Assembly: GCA_038206385.1 (NCBI GenBank) | Contig: JBBRAW010000006.1 | Span: 2,440-66,439 of the forward strand | Length of the DNA stretch: 64,000 nucleotides | Direction: 5' to 3' | Source: Bacteroidia bacterium | Lineage (GTDB): Bacteria; Bacteroidota; Bacteroidia; AKYH767-A; OLB10 | Part shown: piece after piece, positions 1 to 64,000 of the stretch | How the letters are laid out: the number at the start of each line of letters is the position of its first letter | How positions within the stretch are numbered: the first letter of the stretch is position 1 | The notes under the pieces: model-generated | Database searches by the model: none | What the model was told of the DNA's origin: nothing | What the model saw: only the letters and a program-made list of their open reading frames with translations | Position numbers and translations under genes: made by a program

Positions 1-1194
1 GTTCCATATTATAAATTGAGTGCAAATAATACTTCTGCTGATGATGAAAGATTTGAAACACCAATTACTATTAGTGTTTCATTTCAAGATACGATGTTAG
101 CACAACTTGGATTATTACCATTCGATAATCATCATTATTTGTTAGCGCAACATCTTATTGGGAGTTTAGATGATGACGGATATTTACGTCGGGATTTAGA
201 TGCGATTGCTGATGATTTATCCTTCACACAAAACTTAGTTACCAACCCTGAAGAGTTAGAGTCAACATTAAAGGTTATTCAAACATTGGATCCTCCAGGA
301 ATTGCTGCACGTGATTTAAGAGAATGTTTGATGTTACAACTAGAGCGAAAGAAACAAGAGCACCATCCTCATGATATTTCTTATCAGATTTTAAAGGATT
401 TCATGGAAGAATTTTCGAAAAAACATTACGAGAAGATTCAACGTGCACTTGATTTAAATGATGAGGAAATGAAAGAAGCTGTTGAAGAGATCTTAGCATT
501 AAATCCTCGTCCAGGCGGTGGATCCGCAGAAGATACTCGATCATCACAGCAAATCATTCCTGATTTTATTATAACAGTTAATGATGGGATTATAGAATTA
601 AATTTAAATTCAAAAAATGATCCGGACTTAAGAGTTAGTAAATCCTTTCAAGAGATGTTGCAATCTTATTCTAAAGACAAAAAAAATAAAGCTACAAAGG
701 ATGCCGTTGTTTTTATAAAACAAAAAATAGATGCTGCGAAATGGTTTATAGATGCAATTCGACAGAGACAACATACATTACTAACTACGATGAGTGCAAT
801 TTTGAATTATCAGAAAGAATATTTTCAGCAAGGTGATGAGCGAATGTTGCGACCAATGATCTTAAAAGATATTGCCGAAATGGTTGGTCTTGATATTTCG
901 ACAGTATCCCGTGTAGCAAATAGTAAATACGTTGAAACACCTTATGGAACTTTCCTATTAAAATATTTTTTCTCTGAAGGATTAACGACAGATAGTGGTG
1001 AAGAAGCATCGAGTAGAGAGATTAAAAAAATTCTATCAGATGCTATTTCAGGAGAAGAAAAAATGCATCCACTTCCTGATGAAAAGCTGATGGAGATTTT
1101 AAATAAATTAGGATATAATATTGCTCGACGAACAGTAGCAAAATACCGCGAACAAATGAATATTCCAGTTGCTCGTTTACGAAAAGAACTTTAA
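1..1194 (+). CDS. rpoN: RNA polymerase sigma-54 factor, C-terminal ~398 aa (5' end lies outside the window)
   Basis: Frame is open from position 1. It has a sigma-54 core-binding-like acidic region, a DNA-binding HTH and the C-terminal RpoN box 'ARRTVAKYRE'. The ORF track starts at an internal TTG. Confidence 0.9.
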   Translation, partial: VPYYKLSANNTSADDERFETPITISVSFQDTMLAQLGLLPFDNHHYLLAQHLIGSLDDDGYLRRDLDAIADDLSFTQNLVTNPEELESTLKVIQTLDPPGIAARDLRECLMLQLERKKQEHHPHDISYQILKDFMEEFSKKHYEKIQRALDLNDEEMKEAVEEILALNPRPGGGSAEDTRSSQQIIPDFIITVNDGIIELNLNSKNDPDLRVSKSFQEMLQSYSKDKKNKATKDAVVFIKQKIDAAKWFIDAIRQRQHTLLTTMSAILNYQKEYFQQGDERMLRPMILKDIAEMVGLDISTVSRVANSKYVETPYGTFLLKYFFSEGLTTDSGEEASSREIKKILSDAISGEEKMHPLPDEKLMEILNKLGYNIARRTVAKYREQMNIPVARLRKEL

Positions 1195-1212
1195 CATTAC
1201 CCCCTTCAATTT

Positions 1213-1854
1213 ATGATTACTAGTAAAATAGCAAAAGTTTTTTCTATTGTTTTACATCCTTTATGGATGCCATTATTTGCAACATGGATCATCTTAAATA
1301 CTGGATCCTATCTTAGCTTTTCAACATCCCCCATTCTGCAGAAGTTTATATATTTCGTGGTATTTATTAGCACAACATTATTTCCATCATTAGGTGCATG
1401 GTTATTAATGAAAAAAGGTAAGATAAGTTCTTTAGAAATGCCCAAACGAACAGAGCGGAATTCTCCATTTATTATAACACTTCTTTGTTATGTCGCTTCA
1501 GTATATTTACTTTTTAATATGCCTATTCCACGAATTTTCTCCTATATGGTAGCTGGAGGATTACTTGCTATTATTTGGGCATTTATTATAAATCTCAAAT
1601 GGAAAGTAAGCATTCACTTGATGGGGATTGGTGGATTAATGGGATTAATGTTTGGCTATGCTTTACTTTTTCATGTGAACATGATTTTCATACTGATAGT
1701 AATATCGTCGTTGGCTGGGATTTTAGGTTGGGCGCGGTTAAAACTTTTGGCACACACTCCAGCACAAGTGTATGTAGGATTTGTTAGTGGTTTTTTTATT
1801 GAGTTGGCTTTTATATGGTTTATTGTAAAAACAATTCTTATAAGTTCCATATAA
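1213..1854 (+). CDS. polytopic membrane protein, possibly a degenerate PAP2-like phosphatase
   Basis: 213 aa with 5-6 predicted TM helices. It carries weak PAP2-like motifs (K-x6-xP, 'SIH', 'R-x5-H-x3-Q'). It lies immediately downstream of rpoN. Confidence 0.5.
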   Translation: MITSKIAKVFSIVLHPLWMPLFATWIILNTGSYLSFSTSPILQKFIYFVVFISTTLFPSLGAWLLMKKGKISSLEMPKRTERNSPFIITLLCYVASVYLLFNMPIPRIFSYMVAGGLLAIIWAFIINLKWKVSIHLMGIGGLMGLMFGYALLFHVNMIFILIVISSLAGILGWARLKLLAHTPAQVYVGFVSGFFIELAFIWFIVKTILISSI

Positions 1855-1890
1855 AAAAAGGAGGTCTGTAAATCAGACCTCCTTTAATAA
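1853..1890. terminator. bidirectional rho-independent terminator between convergent genes
   Basis: A-run, then GGAGGTCTG-taaat-CAGACCTCC (perfect 9-bp stem), then a T-rich tail. It sits between the stop of the 1213..1854 gene and the stop of the 1905..2771 gene. Confidence 0.6.
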
Positions 1891-1904
1891 AAGCAGAAAA
1901 TATT

Positions 1905-2771
1905 TTATCCTTTTATTATAACAAGATATTTACTAATACTCCAAAATTTATCAGGATCTATAATTTTTAATGAAGTGTATTTTCCATCACTATTTTTCTC
2001 CATACTGAATGATCCACCAGGATGCGATGTCAACATTTTTGCTTCTTTTGTATCTAATGGAATCATTAAAGTTTGAGTATAATCGATTTTAGTGAAGTCT
2101 TCGTTTTTAAATTTAGGTTCGAAATGTTGTGTCTTACCCATTCCTAAAAATCCACCAGAACTTGAGATAATACTTTTACTTTTCAAGTCCTTTGAATCAC
2201 TAATGATATAATAAGCAGTATGTAATTTTGATGTTTGATCACTAATCGTTCCTGCCTGATTTGCTGTAACACTATTCAACGTATCTACAGTAGTTTTTAA
2301 CTGAGCAACTTGAATATTTAACCCTTCAAGTTTAGTATTTAAGTCAGCCAGTTCAGCTTCCTTTTGTGTTAATTGATCATTTAAATTAGTTATCGTTTTT
2401 GCTAAAGCCGAGTTCTTACTATTTGTCCGTTTAAGTTTTTTCGTAAGCTCAGCAATCTTGGTGCGGTTCTCTTGAACGAGGGTATTAATGTCGCTAATAT
2501 CTTGATTGATGCGTTCCTTCTTACTTAATGTAATCTCTCCTTGTTTATCCATATTACCTTCAATCTTATTCTGCTTTCCAGAGATTGATTCAAGGTTGAC
2601 TTGGATTTCATTGTAGCTCGTCAAGAAATCACCGAGAACAGAATCTCGCATTTCAGTTACTGCACGTAACGAATCTGCTGTTCTATTTAATTGATCAACT
2701 TCTTCTTGTTTTGAGTTACATCCCACTGCCATCATGATGACAACAGGTATAGCAAACAGTAATTTTTTCAT
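1905..2771 (-). CDS. coiled-coil lipoprotein, function unknown
   Basis: Signal peptide with lipobox 'MMAVGC'. The central region is long and Q/K/E/L-rich, consistent with coiled coil. The globular C-terminus is unrecognised. Confidence 0.6.
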   Translation of the reverse strand: MKKLLFAIPVVIMMAVGCNSKQEEVDQLNRTADSLRAVTEMRDSVLGDFLTSYNEIQVNLESISGKQNKIEGNMDKQGEITLSKKERINQDISDINTLVQENRTKIAELTKKLKRTNSKNSALAKTITNLNDQLTQKEAELADLNTKLEGLNIQVAQLKTTVDTLNSVTANQAGTISDQTSKLHTAYYIISDSKDLKSKSIISSSGGFLGMGKTQHFEPKFKNEDFTKIDYTQTLMIPLDTKEAKMLTSHPGGSFSMEKNSDGKYTSLKIIDPDKFWSISKYLVIIKG

Positions 2772-3073
2772 AATAACGCGATTAAGGTTTTATTAATGTA
2801 TTTTAGAAAGTTCGGTACTTAATTATTTAATTTCAATTTGCATTTTTAACGATCGAATTATAGGATACTTAAACGATCTTACCTAGATACTATCAAACTG
2901 ATGCCAATCAGTTTTCAAAAAATAATTATTACTAATTATACCTAATTTGAGTATTTACGAGGTTAATATTCCCCACAATGTTATTTAAAATATTCTACTC
3001 AAATAATCAGGGAATATAATTTCTCATTCAATTTTATAAGTAAAGTAAATTGAGAAATTTTATATCAATGCTA

Positions 3074-4522
3074 TTAGCCTTCAATATTCAGACTAATAAT
3101 AAATTTAGTACCCTTACCCAATTCTGATTTAACCTCTATAGTCCCATTGTGAGAATGGATAATGTTATGCGTAGTAGCTAATCCTAGTCCTACTCCATCT
3201 TTTTTTCCAGTAAAATAGGGTTCAAAGAGATGACTTAAATTCTCTTCACTGATACCAGAACCGTTATCAATTATAGTTACGAAACATTTTTCAGCATCCG
3301 AACTAGTAAGGATCTTTAATATTCCGCCCTCGTCTGACATTGCTTCAATTGCGTTAACAATAATATTTAGTAAAGCAATTTTCATTATAGTTGTATCTAG
3401 TGGAATATTGCTTATTTCATCATCGAAAACAGTTTCAACTTGTATGTTTTTTAAGATAATGCGATCCATAGCAAGGTTCAATGTTTCTTTTACTAAACCA
3501 TTTAAAGAAGTAGTGCTTTTATTAATTTCACTAGGTTTAGACGAATGCAATAGTTCGCTAATTAGATCATTTATTCTTATGCTATTTCTCTTAATTATTT
3601 CAAAATATATTTTTAATTCTGGGTTATCCGTTTCATATTCTATTTGCTCCACCGATAGATTAATATTTGTAAGTGGATTTCTAACTTCATGTGCCAAGGT
3701 TCTTACGATAAGACCGGTTATTGCTAATTTTTCGGCAATTATTAAATCTCTTTCTGCTTTTTTTCGTCTTGTAATATCATGAACCACTCCCTGATATTGC
3801 ACTTTATCATAACCTTCCATCTTTTGAATACTTCCAGATACGATACATTGTTTTATGTTGCCTTCTTTATCTTTCAATTCAACTTCATAATTAGAAACAA
3901 CTCCATGATTATTCAATATTTCTAAATAACCATCCAAATTTTCCGCCTTGAAGTAAAGATCCTTAGCATTCATGGAGAGTAATTCTGAATGTGAATAACC
4001 AAAAATTCTTGAAGCCGACTCATTTACAGTAACAAAATTTCCATAATAATCTGTAACATAAATCATGTCTCGCGATCTTTCAAAAATGTTTCGATAACGT
4101 GACTCACTAATTTTAAGTTCTTCTATTGATTTTTTTCTATTTAGCGTATAGCGTATGCTTCTTTCTAATTTTTCCGAATCAATAGCCGATTTAATTAAAT
4201 AATCAGAAGCTCCAGCTTCCATTGCTTCGAGATCAATTTTATGATCATACTTCCCTGTTAAAAATATTATTGGTGTAGTTATTCCTAAATGAGTAACGCG
4301 CTTTAATAAATCAACTCCTGTTTGTGATCCAATTAAATAATCAAAAAATATCAGATCATATTTATGTTGTAATAATGTTATCTCAGCTTCACGGAATGAG
4401 GGAATCCATTCAATAGTAAATTGAAACCCTTCAATATCGTTTAAGAAATCTTTTAATATTAAAAAATCATCTTCATCATCATCTACAAATAGAATTTCTG
4501 TTATTTTATCTTTAAAGATCAT
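3074..4522 (-). CDS. hybrid sensor histidine kinase (REC-PAS-HisKA-HATPase)
   Basis: N-terminal receiver ('ILFVDDDEDD...D...K' pattern), then PAS, then an H-box 'LAHEVRNPL', then G1/G2 ATPase boxes 'IIDNGSGI' and 'GLGLA'. Confidence 0.85.
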   Translation of the reverse strand: MIFKDKITEILFVDDDEDDFLILKDFLNDIEGFQFTIEWIPSFREAEITLLQHKYDLIFFDYLIGSQTGVDLLKRVTHLGITTPIIFLTGKYDHKIDLEAMEAGASDYLIKSAIDSEKLERSIRYTLNRKKSIEELKISESRYRNIFERSRDMIYVTDYYGNFVTVNESASRIFGYSHSELLSMNAKDLYFKAENLDGYLEILNNHGVVSNYEVELKDKEGNIKQCIVSGSIQKMEGYDKVQYQGVVHDITRRKKAERDLIIAEKLAITGLIVRTLAHEVRNPLTNINLSVEQIEYETDNPELKIYFEIIKRNSIRINDLISELLHSSKPSEINKSTTSLNGLVKETLNLAMDRIILKNIQVETVFDDEISNIPLDTTIMKIALLNIIVNAIEAMSDEGGILKILTSSDAEKCFVTIIDNGSGISEENLSHLFEPYFTGKKDGVGLGLATTHNIIHSHNGTIEVKSELGKGTKFIISLNIEG

Positions 4523-4630
4523 AGCAATTAAAATTAATTTTTAAGCTCTATTTAAATAAAGCAAATTTGAAAATTTATAGGATTTAATCTATCTACTTTA
4601 ATTACTAATAAATTTATTTTATTAATTAAA

Positions 4631-6049
4631 CTAAATATCATAGCTTTTCATTTTATTGTATAATGTTTTTCTATCGATAAACAATAATTTTGCAGCCTTA
4701 CTTTTATTGAAATTTACTTGCTTCAATACCTTCATTATTAATTCGTATTCTGCTTCTGATGCAGCTACTTTTAGGTTCAAGCTTTCCTCTTTCTTTTCAA
4801 CTGGGGCTTGTGCTATTGTAGGAAGAATAATAGATTCTGTCACTATCTCATTATTGTTTTCTGGAAACTGTAATTTACTGAAATTTGCTATTTCGAAAGG
4901 CAATGCTTTTACCTGTATTTTATTTCCTTCTGAAAGTAATGCCGAACGTTTAATCACATTCTTTAATTCCCGAAGATTACCATACCAAGGATATTTTTTA
5001 AAGATTTCTATAACCTCGTCCTCAAATTCTGTAATGTTTCTTTTTAGTTCTTGGTTTGCACTCTTGAGAAATAAATATGCATACGTCATAATATCTTCTT
5101 CTCTTTCACGGAGAGGTGGTACATCTAAACTAAATTCATTAAAGCGATGAAAAAGATCTTCTCTAAATTTTCCTTTTTTATATGCATCAGCTAAGTTCTC
5201 ATTACTTGCGATTATAATTCTTACATCTAAACCAATTTCTTTTGTACCACCAATTCGTTTCACTTTTCGTTCCTGCACAACACGTAGTAATGATGATTGT
5301 ACTTCGTATGGGAGATTTGATACTTCATCAAGAAAAAGTGTGCCGCCATTCGCTAATTCAAAATGCCCAATTTTAGTATTTAAAGCACCAGTGAACGAAC
5401 CCTTTTCATGTCCGAATAATTCACTTCCTGCAAGTTCCTTAGAAATCGCACCACAATCCATAGCAATAAATGGTTGATTTGCCCTTGGGCTTTTCATGTG
5501 AATTGTTTGAGCTACCGCCTCTTTTCCAGCACCACTTTCACCATATATTATTACACTATAATTTGTAGGAGCTACTAATTCAATTTGGTTAACGAGTGAT
5601 TTCGACTGTGGACTATTTCCAAAAGTATATTGCTCTTTGATACTGCTTTTTTTAATCTTTGTTGAGCTCTCCTTACTCTCCACATTATCACTGTTAAGTG
5701 CTTTATGAATAGTGAGTAAAATTTCGTCAGGAAATAATGGTTTGGTTATATAATCTAATGCTCCAAGCTTCATAACATTTACTGCCATACGAATATCAGA
5801 GTAACCTGTAATCATAATGAATGGCAAATCAGGATTTACATCCTTTACTCTTTTTAGCACTTCAAATCCATCTAAATCGCCTAATCTAAAATCACATAAT
5901 ATTAGATCTAGTTTTTCATCCAATGCAGTTGCAATACCTTGCTTTCCATTATATGCTAACAGTACAGTAAACCCGTGTTTCGTTAAAAAACGTTTTAAAA
6001 GTTGGCAAATGCCATGGTCATCTTCTATGATAAGAATTTTTTGGCTCAT
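4631..6049 (-). CDS. sigma-54-dependent Fis-family response regulator (NtrC-like enhancer-binding protein)
   Basis: REC domain, an AAA+ sigma-54 interaction domain with Walker A 'GESGAGKE', the 'GSFTGA' (GAFTGA-type) loop, and a C-terminal Fis-type HTH. Confidence 0.9.
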   Translation of the reverse strand: MSQKILIIEDDHGICQLLKRFLTKHGFTVLLAYNGKQGIATALDEKLDLILCDFRLGDLDGFEVLKRVKDVNPDLPFIMITGYSDIRMAVNVMKLGALDYITKPLFPDEILLTIHKALNSDNVESKESSTKIKKSSIKEQYTFGNSPQSKSLVNQIELVAPTNYSVIIYGESGAGKEAVAQTIHMKSPRANQPFIAMDCGAISKELAGSELFGHEKGSFTGALNTKIGHFELANGGTLFLDEVSNLPYEVQSSLLRVVQERKVKRIGGTKEIGLDVRIIIASNENLADAYKKGKFREDLFHRFNEFSLDVPPLREREEDIMTYAYLFLKSANQELKRNITEFEDEVIEIFKKYPWYGNLRELKNVIKRSALLSEGNKIQVKALPFEIANFSKLQFPENNNEIVTESIILPTIAQAPVEKKEESLNLKVAASEAEYELIMKVLKQVNFNKSKAAKLLFIDRKTLYNKMKSYDI

Positions 6050-6461
6050 TTTAATTTAGATATAGTAAAGTCCTTAAGCAATAACCCTACAAATTAATAT
6101 TGGGGTAAATTTAGTGCAATTTAGAAGTTTTAATAGAATATATGGGGAATAAACACCCACATATGAGAGGGTTTGATGCTTTGAAAATTATTTTCATCAG
6201 ATTTTTGCCCGTTACCATGAAGTTGCTTTATGACCCTAGATATATTAGGATTCGGGCTTCGGTTGATTTCAAGCTATTATACAAAGAACAGATATAATGG
6301 GAATTTAAAATAACAATAAATATGTTTTTAGAAACCCTTCACCCAAAGTGGGGATTTCAATTCCATAAAAACATTCGCTTTTCTCAATTTCACACTTAAC
6401 CTTCGGTGAAATGTTTTGGCATATTTTTTTCGATCCCTTGTATTAGTAAAATTATAGAACG

Positions 6462-6734
6462 ATGGAACAATCTAAAAATCACAAAAACGAAATTGAGTTG
6501 CCAACAAAAACAACTCAAGAAGAGTATTCTAAAAAAGAAACTGATCCAAATAATCCTACTGCTAATAAAGATAAGTCTGATGAAGAATTAAAAGAAAAAT
6601 CATTTGATGAATTCTCTAAAACTAAAATTCCTGAAATAAATGTTGAAGAAACAGTCACAGAAATTGATACATCAAAAAAATTAACAGAATCTAATTCATC
6701 TGAAAATGAAATATTTTCAGATGAAAAAAAATAA
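6462..6734 (+). CDS. small acidic, K/E-rich hypothetical protein
   Basis: ORF only, in an AT-rich intergenic patch with low complexity. It is followed by a hairpin terminator. Confidence 0.3.
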   Translation: MEQSKNHKNEIELPTKTTQEEYSKKETDPNNPTANKDKSDEELKEKSFDEFSKTKIPEINVEETVTEIDTSKKLTESNSSENEIFSDEKK

Positions 6735-6825
6735 TTTCTTTGTCAACATCTTTCAGCTAATTATTCTAAAACTTTTACTCTTTTCTATATTAATTTGATA
6801 ATCAAAATTGACAAATTAATAAAAT

Positions 6826-6860
6826 TCCATAACGGAAGGTGTTAAAACATCTTCCGTTTA
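6826..6860 (+). terminator. candidate rho-independent terminator
   Basis: ACGGAAGGTGTT-aa-AACATCTTCCGT stem, then a TTTATTATT tail, about 90 nt after the 6462..6734 ORF. Confidence 0.4.
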
Positions 6861-7000
6861 TTATTAATTACTACTAGTTAGAATTATGAAAAAACTCGCA
6901 AACGAAATAATATTTATTACTGGAGGTTTATATTGATGGAGGGTATTTATCTCAGTAACTTTCCTAAGAAAAAATTAAATAAAACAGGAGAAATTCAACA

Positions 7001-7312
7001 TTGATGACAGATAAACTAGCAACTATGTTAAGCCATAACGGATCAACAAAGAAAAATCCACCGCGGATTAATTTGAAACAAAAATTCTCAGAATTGATAT
7101 GTAATGTTTTTGGCCATAACTGGCACTATAAGGATTATTCTAACTGGATAAAAGAAAATGGTGACCGTTATGAATTTAATGCTTCAAGAAATTGTTCCAT
7201 TTGCGATCGAAATGAATATTTATATTCAAAATGGAAATACGAAGAAAAAAAATCACCATACGATGTTGAAAGTGATTCGCGTTCATTGAGAAAGTTACCA
7301 AACATTAAATAA
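7001..7312 (+). CDS. hypothetical protein with a C-x4-H...C-x2-C pattern
   Basis: ORF only. It is preceded by two tiny ORFs (6886..6936 and 6936..7004) that overlap each other and it by ATGA/TGATG junctions. Confidence 0.3.
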   Translation: MMTDKLATMLSHNGSTKKNPPRINLKQKFSELICNVFGHNWHYKDYSNWIKENGDRYEFNASRNCSICDRNEYLYSKWKYEEKKSPYDVESDSRSLRKLPNIK

Positions 7313-7364
7313 TTTCAAAACAATATCAATAATAGATTGTTCACTTCATCTAATATATAATTAA

Positions 7365-7808
7365 ATGCCTTTTACTAAGAGAGAATATATAGAAAATATT
7401 TATGATGAATATTGCTCTATGATGTATGGCATTATCATAAAAATTACCAATGATGAAAAAGCAATTGAGACGATATTAACTAGTGTTTTTAAATCGTTAT
7501 TGAAAGATGATTTCTTTGCTCTTAACCCTCATTGCATTCGAGCAAAAATAATTAAACTTACAGTTCAAACGGCGTGTAATCAATTGAACTATGATGAACA
7601 TTCCTATATCTGCTTTTCAGAAAAGACACCGCAATTGAATAACATCTTGTCTCATTATTCAACTTCATCAAATCGAGAATTAGTAAATTCTAGTAGTTGT
7701 AATATGCTATTGCTTAGAGAGGAATTTAATTCAATTCGCGAAAATTTGCTGTTGAAGGGTAATTCTAGGAAGATTCCAATGTATATAAATGAGAATGGCT
7801 TAAGTTAG
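7365..7808 (+). CDS. divergent ECF-type sigma-70 family protein (region 2-like, degenerate region 4)
   Basis: The N-terminus 'IENIYDEYCSMMYGIIIKITNDEKAIETILTSVFKSL' fits the sigma-70 region 2.1-2.2 pattern. The C-terminal part only weakly resembles region 4. Confidence 0.35.
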   Translation: MPFTKREYIENIYDEYCSMMYGIIIKITNDEKAIETILTSVFKSLLKDDFFALNPHCIRAKIIKLTVQTACNQLNYDEHSYICFSEKTPQLNNILSHYSTSSNRELVNSSSCNMLLLREEFNSIRENLLLKGNSRKIPMYINENGLS

Positions 7809-8180
7809 TTTAACTTTATGCTTTTCCTTAGATTCTTCTAGAGTTACCAATTAATAAGAGTAATTACTTAAATTGTTTATGCTTCTTTTATAAATTATTT
7901 AAACTGTGGAACCTTTTTCCCGATTATGTAAGCAATTTTAGATTAATAATAAAGATTTGTAAATAACCACTTTTTTTGCCATTTCGTGTACCTTTTACCT
8001 ATAGAATTGAGAGATTGAAACTTTTCACAATATTTGAATTTATAAAAAAAAATTTCGCTATTCATAATTTTAAGATTATATTGAATCTTTTAAATTTAAA
8101 AATCAAGTTCTGCTTGTTAATCAAATACAAAATATTAATTTCACCTAAAGTAATTCTTTGCATAAAATGCTTACAAGCAA

Positions 8181-8642
8181 ATGAACATGCGAATACTTAA
8201 TATATTATTTGCTGATAACGATAAAGATGATTGCATGCTTTTTAAGGATGCAATTCAAGATTTATCTATATCCGCAGAGATACTTAATTTTTATGATGAT
8301 GAGCAATTATTGTATGAATTAAATAATGCAACAATTTTACCTGACATACTATTTCTTGACTTAAACATGCCACGTAAAAATGGGTTTGAATGTTTGAATG
8401 AAATAAAGCAACTTAAAAAATATGATCAACTTCCTGTAATTATTTTTTCAACTTCTTATGAGCAAAATATAGTAAATCTTTTATACAAGAATGGAGCTAA
8501 TTATTATGTTAGGAAACCTGCTGCGTTTTCTGAATTAAAGAAAGTAATTCAAGAAGTTGTTTCGCTTACCCTTAAAGGAAATATTTCACTTCCTGTGAAT
8601 GAAAATTTTGTTCATAGAGAAAAATTAAGAAATAACTCATGA
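8181..8642 (+). CDS. stand-alone CheY-like response regulator receiver
   Basis: 'ILFADNDKDD' then 'LDLNMP' then 'K' receiver signature. Its stop overlaps the start of the next gene (ATGA). Confidence 0.8.
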   Translation: MNMRILNILFADNDKDDCMLFKDAIQDLSISAEILNFYDDEQLLYELNNATILPDILFLDLNMPRKNGFECLNEIKQLKKYDQLPVIIFSTSYEQNIVNLLYKNGANYYVRKPAAFSELKKVIQEVVSLTLKGNISLPVNENFVHREKLRNNS

Positions 8643-11600
8643 TAAAAACTCCACCATTAATCCATTCAACGAATCTTTTTCCTGTAGTAGGAATTGGAGC
8701 TTCTGCTGGTGGTCTTGATGCTTTTAAAAAATTACTCCATGCTATTCCTGATGATTCTGGGATGGCCTTTGTCCTTGTACAACATTTGGATCCTAATCAT
8801 GAAAGTATGTTGGCTGAAATACTTCAAAAGGTTACTACGATACCAGTATTGGAAATTTCGAATGATATTAAAGTAGAGCCAAACCATATTTATGTAATAC
8901 CAAGTAATAAAATGTTGGTAGCAAGTGATGGTGTTTTAAAACTCACACCTCGCACCGAAAAAGGATCAAGCAAATTCAATTTATCAATTGATTTGTTTTT
9001 TAAATCAATAGCAGAGATTCATCAATCGTATGCAATAGGTGTAGTATTATCTGGAACGGCGACTGATGGAACAAAAGGATTAAAGGCAATAAAAGATAAT
9101 GGCGGGATTACATTTGCACAAGAGGAATCGACGGCCGCTTTCGAAAGTATGCCTCACAGTGCCGTTGAAGCAGGAGTAGTAGATTTCATTTTGCCGCCTG
9201 AACAAATTCCTCAAAAAATTATTGAAGTAATTAAAAAAATATCTGGAAATAATAGCGAAGAGCAACGGATTCTGTTACAAGATGAAGAAGTATTCAAACA
9301 GATAATATCATTAATTCAAATACGTAAAAGGACTGATTTCACCTATTACAAACAAACTACCATTCGTAGAAGAATTTTGCGTAGAATAGCATTAAAAAAT
9401 AAAAGAGTTGCGAAAGAATATCTAACACTTCTAAAAGAAAATACAGAGGAGCTGGATTTGTTGTATCAAGATTTATTAATACCAGTAACAAGTTTTTTTC
9501 GTGATGCAAAAACCATTGAGAATTTATGCGAATCAATTTTCCCTTTGATAATAAAAAATAAAACTGCTGGAGAACCCATTCGTGTTTGGGTAGCTGGATG
9601 TAGTACTGGAGAAGAAGCGTATTCAATTGCAATCTGTTTAAAAGAATTTTTAGGAGACAATCAACGTGTACAAATTTTTGCAACAGATTTAAGTGATGCT
9701 GCCATTGCAAAAGCACGTACCGGAAATTATTCAAAAAGTGATGTAGAATCAATTTCGTCGAAACGATTAAGCGAATTTTTTATTAATATAAATGGAAGTT
9801 TTCAATTAATTAAGCAAGTAAGAGATATGTGCATTTTCGCAAACCACAATTTCTTAAAAGACCCGCCATTTGGAAAAATGGATTTAATAAGTTGTAGGAA
9901 TGTTTTAATTTACATGGAGCCTTATTTGCAAAAAAAGGCTCTAACAACATTTCATTGTTCGTTAAATCCTAAAGGATTTTTATTGCTAGGAAAGTCAGAA
10001 ACAACTAGTGGTGTTCCAGATTTTTTTGCATTAGCCGTTAAGAATGATAAGCTATTTTCTAGAAGAGAAACGCCAAACAGATTGATTCAAGTAGCTAGTC
10101 AACCTGCTGAACAAAATATTAATTACAAAAATAATACTATCAAAATCGAAAATATTCGCACCGACTTTCAAAAGTCTGCTGATGAGATTCTACTCAGCAA
10201 ATATACCCCCGCTGGCGTTGTTGTAAATGAGTTAATGAACATTGTACATTTTCGTGGAGGAACAGGCAACTTTTTAGAACAATCTCCAGGTAAACCAACC
10301 CATAATTTATTGCAGATGGCCAAACACGGTTTATCTTTTGAATTGCGCAATATCTTACATAAAGTTAAGAAGGAGAAGAAAACCGTTTTAAAAGAAAATA
10401 TTCCTCTTCAAGTAGATGGTTCAATTCACAACATCTCGATTGAAGCAATACCACTACCGAATAGCATTGAACCTTATTATTTGATTCTCTTTCACGATAG
10501 CTATTCCTCTAACGATAAGCATTTGTTGATGATTAATGAGACATCTGATTCTTCTAAAAGCAATAAAGATGAAAAGGATTTGCGAATACAACAATTAGAA
10601 AGAGAATTAGATCTAGCTCGTGAAGATATGCGTAGTATCACGGAGGAACAAGAAGCAGCTAATGAAGAACTACAACGTGCAAATGAAGAACTTTTAAGTG
10701 GTAGTGAAGAACTTCAAAGTTTAAATGAAGAACTAGAAACGAATAAAGAAGAATTACAAAGCACGAATGAAGAGTTGACGGTTGTAAATCATGAAATTAT
10801 TAGTTTAAACGAACTGATAACGGAGTCACGTGATTACTCAGAAGCGATTGTTGCTACTGTTCATACTCCATTAATTGTATTAAATAATCAGCTAAAAATA
10901 AAATCAGCAAACCAAGCATTTTATAAAACGTTTCAAGTTAATGAAAAAGAAACGGAGGATAAATTAATTTACGATATAGGAAATAAACAATGGGATATTC
11001 CAGCATTGAGAATTCTACTGGAAAAAATACTTCCAGAGCAATCTAAAATATTAGACTACGAAGTTTCTCATACTTTTCAATCAATCGGAGAAAGAGTTAT
11101 GCGTTTGAATGCTCAAGAAATTAAAAGAGATGAGCTGTCGAACAAATTAATTTTACTCGCTATTCAAGATATTACTGAAGAAAAAAAATTAGAGAATATT
11201 GTAAAAAAGAGCAATGATCATTTTAGAAATCTTGTGAAAATTTTACCAGCAGCAGTATATTCTTGTGATTTGGAAGGACGCATTACTTTTTACAATGATG
11301 CTGCTGCAAAATTATGGGGACATAATCCAGAGTTAAACATAGATTTATGGTGCGGCTCAACCAAAATATATACACCTGATGGTATAAAAGTTCCAATGGA
11401 GGAAAGTCCGATGGCCATATCGTTAAAGAAAGATATTGCAATAATAAATAAAGAAATTATTATTGAACGACTCGACGGTTCTCGATTAAATGTAATTGTT
11501 AATCCACAACCAGAATATAATTTACTAGGAGAAAGGGTTGGTTCTTTAAATATAGTTATTGATATTACTGAACAAGTTAATGCAAAAAATAAGAATCTAC

Positions 11601-12397
11601 AAGATCAAAAAGATTTATCCACTATTCTGGAAGAAAAAATAAAGCTAAGAACAAAAGAATTAAGTGATGCTAATGAATTGCTTTTGCAAAAAAATCAAGA
11701 GCTCGAATCATTTACTTTTATTTCTAGTCATGATTTACAAGAACCATTGCGCAAAATTCAAACTTTTTCTTCTCGTATTTTAGAAAAAGAAAAATTATCG
11801 GAAACTGGTAAAGATTATTTTCAACGTATGCAATCCGCCGCATCACGGATGCAAACTCTCATTGATGATTTACTTACTTTTTCCAGAATAAGCACAATCG
11901 ACCGAAAGTTTGAATTAATCAATTTACGTGTAATTATTGATGAAGTAAAAAATGAACTTCATGAAACTATTAATGAAAAGCATGCGATTTTAGAAGAGTT
12001 TGAACTTTGTGATGTAAGAATTATTCCTTTTCAATTTCGTCAGTTACTACATAACATAATTAATAATTCACTTAAATTTAGTAAAACAAATCAACCTCCG
12101 CACATTGTAATTAACTCTAGCATATCATTAGGGAAGAACTTTAATAACACTGAATTATTACCTGAAGTTACGTATTCTCATATTTCCATTACGGATAATG
12201 GAATTGGTTTCGAGCAGCATTTTGAATCAAGAATTTTTGAGGTTTTTCAAAAACTTCATCGTCGAGATGAATATGCAGGAACAGGAATTGGCTTGGCAAT
12301 TGTGAAAAAAGTGGTAGATAATCACAATGGTATTATAGATGTGCATAGTGAATTAGGAAAAGGCACAACTTTCAATATTTATCTTCCAACTTTTTAA
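8639..12397 (+). CDS. multidomain chemotaxis-type sensor: CheB methylesterase, CheR methyltransferase, PAS, coiled coil, PAS, HisKA-HATPase kinase
   Basis: CheB domain 'GIGASAGGLDAF...VLVQH'. CheR SAM-methyltransferase 'RVWVAGCSTGEEAYSIA'. Heptad 'EELQ..NEEL' coiled coil. H-box 'FISSHDLQEPLRKI'. ATPase boxes 'ITDNGIGF' and 'GTGIGLA'. Confidence 0.9.
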   Translation: MIKTPPLIHSTNLFPVVGIGASAGGLDAFKKLLHAIPDDSGMAFVLVQHLDPNHESMLAEILQKVTTIPVLEISNDIKVEPNHIYVIPSNKMLVASDGVLKLTPRTEKGSSKFNLSIDLFFKSIAEIHQSYAIGVVLSGTATDGTKGLKAIKDNGGITFAQEESTAAFESMPHSAVEAGVVDFILPPEQIPQKIIEVIKKISGNNSEEQRILLQDEEVFKQIISLIQIRKRTDFTYYKQTTIRRRILRRIALKNKRVAKEYLTLLKENTEELDLLYQDLLIPVTSFFRDAKTIENLCESIFPLIIKNKTAGEPIRVWVAGCSTGEEAYSIAICLKEFLGDNQRVQIFATDLSDAAIAKARTGNYSKSDVESISSKRLSEFFININGSFQLIKQVRDMCIFANHNFLKDPPFGKMDLISCRNVLIYMEPYLQKKALTTFHCSLNPKGFLLLGKSETTSGVPDFFALAVKNDKLFSRRETPNRLIQVASQPAEQNINYKNNTIKIENIRTDFQKSADEILLSKYTPAGVVVNELMNIVHFRGGTGNFLEQSPGKPTHNLLQMAKHGLSFELRNILHKVKKEKKTVLKENIPLQVDGSIHNISIEAIPLPNSIEPYYLILFHDSYSSNDKHLLMINETSDSSKSNKDEKDLRIQQLERELDLAREDMRSITEEQEAANEELQRANEELLSGSEELQSLNEELETNKEELQSTNEELTVVNHEIISLNELITESRDYSEAIVATVHTPLIVLNNQLKIKSANQAFYKTFQVNEKETEDKLIYDIGNKQWDIPALRILLEKILPEQSKILDYEVSHTFQSIGERVMRLNAQEIKRDELSNKLILLAIQDITEEKKLENIVKKSNDHFRNLVKILPAAVYSCDLEGRITFYNDAAAKLWGHNPELNIDLWCGSTKIYTPDGIKVPMEESPMAISLKKDIAIINKEIIIERLDGSRLNVIVNPQPEYNLLGERVGSLNIVIDITEQVNAKNKNLQDQKDLSTILEEKIKLRTKELSDANELLLQKNQELESFTFISSHDLQEPLRKIQTFSSRILEKEKLSETGKDYFQRMQSAASRMQTLIDDLLTFSRISTIDRKFELINLRVIIDEVKNELHETINEKHAILEEFELCDVRIIPFQFRQLLHNIINNSLKFSKTNQPPHIVINSSISLGKNFNNTELLPEVTYSHISITDNGIGFEQHFESRIFEVFQKLHRRDEYAGTGIGLAIVKKVVDNHNGIIDVHSELGKGTTFNIYLPTF

Positions 12398-12527
12398 TAA
12401 CATAACTATTTACATTTATAAACGATATACATTTTGCCATGTTATGTATGAATTAGTTTACTGAAACTGTCAACATAGTTGTGGCATGAGTTTTTATTAT
12501 TTGTAGTAAACATAAAAAAATACTATT

Positions 12528-12686
12528 ATGGGAAATTTACTCTATGTACTCGCAGTCATACTAATAATTGGTTGGCTAATTGGTTTTGTTGGATATCATG
12601 TAGGTGGTGGATTAATTCACTTACTACTTGTTATTGCTGTAATTGCAATTCTTCTTAGAGTTATTCAAGGGAATAAACCAATTTAA
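12528..12686 (+). CDS. lmo0937-family small membrane protein (52 aa), below the ORF-track size cutoff
   Basis: Hand translation gives 'MGNLLYVLAVILIIGWLIGFVGYHVGGGLIHLLLVIAVIAILLRVIQGNKPI'. This is the typical two-helix lmo0937 pattern 'I..GWL.GF....GG.IH.LLVIA'. Confidence 0.6.
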   Translation: MGNLLYVLAVILIIGWLIGFVGYHVGGGLIHLLLVIAVIAILLRVIQGNKPI

Positions 12687-12721
12687 AGATTTAATTAAAA
12701 TTGATTTCAACAATATAAACT

Positions 12722-12895
12722 ATGAAAATTTCAAAATTTATTCTTCTTTTTAATTTCATTTCGATACTCTTTATATTGAGTTCCTGTTCAGCAATTGCTG
12801 GAATATTTAAAGCTGGAATGGGGTTTGGGATTTTTGTTGTAATTGCTATATTAGTAATTATTGTTGGAATAGTTGCAAAAAACCGAGCAAAGTAA
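12722..12895 (+). CDS. small membrane protein or lipoprotein (57 aa), below the ORF-track size cutoff
   Basis: Hand translation gives 'MKISKFILLFNFISILFILSSCSAIAGIFKAGMGFGIFVVIAILVIIVGIVAKNRAK': a signal/lipobox-like 'LSSC' followed by one TM helix. It lies immediately downstream of the lmo0937-like gene. Confidence 0.4.
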   Translation: MKISKFILLFNFISILFILSSCSAIAGIFKAGMGFGIFVVIAILVIIVGIVAKNRAK

Positions 12896-12956
12896 AATTT
12901 GTTTAGTAATTAAATTTATTGCTTAGATAAATAAATTTATATGTTGAAATTAATTT

Positions 12957-12988
12957 AAGGGGCTTTGCTACAATTTGCAAAGCCCCTT
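12957..12988. terminator. bidirectional rho-independent terminator
   Basis: AAGGGGCTTTGC-loop-GCAAAGCCCCTT, a perfect 12-bp inverted repeat between convergent genes. Confidence 0.65.
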
Positions 12989-13025
12989 ACTTATTAATTA
13001 TAAAACAAAAAATTTGATTACACTT

Positions 13026-13856
13026 TTATGATTTCAGAAACTGCAGTAAATCATCATTGAGTCTTTCCTTGTGTGTAAACCATAAACCATGAGCTGCATC
13101 TTCATAAATTATATATTTATTAGTAGGTATTAATTTTGTTGATTCATCAGATGTCGTTAAAATTGGAACAGTTTGATCTAATTTACCATGTATGATCAAT
13201 GTGGGTACTGTAACTGATTTCATCTCTTCGCGGAAGTCGGTTGAAGAGAAGGCGATCGCACATTCTTTCGTTGCTTTAGGTGAAGCTACACCACCCAAAA
13301 GTTTATAAAATTCAAGCGAGGAATCACTAAGTGGATTCACTGCTGTATCCACTCCGAAAAACACTTTTCCAAACTCATCTAAGAATGCCATTCGATCGGT
13401 TTGAATTGCTGCAAGCATCTTATCAAATTCTTCCTGGGGAACTCCATTCTCGTTTGTATCTGTTTTTAACATATAAGGTGTAATCGCAGATATCAAAACA
13501 ACTTTAGAAATATTATCTCCATTAAATTTTGAGAAATAGCGTATAATTTCCCCACCTCCCATGCTAAAACCAACTAGAGTAACTCTTTTGAGTTGCAGAT
13601 GTAGAATAAGTTCGTGTAAGTCATTAGTAAGCGTATCGTAATCATAAACACCCCATGGTTTAGAGGAATGCCCGAATCCACGTCTGTCGTATGCAATCAC
13701 GCGAAAGCCATTGTTTACAATTGTATCAATTTGATATTCCCACATTTCTTTGCTTAGTGGCCATCCCGAAATAAGAATCACAGGATCCCCTGCACCGAAA
13801 TCAGTATAGGCAATTGTAACTTCTTCCGTTCCATTAACTATTGCTAAATTTTTCAT
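13026..13856 (-). CDS. alpha/beta-fold hydrolase (arylesterase/non-haem haloperoxidase-like)
   Basis: Nucleophile elbow 'GFSMGGG'. It has the typical length and HG-containing N-terminus of the AB_hydrolase_1 family. Confidence 0.85.
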   Translation of the reverse strand: MKNLAIVNGTEEVTIAYTDFGAGDPVILISGWPLSKEMWEYQIDTIVNNGFRVIAYDRRGFGHSSKPWGVYDYDTLTNDLHELILHLQLKRVTLVGFSMGGGEIIRYFSKFNGDNISKVVLISAITPYMLKTDTNENGVPQEEFDKMLAAIQTDRMAFLDEFGKVFFGVDTAVNPLSDSSLEFYKLLGGVASPKATKECAIAFSSTDFREEMKSVTVPTLIIHGKLDQTVPILTTSDESTKLIPTNKYIIYEDAAHGLWFTHKERLNDDLLQFLKS

Positions 13857-13968
13857 TTATGTTTTTTTCTTAAAACTAAAATTATATGCCAGACAAAAAT
13901 TTTGATGGCACAACTTTTTAAATAGAATCGTATTATTAATAATTTGAATCCTATTAATCAATAATAAT

Positions 13969-14775
13969 GTGCGATTGAGTGAACCTTCAAATACAATTAA
14001 GAAATATATATTCTCTAAAGGGATTGATGAATATTTCAATCATATTTACAAGGCATATTTATTCACATTATCTTTCTTCAAGCAAGCCTTAAAACGTCCA
14101 TTTCACTTTCGTGAAATTATTAATCAATCGTTTGAGGTAGGAATAAAATCACTTTCACTAATTACACTTACTGGATTTATTATTGGTGTTGTTTTTACAA
14201 AACAATCGCGCCCTTCCTTAGAAAATTTTGGTGCTACTTCTTGGCTTCCCTCTTTAATTGGTATTGCTATAGTAAAGGCATTAGGTCCGTTAGTAACTGC
14301 ACTTATTTGTTCAGGAAAAGTAGGATCAAGTATTGGTGCGGAACTGGGCTCTATGAAAGTTACGGAACAAATAGATGCAATGGAAGTATCAGCAATAAAT
14401 CCTTACAAATATTTAGTTGTTACACGTGTTTGGGCAACGATGATTATGATTCCCATTTTATCCCTGTATTGTAGCTTTGTTGGATTACTAGGTTCTTATG
14501 TAAATGTACATTCAGAAGAAGCTACAAGTTTTATCAACTTTTATAAAAACGCATTTTCAACCATCACTTTTATAGATCTATTTTCATCTGTGATTAAATC
14601 CATAGTCTTTGGCTTTACAATCGGTATTGTAGGATGCTACAAAGGCTTTCATGCCACTCAAGGTACACGTGGTGTTGGCAGAGCTGCAAATCAAGCTGTG
14701 GTGCTCTCTATGTTCTTGGTTTTTATTGAAGAAATTGTAATTGTACAAGTTGCAAATTGGTTTAGAAATTATTAA
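13969..14775 (+). CDS. mlaE: MlaE-family ABC transporter permease (phospholipid transport)
   Basis: Polytopic permease with the conserved MlaE/Ttg2B layout, first gene of a permease-ATPase-MCE operon. GTG start. Confidence 0.85.
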   Translation: MRLSEPSNTIKKYIFSKGIDEYFNHIYKAYLFTLSFFKQALKRPFHFREIINQSFEVGIKSLSLITLTGFIIGVVFTKQSRPSLENFGATSWLPSLIGIAIVKALGPLVTALICSGKVGSSIGAELGSMKVTEQIDAMEVSAINPYKYLVVTRVWATMIMIPILSLYCSFVGLLGSYVNVHSEEATSFINFYKNAFSTITFIDLFSSVIKSIVFGFTIGIVGCYKGFHATQGTRGVGRAANQAVVLSMFLVFIEEIVIVQVANWFRNY

Positions 14776-14779
14776 AGCG

Positions 14780-15559
14780 ATGGAGATTAATAAACCTACT
14801 CATACTATTAATAAATCTGAATCCGTAATTATTATTAAAGATCTCCATAAATCATTTGGCGAATTAGAAGTATTAAAAGGAATTGATTTAAATGTTTTTA
14901 AGGGAGAAAATATTGCAGTGCTAGGAAAATCAGGAACAGGTAAATCGGTGCTTATAAAAACAATAGTTGGTTTATTGAAACCAGATAAGGGAACTGTTGA
15001 AGTGCTGGGTAAAGAGGTGGATACTTTAAGTGGAAAGGAGTTAGATGCCCTTCGATTACGTATTGGCTTCTCGTTTCAAAATAGCGCTTTGTATGATAGC
15101 ATGAATATTTATCAAAACTTAGCGTTTCCGTTAACTATGAATATAAAAAATCTTAGTAAGAATGAAGTCAATCAAGCTGTAGAAGAAGTGCTTGACTCTG
15201 TGGGATTAAAAGATAAAATTTATCAAATGCCATCAGATCTTTCAGGCGGGCAACGCAAGCGAATTGGAATAGCGCGTACGTTAATTTTAAAACCCGAAAT
15301 AATGCTGTATGACGAACCAACATCAGGATTAGATCCAATTACTAGTAGTGAAATTAACGACCTCATTAATGAAGTACAACAGCAATACAACACAAGTTCT
15401 GTGATCATAACACATGACTTGACTTGCGCAAAAAAAACAGGAAATCGAGTTGCAATGTTACTTGAAGGAAAATTTCTAAAGATTGGAACCTTTGATGATG
15501 TATTTGAAAGTGATGACGATCGAATAAAAAGTTTTTTTAATTACAATTTTATACAATAA
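14780..15559 (+). CDS. mlaF: MlaF-type ABC transporter ATP-binding protein
   Basis: Walker A 'GKSGTGKS', ABC signature 'LSGGQRKR', Walker B 'MLYDEPTSGLD'. Start taken at the ATG 5 nt after the permease stop. Confidence 0.9.
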   Translation: MEINKPTHTINKSESVIIIKDLHKSFGELEVLKGIDLNVFKGENIAVLGKSGTGKSVLIKTIVGLLKPDKGTVEVLGKEVDTLSGKELDALRLRIGFSFQNSALYDSMNIYQNLAFPLTMNIKNLSKNEVNQAVEEVLDSVGLKDKIYQMPSDLSGGQRKRIGIARTLILKPEIMLYDEPTSGLDPITSSEINDLINEVQQQYNTSSVIITHDLTCAKKTGNRVAMLLEGKFLKIGTFDDVFESDDDRIKSFFNYNFIQ

Positions 15560-15562
15560 ACA

Positions 15563-16540
15563 ATGAATGATTTCAATAATAAGCGAACCGTAATAGTAGG
15601 ACTATTTGTGTTTTTAGGAATTATATTCCTTTTAACAGGTATATTAATGGTTGGAAATGTTCATGAAACTTTTAAGAGAAAAATGAAAGTTGTTGTACTA
15701 TTTGATGACGTTAACGGACTACAAACTGGAAATAATATTTGGTTTTCTGGAGTTAAGGTTGGTACTGTAAATTCATTGCACTTTTTTGGCAAATCTCAAG
15801 TTGAAGTAACAATGAAAGTAGAAATAAAAGCACAACAATACATCCGAAAAGATGCAAAAGTTAAAATTAGTTCTGATGGCCTTATTGGAAATAAAATACT
15901 TGTTATTTATGGTGGTAGTTCAAAATCAGAAGCAGTTGAAGATGGGGACACATTAGCTGTTGAAAAAACATTTTCATCAGAAGATGTATTAAATACTTTG
16001 CAAGAGAACAATAAAAATTTATTAGCAATAACAACCGACTTTAAAACTATCAGTAAAAAGATTGCAAGTGGTGATGGAACCATTGGAAAATTAATGAACG
16101 ATAACGCTGTTTACTCACAGATTGATCAAGCTACGAAATCATTACAGAATGCTTCGATGAAAGCACAGCAATTTGCAGGATCATTAGCTAAATTTAGTGA
16201 GGGGTTGAATAAAAAAGGAACACTAGCAAATGAATTAACTACTGATACACTTGTTTTTAATTCAATAAAATCATCTGTTGTGCAACTTCAAAAAATTACT
16301 GATACAGCTACTGTTTTTATTTCAAATCTTAAAGAGGTGAGTGGCAATACAAAAAGCTCTGTTGGTGTTTTGCTTCATGACGAAGAATCTGGTGCGCATC
16401 TTAAAGAAACACTAAAAAATTTAGCAAGTAGTACGAAAAAGTTAGATGAAGATCTAGAAGCCGCCCAACACAATATTTTTCTTAGAGGTTTTTTTAAAAG
16501 CAAAGCTAAGAACAACAAAAATGATTCAATACAAAATTGA
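15563..16540 (+). CDS. mlaD: MlaD/MCE-domain substrate-binding protein
   Basis: N-terminal TM anchor, MCE domain, extended helical C-terminus. Third gene of the Mla operon. Confidence 0.85.
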   Translation: MNDFNNKRTVIVGLFVFLGIIFLLTGILMVGNVHETFKRKMKVVVLFDDVNGLQTGNNIWFSGVKVGTVNSLHFFGKSQVEVTMKVEIKAQQYIRKDAKVKISSDGLIGNKILVIYGGSSKSEAVEDGDTLAVEKTFSSEDVLNTLQENNKNLLAITTDFKTISKKIASGDGTIGKLMNDNAVYSQIDQATKSLQNASMKAQQFAGSLAKFSEGLNKKGTLANELTTDTLVFNSIKSSVVQLQKITDTATVFISNLKEVSGNTKSSVGVLLHDEESGAHLKETLKNLASSTKKLDEDLEAAQHNIFLRGFFKSKAKNNKNDSIQN

Positions 16541-16620
16541 TAACTCTATTCATATCGAATTTATTTATTTTATATTTATTACCTTGGCATTAATTTTTAT
16601 AAAATAAATTAAACAACTTT

Positions 16621-17022
16621 ATGAAAAATAAAATAGTGAATAAAGACAATGAGTTACCTGGTTACCCACTTTATAAGCAAGAGGAAGATATTACTAATCA
16701 TGGTTCTAAATTAGACGCAGATGTAGATAAAATTTCTGATGATTTAAATGATTTAAAACCAGTTTCAAGAGATAATGATAAGAAAGAAACAGAAAAAGAA
16801 CCTTTGGTTGGAGAAAATGATGTTACTGCTGAAGACTTAAAGGTTCTTGGAAGGCGAGATCAAGATATGGATGACGGGGAAGATGAGTCTTTAATTCCAT
16901 TGGTACAAATGAATGATCAATTAATGGGAGGAGATTTAGATGTTCCGGGCAATGATTACAATGATCCAGAATTAGACCCTGAAGATGAAGAAAATAATTT
17001 GTTCAGTAATTCCCAAGATTAA
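16621..17022 (+). CDS. acidic, probably disordered hypothetical protein
   Basis: D/E-rich 133-aa ORF downstream of the Mla operon with no recognisable domain. Confidence 0.4.
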   Translation: MKNKIVNKDNELPGYPLYKQEEDITNHGSKLDADVDKISDDLNDLKPVSRDNDKKETEKEPLVGENDVTAEDLKVLGRRDQDMDDGEDESLIPLVQMNDQLMGGDLDVPGNDYNDPELDPEDEENNLFSNSQD

Positions 17023-17072
17023 TAAATCGCATGCAAACTTAATCGAATAATATCGTTTGAATTGAATTAACT

Positions 17073-17627
17073 TTGAATACTAAAGCAATTCAAATGACAC
17101 TGTCAATATCACATCCATCTAAAGAAGAATATCCAGAGCGATTTCAAGATGAAATTAACTTAGTTCATTATCCTGAATTAATTTCTGGATTAGAACAATC
17201 TCACATAACAACACTTTCATTTCTCCATGCTATTCCAAAAGAAAAATTACTATTTAGTTATTCAAAAGGGAAATGGACTATTAAAGAAATTTGGCAACAT
17301 GTTATAGATACTGAACGTGTTTTATCCTATCGAGCCATGTGTTATTCTAGAAAAGAATTGAAGTCATTACCTGGGTTTGATGAAAATGCGTATGCAGTAA
17401 ATAGCCATTCTAATAGTAGAGATTGGAATACATTGCTCGAGGAGTATTCACAACTTCGCACTTCAACAATAGCATTGTTTAAAAGCTTTGATGAAGAGAT
17501 GCTTTCTCAAATTGGATATGCAGGAATAAGCACAAAAATTTCAACAAGAGCTGTTGGTTTTTTAGTGCTTGGTCATGAAATTCATCATTCGAAAATTATT
17601 TCTGAACGTTATTTAAACGTAATGTAG
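17073..17627 (+). CDS. DinB/YfiT-like (DinB_2) metal-dependent hydrolase family protein
   Basis: C-terminal 'LGHEIHHSKIISERYL' His-rich four-helix-bundle signature. It is a paralog of 58539..59054. Confidence 0.75.
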   Translation: MNTKAIQMTLSISHPSKEEYPERFQDEINLVHYPELISGLEQSHITTLSFLHAIPKEKLLFSYSKGKWTIKEIWQHVIDTERVLSYRAMCYSRKELKSLPGFDENAYAVNSHSNSRDWNTLLEEYSQLRTSTIALFKSFDEEMLSQIGYAGISTKISTRAVGFLVLGHEIHHSKIISERYLNVM

Positions 17628-17633
17628 TTTCTA

Positions 17634-18191
17634 TCAACTTTTTTTCCACATTGGATTTTTTTTCAGAACCTTCTTAAAAATCGGACAACCTTCAACATGT
17701 GCACCTGTAAGATAACCTGTACTCATTAAAAATTCGTTTACGATTTCACCTCCGGTAAATCGGAATGTCTTTTTGAAGACTTTTACCCATTCATCTTTAG
17801 GAAGTGGATGATGATGGTCTATCCAATTCTTAAATGAACCGTATTCTTTTTGTAACAATTTTACAGCCTTTGCATTTTCAATTGCTGCTTCAACTTTTAA
17901 TCGATTGCGAATAATTCCCGCATCACCTAATAGTCGAAGTCTATCCTTTTCTCCATATTTGGCTATTCGATTAATATCAAATTGATGATAGGCTTTAAAA
18001 AAATTATCCTTTTTATTAAGAATTGTTGTCCATGATAATCCTGCTTGATTAATCTCTAAAATCAATCTTGCGAACAGGTGATTATCATCAAGAATAGGAA
18101 ATCCGTACTCCAGATCGTGATAATGTTTATGTACGTTGTCATTTTCTGTACTAAATGCAAATTCACAATAAGAACTGTACACTGGTTTCAT
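17634..18191 (-). CDS. tag: DNA-3-methyladenine glycosylase I
   Basis: Tag family hallmarks: N-terminal 'C..AF....D..YHD.EYG', a HhH motif and a C-x-H...C cluster. Confidence 0.9.
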   Translation of the reverse strand: MKPVYSSYCEFAFSTENDNVHKHYHDLEYGFPILDDNHLFARLILEINQAGLSWTTILNKKDNFFKAYHQFDINRIAKYGEKDRLRLLGDAGIIRNRLKVEAAIENAKAVKLLQKEYGSFKNWIDHHHPLPKDEWVKVFKKTFRFTGGEIVNEFLMSTGYLTGAHVEGCPIFKKVLKKNPMWKKS

Positions 18192-18390
18192 CAGGAATAA
18201 TATTTAATCTTCGAAATTAACTTTTTTTTAGTGTACAATCAAAATTTAGTTTGTTAGAAAAGGAAACACACTTGTATAGCGAGTTGCTATCTTTTCCTAC
18301 CACATCAATCATGACCAAATAGCTGCAATTTAAAAGTAGTCAGCTTGTAATTACTTCTACATTACTTTCGCCTTCAATTTTTATATTATT

Positions 18391-18615
18391 TTATTCTTCG
18401 GAATTCTTATAATAACTTAATGCACCAGAAGGACATTTCTTTACTTGCTCAATAATCTCTTCTGTTGTTGAACCTTCTGGCGTAATCCAAGGACGCTTAC
18501 GTGGATCAAAAACAGATGACAATCCATTAAAGCAAATCGCAGAATGAATACATAAGTTTGGCTTCCAAATTATAGTTACCTCTCCATTACTATATTTTTT
18601 TGTTATGTCATTCAT
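18391..18615 (-). CDS. divergent 4Fe-4S mono-cluster (ferredoxin-like) small protein
   Basis: 74 aa with Cys pattern 'C..H...C ... C' and a 'CP.GAL' motif typical of the Fer4_19/DUF1271 family. Confidence 0.6.
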   Translation of the reverse strand: MNDITKKYSNGEVTIIWKPNLCIHSAICFNGLSSVFDPRKRPWITPEGSTTEEIIEQVKKCPSGALSYYKNSEE

Positions 18616-18618
18616 GCG

Positions 18619-19017
18619 TTAAGCAATTTGAGTTATTATTTCAATTGGTTGAGTTAATATTTTATGAACGGGACATACTTTTGCAATTTGCAATAATCGT
18701 TCACGTTTTGTTTCATCAAGTTCTCCAAGAAAGGAAAGAGCACAAGAAAATAAAGTTTTGCCATTAACATTTGAGATTTTTACATCAACTGTAATTTCAT
18801 CAATAATCCATTGTTTACGGTTAATATACATCCGTAAAGTTATTGCTGTACAGGAGGCTAAACTTCCTGCAAGAATTTCTTTTGGTGACGGACCCATGTC
18901 TTGACCTCCAGATGAAGAAGGTTCATCAGAAGAAAATTTCCCGTTACGATATTCTATTTGTGTTAAGTAAGGAGTAACTCCAATCTTAGCAATTACATTT
19001 ATTTGTTCATCCATCAT
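18619..19017 (-). CDS. OsmC/Ohr-family peroxiredoxin-like protein
   Basis: Two conserved Cys ('SCTAITL' and 'VCPVHK') in the size and context of OsmC. Confidence 0.85.
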   Translation of the reverse strand: MMDEQINVIAKIGVTPYLTQIEYRNGKFSSDEPSSSGGQDMGPSPKEILAGSLASCTAITLRMYINRKQWIIDEITVDVKISNVNGKTLFSCALSFLGELDETKRERLLQIAKVCPVHKILTQPIEIITQIA

Positions 19018-19125
19018 TCAAATTTAAAAATATCTTGCAGAATATAAATCATTTTTACCAAATAAAAAAACTTGTTTAGTATTTCAATTAATGAAATAGT
19101 TTACAGAATTTAATTATTTTTCATA

Positions 19126-19836
19126 TTATATCATTGGAACTTCCATCAAAAGAAGTTGTGCATTCGTACTTGCTTTAATATCGAATTTTTCTATCTCTGT
19201 AAGTGCAATTGCATCTCGTTTCACTAATTTTTCTCCCACAATCTCTATCTCCCCATCAAGAACGAAAAGATATACTCCATTATTTTTCATTTGAAGATTA
19301 TATTGCAATGTTTTATTCTCATCTAAATCTGATAACATAAACCATGCATCTTGATTTATCCAAATTGGCTCAGCATCCTTTTCAGGACTCACAATTGTTT
19401 GCCATTTATTTTTTCTATCTTCTAATATAAAAGTTTTTTGTTCATAGCGCGGTTGAATATTTTCAACTTTTGGAAAAATCCAAATCTGTAAAAAATTTAC
19501 TGGCTCTGTAGCAGATGCATTCATTTCAGCATGTGTAATTCCACTTCCTGCACTCATAATTTGTACATCACCAGCATTGATAATTTCTGTACGGCCTGTA
19601 TTGTCGTTGTGTTTTAAGGCGCCATTTAATGGAATCGAGATGATCTCCATGTTTTCGTGTGGATGTGCACCAAATCCTCTTCCTGGAGCTACTACATCGT
19701 CGTTTAACACGCGCAAAACGCCAAAATGCATCCGTGAGGGATTATGGTATCCGGCAAAACTAAAAGTATGATAAGAATTTAACCAGCCAAGATTAGCGTT
19801 CCCTCTACTAGTGCCTCGATGAATAATTTGTTTCAT
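19126..19836 (-). CDS. pirin-family cupin protein
   Basis: N-terminal metal-binding 'GFGAHPHENMEII' (H-x-H...E) and a bicupin of about 236 aa. Confidence 0.9.
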   Translation of the reverse strand: MKQIIHRGTSRGNANLGWLNSYHTFSFAGYHNPSRMHFGVLRVLNDDVVAPGRGFGAHPHENMEIISIPLNGALKHNDNTGRTEIINAGDVQIMSAGSGITHAEMNASATEPVNFLQIWIFPKVENIQPRYEQKTFILEDRKNKWQTIVSPEKDAEPIWINQDAWFMLSDLDENKTLQYNLQMKNNGVYLFVLDGEIEIVGEKLVKRDAIALTEIEKFDIKASTNAQLLLMEVPMI

Positions 19837-19958
19837 TTTAATTTTTTTAGTTTACGAATAAATAAAATTTCTTTGAGAAATTATTTAACCGAATCTAATC
19901 TATCAAACATCATACAAATGTAAATACATTAATTGTATATACAACATTTTGTCATGCA

Positions 19959-20408
19959 CTAGCCTCGCAATTTATCTAGGATGCGATTAAGATCCTGGGC
20001 TTCAATTTTTTGTAGCGATTTGAATTGTTTAATCCAATCATCGCTATGGCTGTCAAGTTCTGCCAAAAGGTCAATGCCTTTTTGTGTAATAATAATATCT
20101 ACTTGTCGCCGATTGGATTTACAAATTTCTCGCTTTAACAATCCTTTTTGACGTAATTTTTCTACCAATCGAGTTGCATTGGAGTTACGATCTACCATTC
20201 GTTCGGTAATATCTGTAAGTCGAATTGGTTGCTGATTAGATCCTCTAAGAATTCGCAAAACATTAAATTGTTGTGGCGAAAGCCCGAATGGTTTGAGTGC
20301 TTGTATGTGCAACCCATCTATCCAGCTAGCAGTATACAAAATATTAACCGCAAGCTTAGTATATTCATTTGCAAATTTCTTTTGCTTAATGGCTTCTTCA
20401 ATTGTCAT
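19959..20408 (-). CDS. MarR-family transcriptional regulator
   Basis: Winged-HTH 'LSPQQFNVLRIL...IRLTDITERMVDRNSNATRLVEKL'. Confidence 0.85.
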   Translation of the reverse strand: MTIEEAIKQKKFANEYTKLAVNILYTASWIDGLHIQALKPFGLSPQQFNVLRILRGSNQQPIRLTDITERMVDRNSNATRLVEKLRQKGLLKREICKSNRRQVDIIITQKGIDLLAELDSHSDDWIKQFKSLQKIEAQDLNRILDKLRG

Positions 20409-20651
20409 TTAACAAAGATACGTACTCAATAATTGTATCAACAAGTTTTAAGGTATAAATATTTACCCTTTTAAATAAAGAATTTGGTTATACCCACACT
20501 AAAAAAAGCAAAAGATCGATGAATACTAAAAGTCAAAATATTTTTTTAGCATTTCTTTGCTGTACAGCTAGCAGAAATTTAGAATAAAAAATAAATGTAA
20601 CCCATACTAGAAGGAATATTGAATGCTTTTCAACATATAAAAATATGTTCT

Positions 20652-21299
20652 TTAAATTATTTTTTTTTCTTGAGCATACTTCATAAGTCCGATCAAACTT
20701 TTTGTTTGCGATTTTCGAAAAATATTTTTACGATGCGTTTCAACAGTTCGTTCCGAAATAAAAAGTTCTTTCGCAATTTTCTCATTACTGTATTCCATAG
20801 CAATTAGCTTAACAATTTCCACTTCCCGTTGAGTTAGTTTTGCTGCTGCCGGTTCATCTGCTCTTCGCTTTTTCTCCATGAGCGCCTTCGTAAGTTGCGA
20901 TGCTACTTCTGCACTAAAATAAACTTCTCCTTTCATGATTTTTAAAAGTGCTCCACGCAATTCTTCTTTCCCTGTATTTTTAATTACATATCCTGAAATC
21001 CCAGCATCCACCATTTCAGTAATCATTCCTTCCTCCCCCGACATTGATAGTGCTAATATCTTAACAGCTGGATAATTTTTTCTCACAATATTAGTGAGTT
21101 CAATTCCATTCATCTCTGGCATGTGAATATCAGTTATTATTATATCCGGAGAAATTTGCGCTAACTTTTCAATTACCTGAGAGCCACGAGTAAATTCTCC
21201 TATGATTTCAATTTGTTTATCGTTTTTTAATAATGCCTTAATACCATCTAACATAATTTGATGATCATCTACTAAAAATACTTTAATTTTATTTACCAT
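20652..21299 (-). CDS. NarL/LuxR-family response regulator
   Basis: REC domain ('VFLVDDHQIM...DIHMP...K') plus a C-terminal LuxR HTH ('LTQREVEIVKLIAMEYSNEKIAKELFISERTVETH'). Confidence 0.9.
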   Translation of the reverse strand: MVNKIKVFLVDDHQIMLDGIKALLKNDKQIEIIGEFTRGSQVIEKLAQISPDIIITDIHMPEMNGIELTNIVRKNYPAVKILALSMSGEEGMITEMVDAGISGYVIKNTGKEELRGALLKIMKGEVYFSAEVASQLTKALMEKKRRADEPAAAKLTQREVEIVKLIAMEYSNEKIAKELFISERTVETHRKNIFRKSQTKSLIGLMKYAQEKKII

Positions 21300-21311
21300 T
21301 GCATCAATTTA

Positions 21312-23186
21312 TTAGTTATCTAAAGGAACATTTAACGTTACTACAGTTCCATTCCCCACTTTTGAATCTATTTCTATTTGCCCATTTATCAATCGTATCC
21401 GCGATTGAATATTATACCAACCATTACCTTTTGCTGTTTGTAAAATCTTTACATCAAATCCTTGTCCATTATCTTCCATCATCATTGTCAGCATTTCCTT
21501 TTCCAAAATAAATTGAATCTGTACTTCTGTTGCATTCGCATATTTTAAAATATTCGTGATTAATTCTTGAGCAATTCTATAAAGATTAATTTCAATTTCT
21601 GATTTAACTCGTTCTATAAATCCATCTTCTAAAACTTCCATCTTCAAAATGCCTGTGGAATTAATACGATTTGACATTTCAATCAATGCGGCATATAATC
21701 CTGAATTTACTAATAACGAAGGCATCATATTATGAGATATTTCGCGTAGCTCCTTACAACTTCTATCTATTAATTCCAATGCTTGGTAAATTTGTGGTTG
21801 GCGTTGTGTTTCGTCAACTAATGCTGCAATATTTACTCGTGCAGCCGACAAGACTTGTCCTAATCCATCATGCAATTCAGCCGCTATGCGTTGACGTTCT
21901 TCTTCTTGAGATTCAATAATTGCTCGTAAACGAATTCGCTCTTGATTTTTAATTTCGTCGTTTAAAATCTGTTGTTGACGAAGTTTATTTCTATTATAGA
22001 ATAATCCAGCACTCATTACTAAAATAATCATTATTCCAGTTAACACACTCAGCTGAACTCTTTGCTGAGAAATATGCAATTCTTTTTCATTATTTCTTTT
22101 TAATAACAATACATTTTCCTTTTCTTTCTTCTCCGTTTCATAACGTGTTTGAATCTCTGCTATTTGCTCATTTCTTTTAAGATTAAAAAGACTATCATTA
22201 ATTACAGCGTATTTCTGCTGCAAAGTATACGCCTCCTTAAAATTATTTTCCTTTGCTGCAATTTCAGATAATTTTTTATAATTATAGGAAATAAGATTCG
22301 AAGAACTCATCTCTTGAGCGATGGTTAAACTTTTTTGGAAAAAACCGCTAGCATCTTTAGTATTTCCACTTGCCAAAGATGCTTCACCTAAGTTTACATA
22401 ACTATAGGCCATTGACTGTCTATCATGTAATAATTCTCTAATGGCTAATCCTCTTTTTAAGTTATATACAGACTGAGCAAATTCATTACGATATGCATGA
22501 ATTACGCCGATGTAATCGTAACTATAACCCATTCCGGTACTATCGCTAACCATTATGTAAATTGATAATGCTTTTTGATAATGCATCATTGCAGAATCTA
22601 AAACTCCTTTTGTTTCAAAAACAATTCCTAAATTATTATTTGAAGTTGCTAATCCTTTCAAATCATTAACCTCAGTACACAATTGCATTGCCTTAAGAAG
22701 ATATTTTTCCGCTGTATTATTGTCTCCATGTTGCCGCATCATATTCCCCATTTCATTGTAAACATCGGCTTGCCCCGACTTGTTTTTTAATTTTTCATAG
22801 AGATTGAGAGAAGTAATATATGCCTTTGATGCTAATTCATATTCACCTTTAAGATAATAAACTTGACCAAGAATTTTGCTCGCAACGGCTTGCCCTTTAT
22901 TGTAACCAATAGCTTTCGACCAAACAATACTGGAATCAAGAATATTTTTAGTATGTTCAAAATCTTTAAAATAAAGTATTTGAGCATAATTATTTAACAA
23001 ATTAATCTTTTGAGTATCTACAACATCTCGAATCTGTTTTTGCAAACTATCTGGCAATTGAAAAGATGGATTTCCTGCTAAAACGATGCAAAATAATACC
23101 TGAAAACAAATAAAAATTCTACAGAATTTACGAAACATAATGCTTTTAGATGTTTGGAGGGTAATCAGAACGAAACGAAGATACAA
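21312..23186 (-). CDS. TPR-repeat sensor histidine kinase (HisKA_3/HATPase, NarX-type)
   Basis: Signal/TM segment, about 8 TPR repeats, a TM helix, a coiled coil, H-box 'AAELHDGLGQ', then an ATPase domain. It is paired with the adjacent LuxR regulator. Confidence 0.85.
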   Translation of the reverse strand: MYLRFVLITLQTSKSIMFRKFCRIFICFQVLFCIVLAGNPSFQLPDSLQKQIRDVVDTQKINLLNNYAQILYFKDFEHTKNILDSSIVWSKAIGYNKGQAVASKILGQVYYLKGEYELASKAYITSLNLYEKLKNKSGQADVYNEMGNMMRQHGDNNTAEKYLLKAMQLCTEVNDLKGLATSNNNLGIVFETKGVLDSAMMHYQKALSIYIMVSDSTGMGYSYDYIGVIHAYRNEFAQSVYNLKRGLAIRELLHDRQSMAYSYVNLGEASLASGNTKDASGFFQKSLTIAQEMSSSNLISYNYKKLSEIAAKENNFKEAYTLQQKYAVINDSLFNLKRNEQIAEIQTRYETEKKEKENVLLLKRNNEKELHISQQRVQLSVLTGIMIILVMSAGLFYNRNKLRQQQILNDEIKNQERIRLRAIIESQEEERQRIAAELHDGLGQVLSAARVNIAALVDETQRQPQIYQALELIDRSCKELREISHNMMPSLLVNSGLYAALIEMSNRINSTGILKMEVLEDGFIERVKSEIEINLYRIAQELITNILKYANATEVQIQFILEKEMLTMMMEDNGQGFDVKILQTAKGNGWYNIQSRIRLINGQIEIDSKVGNGTVVTLNVPLDN

Positions 23187-23239
23187 ATGCTATTGCAGAT
23201 AAACTGAATGCTATTATCTTTAGCACATAAAATAATTCT

Positions 23240-24415
23240 ATGCCTCAATTCAAAGGAAATATTAAAAGCAAACTACCACAAGTTGGTACTACCATATTTG
23301 CGATTATGTCGGGCCTAGCAAATGAAGTAGGTGCAATTAATTTAAGTCAGGGATTTCCTGGTTTTGATGTTGCACCCGAACTTATTAGCTTAGTAAATAA
23401 ATACATGAAAAGGGGATTGAATCAGTATGCTCCAATGCCTGGTGTCCCCATATTACGTGAACGCCTTGCGGAGAAGATGGAAAAAATGTATTCCATTCGC
23501 TATAATCCAGAAACAGAAATAACAATAACTGCAGGTGGAACTCAAGCATTATATGCTGCAATTGCCGCCTTTATTACTGAAGGTGATGAAGTAATAATTT
23601 TCGAACCATGTTACGATAGTTATATTCCTGCAATTGAATTGGCGGGAGGAATTCCAGTACATGTACAGCTACAACTACCATTGTATGGTATTGATTGGAA
23701 TGAAGTAAAAAAATTAATTAATCATCGAACAAAGATGATCATGATTAATACTCCACAAAATCCTACTGGTACAATTTTAAGTGCAAGCGACTTACTTCAT
23801 CTAGAAAAACTTACTAATTCATCTGATATAATTGTTTTAAGTGATGAGGTTTACGAACACATTATTTTTGATGGATATGAACATCAAAGTGTAGCAATGT
23901 ATCCTAAACTCGCCGAACGAAGTTTAATCGTTTATTCGTTTGGCAAAACCTTTCATGCTACAGGATGGAAAAGTGGGTATTGTATTGGCCCAGAAAATTT
24001 AATGAAAGAATTTAGAAAGGTACATCAGTTTATGGTTTTTTCAGTCAATACTCCTCTACAACATGCATTAGCTGAATATCTTCTTGATGAAAATAATTAT
24101 AACGGATTAAGTAAATTTTATCAAGAGAAAAGAGATTATTTTCAGAGTCTATTAAAAGATTCAGCCTTTGAAATATTGCCTTGTTATGGTTCCTATTTTC
24201 AGCTCTTAGATTATTCCGCAATTACGATAGCTAAAGATACTGAGTTTGCAATAAGTCTTACAAAAGAACATGCAGTTGCTTCCATTCCAATTTCTGTTTT
24301 TTATAACAAACCAATTGATAATAAACTTTTACGATTCTGCTTTGCAAAAGAAAATGATCAGCTGGAAAAAGCCGCAGAATATTTATGCAAGATTAAACCT
24401 CACAACGAAAAATAA
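23240..24415 (+). CDS. class I/II PLP-dependent aminotransferase (YbdL/methionine aminotransferase-like)
   Basis: 'NLSQGFP' N-terminus and a PLP-lysine region 'YSFGKTFHATGWKSGY'. Confidence 0.85.
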   Translation: MPQFKGNIKSKLPQVGTTIFAIMSGLANEVGAINLSQGFPGFDVAPELISLVNKYMKRGLNQYAPMPGVPILRERLAEKMEKMYSIRYNPETEITITAGGTQALYAAIAAFITEGDEVIIFEPCYDSYIPAIELAGGIPVHVQLQLPLYGIDWNEVKKLINHRTKMIMINTPQNPTGTILSASDLLHLEKLTNSSDIIVLSDEVYEHIIFDGYEHQSVAMYPKLAERSLIVYSFGKTFHATGWKSGYCIGPENLMKEFRKVHQFMVFSVNTPLQHALAEYLLDENNYNGLSKFYQEKRDYFQSLLKDSAFEILPCYGSYFQLLDYSAITIAKDTEFAISLTKEHAVASIPISVFYNKPIDNKLLRFCFAKENDQLEKAAEYLCKIKPHNEK

Positions 24416-24417
24416 GT

Positions 24418-25221
24418 ATGGCAAAAGATTTACGAGTTACCCTTTTACAAACATCGATTGTTTGGGAAGATTCAATTAAAAATATCAAGCACATTAATAA
24501 ACAATTAAGTACCCTTGTACGAGATAGTACCGATGTAATTGTTTTGCCCGAAATGTTTAATACAGGCTTCACAATGAATGCAGAAAAATTAGCAGAAGAA
24601 GAAGGTGGATTAACGATGCAATGGATGAGCGAGGTATCTTCTTCTTTAAATGCTGTTGTGTGTGGCAGTATAATTATTAAAGAGAAAAATAATTTCTACA
24701 ATCGCTTTATTTGGATGAATCCAGATGGCAGTTTTCAAAAATATGATAAGCGTCACTTATTTCGAATGGGTGGAGAAGATAAAATATTTACTGCTGGAAA
24801 AGAAAATGTAGTGATAGAATGTAAGGGATGGATGATTTGTCCGCAGGTTTGTTATGATTTAAGATTCCCTGTTTGGAGTAGAAATAGAATTGAACAAGAT
24901 GGGAAAAATATTAGTTTTAACTATGACATTTTATTATATGTTGCTAGTTGGCCTAATGTAAGAAAATTCGCGTGGCAACAATTACTTATTGCGAGAGCAA
25001 TTGAAAATCAATCATACGTTGTTGGGGTGAATAGAATTGGGAAAGCGCTCAACGTTTTACATAATGGTGACTCCGTAATATTAGATCCTCTCGGGCAGAA
25101 AATTAGCAAAACCACAACAAAATCATCCATGGAAACTATAACATTATCAATGGAAAATTTGACTAATTTCAGAAAACAATTTCCAGTATTTTATGATGCT
25201 GATTCTTTTAAAATAGTATAA
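24418..25221 (+). CDS. carbon-nitrogen hydrolase (omega-amidase YafV-like)
   Basis: Nitrilase-superfamily E-K-C triad context ('LPEMF', 'KRHLF', 'CYDLRFP'). It is adjacent to the aminotransferase, as in the KMTB transamination/omega-amidase pairing. Confidence 0.85.
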   Translation: MAKDLRVTLLQTSIVWEDSIKNIKHINKQLSTLVRDSTDVIVLPEMFNTGFTMNAEKLAEEEGGLTMQWMSEVSSSLNAVVCGSIIIKEKNNFYNRFIWMNPDGSFQKYDKRHLFRMGGEDKIFTAGKENVVIECKGWMICPQVCYDLRFPVWSRNRIEQDGKNISFNYDILLYVASWPNVRKFAWQQLLIARAIENQSYVVGVNRIGKALNVLHNGDSVILDPLGQKISKTTTKSSMETITLSMENLTNFRKQFPVFYDADSFKIV

Positions 25222-25232
25222 ATTCAAATTAT

Positions 25233-26600
25233 TTATTTCAAACCGTATTGTGAAATCATCCAAACCAATGCGGTCATACTTGCAGCACCTAATTCTAATT
25301 CGCGATGATTTACTTTATCAAAAGTGTCAGTAGCTGCATGGTGATAATCGAAATAGCGTTGTGGATCTGGTTTAAATCCCATTAATAAAACACCTTGATC
25401 AGCAAGCGGATTTATATCGGCACCACCATAGCCAACTTCCCATTCGTGTAAACCATAAGGGACAAATAATTCTTTCCACTGCATTACCTTTTTCACTTGA
25501 AGCGAATCTCCTTTGAAATCAAATCCTCGAGGAGTAAATCCACCTTCATCACTTTCAAGTGCTGCGATAGGATGCTCGTGATTTAACTTTGATTGCTCTG
25601 CATATTTCTTACCACCCTTTAAACCATTTTCTTCATTCATAAATGCAACACAACGAATCGTACGTTTTGGTTGTAGATGTAATGCTTTGATTAAATTTAA
25701 AACTTCCATTGATTGAACAACGCCCGTTCCGTCATCTGTTGCACCTTGTGCGAGATCCCATGAATCGAGATGACCACCAACAATAATTATTTCATCAGGA
25801 AATTCTGTTCCTTTAATTTCTCCAATAACATTATATGATGGAACATCTTCGAGAGTAGTACAAGATTGACGCAAATAAAAATTTAATTTAGAATCATTTT
25901 TAAGCGCCTCACTCAATTTGTTCGCACCGAAAGTACTAATCGCACAAGTAGGTATTTTAGGAAGTGAATCTACATATCCCATTGCCCCTGTATGCGGATA
26001 ATCATCAACTGAAACATTCATGGAACGAACAACTACTGCGACTGCTCCTAACACTGCGGCTTTACTTGAAGTCGAATAACGATATTTAGCAGCTTCACCA
26101 TACGCTTCGAAAGGATTAATAAATTTAGGATTCATCAGGTGATTTATAAAAACAATCTTTCCCGAGATAATTTCTTTACCCAACTTCGTCATTTCTTCCC
26201 AATCATGCACTTCAATAACTTTAGCAGTTATGCCATTATTTCCAGTGCCAACACTTCCGCCTAACGCGCATACTTTTAAGATTTCTTTTTTACTATTACT
26301 TATAAACCACGCTTCTTCTTTATCCCCTCTTACCCAATGCGGCACCATTACATCTTGTTTGTAGGCATGATCAATTTCAAGTTTATCTAACTCGCTTTTA
26401 ACATAATCAACAGCTTTATTTGCATTTGCAGATCCCGTTAATCGAGGGCCTATATCATTGCAAATATGATCTAGCCAAGAGTATGCTTTACCATTTGCTA
26501 AAGCTTCTTCAAAAATTCCACGAATTACTAGTGAGTCGTTATTTTGAGCTGATAAAAAAAATGGAATTAAAAAAAAGTATAAAGTTAGTTGACGTTTCAT
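25233..26600 (-). CDS. secreted M28-family aminopeptidase
   Basis: Signal peptide, PA-like insert, and M28 Zn-ligand motifs ('HLDSWD', 'DDGTG', 'NEENGLKG'). Confidence 0.85.
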   Translation of the reverse strand: MKRQLTLYFFLIPFFLSAQNNDSLVIRGIFEEALANGKAYSWLDHICNDIGPRLTGSANANKAVDYVKSELDKLEIDHAYKQDVMVPHWVRGDKEEAWFISNSKKEILKVCALGGSVGTGNNGITAKVIEVHDWEEMTKLGKEIISGKIVFINHLMNPKFINPFEAYGEAAKYRYSTSSKAAVLGAVAVVVRSMNVSVDDYPHTGAMGYVDSLPKIPTCAISTFGANKLSEALKNDSKLNFYLRQSCTTLEDVPSYNVIGEIKGTEFPDEIIIVGGHLDSWDLAQGATDDGTGVVQSMEVLNLIKALHLQPKRTIRCVAFMNEENGLKGGKKYAEQSKLNHEHPIAALESDEGGFTPRGFDFKGDSLQVKKVMQWKELFVPYGLHEWEVGYGGADINPLADQGVLLMGFKPDPQRYFDYHHAATDTFDKVNHRELELGAASMTALVWMISQYGLK

Positions 26601-26718
26601 TTATTGCGATTATAGATCAAATGTAGTATAACATTAATAATTACCAAAGTAATTGCAAAATTTACATCATAATATATTAAATCATTAGTAAAAACAGTAC
26701 TAATTCCTTTAAAAAAAA

Positions 26719-27807
26719 TTAAGTTGTTCGAACAGATTTTTGATTAATTCTTCCTCCCAATTTACCATAAATAAATGCCAATTTCGTCATGACCAAAGTG
26801 TTAATCGTTATCATACCAAGACAAATACTCATCAATAAAAATAAATTGATATTCATATTTCTGAATAAGATAGCGAATGAAATTATCATTAAATTAATTG
26901 CAACTATAATTGTTGTTGTCACTCTTTGTCCAAAACCTTGTGCTACTATCATGTGATGTACGTGATTTCTGTCTGCTTGCAGAGGAGAATTTCCTGTTAA
27001 GATGCGAATAACACATACGCGAATTACATCATATAAAGGAACAAATAATACTGCTGCAATAAGTGCTGGACTTACAAAATTCGCTTTTACATTGGGAATT
27101 TCTTTTATATCCAAAAGGTTAATCGCCAAAGTAGAAAGAAAAAACCCAATAATCAAAGACCCTGTATCACCCATGAATATTTTAGCAGGATGAAAATTGA
27201 ATTTTAAAAACCCTATAAGTGCTCCTGACATACAAAATGAAAGGATAGCATAATCAATATATTTAAATTGATAAAATAATCCTCCAAAAATCAATGATGA
27301 CATTAACCCTAAACTTCCTGCTAATCCATCAATACCATCAACAAGATTATATGCATTTGTAATACTAACTATAAATAAAATTGTTATAGTATATTGTAAC
27401 CAAATTGGTATTTCATAGATTCCTAATATTCCATACAAATTATTAATTCTTATTCCACCATAAGCAACAACAGCAGATGCAATAATTTGCAATACCAATT
27501 TTTTCTTTGCATTCATATCTAATAAATCATCAAAGAACCCAGTGAAAAAAAGTATTAATGATGCAGCAATTAGAAATTGAATAGTGTGCTCTGAAATCTG
27601 TTGACCTAAAAATAAATATGAAATTAAAATTCCAGCAAATATTGCTAGTCCTCCCATTGTAGGAATACTTTCTTTATGAACTTTTCGTTCATCAGTCTTT
27701 TCAAATAAATTCCATTTTTTACATACTTTAATCCATGAAGGAATTATAGTAAGAGTGATGGCAAAGGAAAATAAACTTGGTAAAATTATGGCTAATACAA
27801 AATTCAT
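26719..27807 (-). CDS. WecA/MraY-family undecaprenyl-phosphate sugar-1-phosphate transferase (initiating glycosyltransferase)
   Basis: Ten or more TM helices and the 'NAYNLVDGIDGLAGS' signature of Glycos_transf_4. Confidence 0.85.
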   Translation of the reverse strand: MNFVLAIILPSLFSFAITLTIIPSWIKVCKKWNLFEKTDERKVHKESIPTMGGLAIFAGILISYLFLGQQISEHTIQFLIAASLILFFTGFFDDLLDMNAKKKLVLQIIASAVVAYGGIRINNLYGILGIYEIPIWLQYTITILFIVSITNAYNLVDGIDGLAGSLGLMSSLIFGGLFYQFKYIDYAILSFCMSGALIGFLKFNFHPAKIFMGDTGSLIIGFFLSTLAINLLDIKEIPNVKANFVSPALIAAVLFVPLYDVIRVCVIRILTGNSPLQADRNHVHHMIVAQGFGQRVTTTIIVAINLMIISFAILFRNMNINLFLLMSICLGMITINTLVMTKLAFIYGKLGGRINQKSVRTT

Positions 27808-27810
27808 AGT

Positions 27811-30048
27811 TTAAGGTTTATTAATTTTTACTACATGGATTTCCACTCGACGATTATGTGACCGTCCTGCTTCAGCATTATTATTTGCTATTGGCATTGT
27901 CTCACCATAAGCAACAGTTACAATTCGATTTTCTGCTAATCCTTTCTTTATAAATATTGCTTTTACCTGATTCGCTCTTGCTTGTGAAAGGTTCATATTA
28001 AATGCAGCATCTCCTTCACCATCTGTATGACCTGTAATAACAAGTGTATAATTTGCATTATCATAAATACTATCTAACGCAGGTTCAATTACATCTAGTT
28101 TATAAATTCCTTTTACATCAATACTATTCGAAGCAAATTCTATGTTTTTTGATTCAACAAATACTGTAGAAGTTAATTCAGTTTCAGGACAACCTTTTCC
28201 TCCTATTTTTCCAGCTGCAAATGGACATGGATCAATTGCATCAATAATACCATCGCCATCCGTATCTGGACAACCATGCGTTTGTATTGACCCCTTAATA
28301 TATGGACACTCATCAACATCATCTAACACTCCATCATTATCACTATCCAAAATTATCACTGGTACTTCAACGATAATTGGAAGTGGAATAATTATAGGAA
28401 TAATTGTTCGTACAGGTTCAGCGTTAATTGATGTTGTTTGAAAAACAGATTTACTCGAGTCTTTCGATTTAATTTTTTCGATTTTTACTGGACATCCTTT
28501 TAACTTTTCTAAGCCTGCAACATTCTGACAAGCATCTACCTTATCTTGAATTCCATCATGATCACTATCAGAAATTACTTCTGGTTCATTAATAACAACT
28601 GGTTTTGAAATTAATATTGGAATAATTGATTTCTTTAATTTAACAAATTCATTCTTTGTTTGATTAATAATCGCACTAGGTTTTTTAGGTGTAATATTTT
28701 CAATTTTTGTTGGACAACCATTTAACGAAGCAATACCAACCACATTTGGACAATCATCATTCTTATCAGGAATACCATCTTTGTCGGTATCAAGAATTAA
28801 TTTAGGAATAGTGATTGACGTTGCAATAGGATTAACAACATTATTTGATGTTGGCTTTATTTCGGGTTTAATATCTGCCTTAACAATTTGCTTAGAGACA
28901 CTATTAGGGTTTAATTTCTTTACAATAATTTTCTTTACAGGACATCCATTTGATGATCCTAAACCTGGGATGTTTGGACATTTATCTTTTTTATCTTCGA
29001 TTCCATCTTTATCACGATCAAGAATTTTTTTACCATCAATAAGCTTCGATGATAACTTACTATCCTTCTCCTCTTTTTCTTTTTTAGATTTTGGTGTGGC
29101 TTTAATTTTAGCCTTTGGAATATACGTTAATGTAACTTCAAAAGCTCCCTGTCCACCTGTTAGTCCCGAAATATTTACATCATAACTAGCGCCCAACATA
29201 TAACTATTCCATTGGTAACCGACATAAGCAGAAACAGCATCTTTTTTGCGATGAAAAACACCAGCTTCAAAATGATTTCTATCTTGTAAAGGAACTTTAG
29301 CAATAATTCCATACATCAATTCTTTTGAGAACTGCTGTTGTTGATACATAAACATTGGAATTAAATCGAGCTGTTCATTAACATGAATTCCAACGCCACC
29401 TTGCATCACAATTTTTCTAGGAATAATATTCGTTGTTTCAATAAATGTTTCTTTAGATTGATTTATATGTTGAAATGACATTCCAAAATATGGATGATAA
29501 CTGTTTTCCTTTTTTTGACCGTACGTCCATAAAAACCCTAATCCAAAATCAGGTCGTATTAACTTTGTATATGAAAAAGTTTCGTTTGTTGCGTTAGATG
29601 AATTATATCCTTGATCAGGATTATATTGATCATCAAATGTCATTTTAGAAGGGTCAAAACTTTTTTGTATTAATCCCAATTGCACTCCACCAGCAATTTG
29701 ATGATTTCCTAAATTAGCACGATAAGACAACGTACCATTGATGTAAAGTTGACGAAACCCTGCATCACCAGATGTATTATTTATTAAAGTAGCACCTAAG
29801 CCAATTTTGCTTACTTGCTTATCAAAAAATACTGATTGCGTTACAAAAGGACTTGTTACACTTGCCCACTGATTACGATAAAGCATTGTTAACCGAATAT
29901 GTTCAACATTCTGACCAGCAGCTGCAGGATTATAATAGGTAGGTATGCGATGAAATTGTGTGAAATGAGGATCTTGAGCACATACCGATGTTACAAGCAT
30001 TAAAAATGCAAGTGAAAATTTTAAGATATGTTTAAAATATTGTTTCAT
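27811..30048 (-). CDS. PorP/SprF-family T9SS outer-membrane protein fused to thrombospondin-type-3 Ca-binding repeats and a C-terminal OmpA peptidoglycan-binding domain
   Basis: N-terminus 'AQDPHFTQFHRIPTYYNPAAAG' is the PorP/SprF signature. Four 'D-D-DGI-D--D-CP' TSP3 repeats. OmpA C-terminus 'GHTDGEGDAAFNMNLSQARA...NRRVEIHV'. Its stop overlaps the start of the upstream gene. Confidence 0.8.
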   Translation of the reverse strand: MKQYFKHILKFSLAFLMLVTSVCAQDPHFTQFHRIPTYYNPAAAGQNVEHIRLTMLYRNQWASVTSPFVTQSVFFDKQVSKIGLGATLINNTSGDAGFRQLYINGTLSYRANLGNHQIAGGVQLGLIQKSFDPSKMTFDDQYNPDQGYNSSNATNETFSYTKLIRPDFGLGFLWTYGQKKENSYHPYFGMSFQHINQSKETFIETTNIIPRKIVMQGGVGIHVNEQLDLIPMFMYQQQQFSKELMYGIIAKVPLQDRNHFEAGVFHRKKDAVSAYVGYQWNSYMLGASYDVNISGLTGGQGAFEVTLTYIPKAKIKATPKSKKEKEEKDSKLSSKLIDGKKILDRDKDGIEDKKDKCPNIPGLGSSNGCPVKKIIVKKLNPNSVSKQIVKADIKPEIKPTSNNVVNPIATSITIPKLILDTDKDGIPDKNDDCPNVVGIASLNGCPTKIENITPKKPSAIINQTKNEFVKLKKSIIPILISKPVVINEPEVISDSDHDGIQDKVDACQNVAGLEKLKGCPVKIEKIKSKDSSKSVFQTTSINAEPVRTIIPIIIPLPIIVEVPVIILDSDNDGVLDDVDECPYIKGSIQTHGCPDTDGDGIIDAIDPCPFAAGKIGGKGCPETELTSTVFVESKNIEFASNSIDVKGIYKLDVIEPALDSIYDNANYTLVITGHTDGEGDAAFNMNLSQARANQVKAIFIKKGLAENRIVTVAYGETMPIANNNAEAGRSHNRRVEIHVVKINKP

Positions 30049-32990
30049 TTAATTACCGTAACTGATCCTCTTAATTCTTCCGAAATATTTGCATTATCTA
30101 TTATTTGAATATGGTAAACGTACGTTCCATTTTGAACATTTTCTCCATTTACTTTGCCATCCCAATCTGGTCGAGATGCATCGGTTTGATAAATTAAAGT
30201 ACCCCATTGATCATAAATTTTCATTTGTTGAAATGTGAACTGGTCTCCTCGTACACGAAAAATGTCATTCTTACCATCTCCATTAGGAGTAAATGTTGTT
30301 GGAATAAATAATGAATTATTATTATGAATAGAAATAGTTCGCGCAAGGCTATCTCTACAACCATTATAATTTTCTGCGATTAAAATAACTTTATAATTTC
30401 CTATGCTTGAATACGTATATGTAGGATTAATAGCAGTACTACTATTTCCTGCAATTGTTGTGTCTCCAAAAATCCAAGTATAAACATTCGCATTTATCGT
30501 TGCATTTGTAAATGATGTAGGAAATTGTCCGACGAGAGGAGAAATAACTTGAGAGAAATCTGAAATAGGAGTAGGTAACGCAGTGATAGTAACTGTTGCT
30601 CTCTGTGTGGATGTGCAACCATTACTTCCAATCGATTCAATAAAATATGTTTTAGTAGTTGTTATAGGCTGCGTTTGAAAATTATCAGAAACAAGTATCG
30701 ATGTTCCTCCAGTTGCTGTTGAATACCAAGAATAATTTATTCCTATTTGATGTCTTAATTGCAAATCAACAACTGATCCTACACAGACTGATGAATCAGA
30801 AATAGATACTATTGGTGGTGAAGGCAAAACATTAACGAGTACTGAATCAGAATAAACCGTTCCATTATTTTGTGCGATTCCAACTTTATAATATCCACTA
30901 TCGATAGCCACAAACTGTTGCCCCGTTGCTCCATTAATTGCTAACCCATTATAAAACCATTGATTCCCTGTTGGGAAGATGGATGATAAAACAACATTAT
31001 TCCCCTCACAAAAACTTGTTAGTCCATTTGCTGAGATTATCGAACTGGATGTTATCACTATAACTTGAACAACATTCGACTTCGTAACGCAACCGTTGCT
31101 ACTTGTTGCATTCACAAAATAATTTCCACTACTTTTTATATAAATTGCATTTCCATTTAGTGAATTTGACCATAGGTAATTATTGCCTCCTGAAGCGGTT
31201 AATAAAACAGAATCACTCTGTATAATTGTTACGATACCTGCTGGATTTATATTTGGAATTGTAATAATGTAGTTATTGATTGTAGTTGGAGTAGAAACTG
31301 CAGAACATCCAAATGAATTTGTTACTGTTACCGAATAAACACCTGCAGGAATTGTTATGCTTTGCGATGTTGATCCATTCGACCATTTCCATGAAGTGCC
31401 TAAAGATGCAGTTAACATTATCGAATCATTCGGACAAACAGAATTTGATGTTGTTGAAATTGTTGCAGCTGGTTTTGTTTGAAGAGTAATTATTATTGAA
31501 CTTGATTGACCTTTACATCCATTCGAATTTGTTACAGTAACAGAATATGTTCCTGCAGATGAAACATAAATATTTGAAGTAGTATTTCCATTAGACCAAG
31601 CATAAGAGTTTCCTGTTTGTGTAGATAATTTTACAGAATCTCCTTGACAAATAGTAGTTCCATTGCTGGAAGTTAGAGTTGGAATAAATGTTGGCAAAAC
31701 AGTTATAGAAATAATATTAGAACTTGCCGTTGCTCCATTAGAATCAAATGCAGTACATATTAAATTATGAGTTCCTGATGGTAACGGTGCAATTGAAATT
31801 ATTCCATTAATCGAACTGCCGAGTATGGATGATCCTTCCTTGATTGTATAATTTGTTAAGTTGTTTGGAGATGCATTCAAATGAACACTATCTCCAGCAC
31901 AAACTGTTGCACTTACATTAGCAGTCAATACAATTGAAATTAATGATTGCGAAGTGATTTTTCTAATTAAATGATTATTGCAATCTGCAACATATAAACA
32001 CCTATCAAATCTATTGTAGGTTATTCCTGCTGCGTTATTAAATCGTGCTGCTGCACCAACTCCATCTACTGCACCGCTCAATAGTGGAGTTCCAACATAG
32101 GTAGAGACTACACCATTATTTGCAATCTTTCTAACAGTGAAATTAAATCCATCTAAAACATAAATATTATTCATGCCATCCACAGCAATGTCCCACGGAT
32201 AATTAAATTGTGATGTTAATGCAGTGCCATTAATACTTCCTATAATTCCTTGACCAGCAAAAGTGCTAACCATTCCAGCTGGTGTTATTTTTCGAATTAT
32301 ATTATTCCATTCATCTCCAACAATAATGTTTCCATTATTATCTAATTCAATTCCGTAAGGATGATTAAACGTTGCTGCTAATCCTAATCCATCAAGTGCA
32401 CCTGCAATATAAATTGTTCCTGCAAAAGTTGTTACTTGACCATTAAATATTTTTCTAATTACATGTGTATTATAATCTGCTACATAAATAATACTACCAT
32501 CCTCTGTTACTGTTATCCCACTTGAAAATCCAAATTTAGCAACGTTATTTGCGCCATTAGTTGTTCCAAATATTCCAGTACCTGCGATAGTTGTTACATT
32601 TCCTGTTGCATCAATTTTTCTGATTTTATAATTCTTAGTATCGGCAACAAATATATTTCCTAGTGTATCGCATGTAATTCCCCAAGGCTCATTAAACGTA
32701 GCTACATTACCAGCCCCATCCGTACTTCCTACCGCACCTGTTCCTGCCAATGTTGATACAATACCAGAAGTTGTTATTTTACGAATAAGATTATTGTAAC
32801 GATCAGTGATATAAATATTTCCTGATTTATCTGATGTGATTCCATGTGGATTATTAAATCTTACAAGATTACCAATACCATTTGTTGTTCCTACAACTCC
32901 TGCACTTCCAGCAATAGTAGTAACTACTTGAGCATTCATTTCTGAAATCTCTAGCAGAATAAATAATGTTATTAGTAACAGTTTTCTCAT
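30045..32990 (-). CDS. T9SS type-B C-terminal-domain cargo protein with NHL-repeat beta-propeller(s) and Ig/PKD-like domains
   Basis: Signal peptide. About ten 'G..G..DG.G..A.FN.P.GI..D..GNIYV.D..N..IRKI' NHL repeats. Several Ig-like Cys-containing domains. C-terminal 'FIPTTFTPNGDGKNDIFRV' gliding-associated type-B CTD. Confidence 0.8.
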   Translation of the reverse strand: MRKLLLITLFILLEISEMNAQVVTTIAGSAGVVGTTNGIGNLVRFNNPHGITSDKSGNIYITDRYNNLIRKITTSGIVSTLAGTGAVGSTDGAGNVATFNEPWGITCDTLGNIFVADTKNYKIRKIDATGNVTTIAGTGIFGTTNGANNVAKFGFSSGITVTEDGSIIYVADYNTHVIRKIFNGQVTTFAGTIYIAGALDGLGLAATFNHPYGIELDNNGNIIVGDEWNNIIRKITPAGMVSTFAGQGIIGSINGTALTSQFNYPWDIAVDGMNNIYVLDGFNFTVRKIANNGVVSTYVGTPLLSGAVDGVGAAARFNNAAGITYNRFDRCLYVADCNNHLIRKITSQSLISIVLTANVSATVCAGDSVHLNASPNNLTNYTIKEGSSILGSSINGIISIAPLPSGTHNLICTAFDSNGATASSNIISITVLPTFIPTLTSSNGTTICQGDSVKLSTQTGNSYAWSNGNTTSNIYVSSAGTYSVTVTNSNGCKGQSSSIIITLQTKPAATISTTSNSVCPNDSIMLTASLGTSWKWSNGSTSQSITIPAGVYSVTVTNSFGCSAVSTPTTINNYIITIPNINPAGIVTIIQSDSVLLTASGGNNYLWSNSLNGNAIYIKSSGNYFVNATSSNGCVTKSNVVQVIVITSSSIISANGLTSFCEGNNVVLSSIFPTGNQWFYNGLAINGATGQQFVAIDSGYYKVGIAQNNGTVYSDSVLVNVLPSPPIVSISDSSVCVGSVVDLQLRHQIGINYSWYSTATGGTSILVSDNFQTQPITTTKTYFIESIGSNGCTSTQRATVTITALPTPISDFSQVISPLVGQFPTSFTNATINANVYTWIFGDTTIAGNSSTAINPTYTYSSIGNYKVILIAENYNGCRDSLARTISIHNNNSLFIPTTFTPNGDGKNDIFRVRGDQFTFQQMKIYDQWGTLIYQTDASRPDWDGKVNGENVQNGTYVYHIQIIDNANISEELRGSVTVIK

Positions 32991-34180
32991 GCTACTTTAC
33001 GTTTCTCCATTGTTACAGAAAGAATTTTTTCTTCTTGCTGATGCGAAATCCTTTCCGTTAATTGTTCAACAACTGAAATATCTTCGCCTTCAAATGCCAT
33101 TGCATATAAACTTGTAATTCTTTTCCACGTATATTTTTCTTTTGCGAAATTCTCTAAATTATTTGCGATTTCATTTCGCTTTGTACTACTTAGATTTTTA
33201 ATAATTTCCACTAAATCATCAACATTTCCAAAATAAATTGCATTGTGTCCTGTGGTTTCTCTGTTATATGATATGTCAAATGCTACTACAGGCAATCCTA
33301 GTCCCATAGCCTCTACTAAAGAAGGGTTTGTACCTCCAGCACTATGCCCATGCACATAAAGTGCAGCATTCGATCTTAAAACATTTAAAGCGTGTTGATC
33401 ATAGATGGGATCCAAAAGATAAATGTTAGAAAAATCATTATATTTTTTCCTTAATTGTATTCCATAAGTTCCATGATCCCATAAACCAACAACTACAAGA
33501 AGATGATTGGGGTTCTTTGAAAATGCTTCAAGTATTACGTGAACATTGTTTTCAGGTTCTATACGACAAACATTGAAAGCATAAGACTTATCCAAGAAAT
33601 CGTATCGCGCTAATGTGTCAGATGTCTTATCCTGTTTTGTTACATGATCTGATCCATACTCAATTAACCAAGCATCATGTCGATCATATTCCGCTTCAAC
33701 ATATTCTCTAATAATTCTATTATCGGTTATAACAGTATCTGCTAATCGTACAGCAATTTTTTCAGACAATCTTAATATCTTTTTTGCTATCCAATTCCAC
33801 TTCGGTCTCTTCCATTCTTGTCCATCAATATTTATAAGAATAGGTTTTTTCGTAAACAACTTTACAAAAGGAAGAATTATTGCACCTGAAACACCCAACA
33901 TTAAAAGGACATCACTATTACGTAATGCATGAAAAACTGAACAAATATCATAAATGATACTCTGATAACCATTCGCATTAAATGGCAGATAAACAAGTTT
34001 AGCTCCTTTAAAATATTTTGGTCTTGATGCCTTTTTAGCAAAATATTTATTGCTACAATAAACAGTTATTTCAAAACGATTATTTAATCGATCTACAAGA
34101 TGATGCGTTAATGTTTCAAAGCCACCATATTTTGCCGGTAAGCCAGTTGTGCCTATAATTGCAACGCGTTTAGTGCGCAT
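32987..34180 (-). CDS. family GT4 (GT1-fold) glycosyltransferase with DUF1972-type N-terminus
   Basis: 'VAIIGTTGLPAKYGGFET' N-terminus and a C-terminal Glycos_transf_1 EX7E region. Confidence 0.85.
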   Translation of the reverse strand: MRTKRVAIIGTTGLPAKYGGFETLTHHLVDRLNNRFEITVYCSNKYFAKKASRPKYFKGAKLVYLPFNANGYQSIIYDICSVFHALRNSDVLLMLGVSGAIILPFVKLFTKKPILINIDGQEWKRPKWNWIAKKILRLSEKIAVRLADTVITDNRIIREYVEAEYDRHDAWLIEYGSDHVTKQDKTSDTLARYDFLDKSYAFNVCRIEPENNVHVILEAFSKNPNHLLVVVGLWDHGTYGIQLRKKYNDFSNIYLLDPIYDQHALNVLRSNAALYVHGHSAGGTNPSLVEAMGLGLPVVAFDISYNRETTGHNAIYFGNVDDLVEIIKNLSSTKRNEIANNLENFAKEKYTWKRITSLYAMAFEGEDISVVEQLTERISHQQEEKILSVTMEKRKVA

Positions 34181-34459
34181 ACTAGAGTGGATGAATTTTG
34201 GTAATTAAATACTTAACAGTATACTTAAAACGTCTGGAAATGTCTTTCAAAAAATTATATAAAACCACATTTGTAAGGAATTAAAAATATGTTGTATTAA
34301 ATAAAACATCTATGCTTCACAAAAGATTGATTCTCAATAAAAAAATATATTTCCACTTTATATAAACTCTAAATTATTATGTAAGAAATTTTCATTTCTC
34401 GTGCACTTTCAGTACAACTGTTCCTTTTGATATTATCTTTTAAAAATCTTACAACAATC

Positions 34460-35548
34460 TTATAAAAGTCCTATCACTGAGTTTACTTGATTTTGTAAAT
34501 TTTGAGAGGTAAATTTTTTAGAAGTCAACTTTGCTCCTGAAGATAAATTTACACATTTGAGTTTGTCAGTTGCCAAACTTTCAAGTACCTGATCTAGTTC
34601 CTTTATCTTTCGCACATCAACAGTAAATCCATTAAGACCTGATTTAACAAACTCCGATGGTCCGCCAACAGGAGGAGCAATTACTGGAACGCCATAACAC
34701 ATCGCCTCCAATAAGGTTAATCCAAATGTTTCTACACACCACCCTGGATTTGTAAGATTAACTACAAGACTTGCTCGTTGATAAAAAGGGTGAAGATTTT
34801 TTTGAACAGGATAAATAAATAGATTAGCTGATAAATCTTCCTCGACAAAAAATTGTTGAATATCTAAATCCGATGCATTTAACACCAATTCAAATTTCAA
34901 TGTGGGATGACGTTGTGCTAATGAAATAAATTCATGAACTCCTTTGTACGTCTTTAAAGAACAAACCATCAAAACACAAAATTTATCGTGTTGTAAATGA
35001 TGATAACTGAACCCTTCCGATTGCTCCACAAATTCATCGGGAAGTGCATTGTAAATTACATGTGACTTAACATTTTTTAAATGCTCTACTTCTAATAAAT
35101 AATTGGAAACATAAAGAACATTATTCGCTGTCGAAGAGGCTACATACCGTAGAAACATTTTTAACAGTTTTGGCTGAATATAACTTTCATGCAAATGATA
35201 AATAATTTTTTTACCTGTAATTTTTCCAGCTAGTGCTGCTCCAAATGGTAACAATGTATTTACATAAATAATTACATCTTCCTTTCGATACTTTAATATT
35301 TGAAAAAACAAAATAATTTGACTTATGATAAACAATATTAATCTGCCATAAACATTAGAAACAAATTGATAAGGAAAATATACTACTTTAGATTTAATTC
35401 TACTTAAAAATCCTTCTCGATTTTTAGAGGTATGCAATATAATTTCGTAACCGGCCTTTTGTAATCCTTCTAATGCTTGGATAAAAACAAGAGGGCTACC
35501 ACTAAAGTCGTTTAGTAAATGAACTGCAACAATTTTTTTCATTTTCAT
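34460..35548 (-). CDS. family GT4 glycosyltransferase
   Basis: GT-B fold with a C-terminal 'ETFGLTLLEAMCYGVPVIA' Glycos_transf_1 motif. Confidence 0.8.
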   Translation of the reverse strand: MKMKKIVAVHLLNDFSGSPLVFIQALEGLQKAGYEIILHTSKNREGFLSRIKSKVVYFPYQFVSNVYGRLILFIISQIILFFQILKYRKEDVIIYVNTLLPFGAALAGKITGKKIIYHLHESYIQPKLLKMFLRYVASSTANNVLYVSNYLLEVEHLKNVKSHVIYNALPDEFVEQSEGFSYHHLQHDKFCVLMVCSLKTYKGVHEFISLAQRHPTLKFELVLNASDLDIQQFFVEEDLSANLFIYPVQKNLHPFYQRASLVVNLTNPGWCVETFGLTLLEAMCYGVPVIAPPVGGPSEFVKSGLNGFTVDVRKIKELDQVLESLATDKLKCVNLSSGAKLTSKKFTSQNLQNQVNSVIGLL

Positions 35549-35559
35549 TTAAAGAATGA

Positions 35560-36819
35560 TTAACTAGCTTTTGGTAGTAATGACTCGTACACATCTCTTA
35601 GACGTTCTCCTCTCAAATTCCAATCAAATTTTGTTTTAAATGTTCTTATTGCTCCTTCCGACAATTCATTGTATCGAACTTTATCATTATGTAATAATGT
35701 TAATGCTGCTGAAAAATGGGTGATGCTTGAATCATATCTTCCATATGGAACAGTAATGCCACACGATGAATCGATAAATTCACCAGGACCTTCATTTCTA
35801 AAACATAATACCGGAACACCAAACGATAAAGCTTCAGCAATGACCATCCCAGCTCCTTCATGAGATGGAAATAGAAATACTTTAGACTTCAAATACAATT
35901 TTTGAAAATCACTTCTGTGAAGCCACTCAATAAATTGTACTGCATCGCCTAACTCTAATTCATTTACTAACCTTTGCAAGTATGGTTTACTTGGTCCGTC
36001 GCCAACTAATATTAATTTAGCTTTCAACTTATCTGAAATAGGAAGTTGATGATAAAATCGAGCGAAGGATTTTATAGTAATATCAAATCCCTTTAATGGT
36101 ACGAATCTTCCTGCTGAAAGAACAATAAATCTGTCATCTAAATTAGAAGAATTAAAAAGTGAGTTATGCGCTTCGGAACTAACTGAAGGCATGTGAATAG
36201 TTTGCTTTTGTGTAAGATGAAGCATCTTGGCAACTGTAGAATTCATTGTTAAAACAGCATCGGCATGTTGAACAGTTTGTCGAAGGAAAGGATCAACATT
36301 CCAAAAATATTTTTTTATCATCCATTTAATTTGTTCAACAATATATGTTTTCCTTCCATAAACATGCAAAACATAATCTTTAGGAATTCGAGGGTGATGT
36401 CCAATAGGTCCCCACACAAAAGGTTTTTTTAAAACCCATAACCTTGATGGAGTCCAATCATTATGGAAATTTAAATTATGAACAATATCAAAGTGGAGAT
36501 TTTTTCTTTTTATATAATACGGTAAAAAATATTGCCATAAATAATAATAGGGCAATGCACCTCTGCTTCCTTTTTTCCAAAAGCGCATCCAATACGGTAA
36601 ATCAAAATAAATAAATTGAATATTTTTATAATATTCAGAAGGATGATCGATCATATATCTTTCGATATCTGTTCGTGTATTTTTTCTTACAACTGCAATG
36701 ATCTTATTGAATCGTGCAATCTGATTTATAAAATTCCATCCCATGCCATCTTCCGAACCATGATAGGGATTTACTGCATACGCACTCAATAAAATAGTAT
36801 TTACTTTTGTTGTATTCAT
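35560..36819 (-). CDS. family GT4 glycosyltransferase
   Basis: C-terminal 'HEGAGMVIAEALSFGVPVLC' Glycos_transf_1 motif. Confidence 0.8.
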   Translation of the reverse strand: MNTTKVNTILLSAYAVNPYHGSEDGMGWNFINQIARFNKIIAVVRKNTRTDIERYMIDHPSEYYKNIQFIYFDLPYWMRFWKKGSRGALPYYYLWQYFLPYYIKRKNLHFDIVHNLNFHNDWTPSRLWVLKKPFVWGPIGHHPRIPKDYVLHVYGRKTYIVEQIKWMIKKYFWNVDPFLRQTVQHADAVLTMNSTVAKMLHLTQKQTIHMPSVSSEAHNSLFNSSNLDDRFIVLSAGRFVPLKGFDITIKSFARFYHQLPISDKLKAKLILVGDGPSKPYLQRLVNELELGDAVQFIEWLHRSDFQKLYLKSKVFLFPSHEGAGMVIAEALSFGVPVLCFRNEGPGEFIDSSCGITVPYGRYDSSITHFSAALTLLHNDKVRYNELSEGAIRTFKTKFDWNLRGERLRDVYESLLPKAS

Positions 36820-36837
36820 TATTTCTTAAATATAATT

Positions 36838-37569
36838 CTATCCTGCCATTTTCATTGATGAAATCATTTCTTCTGTTGCATTTCTATTTCGAATAACTTT
36901 AGCTGGAACGCCACCAATTATCGAATTCGGTTGCATATCTTTCGTTACAACTGCACCTGCAGCTATTACACAATTTTCTCCAATAGTAACTCCATCTAGA
37001 ATCGTCACCTTTGCACCTATCCAACAGTTACGACTTATATAAATTCCTTTTCTACTTACAGGTTGAAGTCGTATCAATTCATCATTCACATTAAATGAAT
37101 GGTTTTCTGGATGACAACTAAAATAGGGTCCGATGATACAATCATCATCGATTGTTAATCCTCCTGCTCCACCTAAATGTGCAAATTCGCCAATACCAAC
37201 GTGCTTACCAATTCTAATAAATTCTCCTAGTTCATTGAAAGAGAATGAAACTTTCAAATAAGAATTACCACCAATCCATGAGTGATCGTCAATAAAAAAA
37301 CCTTGCTTACCATTGGCAATAATTTGAACATTGTCACCGATTTGTATGGCTTTACCATAATGAAAAAACTTTTTCCCAATAATATTTACATTGTTCCCAA
37401 GGAAAATAAATTTATTCGGACTAAAAATATTAATCATCTTTAACCCACGTAAAAGAGCCATTGTTTTCGACCATAGAAAAGAATACATCATTGCATCATC
37501 CACATTTTTATCAAGTGTGAATGATGGATTTTTTTTTCTCCCAAGGTATGTTACAAGGCACTTTAACAT
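36838..37569 (-). CDS. hexapeptide-repeat (left-handed beta-helix) acyl/acetyltransferase, WcaF/CysE-like
   Basis: Repeated [LIV]-G-x-x-x-x hexapeptides ('IGDNVQIIANGK', 'IGAKVTILDGVTIGENCVIAAGAVV'). The track start at 37668 overlaps the upstream gene, so an internal ATG (37569 or 37491) is more likely. Confidence 0.75.
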   Translation of the reverse strand: MLKCLVTYLGRKKNPSFTLDKNVDDAMMYSFLWSKTMALLRGLKMINIFSPNKFIFLGNNVNIIGKKFFHYGKAIQIGDNVQIIANGKQGFFIDDHSWIGGNSYLKVSFSFNELGEFIRIGKHVGIGEFAHLGGAGGLTIDDDCIIGPYFSCHPENHSFNVNDELIRLQPVSRKGIYISRNCWIGAKVTILDGVTIGENCVIAAGAVVTKDMQPNSIIGGVPAKVIRNRNATEEMISSMKMAG

Positions 37570-37570
37570 A

Positions 37571-38326
37571 TTATATTTTCCAAAATGTCGTTTGACAAAC
37601 AAAGAATGCCATAGGTGAAAATCCAGAAAACTTATGCATTTCTTTTCCTTCCAATAAATTAGCTCCATTCCAATTTACTGGATTATCACTATTATCTAAT
37701 ATTAACCAACCACCTGGTTTAATTTTTTTAAGCGCAGCGCGAATACAATCATTCCGTCGTGTAAAATCATTCATTGAATCAATTAAAACGATGTCAAAAT
37801 ATTCATCATCTAAACGTTTAAGATCAGTGATGGTATCGCTGCCTTGCATAACATTTAGATTGAATCGACTTTCATTGTATTTTTCTGGATTAGAATGGAC
37901 CTTAGAAATAATCATCTGAGCCCATTCGATATTATGTTCGTAAGTAACAAGATTAACTCCTTTATCCAAAAACCATAAAGAGCTATTTCCACCTCCTAAT
38001 TCTAAAACTCTCATACCAGGTCGAACTATACCAGATAAATATTTTATAGCATCTAGAACAATAAAAGGAACAGGATTTTTCATGATTGGAGAAGTACGTG
38101 CTTGCATATACGTCTTCATAATATACGGCAATCGAGAGACGCTATAAAGTGAAGGGAAATTTCCCTCGTAATCCGTAAAACGTAAGCTAGCCTTCAATTT
38201 TTCAATATGACCATCATCACACTCCCACTTTAAAGTTGTGCGTCCCAATAATCTATCGATAACAGGCTTTTCATAACTTGATTGAACAGTGTTTTGATTT
38301 GGTGCTGTAAAATTTTGACGTTTCAT
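37571..38326 (-). CDS. class I SAM-dependent methyltransferase
   Basis: Motif I 'VLELGGGNSSLWF' and an acidic motif 'DIVLIDS'. Confidence 0.75.
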   Translation of the reverse strand: MKRQNFTAPNQNTVQSSYEKPVIDRLLGRTTLKWECDDGHIEKLKASLRFTDYEGNFPSLYSVSRLPYIMKTYMQARTSPIMKNPVPFIVLDAIKYLSGIVRPGMRVLELGGGNSSLWFLDKGVNLVTYEHNIEWAQMIISKVHSNPEKYNESRFNLNVMQGSDTITDLKRLDDEYFDIVLIDSMNDFTRRNDCIRAALKKIKPGGWLILDNSDNPVNWNGANLLEGKEMHKFSGFSPMAFFVCQTTFWKI

Positions 38327-38350
38327 GGATATAATTTATGTTAAATTATT

Positions 38351-39655
38351 TCAAAGTGTTGCCGAAATACATTCTTTCATTACAAGATCGAGTGTATGAT
38401 TAAGATCGGTATTATTAATAACCATATATTGTTGTTTACTTCCTGATTTACTAAGGTCTTCAAACAACTCCTTGTATTCAGCGGTTAGATTTTGAATGTC
38501 AATACTGCTTAATTCACGTTTACGGCTAAGAATAATTTCAGGAGCAGCATACAGAAATACATTCACATTCGGTTTAAAAAGAAAATAATAAAATAAGCGA
38601 AGAAAGCTTTTCGGTAAAACAATATTTGAACGTTTCGAATCAATAATAAAATCAAAATAATATCGATCATACAACACAGTGTAACCTCTTAATGTATATT
38701 TGAAATAAATGTAATATTGTCCGAATAAATAATCTAAATAATAGTATAGAAACCGAATCAGTGAACTAAGTTTATTCGTATTACTTCCTTGTCGTGGTAG
38801 CTGATTTATTGTTCTCATTTCTGCACTCCTTTTTCCATAACGAATGGAACTAAGAATTGGAAGTAATGATGGACGATGACGTAAAACCTTTACGCGTTGT
38901 CGATATTTTATTTGTAAGCTATCGCGAACACTTTCTAATAATGTTGATTTTCCAGCACCATCAACTCCGCTAAACGTTACAACAATTCCACGATTGTGGA
39001 TCATGTCTCGAAATACATCTGTTATGTATCTTAAAAATTTTATTGCGCGAAAAACTTTATGGTTATCTGAATGTTCAAGTATTTTTTGAATTATCTTTTT
39101 TGATTCTCTTTCGGAAGTAACGAATAATTCGTCTAATGTATTTAAATGCAATTTGTACTTGTGACAGATGTAGCCGAAAATTTCACTTCTTTCCTCTTTA
39201 CTTAAAGAGGTATAATACTGAACATAGCGATCAGGTGTATTAGCTTTGTTTATTAGATTAAAAAGTACAATATATTCGTAATTGTGTTTTAATGCAGCAA
39301 CTTTTATATTCTCCTTTGAAATAATAACATGATTTAGGATATCTTTTGCCTCTAGATAAATAATCCCTTTTCTATCGAAACGATGTATAAGATCTACCTC
39401 TAAGTATGTTCCATCCTTAAAAGAAATATTTACAAATGTTACAAATGATTTTTTATAAACATGAACCCATTCAATATTATCTCCAGCGCGAATTAATTTA
39501 AGAAATTTTATTTTTTCGCTTTCCTTAATTAATAAGTCGATGTCAGAGGAAGTTGGTATTTCATCAATAAATTCATGCGTGAATTTTAACAAAGCGTATC
39601 GAAAATCCGAAGCTCCTTTAAAAAAGTAATGCAAAAATTCTTTTCGATGACTCAT
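38351..39655 (-). CDS. two-domain protein: N-terminal minimal-nucleotidyltransferase-like domain and C-terminal P-loop kinase-like domain
   Basis: 'IPTSSDIDLLI' resembles the GS...[SD]DIDL NTase-fold motif. 'VVTFSGVDGAGKSTLLESV' is a Walker A of thymidylate/deoxynucleoside-kinase type. No glycosyltransferase features. Confidence 0.55.
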   Translation of the reverse strand: MSHRKEFLHYFFKGASDFRYALLKFTHEFIDEIPTSSDIDLLIKESEKIKFLKLIRAGDNIEWVHVYKKSFVTFVNISFKDGTYLEVDLIHRFDRKGIIYLEAKDILNHVIISKENIKVAALKHNYEYIVLFNLINKANTPDRYVQYYTSLSKEERSEIFGYICHKYKLHLNTLDELFVTSERESKKIIQKILEHSDNHKVFRAIKFLRYITDVFRDMIHNRGIVVTFSGVDGAGKSTLLESVRDSLQIKYRQRVKVLRHRPSLLPILSSIRYGKRSAEMRTINQLPRQGSNTNKLSSLIRFLYYYLDYLFGQYYIYFKYTLRGYTVLYDRYYFDFIIDSKRSNIVLPKSFLRLFYYFLFKPNVNVFLYAAPEIILSRKRELSSIDIQNLTAEYKELFEDLSKSGSKQQYMVINNTDLNHTLDLVMKECISATL

Positions 39656-41037
39656 ACGTTGGTCGCTGAATTATCAGCAATATGTGTTATGTCTTCAAGA
39701 GCTTCTAGCCACGCATCCATCATCCATTGACTCTGCGTTAGCAATTCAGTTTCATTAATATATTGCCGTAAATAATAACTTACATTAAACAAAAGATACA
39801 AACGATAATTTAATGCTGTATTAATTTTATACTTATGAACGATCTGCTTGATGAGAGGTGTTTGTTGCCATTTTTGTACTGACTTTATTACATCATTATA
39901 TTTTTTTTGATGCTGAAGAATTGTTGATTGAAAAGTGAAGTGGTATAAATCGAACAACATTGGGATTCCGTTTCGAGCTAATTCCCAATCATAAACATAT
40001 AAACGTTGATCATCACAATACATATTCCAAGGAGTGAAGTCGCCATGAGAAACAGAAACTGCGATTTCATCTGTTACAGAAATACTATTGTAAACTTTTG
40101 TAAGTAAATAAATAATTCGCTTTGTCTTGGCCGTATTTAGTCCATTTGAAAATAGCAATTCTTGTTTTAAGAATTCCATGTTGTTGATGATGGTATGCCA
40201 TGCAACACTTTCCATTATCATTTTACGTTCATGACTAATATTATACAATTCTGCCATCACCTTTGCGTGAATTGAGGTAATACGATCTGCCGAAATCACA
40301 ATGCCCGGCTTCACATTACTGATACGCGCATTTCCATTAATCTTCTTCGAGAGTTTCGGTAGACTTAATGTTGTGAAATCATATTTTCCAAGCGCAGTAA
40401 GCATTTCTATTTCGTTTTGTACTAGTGACTTTGAATGTTTTGTTAGTGGGATTTTCACAAAGCCTGAACAGCTTGATTTATCGTGAATTTCCATTACCGT
40501 TTTGCGAGTTGCTCCTCTTGTTCCAGTGAAGAATGATACAGATTCATGTTGCATCACTCCGTTAAGTTGTTTTACTCGTTCTAGTAGATTTTGTTGCAGA
40601 TAAATAACCCCAGAAGCAAGTCGTTGCTCTTGCCCAATTTTCCACGCTAGGTGGCTAAGTTTTTTATAAAACCTTCCCTTCCAAGTTGCTGTATTGTAGA
40701 GTGATAAGTATCCCGCATGTTTATCGTCAGCTAGAAAAAGCCAACGCATCGTACCATCAGGATTATTAATAAAATAAATTTTTATTGTTTCTTCTCCAAT
40801 AGAAAGTCCCGCATAAAGCGCATTTTCAACGTTACCATCGGGATTAAAACCAGAAGTTAAATCGACATAAAACAAAGTCTCATCTTCTTGAAATATTGGT
40901 TCTTGCAATAGTCGAAAATCAATGTTCTGAGCGACCGTTAATCGGTGATAAGGATCAAAAATGGCAAGTGTTTTCTTCTCAGGCGAAAAAATATCACGCA
41001 GCAGAACTAGATCGGAAAGATATATAGGTTTTTGCAT
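39652..41037 (-). CDS. aminoglycoside/choline-kinase-like (APH-fold) phosphotransferase with an unrecognised ~200-aa N-terminal domain
   Basis: Catalytic loop 'SHGDFTPWNM' and 'VYDWE' (H-G-D-x4-N ... D) typical of the APH/ChoK family. The track start at 41073 overlaps the upstream gene by 80 nt, so an internal ATG (41037) is used. Confidence 0.6.
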   Translation of the reverse strand: MQKPIYLSDLVLLRDIFSPEKKTLAIFDPYHRLTVAQNIDFRLLQEPIFQEDETLFYVDLTSGFNPDGNVENALYAGLSIGEETIKIYFINNPDGTMRWLFLADDKHAGYLSLYNTATWKGRFYKKLSHLAWKIGQEQRLASGVIYLQQNLLERVKQLNGVMQHESVSFFTGTRGATRKTVMEIHDKSSCSGFVKIPLTKHSKSLVQNEIEMLTALGKYDFTTLSLPKLSKKINGNARISNVKPGIVISADRITSIHAKVMAELYNISHERKMIMESVAWHTIINNMEFLKQELLFSNGLNTAKTKRIIYLLTKVYNSISVTDEIAVSVSHGDFTPWNMYCDDQRLYVYDWELARNGIPMLFDLYHFTFQSTILQHQKKYNDVIKSVQKWQQTPLIKQIVHKYKINTALNYRLYLLFNVSYYLRQYINETELLTQSQWMMDAWLEALEDITHIADNSATNV

Positions 41038-42313
41038 TGGATTCCGTACTCCGATATATACGTGATGAAACACCTAATGGTTCGATACTAATTGTAATAA
41101 CAATTAAGAGATAAAAAAGAATTCCATAATTTGTTTCACCAAAGATTCCGAACTCTGTTAATGAGTTTATGAGTAATGGAATAAAAATTAATAACGCAGA
41201 CGTTTTTTGTGCTTTATCAGGATGTGTTAAAAGTGCATGTAAGAAAGTACTTAGCTGTGATAGCACTAACAACAATCCTACTAATCCTAGTCCTAATAAT
41301 ACTTGTAAAAAAGTATTATGAGTCATGGCTCCTGAATATGCATTCAGTGATTCAAATTTATCGGCATAATCGATTCGCATATATCCAAAACCAAACCAGG
41401 GTTCACGCGGGAAATTATACGTCAATAAATCTTTCCAAAACGGAATTCTTCCTGTCATACTCATTACCTCTTCTGCATTACTTTGTTTTACAAAAATTTG
41501 ATATCCAAGCAATGGAATTGTGAGTATTAACAAACTTCCTAAGGCGATCTTAAATGCTTTCGATTGTTGTTTATATCCATAAAGTCCAATTACTAAAAGC
41601 ATCGAAATAAAAGAAGAGCGAGATCCAGTTAGAAAGAGTAAATAAATTAATCCTCCAATAATAAATATAGATCGAACGCTATATTTATTATCCTTAAATA
41701 ACATTGGTAACATTACTGCTATTCCTACAACAAGCAACATTCCTAGCTCATTTGGATTAATAATATATCCACCTAATCGTGATACTTCGCCACCATGTGT
41801 TAGTCGATAATATTGATCTGGGTCTAAAACTTTACCTATTGCAAACCATGCTGCAATTAATGCTATTGCTGGTGCAATAATTTTATGCAATTCGAAATAC
41901 CCTCCTGGATACAAGGATTTACATGCTAATACTAATCGCATAAAAAAGAATGCAAATACAAAGCTTTCAATATCCATAAATATTTGTAGCAACGAATATT
42001 TAAAAGAGCTTGTCCATAATAAAGATGCAATACCCAAAACTAAATATCCAAAATATAACCAGAGTGGCAAAGGGTATTTAATTTTATAAAGTGGCTTATC
42101 ACTTCGCATTTGTTGAATAATACTTGCTGTAATAACAGTAATTGTTAATGTCGTTCGCAAACCTGCTTTTAATGCTTGTGTTATTATTAAATCTTCTGAC
42201 AAAACGAAGTAACTAATGATTCTTAAAAGAATTATCGAAACAAGAAATACTCGAAATCCAGGAGCAGGATTCTTATAGATCGCTTTAGCGTTCATAAAGG
42301 AGTTATGCTGCAT
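40994..42313 (-). CDS. O-antigen ligase/polymerase family membrane protein (Wzy-like)
   Basis: About 11 TM helices with a large loop carrying R/H residues, as in Wzy_C. Confidence 0.8.
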   Translation of the reverse strand: MQHNSFMNAKAIYKNPAPGFRVFLVSIILLRIISYFVLSEDLIITQALKAGLRTTLTITVITASIIQQMRSDKPLYKIKYPLPLWLYFGYLVLGIASLLWTSSFKYSLLQIFMDIESFVFAFFFMRLVLACKSLYPGGYFELHKIIAPAIALIAAWFAIGKVLDPDQYYRLTHGGEVSRLGGYIINPNELGMLLVVGIAVMLPMLFKDNKYSVRSIFIIGGLIYLLFLTGSRSSFISMLLVIGLYGYKQQSKAFKIALGSLLILTIPLLGYQIFVKQSNAEEVMSMTGRIPFWKDLLTYNFPREPWFGFGYMRIDYADKFESLNAYSGAMTHNTFLQVLLGLGLVGLLLVLSQLSTFLHALLTHPDKAQKTSALLIFIPLLINSLTEFGIFGETNYGILFYLLIVITISIEPLGVSSRIYRSTESNAKTYISFRSSSAA

Positions 42314-43424
42314 AAACGTCTACTAATTTTTTTGCAATACTTAACCAATTAAACTCATCCTCCACCATCTTAAGTGCCGAATTTCCCATTAGCAGATGTT
42401 CGCCCTTCTCAAACGATTGATCGAAATTTAATAATGCATGTGCAATTGTATTCGAATCATTTTTTTTCAGATGTATTCCGCATTTACGTTTTTCAACAAG
42501 TTCTCCAACATTTGTTGCAGTACTTACTAAAAGTGGACGTTTTAATGCTGCCGCTTCTAATACTGCTGTTGGTGATCCTTCTGAACGTGATGTATGACAA
42601 AATAAATCCATATTTGCAATTCGATTTAATTTATCTTTTCCATAACGAGCGCCCATAAAAGTTACATGATCCGATAAGTTTAACGTTTTCACTTGCTCTT
42701 CTAAAATAGGACGATCAGGTCCATCGCCTATCAACCATAATTCCCCCTTCCCACCCTTTTTGTGGTACGCAGCAAAACCATCAATTAATAAATCCAGTCC
42801 TTTGTAATAAATATCTAATCGACCACAGAAACCAATTACAGGCGTATGTTTACGATGCATCTTATGGTATTCAAAATTTAGCTCTTCAAAATTTTGACCG
42901 TTAGGAATAATAACTTTATTGTTAAGTGTTACAATTTTCGCGATGTGTTCATATTCACTCTGTCCTAAAAATTGAACTTTTTTTGCTTCACGCAGAATTG
43001 TTTTTTCATAACGTTGAATATATAATCTCTTTAGCCATTTACTTTTATCTAAAGCAATCGCATTGAATGCGCCATGAGGAGTGTAAACATAACTCATCTT
43101 CATATCCTTTAAAAATCTTGTGATCTTGTAAAAATCAGCGATGAACGCGCCATGAATATGAAATACCGTTGATCGAGGCAAACGTGAAACTGAATACAAT
43201 AATTTAGGATCTAAGTCGCGGTAGAAAGGTTGTGCACGAAATAATTTAGTAGGAAAATCACGGGGATAAACTTCTGAAGTCACATTAGATGTTATTCCCC
43301 ATATTTCAACATCGAGACCTAATTCATGTAAATGTGAAGCATGATTATGTGCAACTTTATTCACCCCGTTCATGCGATTGGGATTTGCCTTTCCTAAAAC
43401 TAAATGAATAATTTTTTGCGACAT
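42303..43424 (-). CDS. family GT4 glycosyltransferase
   Basis: C-terminal 'SRSEGSPTAVLEAAALKRPLLVS' Glycos_transf_1 motif. Confidence 0.85.
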   Translation of the reverse strand: MSQKIIHLVLGKANPNRMNGVNKVAHNHASHLHELGLDVEIWGITSNVTSEVYPRDFPTKLFRAQPFYRDLDPKLLYSVSRLPRSTVFHIHGAFIADFYKITRFLKDMKMSYVYTPHGAFNAIALDKSKWLKRLYIQRYEKTILREAKKVQFLGQSEYEHIAKIVTLNNKVIIPNGQNFEELNFEYHKMHRKHTPVIGFCGRLDIYYKGLDLLIDGFAAYHKKGGKGELWLIGDGPDRPILEEQVKTLNLSDHVTFMGARYGKDKLNRIANMDLFCHTSRSEGSPTAVLEAAALKRPLLVSTATNVGELVEKRKCGIHLKKNDSNTIAHALLNFDQSFEKGEHLLMGNSALKMVEDEFNWLSIAKKLVDVYAA

Positions 43425-43500
43425 AATACCATTTATACGTAAGATTTATGGATTAGTTTAATAAAAATCTTACATTATAAAATCACAGAAATTGAAAAAG

Positions 43501-44763
43501 TTAAAGATGTTTTAATTCTTTACGAAGACTAAACAAATAAATAAATAAGGTGATAAGTTGAGTGATCATTAGTCCAGCAACAATTCCATAAATTCCAAAT
43601 GATTTAATAATTGGATAAGCACACAATACGCTAAAAACAGAACTCGCTATGAACGAAATAAATATCAGTCTTGTTTTTTCTAATGTTCTTATGGCATATC
43701 TCAGAGGATATCCTAAAAATACGATTACATACAAACCACAAAAACAAACAAGCAGATGACGGTATTCAATGAAATCATTTCCATAACATGCATGAATAAT
43801 TTCGCTACTAAAAATAGCAATTAATCCAAGCATTGTTAATGTGATGCATCCCATTTGCAATGTAAATTTCCAGAGATAACGAAACATCATATCCTTACCA
43901 CCAATTCGTTGAAAGTTGGCTGCTCTTGCAGGAATAATATTTTCCATTGCAAGAAACAAAACATGTGTAACTCCAACAATATTTTGTGCCATTCGTGTAG
44001 CACCTACTGCTTGTGGACCAAGTATTGCTCCAGCGGCAATGATAAATAAGTTTCCAGAAAACCATTGCAATAGTGCAGTTGCTGTTAGCCATTTACTAAA
44101 ATCCCAATGCTCTAAAAAAGTTTCTTTAATGTGTTGCAAATTAAATCGTAGTTCTTTAAGCGACCATAACGCAACGAGCGATGCGTATAAAAAGAAAACA
44201 GCCGTTAATAATAATACAAATTGTGCATCCATTGCTCTAACAAAATGAATACAAAATGCACTAACCAATACTCCGCCATAAGCAATTGTATCAATAATTA
44301 TAGAGATGTGTGGCTTACCAGTTACAAAAAAATATCGTCGAAAGAAATCTTGCAACAAGAAAGAAAATACTGCTAATGGAAATGCAAGGATTATACTTTC
44401 TACTTTCCAAGTCTTTAAAACATAACCCATAAATATTACAGTAATAAAAGACAAGATGCCCATCAATGCTGCAAATAATATTTGTTTAATTACTAAGGCT
44501 TGTAAATAATTTTCCTGTTGCTCTGGCGATTTTTTTCCACTCAGCGTTTGCATTGGTGCTATGATGAAAGGTTGATTAATGCTACTAGCAATTAAAACAC
44601 CGATCCAAGCAATGCTATAAATACCAAAACCATTTATTCCAAGATATCGTGCTAACACAATGCTCGATAAAAAACTAAAGCCACTAACAATAGCTTGATC
44701 CGCATAAACCAGTGCTGTACTGTTACGCCTTAAAAGTTTAGGTATTGCAATGGAAATATTCAT
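43501..44763 (-). CDS. MOP-superfamily oligosaccharide flippase (Wzx)
   Basis: About 12 TM helices with the polysaccharide-biosynthesis-protein family layout. Confidence 0.8.
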   Translation of the reverse strand: MNISIAIPKLLRRNSTALVYADQAIVSGFSFLSSIVLARYLGINGFGIYSIAWIGVLIASSINQPFIIAPMQTLSGKKSPEQQENYLQALVIKQILFAALMGILSFITVIFMGYVLKTWKVESIILAFPLAVFSFLLQDFFRRYFFVTGKPHISIIIDTIAYGGVLVSAFCIHFVRAMDAQFVLLLTAVFFLYASLVALWSLKELRFNLQHIKETFLEHWDFSKWLTATALLQWFSGNLFIIAAGAILGPQAVGATRMAQNIVGVTHVLFLAMENIIPARAANFQRIGGKDMMFRYLWKFTLQMGCITLTMLGLIAIFSSEIIHACYGNDFIEYRHLLVCFCGLYVIVFLGYPLRYAIRTLEKTRLIFISFIASSVFSVLCAYPIIKSFGIYGIVAGLMITQLITLFIYLFSLRKELKHL

Positions 44764-44769
44764 ATACTT

Positions 44770-47073
44770 TTACCAAACAAATAAATTGGTTAATTGTGGT
44801 GTCGTTCTTTTTGATGACGATATTTTAAATTTACTTGGACGAATATATCCTGTATGATTACGTTTTTCTTTCATCGCATTTAAAACATAATGAACCTCTT
44901 TTAAACGATATTCTTCTTTAATCATTTCAGCGTTTGCGATTAATTCATCACGACCTGTTTCTGCTCGAACAACATATAAATTTAAATCACTCCATTTCAT
45001 AAATGGAATTGCATCAGTATATTCACCTACTTCAGGAGTGTCAATAATTACAGCATCATATTGATGACGCAATTCATCAATGATTTCTTTTGTGCGATGT
45101 GTTGCAACTAAATGTCCTAATGGAGTAGTTTCATTTCCACAAGTGATTAGGTCTAGATTTGGAATCGATGTAATCTGAATCACATCTTGTAGCGATCGAT
45201 GTTGAATATACACTTCACTAATTCCTGCCGATCCTCTAACATCAAACAGTTGACCAAGGCAAGGTTTATAGGTGTTCAAATCAATCATGATAACCTTTTT
45301 ATCCATCGCAGCTAATGTGCGCGCTAGATTTGTTGCAACAAACGATTTACCTTCCCCCTTACGAGTGCTTGTAACCGTAATTACCATCGGTTGATTCGAT
45401 GATTGATTCATCATGATGCGCGTACTTAATGCAGTGAACGCTTTATAAGCAGGCTCGTCTTTGCGAAGTTTTTCGATATGCCCAATTACTGGAATACTAC
45501 TATTTGGTGAAAGATCTTCAGGAGCATTTACAGATGGTTTCATGTAGTGACGTAAATACGCGATTACAATTCCTATCACTAAACCTAAAAATAATGAAAC
45601 TCCCCAAACAACATTTGAATGTGGAGAAACTACATCTAACGGTAATGTTGCAACTTCTAAAATTTTATTAAACGAAACATTTACTTGACGCGTAATCATC
45701 GCTTCTGTTCGTTTCTCAATTAAAAAGTTATAAATTTTTTCATACAAAAAATAATTTCCTGTCAACTCTTCCAAAGTACTTTCTTTTTCGGGAACTCCTT
45801 TAAACGTTGCGCGTTCATCATCAATTGCAACATACAACTCGTCTTGTTTCGTCAATAATTTACGACGTGTATTATTTATACTTTCTACAAGAAATGCCTT
45901 TTGTTGTACAATCTCAGCATCTACATTTTTTACACGATCATTATCTGCCGTATACTTACGAAGTAATTCATCGTGCTCACGTAATTTACCGTTGAGATGT
46001 GTTACTGCTTCAGTAAATAATGGATCTTGAACAGAACCATATTCAGGACCAGAAAAACGAATTTCCTTATTCTTACGCAGATAATCACTCATATTTTCGA
46101 GTGAGGCCAACTGCATATTCAAATCTACCTTCTGAATTTCTAACTGTCCTAATGTTTTATAAGTAGCTTCAGTTGCCTGAGGAATATTTACAATATCATT
46201 TTTTATACGATAATTTTTTATTGCATCACGAGCCTGCTCTAATTCAAGGCTAACAATTGATAATTGCTGATTAATAAAGTCAACTGTGTTCCCAGCAAGA
46301 TCTTTTTTTTCTTCAATACTTTGATCAATGTAAGATTGGGCAATTGCATTCACTAATTTAACAGCTTTTTCTGCGATTGGATGTGAATAATAAACCTTGA
46401 TTACGTTCACATCCTTATCAACTGCTTTTACAAGATAATCTTTTGTTAAATATTTATTGGTAAGTGCTGTGCTTGAGTAAACGGTAAATCTCCACGGAGC
46501 CGCTAAATATTGTGTTGTTTTATATTTAATGATTGGGTCATTTTTATGAAGCGTAATGCAAACACCACGATCACAAACTTCTTTACCAAATTCACCTTGC
46601 TTTTCTATCTCTGTACCAACAACATTGTATGTAATTTTAAATTTATTTCCTGATAAATAACGGAATTCATAATCACGTTTGTAGAATGTACTATCTGAAA
46701 TTTTAAAATCTACTTTGAAGGGTGTATCACCATAAATTTCTTCCGTTTTTAGTTCACCTTCATGAAAATATTCTACATAAAAATCTAAACGCTCTAATGC
46801 CTTCTGGAAAAAATTCCTAGACTTTAAAACCTCCACTTCTGTTTGAACTTTATTATTGCTTTTAAAAACATCGAAGTCCCGGTAGAGATTGGAGCTCGCC
46901 ATTCCTTGTTGTGGATCTTCAATTTTTAAGGTGGCACTTGCCTGATACTCCGGTGTAGCCATGTACAAATATCGTGTAGCAACAATGCTCGCGATCATGA
47001 TACAAATAAGAACCAAATACCAACGTTTTTTCAACGGGTATAAAATGTGTGAGAGACTTCCTGGTGAGCGCAT
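44770..47073 (-). CDS. Wzc-type polysaccharide co-polymerase with C-terminal BY-kinase domain
   Basis: N-terminal Wzz-like periplasmic domain between two TM helices, a long coiled coil, then Walker A 'TSTRKGEGKS' and Walker B 'IIDTP'. Confidence 0.85.
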   Translation of the reverse strand: MRSPGSLSHILYPLKKRWYLVLICIMIASIVATRYLYMATPEYQASATLKIEDPQQGMASSNLYRDFDVFKSNNKVQTEVEVLKSRNFFQKALERLDFYVEYFHEGELKTEEIYGDTPFKVDFKISDSTFYKRDYEFRYLSGNKFKITYNVVGTEIEKQGEFGKEVCDRGVCITLHKNDPIIKYKTTQYLAAPWRFTVYSSTALTNKYLTKDYLVKAVDKDVNVIKVYYSHPIAEKAVKLVNAIAQSYIDQSIEEKKDLAGNTVDFINQQLSIVSLELEQARDAIKNYRIKNDIVNIPQATEATYKTLGQLEIQKVDLNMQLASLENMSDYLRKNKEIRFSGPEYGSVQDPLFTEAVTHLNGKLREHDELLRKYTADNDRVKNVDAEIVQQKAFLVESINNTRRKLLTKQDELYVAIDDERATFKGVPEKESTLEELTGNYFLYEKIYNFLIEKRTEAMITRQVNVSFNKILEVATLPLDVVSPHSNVVWGVSLFLGLVIGIVIAYLRHYMKPSVNAPEDLSPNSSIPVIGHIEKLRKDEPAYKAFTALSTRIMMNQSSNQPMVITVTSTRKGEGKSFVATNLARTLAAMDKKVIMIDLNTYKPCLGQLFDVRGSAGISEVYIQHRSLQDVIQITSIPNLDLITCGNETTPLGHLVATHRTKEIIDELRHQYDAVIIDTPEVGEYTDAIPFMKWSDLNLYVVRAETGRDELIANAEMIKEEYRLKEVHYVLNAMKEKRNHTGYIRPSKFKISSSKRTTPQLTNLFVW

Positions 47074-47075
47074 AA

Positions 47076-47831
47076 TTATTTCTTTGAAACGCTGTACACT
47101 AATGCTATTGCTGTAATTAAGCTGGCAAGCGGAATCAGCTTAGCAGAAAATCGATCGAATTTTTTTCCTCCTGATGGTGGAATGTAAACCACATCATTTG
47201 GATAAACTCTTGTATCACTTAAGGAAGTATTTGTCATGTCAACTACAAATGATTCTTTTCCTCTTATTATTTTAACGCTTGTTGTTTTTGCATAATCTGT
47301 AAATCCAGATGCTTTTGCAATAAGATCTATTAATCGAATATTATCGGCGCTATAAATATAAATTCCTGCTCGTTGAACTTCACCAATAATTGTTACTTCG
47401 TTATTTAAGATTCTTAAATTTATAATTGGATCAACAATAAATTTCCCGTAAGCTTTTTCAAGAACTTTTTTTGCTTGCGTTAAAGTAAGTCCTTCCAATT
47501 TTGTAATCCCGATTTGTGGAAGGTTCACTTCTCCTTTGGAATCAATCATCAGCCACTTACCCGTTTCTTCTTGTACATTATATATATTATGTACCGATCC
47601 AACGCTCAAATCTTCGTGTCCCCAAATGCTAATCGACATTTTATCGTTAGGCTGTAATACCTTTTCAACAGTTTCATCAACACTGCTAGAGGTAGTTCCT
47701 TGCTTTGGTTGATTGTTTGTTGCTGTATGCGAATACAAAACATATTTATTACACGAACTAATGATGCACATGCTAAATAGCAGCAATAGCATCGTTCTGA
47801 TTATGGTTAAAAGTTTCAATGTGGTTAACAT
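47076..47831 (-). CDS. Wza-family outer-membrane polysaccharide export lipoprotein
   Basis: Lipobox 'ISSC', a Poly_export motif ('PNDKMSISIWGHEDL') and an SLBB domain. Confidence 0.85.
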   Translation of the reverse strand: MLTTLKLLTIIRTMLLLLFSMCIISSCNKYVLYSHTATNNQPKQGTTSSSVDETVEKVLQPNDKMSISIWGHEDLSVGSVHNIYNVQEETGKWLMIDSKGEVNLPQIGITKLEGLTLTQAKKVLEKAYGKFIVDPIINLRILNNEVTIIGEVQRAGIYIYSADNIRLIDLIAKASGFTDYAKTTSVKIIRGKESFVVDMTNTSLSDTRVYPNDVVYIPPSGGKKFDRFSAKLIPLASLITAIALVYSVSKK

Positions 47832-48056
47832 GGTTTGGTTAAAAATGAATTTCGTTTTAAGACTTCATCTCTTGCGTAATTAAACTCATTTCAGCTTAAA
47901 AAGGTTGCAGTTTTGCTGGAAATATTACAGCATGCTTAAAAAGTAAATTGGAATGAAAAAAATGGCACCTGTAACTTGTGTTTAACGTGGGTAGGTTTGA
48001 AAAGGTTACAAATTTTTCGATGCTTGAATTTACTGGGTTATTATAAGAATTTTTTT

Positions 48057-48084
48057 CTCCCACAAAGGCTCAAAGACCACAAAG
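48057..48084. repeat. inverted copy of the 28-bp 'CTTTGTG' core of the downstream tandem repeats
   Basis: Reverse complement 'CTTTGTGGTCTTTGAGCCTTTGTGGGAG' matches 'CTTTGTGGACTTTGTGTCTTTGTGAGATG' (48600-48628) at about 24/28 positions. It lies directly after the GxxExxY stop codon. Confidence 0.5.
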
Positions 48085-48085
48085 A

Positions 48086-48469
48086 TTATAATAACTGTCC
48101 CACTATTTTTCTATGAATACCTTCTTTAATAAGATTAACATTAAAGTTCACAAGTATTGCCAGCTTCATGTTTGTTAATTTGAGATAAGTCAACACCGTT
48201 TTATGATGAACTTTTTCAAGGTGTTCCACCGATTTAATTTCAACTATTAATTTGTTTCCCATAATTATATCAGCTCTAAATCCAATATCAAGAACTGTGT
48301 CTTCATAATTCGCTACAATACCTTGTTGCCTTGTAAACGCAATACTTCGCTTATCTAATTCGTAAGCAAAAGCTGCTTCATAAACACTTTCAAGTAAGCC
48401 TGGCCCAAGTGTAGTATGTATTTTATAGCAAATATCAACGGCGATAGTAGCCAATTCGTTTTCTGTCAT
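48086..48469 (-). CDS. GxxExxY family protein (PD-(D/E)XK-like)
   Basis: 'GPGLLESVYEAAFAYEL' (the GxxExxY motif) and a downstream '..DIIMGNKLIVEIK' core. Start taken at the internal ATG 'MTENELA'. Confidence 0.8.
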   Translation of the reverse strand: MTENELATIAVDICYKIHTTLGPGLLESVYEAAFAYELDKRSIAFTRQQGIVANYEDTVLDIGFRADIIMGNKLIVEIKSVEHLEKVHHKTVLTYLKLTNMKLAILVNFNVNLIKEGIHRKIVGQLL

Positions 48470-48499
48470 AATTAATTTTAAGTTTACAAATAAAGCAAA

Positions 48500-48745
48500 T
48501 AAAAACACCTTGTGTCTTTGTGGGATGTATTTTCACATATTCAGCAGATACGTTTTAAAGGTATTTGACGAATGTCCATTCTGTTCCAAAAAAAAAGAAC
48601 TTTGTGGACTTTGTGTCTTTGTGAGATGCATTTTTAATTTTGTAGAATATATGTTTTACAAAGTGTTGATGAACCTGTAATCTGTTCCAAAAAACCTTTG
48701 TTGACTTTGTGTCTTTGTGAGATGCGTTTTTAATTTTGTAGTATC
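48500..48745. repeat. about three degenerate direct tandem repeats of ~92-96 bp
   Basis: Cores at 48508-48527, 48600-48628 and 48696-48724 ('CTTTGT[GT]GACTTTGTGTCTTTGTGAGATGC[AG]TTTTTAATTTTGTAG'), each followed by '...CTGTTCCAAAAAA'. The repeats contain TAATTTTG (-7-like) elements on the + strand. Confidence 0.6.
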
Positions 48746-48927
48746 GCAAAACTTAAAAGAGATATGCCAATTAATTAGGCTAAACATACTTTAAAAATTA
48801 TTTTAAAGTCTAACTCAATGGGAACTCTAAAACACTTACAAAAACACCTCGAACAATAAAACCGGTTAATTCATCTTCAACTAACTCAATTGGTTTATAT
48901 TTTATTTTATCTTTAAAAGCGTGTCAT

Positions 48928-49893
48928 TTATCTTGGTCCCATAAATCTATCTCCATTAAAGTGAATCATGTGCTCTGGCACATCAGCCAGCCACACTTCA
49001 GTTTCCCAAGCAATATTATTGGAGTGTTTTTTGAATTCTGCGAAATCAGGAAATGCTGTTACATAAATTTTTCCCGCTTTACAATTTTTTAAAAATTCTT
49101 CTAGTTCAATAACTCGTTTTGGTGAAACAGGTCCATGTGATGTAACTGCTTCGATTAAAAACAACCAGTTCTTTGTATGATCATAAATGATAACATCTGG
49201 TAGTTTGTTGTGTTGATTTACTGGAATGCCCAATTCTTTCAACATTTTTTTGTCAACATATAAATCTTTTTTTGCAGTATCGCCCAAATATAAGATCGAT
49301 CCGCCATTTGCAAAACGTGCTGCAAAATTGTGAACTATGGCTGCTTGAACTTCGTTATGTTTTCCCGCAGATAATTTTAATGTTTTACCATTACTAAGTT
49401 TAACAGGAATTAAAATTTGTTTTCGTTCTTTTTTATATTTTTTTGATAGATCGCCTTCTTCAGATATAAATTTGCCAACTGCTTTTTTCCACTCTTTTGT
49501 TCCAAATGTTTTGATTGCGTCTAATGCGCCTTGTGTTAAAGCGTAGTGAGCATTTGGGCTGTTTACTGGCAGTTTCGGGTTATCTGGATTATAGTCTGCT
49601 ATCCTTGCTTGAACAAATTGATGCAACACTTGCCTACGAAAAGTTTCACGAGAATTGGGAGCATATTCTCTCCCATAAAAATCATACACAAAAGCCATAA
49701 TCCCTTTCGAAATTTTTTGACTTGTTTTTGTTACTTTATTCCATTTATTACGTGGTTTAATTCCTCCCAACGCTAAAAGTGTATATGCAGATGTGTCGTT
49801 TTGCTGGGCTATCGGCAGTCCAAGTTCTTTCAAAATCATTTTTGCTTCGTCTAGTTTACTCATATAGGCTTGTTGCGAGTTCAAATTGTTCAA
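48928..49893 (-). CDS. type II restriction endonuclease, BsuBI/PstI family
   Basis: Size (~320 aa), position directly after a gamma-class N6A methyltransferase with an 8-bp ATGAGTAA overlap (if start at 49863), and a C-terminal 'LFLIEAVTSHGPVSPKR' core typical of the family. Confidence 0.7.
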   Translation of the reverse strand: MNNLNSQQAYMSKLDEAKMILKELGLPIAQQNDTSAYTLLALGGIKPRNKWNKVTKTSQKISKGIMAFVYDFYGREYAPNSRETFRRQVLHQFVQARIADYNPDNPKLPVNSPNAHYALTQGALDAIKTFGTKEWKKAVGKFISEEGDLSKKYKKERKQILIPVKLSNGKTLKLSAGKHNEVQAAIVHNFAARFANGGSILYLGDTAKKDLYVDKKMLKELGIPVNQHNKLPDVIIYDHTKNWLFLIEAVTSHGPVSPKRVIELEEFLKNCKAGKIYVTAFPDFAEFKKHSNNIAWETEVWLADVPEHMIHFNGDRFMGPR

Positions 49894-51442
49894 TTACCTT
49901 ATTGTTTGCATTTTCTACCGAAAAATCATTTGAAAGAATGATGTTTTTCCCAATTTCTATTATTGTTTCAAGTTCAGGCAGTGGGAAATCCCTAAGTTCT
50001 GTCGCACTTACATTTACGTTTCCGTTAAATATTCTGAAATAGGAATCGAAGAGAGTGCTATTTAGTAAAGCACACAATCCAATAATTTCATTTCTATCCA
50101 AATGACCTTTGGGACGATAAATATAATTTACTTTATTCTCAACACCAATGTATTCTGATTTAATAAAATTACAGAAGTAGGGAGCTGCAATTAATCTACT
50201 CTTATCATCTTTACTACTGAAACGCCTTAGTAAAATATAATTTTTGTTTGGAATTAAAATAGATTTTGATTCATTTTCAATGCTTATATATTGTCCTTTC
50301 TCAGGCTTTGGAAGAGGCCATTCCAAAATCATTTGTTTTATATTATGCAGCCAAAATAATGGAGCAAGAAACACTGTTCCATTTTGGTAGTTGTCTTGAA
50401 TATATTCTTTGCTTCTAAAACCAACAACAGGACCTGTTGAAATTTGAATATTATATTTATTTAAATTTCCGTTCCATTTTTTGAAAATATTTAAAATAGA
50501 TTCTTCAAAATCATTGGTTGGCAAATAAAGGATTTTTTCATTTGAATTTAAATCAATCAATACTTTTTGCTTGAATGTTTTTGTTTGGGGCGTAAGAATG
50601 TCTTTTAATCCCTGAGATGATGAAATGATAACATTATGATTGGGATTGTTTTTTTCTTTTCGTTTTCCATTAATAATTACAGTTTCCTGTAATACCTTGT
50701 CTCTATTAAATGTGTCTTTACGGGAAACGAATAAATGCACATTATCGATCTCAATGATTTTAAAAAAGTATTCGCGAAATAATTTGAAATAACTTCCAGA
50801 AGCGAAGCTTCGGGGAGTTATAAAAATAAGTTCTCCATTTTCTTTAAGCAGTCTAGCGGAAACAGCCATAAAAATGGCATATATATTCGGATGCCCATTT
50901 ACAACCCTTTTAGCAGCTATAGAACGCTTGTCGTCTATAGAGAGTTTAAAATAAGGAGGATTAGAAATGATTATATCAAACGGCTCTGTTTTTTCTGAAA
51001 ACATATTTATATTTTCTGAAAGACAGTTGGCATTTTCCAAAACAAAATCATTTGTATTAAGCAAATAATTAAATTTAATTTTCTTTGATTGCAACCATTC
51101 CTTTATATAATCAAGTGATTTTTTTGTTAGCGGAATTAAATTATTGTCCGTTTCATAAACTACTAATTCTATAAATTGAATATTTTTATTTGTTGCAAGT
51201 CGTTCTATTAAGGCGCAAGTCAAAATTGCTGTTCCACAACCTGGATCAAGAATTCGCAAAAAAGTATTTGAAGTGTTTGCAAAGGATCCCATTAGTTTGG
51301 CAATTTCTACAGGCGTAAAAAATTGTCCGTTTTCTTTTTTGTGTTCCTGATTTACTGTTGAAGCATAATAAATCCCCAACCTGTCGGCAAAATGACTCGG
51401 TAGCTCGTTTGCTAAAGGTTGTATAGAATTATTATTTGCCAT
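49856..51442 (-). CDS. N6-adenine DNA methyltransferase (Eco57I/M.PstI-like, gamma class)
   Basis: 'FFTP' then SAM motif I 'ILDPGCGTAILT' then catalytic 'IIISNPPY'. Start taken at the internal ATG (MANNNS), overlapping the C-gene stop by 11 nt. Confidence 0.85.
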   Translation of the reverse strand: MANNNSIQPLANELPSHFADRLGIYYASTVNQEHKKENGQFFTPVEIAKLMGSFANTSNTFLRILDPGCGTAILTCALIERLATNKNIQFIELVVYETDNNLIPLTKKSLDYIKEWLQSKKIKFNYLLNTNDFVLENANCLSENINMFSEKTEPFDIIISNPPYFKLSIDDKRSIAAKRVVNGHPNIYAIFMAVSARLLKENGELIFITPRSFASGSYFKLFREYFFKIIEIDNVHLFVSRKDTFNRDKVLQETVIINGKRKEKNNPNHNVIISSSQGLKDILTPQTKTFKQKVLIDLNSNEKILYLPTNDFEESILNIFKKWNGNLNKYNIQISTGPVVGFRSKEYIQDNYQNGTVFLAPLFWLHNIKQMILEWPLPKPEKGQYISIENESKSILIPNKNYILLRRFSSKDDKSRLIAAPYFCNFIKSEYIGVENKVNYIYRPKGHLDRNEIIGLCALLNSTLFDSYFRIFNGNVNVSATELRDFPLPELETIIEIGKNIILSNDFSVENANNKVIEQFELATSLYE

Positions 51443-51740
51443 TTTTATTTTTAATAATATAATTAATTTTCTTTTCGGCAACTTGCATAGCCTTTAAAGC
51501 TACTTCTTCGTCTCTAACTTCATAAACCAATTTGTCACTAAAAAATGATATAAGTAATTCGTTCTCGTCTTTTCCAAAAAATTTGGCAATCCGTTTTACT
51601 TGATCTTTTGTTGGCATTCGTTCGTTGCGTTCGATTTTACTTAACAAGGCTTGGTCAATTTCAATTACTGCTGCAACTTGTCTAAGTAATAGAGAATTCT
51701 GTTCTCTCAATTCTCTAATTATTTCTCCTATGCTTTTCAA
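51432..51740 (-). CDS. XRE-family HTH controller (C) protein of the R-M system
   Basis: 102 aa, HTH 'LRQVAAVIEIDQALLSKIERNERMPTKDQVKRIA'. It is the first gene of the C-M-R operon, with a TTG start at the track boundary. Confidence 0.7.
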   Translation of the reverse strand: MKSIGEIIRELREQNSLLLRQVAAVIEIDQALLSKIERNERMPTKDQVKRIAKFFGKDENELLISFFSDKLVYEVRDEEVALKAMQVAEKKINYIIKNKNGK

Positions 51741-51758
51741 TTTGTATATATTTGACTT

Positions 51759-51771
51759 GACATTTAATGTC
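51759..51771. promoter_or_regulatory. perfect 13-bp palindrome GACATTTAATGTC, candidate C-box/operator
   Basis: It lies 19 bp upstream of the C-gene start, preceded by 'GACTTGAC'. C-proteins typically autoregulate through palindromic boxes at this position. Confidence 0.4.
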
Positions 51772-51968
51772 CAAAAGTATTGAAGGAGTTTGAATTATCA
51801 AATATTTTTTATTAATAATTGTTTTGTCTGTGATAGGCAGAAATTTCCCATCCTAAATTTCCCACTTCTCCAACTACCCTTATCAACATTCAAATGCTAA
51901 AAAGCATCCTGAAAAACATGGTTCTATAAAGAGGAAAAACCTAATTTCGTATCCTCAAGAAGAAAGTC

Positions 51969-52400
51969 ATGGAAGTGAAAATCATTAATCGCTCGAAACA
52001 TAGCCTACCCAACTACGAAACGGAGTCCTCCGCTGGGATGGATTTACGAGCCAATCTCGATGAGGTAGTTACTATTCAATCGCTTCAACGTGTGATGATT
52101 CCTACTGGTTTATTTATGGAGTTGCCGATAGGCTTCGAAGCTCAAGTTCGTCCTCGTAGCGGATTGGCATGGAAACATGGCCTTACAGTATTAAATAGTC
52201 CGGGAACAATTGATGCCGATTACAGAGGAGAAATCAAAGTGATTCTTGTAAATCTCAGTAATGAGTCCTTCGAAATAAAAGACGGTGAACGTATCGCTCA
52301 AATGGTCATAGCTCGTCATGAAAGAGTGCAGTGGAAAGATGCTGTTGAACTTCAGGAAACAGAACGTGGAGCAGGAGGATTTGGCTCGACAGGAAAGTGA
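51969..52400 (+). CDS. dut: dUTP diphosphatase
   Basis: Five dUTPase motifs including 'AGMDLRA', 'RSGLA', '[10 protein letters not shown]' and a C-terminal '[10 protein letters not shown]'. Confidence 0.95.
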
Positions 52401-52499
52401 AATTATTAGGTAACACCTTTTATATTACAGTATTTAACAATTCACATATTATAACCTTTGAAAGTTGTATAAACACAGCCTTCTGAATTATTCATTTCT

Positions 52500-53501
52500 A
52501 TGAAAATCATCGTTCCAATGGCGGGTATGGGAAAAAGGATGCGCCCTCATACGCTAACTACTCCTAAACCACTTATCCCCGTAGCAGGTAAACCAATTGT
52601 TCAACATCTTGTTGAAGATATTATCAGGATGTGCAACCAAAAGGTAGATGAGATCGCTTATGTGGTAGGACATTTTGGTGCTGAAGCAGAGAAAAATCTT
52701 ATTCAAATTGCTGAATCATTGGGTGCAAAAGGAACGATTCATTATCAAGATACTCCTCTGGGAACGGCCCATGCAATACTCTGTGCTGAGTCAGCGTTAA
52801 CGGGGCCAGTGGTGGTCGCTTTCGCGGATACACTATTCAGCGCCGATTTCAATATGGATCCTCAATGTGATGGCGTTATCTGGGTAAAACAAATCGAAGA
52901 TCCTCGCCAATTTGGTGTAGTAAAAACGGATAAAGATCAAGTAATTACCGATTTCGTGGAGAAGCCTCAAGAGTTTGTGAGCGATTTAGCCATTATCGGA
53001 ATCTATTATGTTAAAGATGGCGATAACTTGAAAAAGGAATTGCAATATTTAATCGATAACGACATTAAAGATAAGGGTGAATATCAACTTACCAATGCGC
53101 TAGAAAACATGAAAGCAAAAGGTCTGCGTTTAAAAGCTGGTCGTGTTGATGAATGGCTCGATTGCGGAAATAAAGATGCAACAGTTTATACAAATCGTAG
53201 AGTGCTGGAAATTAAATATCCAAAATCTTATATCGCTAAAACAGCAACACTAACAAATTCGATAGTGATTGCTCCTTGCCATATCGGTGAAAACGTACAT
53301 CTCGAAAATTCAGTAGTAGGACCGTTTACTTCGGTAGGCAATAACACAAAAATTATTGGTAGCGTAGTTAAGAATAGTATCATTCGCGATCATACTTCTA
53401 TTAAAGATGCAGGTTTAGATAATTCATTAGTTGGAAATCACGTTCATTACAAGCAAAAGCTCAACGATTTAAGCATGGGCGACTATACAACAGAATCATG
53501 A
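52500..53501 (+). CDS. sugar-phosphate nucleotidyltransferase (GlmU/RmlA-like N-domain plus LbH C-domain)
   Basis: 'IVPMAGMGKRMRP...TPKPLIPV' NTP-transferase signature and hexapeptide repeats in the C-terminal third. Confidence 0.8.
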   Translation: MKIIVPMAGMGKRMRPHTLTTPKPLIPVAGKPIVQHLVEDIIRMCNQKVDEIAYVVGHFGAEAEKNLIQIAESLGAKGTIHYQDTPLGTAHAILCAESALTGPVVVAFADTLFSADFNMDPQCDGVIWVKQIEDPRQFGVVKTDKDQVITDFVEKPQEFVSDLAIIGIYYVKDGDNLKKELQYLIDNDIKDKGEYQLTNALENMKAKGLRLKAGRVDEWLDCGNKDATVYTNRRVLEIKYPKSYIAKTATLTNSIVIAPCHIGENVHLENSVVGPFTSVGNNTKIIGSVVKNSIIRDHTSIKDAGLDNSLVGNHVHYKQKLNDLSMGDYTTES

Positions 53502-55252
53502 TCAACAGTAAATTTTTTCTTTGCGGATTCGCATTGATGGTAATGATGAGCGCTTGCAGTAGTACAAAAAGTACTTCTGTAAAATCATCGTCGGGAACTA
53601 CTTCAAAAAGTAATGCTGCTGCCTTAGAAGAGCAACGTGTAAATGCTACCTATACTTTCTTCAATGCTGTAAAAGAAAAGTTAATCGGTAATCCTGAAAA
53701 AGCTGCAACCGAATTCGCAACATGTTTACGTAGTGATCCAAAAAATCATGCAGCGATGTATGAATTGGCATCCATCTATAGCGATAATAAAAAATACAAT
53801 GATGCATTATTTTTTGCAAAAAGCGCGAATGAGTTAGATCCAAAAAATGAATGGTATGCTTTGCTTTTAGCGGATACTTATGAAAAAACAGGAAAGTACA
53901 ATGAAGCAAGTACGATCTATCAAAAATTAATTAAAGATCATCCTGATCATGTAGAATATTATTTCAGTCAAGCAGAAACATTTTTATATCAAAACAAAAT
54001 TCAGGATGCAATAAAAACGTACGACTTAGCCGAACAAAAAATTGGTGTTAGTCGTGATTTGATTTTACAAAAGCAACGTCTTTATTTAAAGATGGGAAAA
54101 GTAAATGAAGCTGCGGCAGAGCTTGAAAAACTAATTAAATCGGAGCCTGTTAATCTTGATAATTATTCTTTGCTTGTTGAAATGTATCAGGTAAATAATT
54201 TATCGGATAAAGCATTTGAAACGATTCAACGAATGCAAGCTATCGATCCTGAAAATCCGAATGTAGCATTATCACTTGCAGAATATTATCGAAGCAAAGG
54301 ACAAAAAACAGAATCGTTTGAGCAATTAGAAAAAGCTTTTCGAAGTAAAGATTTAGGAAGTGATACAAAGATTCGAATTCTTACAAGTTATCTTCCAATA
54401 GTTACTAGTAATCCTGAGCTACTAACGCAAGCGTTATCGTTAAGTAAAACAATGAGTACCATTCATGCCACTGAAGCTAATCCACAAGCTGTTTATGGTG
54501 ATTTCTTGGCAATAAATAAAAATTACGAAGAGGCAAGAACACAATACAGAGCTGCGCTTGCACTTGATAAAAAAAATCTGCAAGCATGGTTACAATTATT
54601 AGCTGTTGACCAGGAGCTACGTGATTTTAAATCGATGGAAAAAGAGGGTGAGGAAGCTATTTCACTTTATGCAGATCAAAGTTTACTTTATCTCTATACA
54701 GGCATTGCAAAAATTCAAAACAAGAATTATGAGGCAGCGGCAAAAACTTTGCTTTCAGGAAGTAAAATGGTTGTTGATAACGATGCACAATTAGTTGATT
54801 TTTATTCCAACCTTGGTGATACGTATAACAATTTAAAAAAGTATGAAGAGTCAGATAAGTATTATGATAAAGCATTAACGATTGATGCAAACAATGCATA
54901 CGTGTTGAATAACTTTTCCTATTATTTATCACTTCGAAAAGATAAGCTTGACAAGGCGGCTGAGATGGCGAAGAAGGCAAATGATTTAACACCCAACTCC
55001 TCAAACAATGAAGATACTTATGCATGGGTTCTTTATTCGCAAGGAAAATATGCTGAAGCAAAAACATGGTTAGAAAAAGCAATCGTGAACGGTGGTGATA
55101 AAAACGGAACCATCCTCGAGCATTATGGAGATGTTTTATTTCGTTTAGGAAATACGGATGACGCAATGAGCAATTGGCAAAAAGCAAAACTCACAGGTGA
55201 TCATAGCGAATTTCTTGATAAAAAAATTGCTGATAAAAAAATCTATGAGTAA
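53498..55252 (+). CDS. tetratricopeptide-repeat lipoprotein
   Basis: Lipobox 'MSACSS' followed by about 12 TPR units. Its start overlaps the upstream stop (ATGA). Confidence 0.8.
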   Translation: MINSKFFLCGFALMVMMSACSSTKSTSVKSSSGTTSKSNAAALEEQRVNATYTFFNAVKEKLIGNPEKAATEFATCLRSDPKNHAAMYELASIYSDNKKYNDALFFAKSANELDPKNEWYALLLADTYEKTGKYNEASTIYQKLIKDHPDHVEYYFSQAETFLYQNKIQDAIKTYDLAEQKIGVSRDLILQKQRLYLKMGKVNEAAAELEKLIKSEPVNLDNYSLLVEMYQVNNLSDKAFETIQRMQAIDPENPNVALSLAEYYRSKGQKTESFEQLEKAFRSKDLGSDTKIRILTSYLPIVTSNPELLTQALSLSKTMSTIHATEANPQAVYGDFLAINKNYEEARTQYRAALALDKKNLQAWLQLLAVDQELRDFKSMEKEGEEAISLYADQSLLYLYTGIAKIQNKNYEAAAKTLLSGSKMVVDNDAQLVDFYSNLGDTYNNLKKYEESDKYYDKALTIDANNAYVLNNFSYYLSLRKDKLDKAAEMAKKANDLTPNSSNNEDTYAWVLYSQGKYAEAKTWLEKAIVNGGDKNGTILEHYGDVLFRLGNTDDAMSNWQKAKLTGDHSEFLDKKIADKKIYE

Positions 55253-56102
55253 TAAACGTTACTTGCATATTCGGATTTTGATTGCCGTTATTGTATTGCC
55301 GTTTATTTTTTTAAACAGTGGATGCAAGAGCACTAAAAGAGCTGCAACAGCAGTAACAATGACGCCGCCAAAGCCATTGGAAGATCGTTCCGTACAAGAC
55401 TTACTTGAGAAGCTCGAGAAAAATTCTTTTAAGCCTGAATACTTATCAGCAAAAGCAAGTGTTGTAATGAAAGGAGGAGAAAGTGAAACTTCTTTCAACA
55501 TTACAATTCGATGCAAACGAGATAGCATTATTTGGATTTCTATTTCACCATTATTAGGAATAGAAGTTGCACGTGTTTTAGTTACTCCAGATTCAGTAAA
55601 ATTTATTGATCGTATTCATGGAAAATATCAAGCAAGTAGTTTTGAAACGATCAATAAAATATTACAACTTAAAGTAAATTTTGAAATTGTACAAAGTATT
55701 TTACAAGGAAATTTCTTTGCTTACAAGAAAAATGAAAATAGATTTAATTCTGTTTACATAGAAGATAAATATTATATTCTAAGTTCATTAACGAAGAAAA
55801 AACTTCGTCGTTCACTTGAAGAAAAAGATCCTAATAGCGCAGTTATTCAAGATGTTTTTGTAAACGATTCTACTTTTAGAGTGACGCAAGTTCAAGTAGA
55901 AGATCAAAAAATTTCGAAGACATTATTAACTTCCTATTCTGATTTTCGCGGTACGAATGCTGGAGTGTTTCCTTACAAACAAGAAACGAAAGTGATTGCA
56001 GATAAAAATTTTGAGATAACTATTGAGTATGGCAAACTAAATGCCGGTGAGCCACAAGAATTCCCATTCTCCATTCCAGCAAATTATGAGCGTATTCGCT
56101 AA
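55245..56102 (+). CDS. putative outer-membrane lipoprotein (DUF4292/LolB-like)
   Basis: Signal plus lipobox 'FLNSGC' when started at the internal ATG, which overlaps the TPR gene stop by 8 nt. About 280 aa, beta-rich. Confidence 0.45.
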   Translation: MSNKRYLHIRILIAVIVLPFIFLNSGCKSTKRAATAVTMTPPKPLEDRSVQDLLEKLEKNSFKPEYLSAKASVVMKGGESETSFNITIRCKRDSIIWISISPLLGIEVARVLVTPDSVKFIDRIHGKYQASSFETINKILQLKVNFEIVQSILQGNFFAYKKNENRFNSVYIEDKYYILSSLTKKKLRRSLEEKDPNSAVIQDVFVNDSTFRVTQVQVEDQKISKTLLTSYSDFRGTNAGVFPYKQETKVIADKNFEITIEYGKLNAGEPQEFPFSIPANYERIR

Positions 56103-57318
56103 GCGAGTTATTTATTGTATGATTTTTTTGCTGCTTCCATTTATGGGAAGTGCGCAAACAAAAAAAGATTTAGAAAGTCGTAAAGCGAAACTTCAGAAAG
56201 AGATCGAGTTTACCAATAAACAATTACAAATTGTAAGTCAGAATAAATCTGCTACCGCTGAACAGTTAGCAGCTCTTCGAAAAAAAATATCGTTACGTGT
56301 AGCATTAATAAACACCATCAATTCAGAAGTGAATTCTTTAGGTGGTGAAATTGAATCTACTTCAAAAGAAATTACAGGCCTCGAATCGCAAATGGCACGG
56401 TTAAAATCCGAGTACGCTGAGATGATTCGTTATGCATACAAAAACAGAAATGTTTATCAACGCTTGATGTTTGTTTTTGCAGCTGATGATTTCAATCAAG
56501 CATATAAACGATTAAAGTATTTGCAACAGTACAGCGAATATCGTCGTCAACAAGCTATTTTAATTGGACAAACCCAAACAAAGCTTAGCGATAAGAAAGT
56601 TGTTTTAGAAACTCGTAAAAACGAAAAGACGAATCTGCGCAACAATCAGCAGCAACAAAAAACAACTCTAGAAAAAGAACAAGTTGAGCAAGATAAGTTG
56701 ATGAAAAATCTCACTACACGTGAGAAAAAATTGCGCAAAGATTTAGCCGAGAAACAAGCTGCGAAATTAAAATTAGATCATGCAATTGAAAATATTATCC
56801 GTAAAGAAATTGAAGCGGCAAGGAAAAAAGCGGTTGCTTCTGGCAAGAAAAATATCACTAATACCAATGTTTTTAACTTAACTCCAGAGTCGCAAAAATT
56901 ATCAAATAGTTTTTCTGGTAATCATGGTATTTTACCTTGGCCCGTTGATCAAGGATCGATTGTTAGCACCTTTGGCGAACATCCACATAAAGAGTTGAAA
57001 GGGATTATGATTAAGAATAATGGAGTAGATATTCAAACTTCGAAAAATGCTTCTGCTAGAGTTATTTTTGATGGGACGGTTAGTGGGGTTATCAGTATTC
57101 CAGGTGCTGGGAAAGCTTTAATCGTTCGACATGGAGAATATTTAACAGTGTACTCGAATCTTGAAAGTGTATCCGTAAAAACGGGAGACAAAGTAACCAC
57201 TAAACAACATGTAGGGATAGTGGCTGCGAATAGCGATGGTGATCATGGTGAGTTGCATCTCGAAATTTGGAAAAATAGTAGTAAAATGGATCCTCAAACC
57301 TGGATTGCTAGACGATAA
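56086..57318 (+). CDS. EnvC-like murein-hydrolase activator / M23 (LytM) peptidase with N-terminal coiled coil
   Basis: Signal peptide, about 230 aa of heptad-rich coiled coil, and a C-terminal LytM fold ('HGEYLTVYSNLESVSVKTGDKV...HLEIW'). Confidence 0.8.
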   Translation: MSVFAKRVIYCMIFLLLPFMGSAQTKKDLESRKAKLQKEIEFTNKQLQIVSQNKSATAEQLAALRKKISLRVALINTINSEVNSLGGEIESTSKEITGLESQMARLKSEYAEMIRYAYKNRNVYQRLMFVFAADDFNQAYKRLKYLQQYSEYRRQQAILIGQTQTKLSDKKVVLETRKNEKTNLRNNQQQQKTTLEKEQVEQDKLMKNLTTREKKLRKDLAEKQAAKLKLDHAIENIIRKEIEAARKKAVASGKKNITNTNVFNLTPESQKLSNSFSGNHGILPWPVDQGSIVSTFGEHPHKELKGIMIKNNGVDIQTSKNASARVIFDGTVSGVISIPGAGKALIVRHGEYLTVYSNLESVSVKTGDKVTTKQHVGIVAANSDGDHGELHLEIWKNSSKMDPQTWIARR

Positions 57319-57463
57319 ACTTCTATTTTGATGTTGCTTCTATTGGAATCATACTACTGATTTTCAGGAATTAACAAAAAAAATAGTTCGTACCTAAAAA
57401 GCCATTTATATTTCTTCATTATCAATCGTAGCTTTTTTCGTAGATTTGCTAACGTAATAAAAA

Positions 57464-57670
57464 ATGATCATGATCAATACAATTCTTCTCGGTATTCTAG
57501 GTGGCATGGGCGGCTCAGAAACGCTCCTAATTATCTTAGCATTATTACTCTTTTTTGGAGGGAAAAAAATTCCTGAATTAGCAAAAGGGTTAGGTCGTGG
57601 GATTAAGGAATTTAAAGATGCATCGAAGGGTGTAGGTGAAGACGAAAATAAAATCGAAGAAAAAAAATAA
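57464..57670 (+). CDS. tatA: twin-arginine translocase subunit TatA/E
   Basis: TM helix followed by amphipathic '[21 protein letters not shown]'. The true start may be the internal 'MGGSE' ATG at 57506. Confidence 0.85.
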
Positions 57671-57693
57671 CAAAAGTCTTTCTATAATAAATG

Positions 57694-57729
57694 AAAAAGC
57701 CCTGTAGTTCTCTTACTATAGGGCTTTTT
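57694..57729. terminator. rho-independent terminator after tatA
   Basis: AAAAAGCCCTGTAG-loop-CTATAGGGCTTTTT (one G:U wobble) with flanking T-run and A-run. It is bidirectional between tatA and the convergent SRPBCC gene. Confidence 0.6.
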
Positions 57730-57772
57730 CATTTTGTTCCATTTAACACCAATGGTATAAAAAATTGTTTTG

Positions 57773-58315
57773 CTAGAGGATAGGTGCGTGCGTTTTCTCA
57801 GCAATACTTTTAATATCATTTAATCCTTGAGTAAACATTTCTCCCATCATTCCTTTAGATGCTGCAACCATTACTTTTACAAATGGATTATTACCAACAT
57901 CACTTTTAAAATACCAAGTGACTTTTGTTCCTTCTGCAACTTTTTCAAATTTATAACCACTTTCACCAAGCCCACGATTTTTAAAATCAAGTATTGTTAC
58001 GATCAATTCATTGGGTACAACTTTTGAAATTGTTAATGTACCTGTTCCTGTATTTTTGTTTGGACTAGCCCATGAATACGACGCTCCTTTACCTGAAGGA
58101 ATATCATTGTAAGTTACTTTAATCATTGTATCTGCCTTTTGCCACGGCGACCATTTCTCCCAATTTTTTAATATATTTACTTGATCAAAGACAACTGCTG
58201 GTTCTGCTTTTATAATAACAGATTTTTCAAGATTTACATTCGAAGGAAGAAACAAACCAATGACCATAGCAATACCAATTACTATCAATAAACCGATGGC
58301 TATTTTTTTGAGCAT
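57773..58315 (-). CDS. membrane-anchored SRPBCC (polyketide-cyclase/START-like) family protein
   Basis: N-terminal TM helix, then an approximately 150-aa domain with the 'W.PW' beta-grip pattern of SRPBCC ligand-binding proteins. Confidence 0.6.
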   Translation of the reverse strand: MLKKIAIGLLIVIGIAMVIGLFLPSNVNLEKSVIIKAEPAVVFDQVNILKNWEKWSPWQKADTMIKVTYNDIPSGKGASYSWASPNKNTGTGTLTISKVVPNELIVTILDFKNRGLGESGYKFEKVAEGTKVTWYFKSDVGNNPFVKVMVAASKGMMGEMFTQGLNDIKSIAEKTHAPIL

Positions 58316-58538
58316 GTTGATTTTATTGTTTTTAAATTAGGTGTACGAATTTAATTTATTTTAACGAATCACGTAGTAGGTCGGGACAAGTTGTTAAGTC
58401 TAATATATTCGATATCTCTACTTTTTTTAATGATACAATTATTAGAATTAATTTTCATAAAAATTTAAAATGGAAAATCAATTATTTAAGATCTTGATTA
58501 ATTTATTATTTATCAAATATGATTTTTATCAGTTAATT

Positions 58539-59054
58539 TTACATCGTTAAATACCTTTCATTTATAATTTTATAATGATGCAATTGATGACCGATAATTG
58601 CGTAGCCTAATGCAAGTGTTGTAATTTTTCTTCCACTCGCTGTTCCTTCTGCTAATAACATTTTATCTGTAAAAGAAGTGAACAATTGAATTGTTGTTTC
58701 GCGAACAGCAATTAATTCTTGTAATAAATCTTTCATGTTACGATGTGTTGCATCAGCATGAGCGGCATAATCATTTTCTTCAAATCCCGGAAGTGCTGTT
58801 GCATCCATCCGTGCAAAACGTAAGGCGCGATAATTAAAAATTCGTTCTGTATCTATCATGTGTTGAAACAAATCTTTTGCTGTCCACTTGTTGGGAGCGT
58901 ATGCTTTATCGCCAAGATCTTCTAGTTTACTAAAAGGAATACTATGAATTGCTTCCTTTGCCTTCTGCAAACCTTCTATTAATTCAATGTCGTAAGCTAC
59001 TTGGATATAGTTATCGAAGGCTTCTGTTACATAAGGGATATCGGACTTATTCAT
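58539..59054 (-). CDS. DinB/YfiT-like (DinB_2) family protein, paralog of 17073..17627
   Basis: C-terminal 'LGYAIIGHQLHHYKIINERYL' aligns with 'LVLGHEIHHSKIISERYL' of the other copy. Confidence 0.75.
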   Translation of the reverse strand: MNKSDIPYVTEAFDNYIQVAYDIELIEGLQKAKEAIHSIPFSKLEDLGDKAYAPNKWTAKDLFQHMIDTERIFNYRALRFARMDATALPGFEENDYAAHADATHRNMKDLLQELIAVRETTIQLFTSFTDKMLLAEGTASGRKITTLALGYAIIGHQLHHYKIINERYLTM

Positions 59055-59157
59055 GGTGTTAAATTATTTGTTGTTAAGTGTGTAAATTTCATAAAAAATA
59101 TGATGTGATTTTCGACTTATTCTTCTTCGTTAAAAAGATTTTTAGCATCTTCGCTGA

Positions 59158-60153
59158 ATGAGTTTTAAATCAGTAGCAGTAATTGGTGGTGGAAGTTGGG
59201 CAACAGCGATAGTAAAAATTTTGTCTAACAACGTAAGTGAAATTCATTGGTGGTTGCGTAGTGAAGAATCCGTAACTTTTATTAATCGTTACCAGCATAA
59301 TCCAAATTATTTAAGTGACGTTTCACTTGATTTATCGATCGTAAAACCAAGTACTAATTTAGAGCAAATTATTGATTCATCCGAATGTGTTGTGCTTGCA
59401 ATTCCAGCAGCTTTTTTAAAAAACACATTGTCATCATTACCTGTTACTATCTTTAAAAATAAAAAAGTTTTTTCTGCAATAAAAGGAATTGTTCCGGAGC
59501 ATAATTTAATTGTTGGTGAATATATGCACTCGCATTTTGATGTGCCATTCGAACAAATTGGTGTCCTTACTGGTCCATGCCATGCAGAAGAAGTTGCACT
59601 TGAAAAATTATCTTATCTCACTGTTGCTTCTCCTAATTCAAACAACGCATCTGCATTAGCATCAGTACTCAATTGTCGTTATATTAAAACAAGTATTTCG
59701 GATGATATCTATGGAACTGAATATGCCGCGGTATTAAAAAATGTGATGGCGATTGCAAGTGGAATATGTAACGGCTTAGGCTTTGGCGATAACTTTCAAG
59801 CGGTATTAATATCAAATGGTATTCGTGAAATAAAACGTTTTGTAGATGCAGTACATCCTATCAAAAGAGATATCAATGATTCTGCTTATTTAGGTGATTT
59901 ATTGGTTACTGCATATTCTCAATTTAGTAGAAACAGAACTTTTGGAGCCATGATTGGTAAAGGCTATTCGGTGAAATCGGCACAATTGGAGATGAATATG
60001 GTTGCAGAAGGGTATTATGCTGTTGCATGTATCTACGAAATCAATAAAAAATTTAAAGTTGAAATGCCCATTTGTCTGGCGGTTTATAACATCCTTTACG
60101 AAAAAAATAGCCCTCGATTAGAGATAAACAATCTTGTTGACACTTTTAATTAA
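59158..60153 (+). CDS. gpsA: NAD(P)H-dependent glycerol-3-phosphate dehydrogenase
   Basis: Rossmann 'VAVIGGGSWATA' plus a GpsA core 'GPCHAEEVA' and 'KNV.AIA.G'. Confidence 0.9.
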   Translation: MSFKSVAVIGGGSWATAIVKILSNNVSEIHWWLRSEESVTFINRYQHNPNYLSDVSLDLSIVKPSTNLEQIIDSSECVVLAIPAAFLKNTLSSLPVTIFKNKKVFSAIKGIVPEHNLIVGEYMHSHFDVPFEQIGVLTGPCHAEEVALEKLSYLTVASPNSNNASALASVLNCRYIKTSISDDIYGTEYAAVLKNVMAIASGICNGLGFGDNFQAVLISNGIREIKRFVDAVHPIKRDINDSAYLGDLLVTAYSQFSRNRTFGAMIGKGYSVKSAQLEMNMVAEGYYAVACIYEINKKFKVEMPICLAVYNILYEKNSPRLEINNLVDTFN

Positions 60154-60401
60154 GAAAAAGAACCCTATTTACTTCCTAAATACCGGTTCAAATAACAAGA
60201 TTTTTTCCCGTTCCCCCTCTGTTTTTACCCATTGAGATTGTTTATGCTCCTATTCCTAATAAAATACAAATAAAATCAGTTGATAGTGTTAATTAAATTC
60301 CTATATTTAGGTCAACCTATCTGCTTGTCAATTCTTTAAGATATTAACAAATTTTCATTGTTGATATCAATAAATTCTTGATAAATATGTGTGATTATAT
60401 C

Positions 60402-63400
60402 ATGATTGGGTTTATAAAAAAATTCAGAATGGTCAAACGCTTACTTATCTGTTTATCCGTACTGTTATTGCCTTTTGTTTCAAATGCACAAACGTATTTG
60501 ATGAGCAATACTACTGTGAATACTTGTGCTGGTACTTTTTATGACTCTGGCGGAAGCGCTGGAAATTATGCTAACAATGCAAATTCTACAATGACTTTTT
60601 GTTCAGGAATAGCAGGAAATTGTGTACGCCTACAATTTACTTCTTTGAATATTGAGAGAGGATATGATTCTATTTTTATCTACAATGGTGCAAGTATTTT
60701 GTCTCCTGTTCTTGCAAGATTATCAGGTAATATTGGAACAATAACTTATACTGCAACAAGTGGATGTTTAACTATTCGTTTTGTTTCTGATGGATCTATC
60801 ACCGCTCCTGGTTGGTCGGCTAGTATTAGTTGTGTTAATTGTGCAACTGGTGGATGTGTCACTACTTGTAGCTCTGGTATTCCGCCAATAAATGATGCGT
60901 GTTCTGGTGCGATAAACATTGGTGCATTACCTGCTCCGGCTGCTTGTGCAAGTGGAGGTTTAGGTGCTGTATCAATAACAAATGGTTCCAATTTTTGTGC
61001 TACTGCCGAAACTCCATATACAACTATTTTAGGTTGTCAACCTTCTGGAAATATGCCTAGTCCCTCTGCGGATGTATGGTATCAATTTAGTATTACTGGT
61101 CCAATTTTAAATGTGTCGATAGCTGGTTTACAAACACCAAGTATTGGAATTTATTCAGGAAGTTCATGCGCAACAATGATTCCTCGAAATTGTGCAGTAG
61201 GAAGTGCGGGATCATTAAACACAACATTTGTTGGATTAACTCCAGGAAATTATTATTTACAATTAAGTGGTGCAAACGTGAATGATCAATGTGATTTTTC
61301 TTTATCACTTCAAAATAATTTTGATTGCAATCAATGTGTAAACGTAAGTACATTAGGTGCAGTTCCTTCGCCAGTAAATGGAACTTATTCTCCCGGACAA
61401 ACAGTTAATTTTTGCTATACGATTAATAGTTATAATCAATCGGCAGTAAATTGGTTGCATGGTGTTGTTCCAATTTTTGGTCCTGGTTGGGATATGAGTA
61501 CGCTTACAACTTCAGCTCCTGTTAGTTGTTCAGGAAGTGGAACATGGAGTTGGTATAATACACCAATAACGAGTAGTCAAACAGGTCAAGTAAATGGGCC
61601 AGGTTTCTTTTTTGAAACAAGTATTGGAAATGCCGCTGGAGTTTTAGATGGAAATCCTGGAAATAATTTTGGAGATAATAATGGAGGCGGATGTACCTGG
61701 ACTTTTTGTTGGACGATCAAAACTTTACCTCAATCAACATGTGTTCCTGGCGTAAGTTTAAGTATGGGTGTTGATACAAAAGGCGATGGTGAATCTGGAA
61801 GTTGGAGTAATTTAGGATGCGTTGGTGATCCAATAGTTTCTTTGCCTGCAACTACATCTTGTTGTCCTCCTCCAACATTGGCTATCACTGATCCTACATG
61901 TGCGGGTTCAACAAATGGTTCTGTAATAGCAACTGGTCAAGGCACAGCACCATGGACTTATGTTTGGAAAAATTCAGCAGGTGTAACAGTTCAAACTGCT
62001 GGTAGTGTAAATGGGCCAAACACAATAAATAGTTTGGCAGCGGGAAGTTATTCAGTAACTGTTACAAATGGTACTGGATGTACTGCAACTGTTTCGTTTG
62101 CATTAGTAACACCACCTGTTTTAAATGCTGTTATCAATGTAACTCCCGTTACCTGTAATGGAGGATTAAATGGTACTGCAAATATTGTTGCGAATGGTGG
62201 ATCTCCTGGTTATGCATACGCTTGGTCCCCATCAGGAGCAGGTGCTTCTTCAACGGGATTAGCTGCTGCAACCTATACTGTTACTGTAACGGATTTAAGA
62301 GGTTGTACCTACAAAGTCACAGGAGTAATAAATCAACCTGCAGCAGTTACAGCAACCATTTCGGCATCAACAAATATTTTATGCAATGGCGGTACAAATG
62401 GTAGTGCAACTGTTACTCCTGGTGGAGGAACTGCAGGATATACTTATTTATGGTCGAATGGAAATACTAACGCAACAGCAACAGGATTAGCAGCGGCAAC
62501 TTATACAGTAACTGTTACTGATAGCAAAGGATGTACAAAAAGTACAACAGTTGTTATTGCACAACCAACTATTATAAATTTAAATTTAAATGCAACGGCT
62601 GCAAGTTGTGGTGTAAATAATGGAACAGCTTCAGTAATTGCCGCTGGAGGAACAGGAGCATTTCAATATGCATGGTCACCTGCTGGTGGAACAGGAGCTA
62701 ACGCAAATGGTATTGGATCAGGAGGATATTCTGTTGTTGTAACGGATGCAAATGGATGTACGGCTTTAGGAAATATTGTTGTTCCCAATTTAACAGGTCC
62801 CACAGCAAGTATTTCCACATTTAATGGTGTTACATGCTTCGGTGGAAACAATGGCTCAGCAACTGCAACTGCAATTAACGGAACACTTCCATATAATTAT
62901 GTTTGGTCTACAGGAGCATTAACTGCAACAGTAAATAATTTAGTTGCAGGAACTTTTACGGTAACAGTTACTGATGGAACAGGTTGTACATCTAATGCGT
63001 CTGTCATCATTGCACAACCACCAATTGTTACTTCAAACATAAATGGTAACACTCCTGTAAATTGTTTTGGTTCAGCCAACGGATCATTAACAGTTCAAGC
63101 TGGTGGTGGAACACCAAACTATTCCTATGTATGGTCGAATGGAAATACAACTACAAATCCTATTGGATTACTAGCAGGAAATTATACCGTTACAGTTACA
63201 GATAATAATGGATGTACTATGACTGCTAATACAATTGTTGCGCAACCACCATTACTACTTATCTCAGTTCCTTTAATCACAGATGTAACTTGTAATGGAG
63301 GAACGAATGGTGCTGCAACAGCAACTGGTGTTGGAGGTTTACTTCCTTATAGTTATGTATGGTCGACTGGATCAATTAATAATTCTATAACAGGATTGGC

Positions 63401-64000
63401 TGCGGGTAATTATACTGTTACTGTTTCTAACGGAAATAGTTGTACTGCTCAAACAACAATTACTATCAATCAACCTGTAGCTGTAACAGGAGCAATTAGT
63501 TCAAGTTCAGATGCAACATGTAATGGTACTGCAACAGGAAATGCAACAGTTACTGTAACTAATGGAATAGCTCCAATAAATTATGCATGGTCTCCTTCGG
63601 GTGGTAATGCTGCAAGTGCTACTAATTTAAGTGCTGGAAATTATTCCGTTTTAATTACTGATGCAAATGGATGTACAACGAGTACTCCAGTAACCATCAA
63701 TGAACCGAATCCATTATTAGTCACGCTCGTTTCACAAACAAATGTTTTGTGTAATGGAGGAAGTACAGGAGCTGCTACGATTTCTGCAAGTGGTGGAACA
63801 CAAAATTATAATTATGCATGGACACCTTCTGGTGGAATAGGATCAACAATTTCTTCTGTAACATTCGGAACGTATACTGTTACCGTTACTGATGCAAATG
63901 GATGTACAAATAATTTACCAGTAACAATTACAGAACCAACATTACTTGTTGCACAAATTTTAAACAATACTCCAGCACTTTGTAATGGTGATGCAACAGG
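60402..64000 (+). CDS. very large secreted cell-surface protein: signal peptide, CUB-like domain, Cys-rich domains, and 14 or more SprB-type repeats. 3' end lies beyond the window.
   Basis: Hand translation in frame 60402 (alternative ATG 60429, signal 'MVKRLLICLSVLLLPFVSNAQT') shows no stop through position 64000. The CUB-like segment is 'CAGTFYDSGGSAGNYANNANSTMTFCS...VRLQFTSLNIERGYDSIFIYNG'. It is followed by about 80-aa repeats with the pattern 'C.G..NG.A......G..PY.Y.WS.G......I..L.AG.Y.V.VTD.NGCT' (SprB repeat). It is absent from the ORF track only because it has no stop in the window. Confidence 0.8.
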   Translation, partial: MIGFIKKFRMVKRLLICLSVLLLPFVSNAQTYLMSNTTVNTCAGTFYDSGGSAGNYANNANSTMTFCSGIAGNCVRLQFTSLNIERGYDSIFIYNGASILSPVLARLSGNIGTITYTATSGCLTIRFVSDGSITAPGWSASISCVNCATGGCVTTCSSGIPPINDACSGAINIGALPAPAACASGGLGAVSITNGSNFCATAETPYTTILGCQPSGNMPSPSADVWYQFSITGPILNVSIAGLQTPSIGIYSGSSCATMIPRNCAVGSAGSLNTTFVGLTPGNYYLQLSGANVNDQCDFSLSLQNNFDCNQCVNVSTLGAVPSPVNGTYSPGQTVNFCYTINSYNQSAVNWLHGVVPIFGPGWDMSTLTTSAPVSCSGSGTWSWYNTPITSSQTGQVNGPGFFFETSIGNAAGVLDGNPGNNFGDNNGGGCTWTFCWTIKTLPQSTCVPGVSLSMGVDTKGDGESGSWSNLGCVGDPIVSLPATTSCCPPPTLAITDPTCAGSTNGSVIATGQGTAPWTYVWKNSAGVTVQTAGSVNGPNTINSLAAGSYSVTVTNGTGCTATVSFALVTPPVLNAVINVTPVTCNGGLNGTANIVANGGSPGYAYAWSPSGAGASSTGLAAATYTVTVTDLRGCTYKVTGVINQPAAVTATISASTNILCNGGTNGSATVTPGGGTAGYTYLWSNGNTNATATGLAAATYTVTVTDSKGCTKSTTVVIAQPTIINLNLNATAASCGVNNGTASVIAAGGTGAFQYAWSPAGGTGANANGIGSGGYSVVVTDANGCTALGNIVVPNLTGPTASISTFNGVTCFGGNNGSATATAINGTLPYNYVWSTGALTATVNNLVAGTFTVTVTDGTGCTSNASVIIAQPPIVTSNINGNTPVNCFGSANGSLTVQAGGGTPNYSYVWSNGNTTTNPIGLLAGNYTVTVTDNNGCTMTANTIVAQPPLLLISVPLITDVTCNGGTNGAATATGVGGLLPYSYVWSTGSINNSITGLAAGNYTVTVSNGNSCTAQTTITINQPVAVTGAISSSSDATCNGTATGNATVTVTNGIAPINYAWSPSGGNAASATNLSAGNYSVLITDANGCTTSTPVTINEPNPLLVTLVSQTNVLCNGGSTGAATISASGGTQNYNYAWTPSGGIGSTISSVTFGTYTVTVTDANGCTNNLPVTITEPTLLVAQILNNTPALCNGDAT

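Follow-up and report, generated by a model that had tools for sequence, protein, structure and literature searches.

A type B T9SS cargo and a PorP/SprF-OmpA fusion carrier encoded in a Bacteroidota polysaccharide cluster: a probable wall-anchored surface fibre

Two adjacent minus-strand genes lie at the end of a polysaccharide cluster of a Bacteroidia bacterium, between a Cps2T-like DUF1972 glycosyltransferase (DUF1972 GT) and a WecA-like initiating transferase. We analysed them within a window of 64,000 nucleotides, the whole stretch of DNA under study, to which all positions refer (Table 1). The first gene of the pair encodes a protein with an NHL propeller, Ig-like domains and a type B T9SS C-terminal domain (CTD), hereafter the cargo, and the second a PorP/SprF-family protein fused to an OmpA-type domain, hereafter the carrier. 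Both reading frames have the coordinates and lengths (981 and 745 aa) given in a preliminary description of this locus, which had also claimed an ATGA overlap at two junctions. Both overlaps are present: the stop codon of the DUF1972 GT and the start of the cargo share ATGA at 32987-32990, and the cargo stop codon (30045-30047) forms part of a 4-nt ATGA overlap with the start of the carrier (30045-30048). The carrier stop codon (27811-27813) is followed after 3 nt by the start of the WecA-like gene. From the overlaps, we infer that transcription presumably runs on across these gene junctions. The same description had placed the pair in one operon with the WecA-like gene and three GT4 enzymes. 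Of the GT4 genes, coupling is found for the DUF1972 GT only; the number of GT4-type transferases in the cluster is four, next to the WecA-like enzyme, and the DUF1972 GT is the first gene past a 279-bp gap. Because this gap splits off the other GT4 genes, a single GT4 is demonstrably coupled to the pair.

Table 1. Genes, protein regions and neighbouring features of the locus, with their positions in the window.
Feature	Positions	Strand	Remarks
WecA/MraY-family polyprenyl-phosphate sugar-phosphate transferase	26719..27807	(-)	362 aa; PF00953 143.5 bits
Carrier (PorP fusion) reading frame	27811-30048	(-)	745 aa
Carrier: OmpA_C-like peptidoglycan-binding domain	27814..28161	(-)	residues 630-745
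Carrier: periplasmic K/I/P-rich linker with five TSP3-type calcium-binding motifs	28162..29112	(-)	residues 313-629
Carrier: signal peptide and PorP/SprF-family outer-membrane beta-barrel	29113..30048	(-)	residues 1-312
Cargo reading frame	30045-32990	(-)	981 aa
Cargo: type B T9SS C-terminal sorting domain	30048..30320	(-)	residues 891-981
Cargo: stalk of about 7 Ig-like/PKD beta-sandwich domains	30321..31940	(-)	residues 351-890
Cargo: NHL beta-propeller head, six blades	31941..32930	(-)	residues 21-350
Cargo: signal peptide	32931..32990	(-)	residues 1-20; hydrophobic N-terminus MRKLLLITLFILLEISEMNA, followed by QVV
DUF1972/GT4 glycosyltransferase	32987..34180	(-)	397 aa; Pfam DUF1972 91.5 bits, and Glycos_transf_1
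Intergenic region before the DUF1972 GT	34181..34459	(-)	279 bp; conserved TGTAAG / C(T/G)TACAA motifs
Upstream part of the cluster, 5' end of transcription first	34460..47831	(-)	Pfam and NCBIfam matches

In the order of transcription, the upstream part of the cluster encodes a Wza-like short OPX protein, Wzc, a Wzx-like protein, a GT4, a Wzy_C protein and an APH-like protein, followed by a dTMP-kinase-like protein, a methyltransferase, a hexapeptide acetyltransferase and two further GT4 enzymes. The WecA-like protein (PF00953), the four GT4s, Wzy_C, Wzz with a P-loop kinase domain, and Poly_export with SLBB all score above their Pfam cutoffs, and the flippase candidate falls below its own (22 bits against 28.2). 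All NCBIfam matches of the polysaccharide proteins stay below the equivalog cutoffs. Thus, the best match of the DUF1972 GT is the beta-1,4-rhamnosyltransferase Cps2T at 195 bits (equivalog cutoff 500), and the WecA-like protein reaches 161 bits with TIGR02380 (WecA), for which the cutoff is 326. The Wza-like protein is short (251 aa), consists of Poly_export and SLBB only and shows a weak likeness to the short OPX protein EpsY. As judged from these matches, the cluster looks like a Wzx/Wzy-type system, in which the WecA-like and Cps2T-like enzymes resemble those of the first two steps of the pathway.

The 279-bp region is probably the regulatory region of a sub-operon comprising the DUF1972 GT, the cargo, the carrier and the WecA-like gene. 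When ten orthologous gaps were aligned, TGTAAG was invariant and C.TACAA nearly so, and CCTTACAnTGTAAG palindromes are present in the gaps of some related loci. Three half-sites lie in the gap of the window, across which their frequency is at background level. No Rfam family matched anywhere in the window, and therefore the gap is devoid of any known riboswitch or leader. A promoter/terminator scan returned 62 promoter-like sites against 61.5 expected, with a sigma-70 consensus that is unfit for Bacteroidota.

The domain composition of the cargo agrees with the preliminary description, as its NHL, Ig-like and type B CTD regions all exceed the HMM cutoffs. Its N-terminus is modelled by AF2 as a helix (residues 2-15) within the predicted Sec signal peptide, and the predicted mature N-terminus is Gln21 (preceded by ..MNA), a residue that is invariant across 56 orthologues. 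The head contains six discernible NHL repeats (PF01436, 104.9 bits, cutoff 20; TEN_NHL, 73.6 bits). A sequence search of the PDB matched it with teneurin-like, SOQ1 and NHLRC2 NHL domains, and Foldseek placed its AF2 model (pLDDT 91-98) close to the NHL domains of NHLRC2, SOQ1 and TRIM71 (TMt 0.80-0.89). We also considered an enzyme signature in the head and rejected it, the Pfam matches being sub-threshold or restricted to one blade and the PDB and fold searches giving NHL domains of the binding type. The head is a symmetric propeller of the canonical NHL kind. It carries no feature suggestive of glycan binding, and among solved structures those nearest to it bind proteins or RNA, observations that speak against a polymer role. 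The stalk that follows includes an Ig_7 domain at residues 723-806 (PF19081, 75 bits) and a PKD_4 domain at residues 822-884 (32.8 bits). It is all-beta in the AF2 model (pLDDT 74-92), and its top Foldseek matches are the fragments 9flp and 9fly of the GhpA grappling-hook fibre. The type B CTD (residues 896-978) matches TIGR04131 at 70.3 bits (cutoff 35) and PF13585 (CHU_C) at 65.1 bits (cutoff 27). Across the orthologues, the head (mean identity 61%) and the CTD (65%) are the most conserved parts, and the stalk is lower than both ends (33-54%). Cargo length ranges from 974 to 1012 aa in homologues; length and head sequence are under strong constraint. The structure prediction of the NHL/Ig region that had been proposed as a check shows the expected propeller head and beta-sandwich stalk, and the full model comprises a six-bladed propeller, this stalk and the CTD (pLDDT 88).

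In the carrier, the barrel region (residues 7-309) matches TIGR03519 at 183.9 bits (cutoff 90.55) and PF11751 at 152.6 bits (cutoff 22.3). Its AF2 model has 14 strands at residues 51-309, mostly with pLDDT 80-91, and resembles the 14-stranded OmpG (TMt 0.65); SprF has likewise been described as a 14-stranded barrel (PMC9143113). The linker matches TSP3 (PF02412) at 58 bits (cutoff 25) and contains D.D.DG..D..D.C motifs at residues 344, 420, 494, 568 and 595. Residues 319-563 are predicted to be disordered, with pLDDT below 50 except in the motif segments. Tandem Repeats Finder, run on the gene pair, detected no DNA-level repeat beneath the spacing of about 75 aa between TSP3 motifs, and the repeats are therefore old and diverged. 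Among 39 aligned carrier homologues, the length varies from 549 to 848 aa and the number of TSP3 motifs from 0 to 11. [quoted passage not shown] The residues predicted to bind peptidoglycan, L687, R691 and N732-R733-R734, are invariant across the 39 homologues, and residues 568-741 align with 5wtl, a solved protein with TSP3 and OmpA_C (E 7e-43). Against the PorE family NF052230, the OmpA_C part alone matches (38.2 bits, cutoff 600), and neither the profile search nor the AF2 model reveals the TPR, beta-propeller or CRD parts of PorE. The carrier would work like the wall anchor of PorE, yet it is not a PorE.

All four families for which profile searches had been suggested (type B CTD, PorP/SprF, TSP3 and OmpA) were thus recovered above their curated cutoffs. 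The fusion itself had been described as carrying four TSP3 repeats and as unusual. Its domains were recovered as described; the motifs number five, and the architecture turns out to be common, as it occurs in over 100 clusters at 90% identity, which combine either PF11751, PF02412 and PF00691 or PF11751 and PF00691. One such fusion carrier lies away from any EPS locus, and its cargo is another protein, with SprB repeats.

The arrangement of the window recurs in about 35 loci of uncultured Bacteroidota, the lowest PorP identity among them being 28%. Three independent queries, one each with the PorP fusion, the DUF1972 GT and the cargo, sampled these loci and agreed in their results; loci with an identical order were found through each of them, the DUF1972 GT query covering 29 species-level genomes. 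In nearly all related loci the DUF1972 GT lies directly upstream of the cargo, and in most of them the WecA-like gene comes next after the carrier. The carrier gene is directly 3' of the cargo in every related locus long enough to show this. Among related loci, GT-cargo and cargo-carrier junctions that overlap or closely abut are seen repeatedly. The gene order of the upstream part of the cluster also recurs in related loci. The embedding of the pair in a polysaccharide locus, as put forward in the preliminary description, is therefore real and not a chance insertion. The triad of DUF1972 GT, cargo and carrier is kept although the remainder of the cluster is rearranged in the loci L004, L037 and L029, and at least three independent rearrangements (L004, L036 and L037) have left the pair next to either the DUF1972 GT or WecA. 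In L029, we considered and rejected an autonomous GT-cargo-carrier operon, since a DDE transposase lies directly upstream and the missing upstream cluster is therefore a secondary rearrangement. The sole exception to the joint occurrence is L030, the most divergent orthologous cluster, where the DUF1972 GT is followed directly by WecA. The pair is therefore not core to the pathway. Neighbours without a plausible role, namely the genes for an M28 peptidase, a CN-hydrolase and an aminotransferase, share this synteny in many loci, and the conserved adjacency therefore reflects in part plain collinearity within the lineage. The window, L030 and L037 encode Wza and Wzc within the cluster or close to it, and L004 has Wzc and Wzx nearby. 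The organisms carrying the locus come from activated sludge, lakes, groundwater and soil. As all of them are uncultured, tests are limited to heterologous or meta-omic approaches.

Several characterised systems share parts of this organisation. In Flavobacterium johnsoniae, Fjoh_3952 depends on its cognate carrier and is seen in static foci, taken by the authors as a sign of wall anchoring, and its operon includes a PorE-like gene (PMC12618676). The Fjoh_3952/Fjoh_3951/Fjoh_3950 operon and four sister operons have the same order as the locus described here, from cargo to porP/sprF-like carrier to OmpA_C function. However, the anchor is here fused to the carrier, whereas in F. johnsoniae it is the separate PorE-like protein Fjoh_3950; moreover, the cargo head is here an NHL propeller and the genes lie within a polysaccharide cluster. 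Non-mobile type B cargo has been placed on wall-bound PorP-PorE-like complexes (PMC9143113). As in PG1035-PorP-PorE of Porphyromonas gingivalis, a type B cargo would here sit on a PorP barrel bridged to peptidoglycan by OmpA_C (PMC9143113). Unlike PorP and PorE of P. gingivalis, which are core T9SS components required for general secretion, the present pair looks like an accessory cassette, with a covalent linkage and with one of several carriers per genome. The Aureispira GhpA/GhpB/GhpC system also combines an Ig-like T9SS fibre and a distal binding head with an outer-membrane and periplasmic basal body, and anchoring of the GhpA fibre by homologues of PorP (GhpB) and PorE (GhpC) has been proposed. 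GhpA, however, exceeds 5000 aa, is heptameric and ends in hooks, whereas the cargo has 981 aa, an NHL head and no sign of oligomerisation; in addition, GhpB and GhpC are separate proteins, and carrier and anchor are here a single polypeptide.

The pair is also akin to SprB/SprF, in that the cargo has a CTD of the type B family, the carrier belongs to the PorP/SprF family and the carrier gene comes downstream. The periplasmic tail of SprF is short and bears a Cys-X-Cys motif, through which SprF is linked by a disulfide to GldK of the moving track (PMC12635249). In contrast, no C-X-C motif follows the barrel in the window protein or its 38 homologues, and all 39 fusion proteins have the wall anchor instead. 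The periplasmic region of outer membrane protein A (OmpA) of Capnocytophaga gingivalis (5wtl), the top structural match, likewise has two TSP3 motifs beside OmpA_C. That module does not belong to a PorP/SprF carrier, and the carrier studied here adds three TSP3 motifs, about 75 aa apart, in its linker. PEP-CTERM/exosortase surface proteins are encoded in EPS loci as well, for example the NHL protein ScyF. The NHL head reaches 78 bits with the ScyF NHL model of NCBIfam, under the equivalog cutoff of 350. A C-terminal sorting signal and a genetic tie to exopolysaccharide loci are common to both, by analogy only, as the exosortase machinery and the phyla are wholly different.

The domain memberships, gene overlaps, predicted folds and conserved synteny of this locus point to a T9SS type B substrate and its dedicated PorP/SprF carrier, which probably form a static, cell-wall-anchored surface fibre co-expressed with the polymer. 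We regard the pair as dedicated because the carrier gene overlaps and follows that of the cargo, as in verified cognate pairs (PMC12618676). Going by what is known of these families, both proteins would be exported by Sec, with Gln as the mature N-terminus of each. The 14-stranded PorP-like barrel would enter the outer membrane, and its periplasmic extension, made of the flexible linker with TSP3 calcium motifs and of OmpA_C, would attach to peptidoglycan. The T9SS translocon would then recognise the type B CTD of the cargo, which would be passed to the cognate barrel and kept on the surface. Since the carrier would be fixed to the wall and has no counterpart of the Cys-X-Cys link between SprF and the GldK track, the fibre is predicted to be immobile and would take no part in gliding. 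The six-bladed propeller would be displayed at the tip of the stalk of about seven Ig-like domains and act inside the polymer layer, most likely by binding or tethering the polymer or a partner surface. A role in binding or processing polysaccharide is plausible, with no sign of an enzyme. The stronger proposal that the NHL fibre is the dedicated partner of the polymer, installed by the T9SS, anchored to peptidoglycan and capturing, tethering or organising a Wzx/Wzy-type polymer at the surface, is one that we put forward tentatively and consider rather doubtful.

Instead, the pair may be a frozen hitch-hiker, that is, a generic type B adhesin/carrier cassette that an ancestor acquired between the DUF1972 GT and wecA. 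Lacking its own promoter and lying in a collinear region, it would have been retained, and it would share expression with the polymer genes without a functional tie to the polymer. This explanation deserves real weight, although we do not favour it. It is consistent with the direct succession of DUF1972 GT and WecA in the outgroup L030, with the equal synteny of the unrelated M28, CN-hydrolase and aminotransferase neighbours, with the other cargo served by PorP-OmpA fusions elsewhere and with the lack of a glycan-related signature in the NHL head. However, a passive passenger fits less well with a pair that stays beside the DUF1972 GT or WecA through at least three rearrangements and down to the lowest PorP identity sampled, with the recurrence of overlapping or abutting junctions and with the strong constraint on cargo length and head sequence. 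A further rival takes the NHL protein for a secreted enzyme of the propeller type (lyase, esterase or lactonase), by which the polysaccharide would be trimmed or modified extracellularly. Blades of the head do bear a weak likeness to Arylesterase (27 bits), SGL (20 bits) and Vgb_lyase (20.6 bits), some sources label homologues as 'sugar lactone lactonase YvrE' or 'streptogramin lyase', and H176, E227, W228, Y121 and K122 are invariant and blade-specific. Yet SGL and Vgb_lyase remain under their Pfam cutoffs, the Arylesterase match spans one blade, and most invariant residues (D, N, R, G) recur in each blade, as expected of a structural repeat and not of a single active site. Moreover, non-catalytic NHL modules rank first in sequence as well as in fold comparisons, and a wall-anchored head on a stalk of about seven domains fits binding better than diffusion-limited catalysis. 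We therefore hold an enzymatic role to be unlikely.

The cargo could also be the glycosylation target of the cluster, as an S-layer-like glycoprotein, with the Wzy_C protein acting as an O-oligosaccharyltransferase or ligase and not as a polymerase. The Wzy_C family takes in ligases and O-OTases, GhpA bears O-glycans, and the set of GTs is conserved between species, which is unusual in capsule loci. The mature cargo contains 8 sequons of the form D(S/T)(A/I/L/V/M/T) against 3.6 +/- 1.8 in shuffles, a number reached by 2.4% of the shuffles, and four of these Bacteroidota O-glycosylation sequons each recur in 44 or more of 56 orthologues. However, structure may account for the conservation of these sequons, because several fall in the 'GDSV.L' strand of the Ig-like repeats, and a general Bacteroidota O-glycosylation system could serve them. 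The Wza, Wzc and Wzx genes in or near the clusters point to polymer export, and the cluster persists in L030 without the cargo; all this makes the target reading improbable. Finally, the PorP-like barrel might be the outer-membrane conduit for the Wza-like protein in a composite translocon, to which the NHL protein would be accessory. Short OPX proteins of Myxococcus systems require a separate barrel; the Wza-like protein is short and weakly EpsY-like, and the carrier is the only outer-membrane beta-barrel that the cluster encodes. Known partner barrels are, however, 18-stranded and of a family other than PorP/SprF, the barrel gene lies 17 kb from wza, and the L030 locus has Wza and Wzc with no such barrel. 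As clear PorP/SprF membership directly after a type B cargo already explains the barrel, we give this reading hardly any credence.

Returning to the static surface fibre, the carrier is a one-polypeptide form of the published static anchoring complex of cargo, PorP-like and PorE-like proteins. As a natural fusion of PorP/SprF to OmpA_C, it provides independent Rosetta-stone support for the PorP-PorE contact and for the model in which non-gliding cargo is held by the wall. The wall anchor of the fusion, set against the twin cysteine of SprF, offers an easy rule for telling static from mobile type B adhesins by their sequence. A tie between a polysaccharide cluster and a type B cargo/carrier pair seems not to have been described before, and literature searches on PorP with thrombospondin and OmpA, and on T9SS with NHL repeat and exopolysaccharide, returned nothing relevant. 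If the link is functional, it would represent an unrecognised way to organise a polymer at the cell surface, in organisms that matter for the formation of flocs and biofilms. Should the fibre prove to be the partner of the polymer, Bacteroidota would gain a protein-based means of capsule or matrix retention, and a bridge between the T9SS and exopolysaccharide.

Our analysis substantiates the overall observation of the preliminary description, namely that a T9SS cargo gene and a gene for a PorP fusion protein lie as a pair within a polysaccharide locus. Both frames were recovered exactly as described. The cargo carries the expected type B T9SS C-terminal domain (CTD; TIGR04131, 70.3 bits against a cutoff of 35; PF13585, 65.1 bits against 27). 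Its neighbor is a PorP/SprF protein (TIGR03519, 183.9 bits against 90.55) whose proposed extension was likewise recovered, the TSP3 repeats scoring 58 bits (cutoff 25) and the OmpA domain 62 bits (cutoff 27). The TSP3 repeats had been put at four; their presence holds, but we count five D.D.DG..D..D.C motifs. The proteins of this locus belong to the PorP/SprF family and to the type B substrate family, and the reading of the pair as T9SS cargo and carrier is well supported.

Genes of the polysaccharide cluster and its neighborhood, all on the minus strand, in order of transcription
Feature	Coordinates	Strand	Remarks
Short Wza-like OPX, 251 aa	47076-47831	-	Poly_export + SLBB; weak likeness to short OPX EpsY
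Wzc	44770-47073	-	
Wzx-like protein	43501-44763	-	weak match
GT4	42303-43424	-	
Wzy_C protein	40994-42313	-	
APH-like protein, 473 aa	39652-41073	-	overlaps dTMP-kinase-like gene
dTMP-kinase-like P-loop protein, 434 aa	38351-39655	-	overlaps APH-like gene
Methyltransferase	37571-38326	-	
Hexapeptide acetyltransferase	36838-37668	-	
GT4	35560-36819	-	
GT4	34460-35548	-	
Intergenic gap, 279 bp	34181-34459	-	
DUF1972 glycosyltransferase (GT)	32987-34180	-	nearest model beta-1,4-rhamnosyltransferase Cps2T, 195 bits, below equivalog cutoff
Cargo, 981 aa	30045-32990	-	
PorP fusion, 745 aa	27811-30048	-	
WecA-like transferase (WecA/MraY family)	26719-27807	-	nearest model WecA, 161 bits, below cutoff
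M28 peptidase	25233-26600	-	

The pair had been assigned to a single operon with the WecA-like transferase and the GT enzymes. Both ATGA overlaps (DUF1972 GT/cargo and cargo/PorP fusion) are indeed present, and 3 nt separate the PorP-fusion stop from the start of the WecA/MraY-family gene. The remaining glycosyltransferases, in a departure from the preliminary description, are set apart by the 279-bp gap from the block running from the DUF1972 GT to WecA. Because the GT on one side resembles Cps2T and the transferase on the other resembles WecA, the pair would be wedged, by family resemblance, between the enzymes that start repeat-unit assembly with its first and second steps. Proteins of the short OPX class probably depend on a separate outer-membrane barrel, and the cluster encodes no barrel candidate for its short Wza-like protein besides the PorP fusion. 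The APH-like and dTMP-kinase-like genes (38351-41073) are kept in every orthologous cluster, including the outgroup L030, in which the pair is missing. At the cluster head, wza is immediately preceded by genes for a PD-(D/E)XK_3 protein and for a restriction endonuclease of the BsuBI/PstI type together with its Eco57I/N6 methylase (48086-51481, minus strand).

The gap 5' of the DUF1972 GT measures about 260-330 bp in the loci compared (the window and the related loci L001-L006, L012, L014, L020 and L022). In its alignment, TGTAAG is invariant and lies shortly after the stop of the preceding gene, and C(T/G)TACAA is also kept, roughly 95 nt ahead of the GT start. Some loci contain a tight palindrome, CCTTACAnTGTAAG. 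These conserved elements look like an operator or a hairpin; searching the gap against Rfam returned no matching family. Regulators are abundant in the window (16-12397 and 20652-23186). The set comprises sigma-54 and a sigma-54 activator response regulator, a hybrid PAS kinase, a CheB-CheR-PAS-histidine kinase fusion of 1252 aa, and a TPR/HisKA_3 kinase encoded together with a LuxR-type regulator within a few kb 3' of the cluster.

To assess whether the pair travels with the polysaccharide locus, a check proposed in the preliminary description, related loci were sampled in three independent ways, using PorP-fusion homologues, the DUF1972 GT and cargo orthologues. The pair accompanies the locus in all three samplings. 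PorP-fusion homologues at 87, 61, 50, 44 and 43% identity lie in loci that reproduce the gene order seen here all the way from the APH-like gene to the M28 peptidase and that encode a cargo of 981-983 aa. This order recurs around two cargo orthologues located on long contigs. The GT scan, restricted to one genome per species, yielded 29 loci, all from uncultured Bacteroidota. By tblastn mapping, the cargo and PorP fusion genes lie directly 3' of the GT in every sufficiently long locus but one. This sole exception is L030, which diverges most of all the loci and whose GT is 52% identical; here, a WecA fused to a response-regulator receiver domain lies directly 3' of the GT, which looks like the state preceding insertion of the pair. 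In L030 (11076-12869), this fusion is followed by a phosphodiester glycosidase (NAGPA) and a TPR histidine kinase. Rearranged loci add further information. In L004 the Wzx and Wzc genes are located elsewhere; L036 keeps cargo, PorP fusion, WecA and M28 together without the DUF1972 GT; and L029 lacks the upstream cluster and has a transposase at the breakpoint. In L037 (28% PorP identity) the GT-cargo-PorP triad is kept, with two regulator genes, an Hpt protein and a sigma-54 response regulator, between the triad and Wza-Wzc-Wzx-GT-Wzy. Several loci also show collinearity of the M28, CN-hydrolase and aminotransferase genes; ordinary synteny thus accounts for part of the signal. Altogether, the link between the pair and the polysaccharide cluster is robust as a genomic association, and functional coupling is putative. 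In L040 (6325-8670), a fusion of the two GT4 genes that precede the gap encodes one 781-aa protein, and in L032 (7100-8617) the DUF1972 GT is closely preceded by a gene for a second protein with 30% identity to the cargo C-terminal half. Three MAG records titled 'Bifidobacterium' (L015, L016 and L033) carry this Bacteroidota-type T9SS/polysaccharide locus, and their labels look wrong.

The structure prediction proposed for the NHL/Ig region was run with an alignment of 56 cargo orthologues. The model (mean pLDDT 88) comprises a propeller (residues 20-350), about seven beta-sandwich domains and the CTD. In the sequence, six NHL repeats (PF01436, 104.9 bits) precede a long all-beta region with an Ig_7 match at residues 723-806 and a PKD match at 822-884. 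In Foldseek, the stalk best matches fragments of GhpA, the grappling-hook fibre that Aureispira secretes through the T9SS. For the head, the matches are the non-catalytic NHL domains of SOQ1, NHLRC2, TRIM71 and Thin (target-normalised TM 0.80-0.89), and a PDB sequence search returned the same NHL families. Neither sequence, PDB nor fold searches of the cargo gave anything pointing to catalysis in the head. Mean identity to the window protein is highest in the head (61%) and the CTD (65%) and lowest in the stalk (33-54%), which fits a fibre with specific partners at both ends. Most invariant head residues recur in each blade and are structural; Y121, K122, H176, E227 and W228 are blade-specific and could form a binding site. 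The mature cargo contains 8 Bacteroidota O-glycosylation sequons, compared with 3.6 +/- 1.8 in shuffles. Those at residues 108, 593, 715 and 880 are well conserved. Hence, the cargo may be a glycoprotein, as GhpA is, although the sequons do not establish this cluster as the glycosylating system. In both proteins a Gln follows the predicted signal peptide, hydrophobic in the cargo: Gln21 of the cargo (32928-32930) and Gln25 of the PorP fusion (29974-29976). Each is invariant in its orthologue alignment, which fits the Bacteroidetes 'Q-rule' of pyroglutamate N-termini.

The PorP fusion is modelled as a barrel of 14 strands within residues 51-309, a linker with pLDDT below 50 across residues 319-563, except around the TSP3 motifs, and, at residues 630-741, a confidently predicted OmpA_C fold. 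With an even number of strands, both barrel ends would lie on the periplasmic side, from where OmpA_C should be able to reach the cell wall. Residues 568-741 match the solved TSP3 and OmpA_C region of Capnocytophaga OmpA (5wtl; E 7e-43), and the OmpA_C model superposes on the domains of OprF, Pal and AbOmpA and on the PorE C-terminal domain. Moreover, the family's peptidoglycan-binding residues are invariant in 39 homologues. The PorP fusion is not a PorE family member, since the PorE model (NF052230) scores 38 bits against a cutoff of 600 and aligns with the OmpA_C part alone.

[quoted passage not shown] Five operons of F. johnsoniae each bring together genes for a cargo, an SprF-like and a PorE-like protein, and Fjoh_3952 forms static foci only (PMC12618676). 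In Aureispira, PorP and PorE homologues follow GhpA and were proposed to make up its basal body. The gliding adhesin's carrier, SprF, is linked to the moving track by a disulfide between GldK and a Cys-X-Cys motif in the SprF periplasmic tail (PMC12635249), whereas none of the 39 fusion proteins examined has this motif past the barrel. Its absence argues that the locus would be a compact, fused form of the static type B cargo/carrier class, and family knowledge makes a static, wall-anchored mechanism a strong inference for the pair. The organism also has SprB-type adhesins, as an open frame of at least 1190 aa (60348-63998, plus strand) that runs past the window end encodes a signal peptide, a CUB-like domain and at least nine SprB repeats (PF13573, 204 bits); this product, too, is probably a large surface protein of type B.

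The fusion architecture had been considered unusual, which proved wrong as to frequency. More than 100 clusters at 90% identity share PF11751 and PF00691, most of them carrying PF02412 as well, and where sources name these homologues it is mostly as plain 'PorP/SprF family protein'. Among the 39 aligned homologues, total length ranges from 549 to 848 aa and TSP3 number from 0 to 11, the usual state being two motifs adjoining OmpA_C; the three additional motifs of the window protein are common to its 87% relative only. A distant fusion in L038 (2912-12382; 25% identity, 793 aa, eleven TSP3 motifs) is not part of a polysaccharide locus and lies 3' of a type B cargo of 491 aa with SprB repeats. 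Its surroundings include a true PorE-like gene (TPR/Kelch/PD40/OmpA) 5 kb upstream, so fusion carriers and PorE-like proteins can coexist in one genome. We found no description of the PorP-TSP3-OmpA fusion in the literature searched. Its abundance, together with the different cargo and context in L038, indicates that the fusion is a recurrent carrier type rather than an oddity of this locus, undescribed and mechanistically informative although frequent.

Follow-up and report, generated by a model that had tools for sequence, protein, structure and literature searches.

In the Lic pathway, the activating enzyme LicC belongs to the Rossmann-type NTP_transferase/NTP_transf_3 class, unlike LicD, which is a transferase. 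The nucleotidyltransferase (NTase)-fold phosphotransferases LicD and FKRP depend on a Rossmann-type cytidylyltransferase for their NDP-activated donor, and fukutin and FKRP require CDP-ribitol from a separate enzyme. The sugar of a lipid- or protein-linked glycan is phosphorylated by eukaryotic-like superfamily kinases, WaaP/KdkA and POMK, and a phosphorylated site can be elaborated by the NTase-fold proteins fukutin/FKRP or by the methyltransferase of WbdD, a kinase plus methyltransferase that caps the E. coli O9a antigen and belongs to ABC-transporter-dependent pathways. An NTase coupled, and often fused, to an NMP-kinase-fold kinase, sometimes after a first kinase, is known from PAPS synthase, CoA synthase (PPAT and DPCK) and Campylobacter Cj1418/Cj1416/Cj1415. 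The NTases of these PAPS, CoA and MeOPN pathways have other folds (ATP sulfurylase, HIGH-motif or Rossmann), and their P-loop kinases, which carry a catalytic Asp after strand 2, phosphorylate a ribose 3'-OH.

LicD has been assigned to the Pol-beta/NTase-fold class and places a phospho-substituent on a glycan (Kuchta 2009, PMC2794190); ELK-fold kinases and NTase-fold transferases also act on glycans more generally, with LicD, fukutin and MNN4 as examples (PMC2794190). For the lasso peptide pseudomycoidin, the kinase PsmK acts first, and PsmN, an 'uncharacterised nucleotidyltransferase', then puts a hexose on the phosphate (PMC6993621). In one family of phosphonate clusters, PEP mutase lies between a TMPK-like gene and a gene of PF14907 (PMC8942020).

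Locus Organization and Conservation

The window analyzed here is a 64,000-nucleotide stretch from a Bacteroidia bacterium (GCA_038206385.1, JBBRAW010000006.1:2440-66439). ORF calling finds exactly two co-directional ORFs at 38351-41037, both on the minus strand, as expected from the original prediction of two such genes between Wzy and methyl-/acetyl-transferase genes. Gene B (39652-41037, 461 aa) is predicted to encode an N-terminal domain and a choline-kinase/APH-fold kinase, and gene A (38351-39655, 434 aa) an NTase-like domain and a thymidylate-kinase (TMPK)-fold kinase. An ATG at 41037 agrees better with the N-termini of B homologues than an upstream GTG at 41073. B stops and A starts within a shared ATGA on the minus strand (39652-39655), which suggests translational coupling and corresponds to the point at which B and A are fused in frame in other lineages. 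No membrane segment is predicted for either protein (maximum 19-residue hydropathy: A, 1.15; B, 0.87), and Pfam annotation gave no glycosyltransferase (GT) match for either, in keeping with what had been noticed before. Comparison with the PADLOC anti-phage defence models yielded no match for B and, for A, only P-loop matches of about 25 residues (VakA, PifA; E >= 4e-4).

The two genes lie in a cluster (26719-47831) delineated by Pfam annotation and by synteny across 86 loci, with all its genes on the minus strand. Upstream of B are genes for Wza (47076-47831), Wzc (44770-47073), a Wzx-like protein (43501-44763), a GT4 (42303-43424) and a Wzy-type polymerase (40994-42313; Wzy_C, E 7e-16), the last of which overlaps the start of B with its 3' end. 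Downstream of A, Pfam identifies a SAM methyltransferase (Methyltransf_24, 37571-38326), a hexapeptide O-acetyltransferase (AcT, 36838-37668, whose true start is probably Met34 at 37569), a GT (35560-36819), a second GT4 (34460-35548), a DUF1972-GT (32987-34180), a CHU_C/NHL protein (30045-32990), a PorP/SprF-OmpA protein (27811-30048) and a WecA/MraY-family transferase (26719-27807). Two-component and sigma-54 regulators accompany the cluster.

Among the 86 loci, the order Wza-Wzc-Wzx-GT4-Wzy-(B)A-AcT-GT-GT-GT persists in relatives with as little as 39% identity to A, and the same Wza-to-GT order occurs in annotated Hymenobacter and Fulvivirga genomes. Wzy is directly upstream of B/A in 67 loci and AcT is present in 73, while the methyltransferase is clade-specific, being confined to loci that are 49% or more identical to A. 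By this synteny, the (B)A module is a constant part of an exopolysaccharide cluster of the Wzx/Wzy type that is conserved across the phylum Bacteroidota.

Fusion of the Two Genes in Other Lineages

Relatives of A are present in 425 species genomes. When one representative was taken per 50%-identity cluster, 88 of 148 carried full-length B and full-length A in one chain; at the genomic level, B and A share a single stop-free ORF in 36 of the 86 loci, including those of Hymenobacter glaciei, Flavisolibacter and Cand. Pollutiaquabacter, and the fusion also occurs in cultured Hymenobacter and Fulvivirga. The fusion proteins are 820-915 aa long and consist of the N-terminal domain of B and the APH-fold kinase, then the NTase-like domain, then the TMPK-fold kinase; B followed by A was directly shown for P0242 and P0114. 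In 88/88 fusions, each of the three centres retains its catalytic residues, including K195, E209, D333, N338, D350 and E352 of B. Since the family alignments show invariant residues, the motifs on which the prediction was based are not chance strings, and the two findings that would have spoken against it are not seen: no catalytic residues are lost on alignment, and neither protein is strongly homologous to a characterized sugar kinase or anomeric nucleotidyltransferase. All three catalytic centres are thus under selection.

Because B and A form one polypeptide in most lineages, they are functionally coupled, and the sequence comparisons indicate that they are the halves of one conserved cytoplasmic three-centre enzyme, split in the clade of the window. 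Nine Saprospiraceae loci, all complete or almost complete in other respects, lack B. A literature search found no description of the kinase/NTase-like/TMPK-fold combination, in agreement with the earlier view that it is not a described pathway. The B-A fusion, the invariance of three centres in 88 fusions and the phylum-wide conservation of the cluster are new here.

The Kinase Encoded by Gene B

B, for which 251 homologues were found, gave an AF2 model with a pLDDT of 91.9 and a pTM of 0.89. Its top Foldseek match in the PDB is the choline kinase LicA (4r7b, E 3.7e-7), at about 13% identity. APH(2''), methylthioribose (MTR) kinase and eukaryotic choline kinases score similarly (E ~1e-6 to 1e-7), the identities to all of these matches being about 11-16%, and APH(3') and glucosamine kinase are further structural matches. 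LicA was not retrieved in a profile search of PDB sequences with B, even at E up to 1, and neither WbdD nor WaaP is among the top 50 Foldseek matches.

The catalytic elements, located from motif positions and the family alignment, span 39982-40530 on the minus strand. They comprise a Gly-rich loop (FTGTRGATRK, aa 170-179), the ATP-binding K195, and the H-G-D/N/DWE core that had been recognized in the sequence, namely the catalytic loop HGDFTPWN (aa 331-338, 40024-40047) and the metal-binding DWE (aa 350-352, 39982-39990). K195, E209, H331, D333, N338, D350 and E352 are invariant among 84 sequences. With the fold, the Lys, the helix-C Glu, the HxDxxxxN loop and the DxE metal site all present, B is predicted to be a choline-kinase/APH-fold kinase with intact catalytic residues. 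It does not qualify as a LicA specifically, the identity being 13-16% and the lic partners being absent from the window and the 86 loci.

The original prediction had placed an additional domain of about 200 aa before the kinase. Such a domain exists (40603-41037, minus strand, aa 1 to ~145 in the window's protein), but it is shorter, at about 145-160 aa. It is beta-rich in the AF2 secondary structure and belongs to no known family; nine N-domain sequences gave no consistent Pfam match at E up to 10. It carries the motifs NNPDGTxRW (aa 91-99, 40741-40767) and LSLYN (aa 111-115, 40693-40707), in which R98, W99, Y114 and N115 are invariant (84 sequences).

These findings bear on a regulatory or signalling role, in which the module would produce or alter a nucleotide signal, or transfer phosphate or a nucleotide to an assembly protein such as Wzy, Wzc or a GT, and thereby control polymerization. 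ELK-fold kinases include protein kinases, the NTase-fold class includes alarmone synthases, cyclic-nucleotide synthases and protein AMPylators (PMC2794190), the module adjoins Wzy, and regulators come with the cluster. However, the nearest structures of B are small-molecule kinases, not protein kinases, the module lies where tailoring enzymes typically do, between Wzy and the AcT and GT genes, and there is no fused receiver, sensor or effector domain, all of which make such a role very unlikely.

The Two Halves of Gene A

A, with 517 homologues, was modelled by AF2 with a pLDDT of 88 and a pTM of 0.82. As proposed, one gene combines an SSDIDLL motif (aa 36-42, 39530-39550) with the Walker A sequence GVDGAGKST (aa 230-238, 38942-38968), and the protein divides into an NTase-like N-terminal half and a TMPK-fold, P-loop C-terminal half.

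The N-terminal half (38996-39655, minus strand, aa 1 to ~220) is a putative Pol-beta-type NTase-fold core with a helical subdomain, its strand-helix pattern being taken from the AF2 model. The hallmarks of Pol-beta NTases are two acidic residues spaced as [DE]x[DE] within a strand, another carboxylate on a strand further along, and a conserved position following strand 1, as a rule G[GS]. In the family alignment (75 sequences), D38 and D40 of the SSDIDLL motif, D88 (codon 39392-39394) and K24, which sits in LLKF (39581-39592), are invariant, and N136 is also counted in the invariant set. Among 12 N-domains of the A family, PF14907 (NTP_transf_5) matched four below threshold (best E 0.0024, 18 bits, with a gathering threshold of 31.2), DUF7277 five and Polbeta one, both also below threshold; the fused protein P0276 gave a further sub-threshold PF14907 match. 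All PF14907 scores being below the family threshold, the domain is not a member as that family is defined; PF14907 is presumably the family of PsmN. No structural match was obtained for this half with Foldseek in the PDB or BFVD, no ANT was retrieved with it in a PDB sequence-profile search, and none of the 12 N-domains matched PF04991 (LicD/fukutin) at E up to 10. Because of the DxD..D signature and the weak PF14907 and Polbeta matches, the domain is putatively assigned to the Pol-beta class, nearest to the PF14907/ANT-like kind, and it may share at most the broad fold class with LicD and fukutin. A LicC-like identity was rejected, there being no match to LicC's own class, NTP_transferase/NTP_transf_3 (PF00483, PF12804), for A or B at E up to 0.01, nor for this half of A even at E up to 10.

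The C-terminal half (38354-38995, minus strand, aa 221-434) matches dTMP kinases in the PDB (Foldseek E ~1e-6, TM(target) 0.6-0.7, 15-23% identity), and a BFVD search agrees, so that the kinase folds predicted for A and B are both supported by structural matches and intact catalytic residues. The fold is accompanied by the GxDGxGK(S/T)T P-loop and the DR(Y/H/F) motif. Invariant among 75 sequences are the Walker A residues G230-T238, R259, R261 and P262 around RHRPS (38867-38881), and D330-R331-Y332, the DRY motif inside YDRYYFD (38651-38671). HMM alignment with the TMPKs 3hjn and 2plr covers the P-loop and DRY blocks only. The acceptor region is remodelled at aa 262-320, where TMPKs have their TMP-binding helices and A has instead about 57 residues (aa 262-318) that cannot be aligned with them; the position of the 'REP' Glu is held by R261, which is invariant. 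DRY is followed by YFDFIIDSKRSN, in which D335, D339 and R342 are invariant and take positions occupied in TMPK by base-contacting Ser/Gln residues. The conserved dTMP-binding region is thus lacking, and this half is predicted to be a very divergent TMPK-fold P-loop kinase. A TMPK-type P-loop with a DRY motif is associated with phosphorylation of a phosphate acceptor.

Databases, JGI and UniRef among them, list homologues of A and B as 'hypothetical', 'thymidylate kinase', 'nucleoside/nucleotide kinase family protein', 'thiamine kinase-like enzyme' or 'phosphotransferase'. Such names, like the TMPK fold and P-loop signature of A, would fit a housekeeping thymidylate kinase next to an aminoglycoside-resistance or thiamine-kinase-type gene, in this location by chance. 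That reading is effectively refuted: A scores 26.1 bits against the dTMP kinase equivalog TIGR00041 (cutoff 83.25), its TMP-binding region cannot be aligned to TMPKs, its kinase domain is never free-standing but always joined to the 220-aa N-terminal domain and usually to B too, and the synteny of the exopolysaccharide cluster is strict across the phylum. Against Thymidylate_kin (PF02223), A reaches 26.9 bits (gathering threshold 27), while some relatives pass, such as P0010 at 38.8 bits; B reaches 23.4 bits against APH (PF01636, threshold 23.2), over the catalytic loop only (aa 327-364). Pfam support for the window proteins themselves is thus marginal.

Partner Enzymes and Proposed Function

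The original prediction drew on an analogy with LicA and LicC, and a LicD-like or phosphotransferase partner was sought. The 64-kb window contains no LicC, LicD (PF04991), LicB-type transporter or non-GT transferase partner of another kind, its sole NTP_transferase-class gene (52500-53501) being unrelated, and no LicC-, LicD- or TagF-type partner occurs within 10 kb of A on either side in the 86 loci. Since all-against-all ORF clustering of these loci gives no further conserved family, there is no partner gene of these types. By its annotation, the cluster holds no other enzyme able to attach a non-sugar group.

A LicA/LicC-type pair would activate a non-sugar alcohol (choline-, ethanolamine- or glycerol-like), to be attached by a LicD-type transferase encoded elsewhere. 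The LicA-like fold of the kinase has stood, LicA being the top structural match of B, the catalytic residues are conserved, and the genes do lie within a polysaccharide locus. The rest of the analogy has not: the NTase-like domain falls outside the LicC class, LicB, LicC and LicD are neither in the window nor conserved near the 86 loci, B is no closer to LicA than to APH or MTR kinase, and the invariant TMPK-like domain is given no role. An obligatory LicA-then-LicC relay is moreover doubtful because some lineages, the nine Saprospiraceae loci, keep A and dispense with B. Activation of this type is unlikely.

Of the readings considered here, the likeliest, though short of probable, takes the B-A module as a self-contained tailoring enzyme, dependent on ATP/NTP, by which a phosphate-linked substituent would be added to the repeat unit. 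This proposal starts from observations on gene structure, two of the three folds, residue invariance, fusion, synteny and the absence of partners. A phosphodiester-type substituent would be put on the repeat unit, linked to undecaprenyl diphosphate, on the cytoplasmic side of the membrane and ahead of flipping by Wzx. The APH-fold kinase might form the first phosphomonoester, on a repeat-unit sugar hydroxyl or on the incoming substituent. The TMPK-like domain could then apply NMP-kinase-type chemistry to the phosphate-bearing acceptor, either converting phosphate to diphosphate and so energizing the group, or recycling an NMP released in the final step. In that step, the NTase-fold domain would form the linkage by phosphoryl or nucleotidyl transfer, as ANT, LicD/FKRP and NTase-fold enzymes of the PsmN type do when a hydroxyl or a phosphate is the acceptor. 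Acceptor, substituent, step order and domain roles are inferred. Because nine Saprospiraceae loci are without B, a strict three-step relay is not universal, unless B is encoded elsewhere in these genomes or its product is a common metabolite. We know of no TMPK-fold domain that acts on a glycan or a glycan-linked phosphate. A Rossmann-type cytidylyltransferase is not linked to the locus, which counts against the tailoring reading.

Synthesis of a soluble donor for one of the four GTs fits the same data nearly as well, although we regard it as somewhat doubtful. B would phosphorylate a sugar at the anomeric or another position, as NahK, AmgK or MTR kinase do, and the NTase-like domain would make an NDP-sugar or other nucleotide-activated donor, with the TMPK-like domain supplying nucleotide or phosphorylating the donor at the 3' position, following the kinase-NTase-kinase logic of the PAPS, CoA and Campylobacter MeOPN pathways. 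A precedent is Bacteroides Fkp, which joins a kinase to a pyrophosphorylase and supplies surface glycans. Sugar kinases (MTR kinase, glucosamine kinase) are among the structural neighbours of B, the fusion has the order of a sequential pathway, and the cluster has four GTs, no NDP-sugar synthesis genes of its own and no dedicated non-GT transferase. A phosphorylated intermediate that is also a normal metabolite would readily account for the loci without B. To our knowledge, however, every characterized sugar-1-phosphate nucleotidyltransferase has the Rossmann-like NTP_transferase fold, never Pol-beta, and A and B match no family of that kind. Salvage of free sugars would be unexpected for a core exopolysaccharide in free-living soil and freshwater bacteria, and the 86 loci contain no transferase that uses a 3'-phospho-donor (sulfotransferase-like or MeOPN-transferase-like).

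Comparison with Known Systems

A resembles Tmk (PF02223/TIGR00041) in its fold, in its P-loop G-x-D-G-x-G-K-S-T with the typical Asp, in the DRY motif and in a C-terminal block, but differs from it in lacking alignable TMP-binding helices, in having R261 for the REP Glu and in an identity of only 15-23%. The order of activities in the PAPS, CoA and MeOPN pathways would correspond to that of the domains in the B-A fusion; unlike their kinases, A has no catalytic Asp after strand 2, where it reads RHRP, and the locus offers no matching acceptor transferase. APH shares its fold class with B and ANT, putatively, with A's N-terminal half, and both act on hydroxyls of amino-sugar oligosaccharides, but they are free-standing resistance enzymes with no link to polysaccharide clusters, at about 13% identity. 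As in WbdD, a methyltransferase directly follows in the clade of the window, downstream of A, yet it is missing from most B-A loci, and the nearest structures of B are small-molecule kinases.

As in the Lic loci of Haemophilus and Streptococcus pneumoniae, an APH/choline-kinase-fold kinase lies beside glycan genes, and the N-terminal half of A has the same type of DxD..D signature as LicD. The B-A loci differ from the Lic pathway in being without a Rossmann cytidylyltransferase, LicB and PF04991, in the extra ~150-aa N-domain of B, and in the fusion of the NTase-like domain of A to a TMPK-fold kinase, usually within one polypeptide. PsmK and PsmN differ from B and A in acting on a peptide Ser, in the HPr-kinase-like nature of the kinase, and in being separate proteins of a RiPP cluster. 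What the two pairs have in common is a kinase together with an enzyme of the ANT-like NTase fold, putatively so in A, whose DxD would be catalytic; in PsmK/PsmN the two build a phosphate-linked decoration in sequence at the same polymer site, and PF14907 is the only NTase family with repeated, if weak, matches to the N-terminal half of A.

Organization of the Two Genes and Their Products

Two co-directional ORFs occupy positions 38351-41037 on the minus strand of the window, namely gene B (39652-41037, 461 aa) and gene A (38351-39655, 434 aa). An ATGA sequence at 39652-39655 is common to the stop codon of B and the start codon of A, and B in turn begins within the 3' end of the Wzy gene, which together indicate a tight operon. 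A GTG codon 36 nt upstream of the ATG of B might serve as an alternative start; the N-termini of homologues match the position of the ATG. The G+C content is ~31-34% throughout the window with no compositional break at A and B, and the hydrophobic stretches of both proteins are too short for a transmembrane segment. Every motif quoted in the original prediction was found in the two sequences, with SSDIDLL at aa 36-42 and GVDGAGKST at aa 230-238 of A, and HGDFTPWN at aa 331-338 and DWE at aa 350-352 of B. Homologues of A and B (517 and 251, respectively) are almost all from uncultured Bacteroidia, and AlphaFold2 models built on the family alignments are confident for both proteins (pLDDT 88 and pTM 0.82 for A; pLDDT 91.9 and pTM 0.89 for B).

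The C-terminal half of A is similar to dTMP kinases in Foldseek searches (E ~1e-6, TM(target) 0.6-0.7, 15-23% identity), and the viral structure library gave the same result. Its invariant residues comprise the Walker A loop, R259/R261/P262, R301, D330-R331-Y332, D335, D339, R342, and R378. The Pfam Thymidylate_kin profile scores 26.9 bits over aa 229-401, against a gathering threshold of 27, and the TIGR00041 dTMP-kinase equivalog 26.1 bits, against a cutoff of 83.25. In the HMM alignment with structurally solved thymidylate kinases (TMPKs), the aligned parts are the P-loop, the DRY block and the next strand and helix; residues 262-318, which stand in place of the TMP-binding helices, do not align. 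A thus has the fold and motifs of a thymidylate kinase, but it was rejected as a true one, being below the curated cutoffs and devoid of the dTMP site.

For the N-terminal 220 residues of A, no match was found among solved structures (Foldseek) or in the viral structure library, and the profile of this domain had no match to PDB sequences at E-values up to 10. K24, D38, D40, D88, and N136 are invariant in this half, and the K..DxD..D pattern falls on successive strands of the model. Sub-threshold matches to PF14907 (“uncharacterised nucleotidyltransferase”) were obtained for 4 of 12 members of the domain family (best E 0.0024) and for the fused protein P0276, and one of the 12 matched Polbeta. 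These features make a Pol-beta-type nucleotidyltransferase (NTase) fold likely, if not proven, for this half, which is a member of no curated family.

Judged by its profile score, B is a marginal member of the Pfam APH family (23.4 bits for a threshold of 23.2, over aa 327-364 only), and a search of PDB sequences with the B profile yielded a single marginal match, in the catalytic loop of an APH-like “putative acyl-CoA dehydrogenase.” Comparison with solved structures using Foldseek assigned B to the APH/choline-kinase group of small-molecule kinases at 10-17% identity, the matches including LicA (4r7b, E 3.7e-7), APH(2''), Plasmodium choline kinase, methylthioribose kinase, glucosamine kinase, and amicoumacin kinase. 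K195, E209, H331, D333, N338, D350, and E352 are invariant, as are R98, W99, Y114, and N115 in the N-terminal part, which also features a Gly-rich FTGTRGxTRK loop. Since the kinase core begins around residue 145-165, the extra N-terminal domain must be of ~150 aa, smaller than the ~200 aa first proposed. No Pfam family was consistent for this domain across nine sequences, which gave a single isolated match to PAS_3 (E 0.005).

B and A Form a Single Enzyme

A profile of the N-terminal half of A, searched against 1.84 billion cluster representatives, retrieved 550 proteins. Of the best 150, most are 815-915 aa long and have the domain beginning around residue 390-485. HMM searches revealed full-length B followed by full-length A in one chain in 88 of 148 retrieved sequences, and direct inspection of one homologue, P0242 (895 aa), confirmed the order B (34% identity) then A. 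Similarly, a single stop-free ORF encompasses B and A in 36 of the 86 genomic loci with relatives of A that were compared, including those of Hymenobacter glaciei JCM 17225, Flavisolibacter, Cand. Pollutiaquabacter, and a Chitinophaga MAG. None of the 36 fused loci exceeds 47% identity to A of the window, whose own clade (at least 48% identity) has two separate genes. The fusion also exists in Fulvivirga sediminis and several cultured Hymenobacter species, among them Hymenobacter canadensis (CP114767), whose fused gene spans L088 10001-12457; such proteins are labeled “hypothetical protein,” “Thymidylate kinase,” or “nucleoside/nucleotide kinase family protein”; an exact-sequence cluster look-up returned no name for either protein of the window.

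Each catalytic residue of all three centers is present in 88 of 88 fusion representatives, and therefore all three activities have been kept by selection. That B and A are one enzyme, not two, is the main new result of this analysis. The module that they form is firmly established as a soluble three-center enzyme, split over two genes in the window.

A Conserved Component of an Exopolysaccharide Cluster

The surroundings of the module are as originally described, with a Wzy_C gene upstream and Methyltransf_24 and hexapeptide acetyltransferase genes downstream. They belong to a Wza-Wzc-Wzx...glycosyltransferase (GT) block with four GT-B glycosyltransferases, one of which has a DUF1972 N-terminus. 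As listed, the acetyltransferase ORF (36838-37668, minus strand, 276 aa) overlaps the methyltransferase gene by ~100 nt. Its start is probably Met34, at 37569, because homologues are 242-245 aa long; this position is one base past the methyltransferase stop codon. A polyprenyl-phosphate sugar-phosphate transferase of the WecA/MraY family (26719-27807, minus strand; PF00953, E 7e-42) is likely to be the initiating enzyme of the cluster. A WecA-like gene directly follows the DUF1972 GT gene in Fulvivirga (L089 16845-17909), and in the window two genes related to type IX secretion (T9SS) separate the two. The latter (27811-32990, minus strand) code for a 981-aa NHL/Ig-repeat protein with a CHU_C (type IX secretion) C-terminal domain and for a PorP/SprF-OmpA fusion protein. 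They come after the DUF1972 glycosyltransferase gene. Their synteny with the cluster, seen in 26-28 loci from the clade of the window, is a hint that the exopolysaccharide (EPS) and a T9SS-secreted surface protein may be connected.

Among the 86 loci, the order Wza-Wzc-Wzx-GT4-Wzy-(B)A-AcT-GT-GT4-GT(DUF1972), where AcT is the acetyltransferase, is kept down to 39% identity to A, and it recurs in annotated contigs and in the genomes of Hymenobacter canadensis and Fulvivirga sediminis. Wzx/Wzy clusters do not usually keep their gene order to this extent, an indication that a single polymer is widely shared. Variations do occur. The methyltransferase gene is confined to the window's clade, and one subgroup of loci retains the B-A fusion without the acetyltransferase and one GT. 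In nine Saprospiraceae loci (L045, L046, L049, L056, L058, L059, L061, L064, and L066) A comes immediately after Wzy with no B within 10 kb, and in L063 a B homologue (1839-3305) has been relocated upstream of Wza.

Relatives of A were found in at least 425 species-level genomes in a scan with one genome per species, with Bacteroidota names except for a few evident mislabels, and the module is represented in Saprospiraceae, Chitinophagales, Cytophagales, Flavobacteriales, and Hymenobacter. Three contigs with a typical Bacteroidota cluster (L016, L022, and L044) are among those titled “uncultured Bifidobacterium sp.” or “Gammaproteobacteria bacterium,” names that are probably binning or labeling errors in public MAGs. 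It is firmly established that a conserved cluster for EPS assembly includes the module as an integral component, at the position of a tailoring enzyme. The low TIGR00041 score, the residues that do not align with TMPKs, the synteny of the cluster and the B-A fusions led us to reject a housekeeping Tmk or a resistance APH, and the chance that the trivial Tmk/APH annotation is right is negligible.

Other Genes in the Window

Between Wza and an NTP_transferase+LbH gene (52500-53501) lie genes for a BsuBI/PstI-type restriction endonuclease (48928-49893) and an Eco57I/N6-adenine methylase (49856-51481), together with a 140-aa ORF (48086-48508), all on the minus strand. Related contigs (L003/L004 1-2600) have the order NTP_transferase-dUTPase-Wza without restriction-modification genes, and the block in the window thus looks like an insertion beside the EPS cluster.

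Regulators accompany the cluster in the window and in L088, L089, and L005. In Hymenobacter and Fulvivirga, Wza has a single-domain response regulator gene upstream, and directly after the last cluster gene come a sigma-54-activator response regulator and a PAS hybrid histidine kinase (L088 17581-22136; L089 17909-22059). In the window, rpoN (16-1194), a PAS hybrid kinase (3074-4522) and a sigma-54 activator (4631-6049) are located ~21 kb from the cluster, and a TPR-HisKA_3 kinase and LuxR-type regulator pair (20652-23186) resembles the pair upstream of the locus in L005 (1-1288). A 1252-aa fusion of CheB methylesterase, CheR methyltransferase, PAS, and histidine kinase domains (8639-12397, plus strand) is unrelated to the module.

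Proposed Function

The 64-kb window yielded no LicC, LicD, TagD/TagF, Stealth, sulfotransferase, PEP mutase, or transporter. All-against-all clustering of the ORFs of the 86 loci revealed no further conserved family within 10 kb on either side of A, and in these loci the module is not accompanied by any partner of the LicC, LicD, TagF, Stealth, or sulfotransferase type. Within those bounds, the absence of a separate transferase partner is firmly established. That prediction likened the two proteins to LicA and LicC of phosphocholine decoration. The analogy captures the kinase, but it assigns the NTase-like domain wrongly, leaves the TMPK-like domain idle, and is deprived of its LicD partner, all of which makes it improbable, and the module was rejected as part of a LicA/LicC/LicD system.

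The chemistry of the three centers can be inferred from their fold classes. Enzymes of the APH/choline-kinase fold phosphorylate hydroxyls on small molecules and sugars. TMPK-type kinases with exactly the P-loop and DRY signature of A use a phosphate group as acceptor, converting NMP to NDP, and the many invariant arginines in the remodeled acceptor region of A agree with an anionic acceptor. In NTase-fold enzymes, the alpha-phosphate attacked is that of a nucleotide or of an NDP-X donor, from which NMP or phospho-X passes to a hydroxyl or phosphate acceptor. We tentatively favor the idea that the module acts as a self-contained machine and equips the lipid-linked repeat unit with a phosphate-linked substituent. 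B would perform the first phosphorylation, the C-terminal half of A an NMP-kinase-like extension or the recycling of NMP, and the N-terminal half of A the final transfer. A more novel and rather speculative reading is that B-A might handle a non-nucleoside X like a nucleoside, from X to X-P to X-PP, with polymerase-like transfer of X-P to a sugar hydroxyl, or might nucleotidylate a phosphorylated sugar directly.

The chief rival, itself somewhat doubtful, is that one of the four GTs uses a soluble, nucleotide-activated donor synthesized by the module; the loci devoid of B would be more easily accounted for, at the cost of an unprecedented Pol-beta-fold sugar-phosphate nucleotidyltransferase. 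A regulatory role for the module is unlikely.

Implications

Should B-A treat X like a nucleoside or nucleotidylate a sugar phosphate, a phylum-wide Bacteroidota EPS would carry a phosphodiester-linked decoration made without a LicC-, LicD-, or TagF-type enzyme, by a new biochemical route to glycan phospho-decoration, and TMPK-fold and PF14907-like domains would receive their first role in polysaccharide synthesis. To our knowledge, there is almost no biochemistry on the PF14907 family. Solving the substrates of the three centers would give functions to a new APH/choline-kinase branch, to a PF14907-like NTase domain, and to a TMPK-fold domain that is at present wrongly labeled as thymidylate kinase. 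The scale of the distribution and the conserved order point to a common, chemically defined surface polymer of abundant soil, freshwater, and wastewater bacteria. The occurrence of fusions in cultured, genome-sequenced Hymenobacter and Fulvivirga makes genetic and chemical tests feasible. “Thymidylate kinase” and “phosphotransferase” labels on genes of the module should not be taken as evidence of nucleotide metabolism or antibiotic resistance.

Comparison with Known Systems

That the module is a real, conserved, uncharacterized enzyme is well supported. In the literature searched, no description was found of the domain combination, of the fusion, or of a fixed place in a phylum-wide EPS cluster, in keeping with the initial view that this is not a described pathway. 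A defense system was rejected, the PADLOC matches being P-loop noise only. Capping by a WbdD-like kinase and methyltransferase was set aside as well, given that the methyltransferase is restricted to the window's clade and that B is closer to small-molecule kinases than to WbdD or WaaP.

The module would act in the manner of glycan-tailoring kinases and NTase-fold transferases that are already known. LicD, fukutin, and MNN4 have the NTase fold and transfer phospho-X on glycans (PMC2794190). PsmK and PsmN are a kinase and an ANT-like nucleotidyltransferase, the latter of which attaches a hexose to a peptide at its phosphorylated C-terminal serine, where the phosphate is the apparent acceptor (PMC6993621). 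In one family of phosphonate clusters, PEP mutase is flanked by a TMPK-like gene and a PF14907 gene (PMC8942020). These systems provide precedents for individual domain pairings of the module.

Follow-up and report, generated by a model that had tools for sequence, protein, structure and literature searches.

Introduction

Which described systems come closest to the locus reported here? F. johnsoniae SprB, a protein of about 6500 aa encoded in a sprC-sprD-sprB-sprF locus, is a long surface fibre of repeats of the PF13573 family and carries a secretion signal of the CHU_C class. [quoted passage not shown] Fibrillar adhesins combine a stalk of tandem Ig-like repeats with a terminal adhesive domain, the adhesive head being placed N-terminally on the repeat stalk (PMC8286594, PMC9210967).

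The gene described here lies at the end of the window, by which we mean the whole 64-kb stretch of DNA that was analysed. With a probability of roughly 0.75, we read it as the 5' half of a gene that encodes, in an uncultured Bacteroidota bacterium of low GC content, a long surface fibre. This would be a fibrillar adhesin and an orphan type-B substrate of the T9SS, whose head, composed of a CUB domain, a galactose-binding-domain-like (GBD) beta-sandwich and a further domain, Y, sits on a stalk of SprB repeats. [quoted passage not shown] This is a known kind of protein, and no new mechanism or system is involved. What it would add is a conserved gpsA-adjoining locus whose product, a type-B T9SS fibre, bears a lectin-like head of three domains.

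Results

Reading frame, start and upstream region

The features of the locus are as follows, with residues numbered from 60402 throughout:

60154..60428, + strand: AT-rich intergenic region between gpsA, which ends at 60153, and the gene, presumably containing the promoter and 5' UTR
60429..64000, + strand: coding sequence, 5' part only; open frame from a conserved ATG, alternative start ATG 60402
60429..60488, + strand: Sec/SPI signal peptide (MVKRLLICLSVLLLPFVSNA followed by Q); read from the sequence, conserved A↓Q, AlphaFold helix
60492..60839, + strand: CUB domain, residues ~31-146; Pfam, AlphaFold and Foldseek
60840..60881, + strand: short Cys-rich linker (CVNCATGGCVTTCSSG...); from the translation, lower pLDDT here (73-78)
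60882..61316, + strand: GBD-like beta-sandwich, residues ~161-305; homolog transfer and AlphaFold
61317..61862, + strand: domain Y, residues ~306-487, a disulfide-rich beta-sandwich of 180 aa; AlphaFold
61863..63998, + strand: SprB-repeat stalk, nine complete units and the start of a tenth; PF13573
61863-62117, 62118-62345, 62346-62573, + strand: SprB units 1-3
62574-62798, 62799-63026, 63027-63254, + strand: SprB units 4-6
63255-63482, 63483-63713, 63714-63941, + strand: SprB units 7-9
63942-63998, + strand: SprB unit 10, partial

The initial annotation had proposed a continuous + strand frame of more than 1190 codons, and on retranslation 60402-64000(+) is indeed a single frame that stays open for 1199 codons, without a stop, up to the window end; across these 3.6 kb the other five frames contain 44-87 stops, and the closest in-frame stop 5' of the frame is at 60345. 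Over this region the ORF track lists only five short ORFs, four of them antisense and one on the + strand in a different frame, since the track omits any ORF that extends past the end of the source. A large secreted CUB-plus-SprB-repeat gene of adhesin-like build had thus escaped the track, as had been suspected, and probably about half of it lies beyond the window end.

Scans of genome and metagenome contigs yielded four close relatives, L003 (98% identical), L001 (91%), L002 (76%) and L016 (75%), all of which align collinearly. They show that the coordinates first given hold for the frame and not for its start: the ATG at 60402 is a GTG in L001 and absent from L002 and L016, and the ATG at 60429 (MVKRLL...), conserved in L001, L002 and L016, is the only start that the window frame shares with the latter two, so the true start is probably 60429, 27 nt downstream of the one initially assigned. 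The predicted N-terminus has the n/h/c pattern of the signal peptide that had been called there, with a basic n-region and a hydrophobic LLICLSVLLLPFV followed by SNA↓Q, as read from the sequence; AlphaFold models a helix at residues 6-21. The A↓Q cleavage site is kept among relatives and fits the Bacteroidetes Q-rule, by which signal peptidase I exposes an N-terminal Gln (PMC5837995).

Upstream of the gene, the window encodes SRPBCC, DinB and gpsA, a setting repeated in four related loci; gpsA is the direct upstream neighbour in all five (the window, L001, L002, L016 and L025). The intergenic region 60154..60428 contains a sole approximate Bacteroidota -7-like motif, TATATTTA at 60302, which we dropped as informative promoter evidence since it is imperfect. 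On contig L025, the protein encoded just downstream of gpsA is P0108 (2494 aa), which is 49% identical to the window protein and collinear with it over residues 4-1180; judged by sequence and position, it is the positional ortholog. The gene is real, conserved and under purifying selection, with a dN/dS of 0.107 against L001 and values of 0.06-0.12 in every module.

A three-domain head

The CUB-like domain that had been assigned to the N-terminus is recovered by Pfam and has the corresponding fold. PF00431 matches residues 72-141 with 26.0 bits, a modest margin over the cutoff of 21.4, and its scores in relatives are 35-120 bits. In Foldseek, the AlphaFold model of the domain (pLDDT ~85-95) matches CUB1 of neuropilin-2 (6gh8_A) with a TMt of 0.82 and an rmsd of 1.9 A, with further matches to a spermadhesin (1spp_B, 0.80) and the TSG-6 CUB domain (2wno, 0.76); a sequence search of the PDB gave marginal matches only, to a phage Ig-like protein (E 0.0017) and the PCPE-1 CUB domain (E 0.05). 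An acidic triad, E85/D89/D129, in the canonical motif contexts ..lE, yD.i.iy and f.SD.s, is kept in most CUB-bearing relatives, with P0108 having Asn at the third position. A Glu/Asp/Asp triad at the ligand-binding end marks the Ca2+-binding subset of CUB domains; by motif context, and not by structural superposition, the triad is a candidate Ca2+ site, and binding may be Ca2+-dependent.

The region that follows had been described as Cys-rich modules; apart from the short linker, it is in fact a GBD-like domain and the disulfide-rich domain Y. In the window protein itself, residues ~161-305 give a weak match to GBD_IRG7_N (E 0.77) and none to PF23759 GBD_T9SS_assoc at E<=1. Two homologs with 38-46% identity over this region, P0025 (30.5 bits) and P0056 (30.0 bits), reach the cutoff of 27 for PF23759, and the corresponding region of P0018 (29.5 bits) reaches the Pfam cutoff for GBD_IRG7_N. 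The modelled region is all-beta (pLDDT 79-95), its invariant residues are W226, G253, C256, G282, Y284 and F299, and multidomain Foldseek searches return the CUB+discoidin part of neuropilin and the collagen-binding domains of ColG.

The best of these multidomain matches are the neuropilins (E 3e-12), metazoan CUB-plus-discoidin receptors with an a1a2b1b2 organization. As in the window protein, their CUB part precedes a galactose-binding-like beta-sandwich, and the CUB acidic triad adds to the likeness. However, identity amounts to 11-25%, and with a global TM of about 0.2 the domain arrangement is not shared; the likeness is one of domain composition and is no evidence for common descent of the whole architecture. 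CUB and GBD domains bind ligands in other proteins, and binding is predicted for those of the window protein.

Domain Y has no match in Pfam or NCBIfam, and an NCBIfam scan of the whole window protein matched no family. Modelled alone, Y reaches a pLDDT of 90.3 and a pTM of 0.87. Its closest structures belong to the CLIPPER (DUF11)/CnaA-like isopeptide domains found in the stalks of adhesins and pilins (9ifr; bioRxiv 10.1101/2025.04.25.650565), with which it shares a beta-sandwich topology; the best PDB match, CLIPPER 9ifr, is weak (E 1.8e-4, TM 0.36/0.51, 12% identity), and pilins come next. These matches prompted an isopeptide-bond reading of Y, which we ruled out: in an alignment of 49 Y sequences, no column has Lys in >=50% of sequences, the two Lys of the window protein being 2-11% conserved, and the defining isopeptide bond, formed by a Lys-Asn/Asp pair with a catalytic acid, is therefore absent. 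Y has conserved cysteines instead, with C309, C312, C338, C436 and C473 conserved at >=98%.

In a census, Y occurred in 629 cluster representatives with a threshold of E<=1e-3 and in 468 with E<=1e-10, and among 28 Y-bearing proteins CHU_C and SprB repeats each occur in 14. Tentatively, and at somewhat less than even odds, we propose that the CUB-GBD-Y head, and above all Y, is an undescribed module that binds ligands at the tips of T9SS fibres and is reused widely among Bacteroidota, carried here by an orphan type-B adhesin with an unlinked shuttle. If so, the Y family and its ligand would offer a handle on what these abundant Bacteroidota of freshwater and other environments attach to. As an unannotated domain family, Y is a candidate for curation.

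The SprB-repeat stalk and its missing 3' end

The stalk matches PF13573 with 204 bits (E 1.3e-61, cutoff 28) in nine stretches. With unit boundaries delimited by hand, nine complete units span residues 488-1180, with 19 residues of a tenth unit in the window; the period is 76 aa, the first unit having 85 aa. The assignment to SprB repeats made in the initial annotation is therefore correct, the count of at least 14 units of ~80 aa is not. Two Cys are conserved in every unit. The repeats are old and have diverged, to pairwise identities of 29-53% at the protein level and 45-62% at the DNA level; Tandem Repeats Finder sees no DNA tandem array over them because the units are too diverged. For the same reason the units in the window do not explain the assembly breaks, which we infer to come from more similar repeat copies further downstream.

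In genome and metagenome contigs, the sequences of all four close relatives break off within the array, where their contigs end: L001 and L003 end 22-30 residues past the window end, and L016 and L002 extend beyond it by 139 and 297 residues, both free of stops. The scans did not recover the source contig. What would speak for a decaying pseudogene or a chimera assembled from repeats is that none of the close assemblies contains the complete gene. However, 1199 codons are free of stops, the dN/dS against L001 is close to 0.11, four independent assemblies align collinearly and without gaps across the same 1199 residues, and the repeats in the window are too diverged for misassembly there, so that this reading is hardly credible and already largely refuted. 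The breaks bear on gene catalogues instead: with five of five contigs breaking inside the array, a large surface-protein gene can vanish from ORF tracks and assemblies alike, so that counts of adhesins in uncultured Bacteroidota are probably too low.

What may follow the array can be seen in longer relatives. In P0108, the head is followed by SprB repeats, called as 15-19 stretches, and then by a pair of PKD domains and CHU_C, and the same domain order is found in P0111, P0124 and P0109; CHU_C scores are 58 bits in P0108 and 58-67 bits (cutoff 27) among these four full-length CUB-SprB proteins. The type-B CTD (PF13585/TIGR04131) expected for the gene is thus present in its positional ortholog and three further relatives; for the gene itself, whose 3' end lies beyond the window, it is predicted from an ortholog of no more than 49% identity. 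By the same four relatives, the stalk would reach about 20 or more repeats before ending in two PKD domains and CHU_C.

Alternatively, the protein could be a type-A cargo with a Por_Secre_tail (PF18962), handled by PorV and either released or covalently attached to anionic LPS. Such ends do occur, in the GBD+Y-head proteins P0018, P0057 and P0076 and in a SprB-repeat protein, L005. Yet the relatives with a type-A end are smaller and less closely related, with 36-44% identity over the head only, and the ortholog and the three other full-length CUB-GBD-Y-SprB proteins all end in PKD-PKD-CHU_C, which renders a type-A end improbable.

As anything could be encoded in the half of the gene beyond the window, the repeat stalk might also carry a C-terminal toxin or enzyme, for instance a polymorphic toxin or else a glycoside hydrolase, rather than serve adhesion, and SprB-repeat T9SS substrates are enriched beside TANFOR polymorphic-toxin genes (PMC7073777). 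However, the SprB-repeat proteins of that study are neighbours of toxins and not toxins themselves, the N-terminus has no TANFOR domain, and Pfam finds a catalytic or toxin domain in none of the four full-length counterparts. We therefore rejected the polymorphic-toxin reading and consider a C-terminal toxin or enzyme very improbable in general.

Secretion context and comparison with SprB

Elsewhere in the window, 30045-32990(-) encodes an NHL-Ig_7-PKD-CHU_C protein, a canonical type-B cargo, and the translationally coupled 27811-30048(-) encodes a PorP_SprF-TSP3-OmpA protein; from this pair, the genome uses the type-B T9SS pathway. Export of the adhesin via the Bacteroidota type IX secretion system is almost certain. 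In the mechanism that we propose, Sec would carry the protein across the inner membrane, the T9SS translocon would recognise the type-B CTD, and a shuttle of the PorP/SprF family, encoded elsewhere in the genome, would take the protein over from the translocon, making it an "orphan" type-B substrate. Its C-terminus would hold it on the outer membrane, such that the stalk projects the N-terminal head from the cell. There the head would bind its ligand, for which glycans and proteins are the likeliest candidates.

In this the locus would resemble the F. johnsoniae orphans: the ortholog has a type-B CTD without an adjacent porP or sprF, and a PorP/SprF-family gene lies elsewhere in the genome of the window. 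Unlike the unlinked shuttle Fjoh_1677, the PorP_SprF protein of the window is translationally coupled to another cargo. An sprF/porP-like gene had been expected directly downstream; on L025, the only contig on which this can be examined, P0108 is followed instead by a convergent gene for a hydrolase-like protein of 322 aa with a faint Abhydrolase_2 match, and then by DUF2238.

Could the protein do what SprB does in F. johnsoniae, as a gliding-motility adhesin that is loaded onto an SprF-like carrier and propels the cell by travelling along the helical gliding track? This would be a special case of the orphan type-B adhesin. With SprB the window protein shares the repeat family, the logic of a long surface fibre and, to judge from P0108, the CHU_C secretion-signal class, and both the repeats and the type-B CTD of the ortholog would suit a gliding adhesin. 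The locus differs: there is no sprC or sprD upstream, gpsA taking that place in all five loci, the ortholog has no sprF downstream, and the CUB-GBD-Y head is specific to the family of the window gene. Moreover, the ortholog, at about 2500 aa, is much shorter than SprB. Among the genes adjoining the adhesin gene we found no gld, spr or T9SS core genes, nor did we find gliding genes in the 64-kb window. The window gene shares domains with SprB and is not its ortholog, and a role in gliding, if the least remote of the alternatives, is unlikely.

In our literature search, we found no papers that discuss CUB domains together with T9SS, and the SprB repeat (PF13573) received passing mentions only. 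The combination is nonetheless not as rare as the initial annotation had implied: CUB-GBD-Y-SprB proteins recur in public data, and NCBI's automatic annotation already calls some of them "CUB domain-containing protein".

Reading frame and constraint

The adhesin-like gene (60402-64000, plus strand) reads through 1199 codons to the end of the window without a stop; the nearest in-frame stop upstream lies at 60345, and the five remaining frames across the same 3.6 kb carry 44-87 stops each, which puts an open frame of this length far beyond chance. The initial annotation, which had described a continuous plus-strand frame, was right in this, as it was in remarking that the ORF track misses the gene: only five short ORFs appear there, four antisense and one on the plus strand in a different frame, because the listing leaves out ORFs running off the source. 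Against its relative on contig L001 (91% identical), the protein aligns gap-free over all 1199 residues, with an overall dN/dS of 0.107; the gene is functional and constrained. The initial observation is nonetheless only partly confirmed, its start coordinate and repeat count needing correction. Among three candidate ATG codons (60387, 60402 and 60429), 60429 (MVKRLL...) alone is common to the relatives on L002 and L016, and L001 has GTG at the position of 60402, the start originally given. The true start is likely 60429.

Modules of the encoded protein (plus strand; residues numbered from 60402; dN/dS against L001)
~31-146: CUB domain, Pfam 26.0 bits (cutoff 21.4); dN/dS 0.114 with the signal peptide
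Directly after the CUB domain: short, Cys-rich linker
~161-305: galactose-binding-domain-like (GBD) beta-sandwich, from matches of relatives to PF23759; dN/dS 0.059
~306-487: domain Y, no profile match, all-beta in AlphaFold; dN/dS 0.108
488-1199: SprB stalk, PF13573 E 1.3e-61 in 9 stretches; dN/dS 0.119

Head and stalk

The N-terminus, MVKRLLICLSVLLLPFVSNA followed by QTY, shows, as read, the n/h/c arrangement expected for cleavage by signal peptidase I, and its A-Q junction is kept across relatives, matching the Bacteroidetes Q-rule (PMC5837995). With a 54-sequence alignment as input, AlphaFold modelled residues 1-495 at a mean pLDDT of 87.6, and Foldseek paired the CUB domain of this model with neuropilin-2 CUB1 (6gh8_A; TMt 0.82, rmsd 1.9 Å, 25% identity), spermadhesin (0.80) and TSG-6 (0.76). 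Both the signal peptide and the N-terminal CUB-like domain proposed initially are thereby borne out. Glu85, Asp89 and Asp129 lie at positions which, from the surrounding motifs, we take for the Ca2+-binding CUB triad; they are kept in most relatives, the third position being Asn in the relative P0108. This suggests, by analogy, Ca2+-dependent binding.

The GBD region itself gives only a marginal GBD_IRG7_N match (E 0.77), but relatives 38-46% identical across it attain the cutoff of PF23759, "GBD_T9SS_assoc". Domain Y found no match in Pfam and NCBIfam scans. Modelled alone it is confidently all-beta (pLDDT 90.3, pTM 0.87), and its PDB neighbours are weak (TM 0.3-0.5): CLIPPER 9ifr (E 1.8e-4) comes first, and pilins and adhesins of Gram-positive bacteria follow. 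These neighbours are isopeptide-bonded CnaA-like domains (bioRxiv 10.1101/2025.04.25.650565). Topology is common to both, whereas the defining chemistry is not: the alignment of Y holds no conserved lysine, and five cysteines are conserved at ≥98%. Searched for exhaustively with HMMER, Y turned up in 629 cluster representatives (468 at E≤1e-10), in proteins of up to ~3500 aa. It usually begins near residue 165, where signal peptide and GBD precede it, or near residue 295, where a CUB domain stands between those two. Among 28 Y-bearing proteins, 9 carry CUB, 14 SprB repeats and 14 CHU_C, the type-B C-terminal sorting domain (CTD) of the T9SS.

Small stand-alone heads of 426-428 aa (signal peptide, GBD, Y) occur on contigs L020 (6371-8807) and L021 (9944-12367), sharing 44% identity with the window protein and lacking a recognised CTD; they are of the same class as the related proteins P0019-P0024, which lack Pfam matches, and the same two small ORFs (187 and 190 aa) follow them on both contigs. 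P0004, an apparently complete 515-aa "CUB domain-containing protein" on a 163-kb contig, has neither stalk nor CTD and consists of nothing beyond the CUB-GBD-Y head (query coverage 98%); the head may exist here as a module of its own, or the gene may be split.

For the stalk, at least 14 tandem ~80-aa SprB repeats had been proposed; the repeat family holds, but delimitation by hand gives nine complete units, the first of 85 aa and the others of 75-77 aa, before the array runs 19 residues into a tenth. Two cysteines are conserved in every unit; units are 29-53% identical at the protein level and 45-62% at the DNA level, where the stalk shows no detectable tandem array.

The combination of CUB and SprB, initially noted as not commonly described, recurs in sequence data: 16 of the top matches have CUB and the same head, and NCBI already labels some relatives "CUB domain-containing protein", although the searchable literature yielded no discussion of it. 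The result is a sound annotation of a gene of an ordinary type; the one possibly new piece is domain Y as an uncurated family.

The missing 3' half

How does the gene continue beyond the window? The closest loci, L003 (98% identity), L001 (91%), L002 (76%) and L016 (75%), each stop at a contig end within the SprB array. L001 and L003 end ≤30 residues from the window end and the three closest assemblies break in repeat 10, no more than ~30 residues apart, suggesting a shared assembly break there. The repeats within the window are too diverged to account for this; near-identical copies starting just downstream probably do. The five assemblies, which are independent, break at ~63998 (window), 13663 (L001), 2856 (L003), 7102 (L002) and 13993 (L016).

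More distant relatives are full-length. One of them, P0108 (2494 aa, contig L025), is collinear with the window protein over residues 4-1180 at 49% identity; further SprB repeats follow, bringing the stretches called to 15-19, and after them come two PKD domains and CHU_C (58 bits), a domain order shared by P0111 (2574 aa), P0124 (2905 aa) and P0109 (1431 aa). As in the window, gpsA lies immediately upstream, preceded by an SRPBCC gene; these common neighbours mark P0108 as a positional ortholog, and gpsA is also directly 5' of the gene on L001, L002 and L016. Most likely, the window gene extends ~1300 residues further and ends in a type-B CTD. The initial interpretation is therefore partly supported: orthology favours its predicted type-B CTD, but neither the supposed rarity of the architecture nor the sprF/porP-like gene expected next downstream is supported, where the P0108 contig instead has a convergent hydrolase-like gene.

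In 4/4 comparisons (window 59158-64000), the gene has diverged more rapidly than the adjacent housekeeping gene gpsA.

Protein identity, gpsA vs adhesin
L001: 94 vs 91%
L002: 87 vs 76%
L016: 86 vs 75%
L025: 68 vs 49%

Proposed export and role

The flanks of the gene are housekeeping (dUTPase, nucleotidyltransferase, TPR protein, DUF4292, M23 peptidase, SRPBCC, DinB, gpsA), and a canonical type-B pair lies ~30 kb upstream (27811-32990, minus strand), the cargo gene overlapping the shuttle gene's start by 4 nt:

30045-32990, minus: type-B cargo, 981 aa, NHL-repeat/Ig_7/PKD/CHU_C
27811-30048, minus: PorP_SprF shuttle (152 bits), 745 aa, PorP_SprF-TSP3-OmpA

In the latter, thrombospondin type-3 repeats follow the PorP_SprF domain and an OmpA peptidoglycan-binding domain forms the C-terminus, making it a shuttle and PorE-like anchor in a single polypeptide. 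The pair shows that type-B T9SS secretion is in use in this organism and that PorP/SprF-family shuttles are present.

Behind a Sec signal, sequence and models place three beta-sandwich domains as the head, and then the repeat stalk. A type-B CTD would route the protein through the T9SS, where an unlinked PorP/SprF-like shuttle would take it over; the precedent is Flavobacterium johnsoniae, in which 3/12 type-B substrates are "orphans" sharing the unlinked shuttle Fjoh_1677 (PMC12618676). The C-terminus would then hold the protein at the outer membrane, the head projecting outward to bind ligand, as CUB and GBD folds do in other proteins; fibrillar adhesins are laid out in this way (PMC8286594, PMC9210967). 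The protein may serve static adhesion or track-driven gliding. With F. johnsoniae SprB it shares the repeat family and, presumably, the CTD class, and some orphan type-B substrates there do ride the gliding track (PMC12618676); the locus, however, lacks the sprCDBF context, and operon context argues against SprB orthology.

Other features of the window

The type-B pair lies on the edge of a polysaccharide-synthesis cluster. This long co-directional run of glycosyltransferases (26719-47831, minus; GT4 and several GT1) also encodes a Wzy_C O-antigen-ligase-like protein and a Wzz/P-loop chain-length regulator, and is probably a surface-polysaccharide locus; Pfam gave no match for a number of the ORFs in it, 39652-41073 and 43501-44763 among them. 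Between 6050 and 8180, ~2.1 kb contain no ORF of ≥150 aa, and 6001-8000 has the window's lowest G+C (0.281). One 1252-aa protein (8181-12397, plus) joins CheB methylesterase and CheR methyltransferase to PAS domains and a histidine kinase; its gene is preceded by that of a stand-alone response regulator, with rpoN (16-1194), a sigma-54 activator (4631-6049, minus) and a hybrid kinase (3074-4522, minus) nearby. A type II restriction-modification pair (48928-51481, minus) overlaps by 38 nt:

49856-51481, minus: Eco57I/N6_Mtase-like methylase, TTG start called
48928-49893, minus: BsuBI/PstI-family endonuclease, TTG start called
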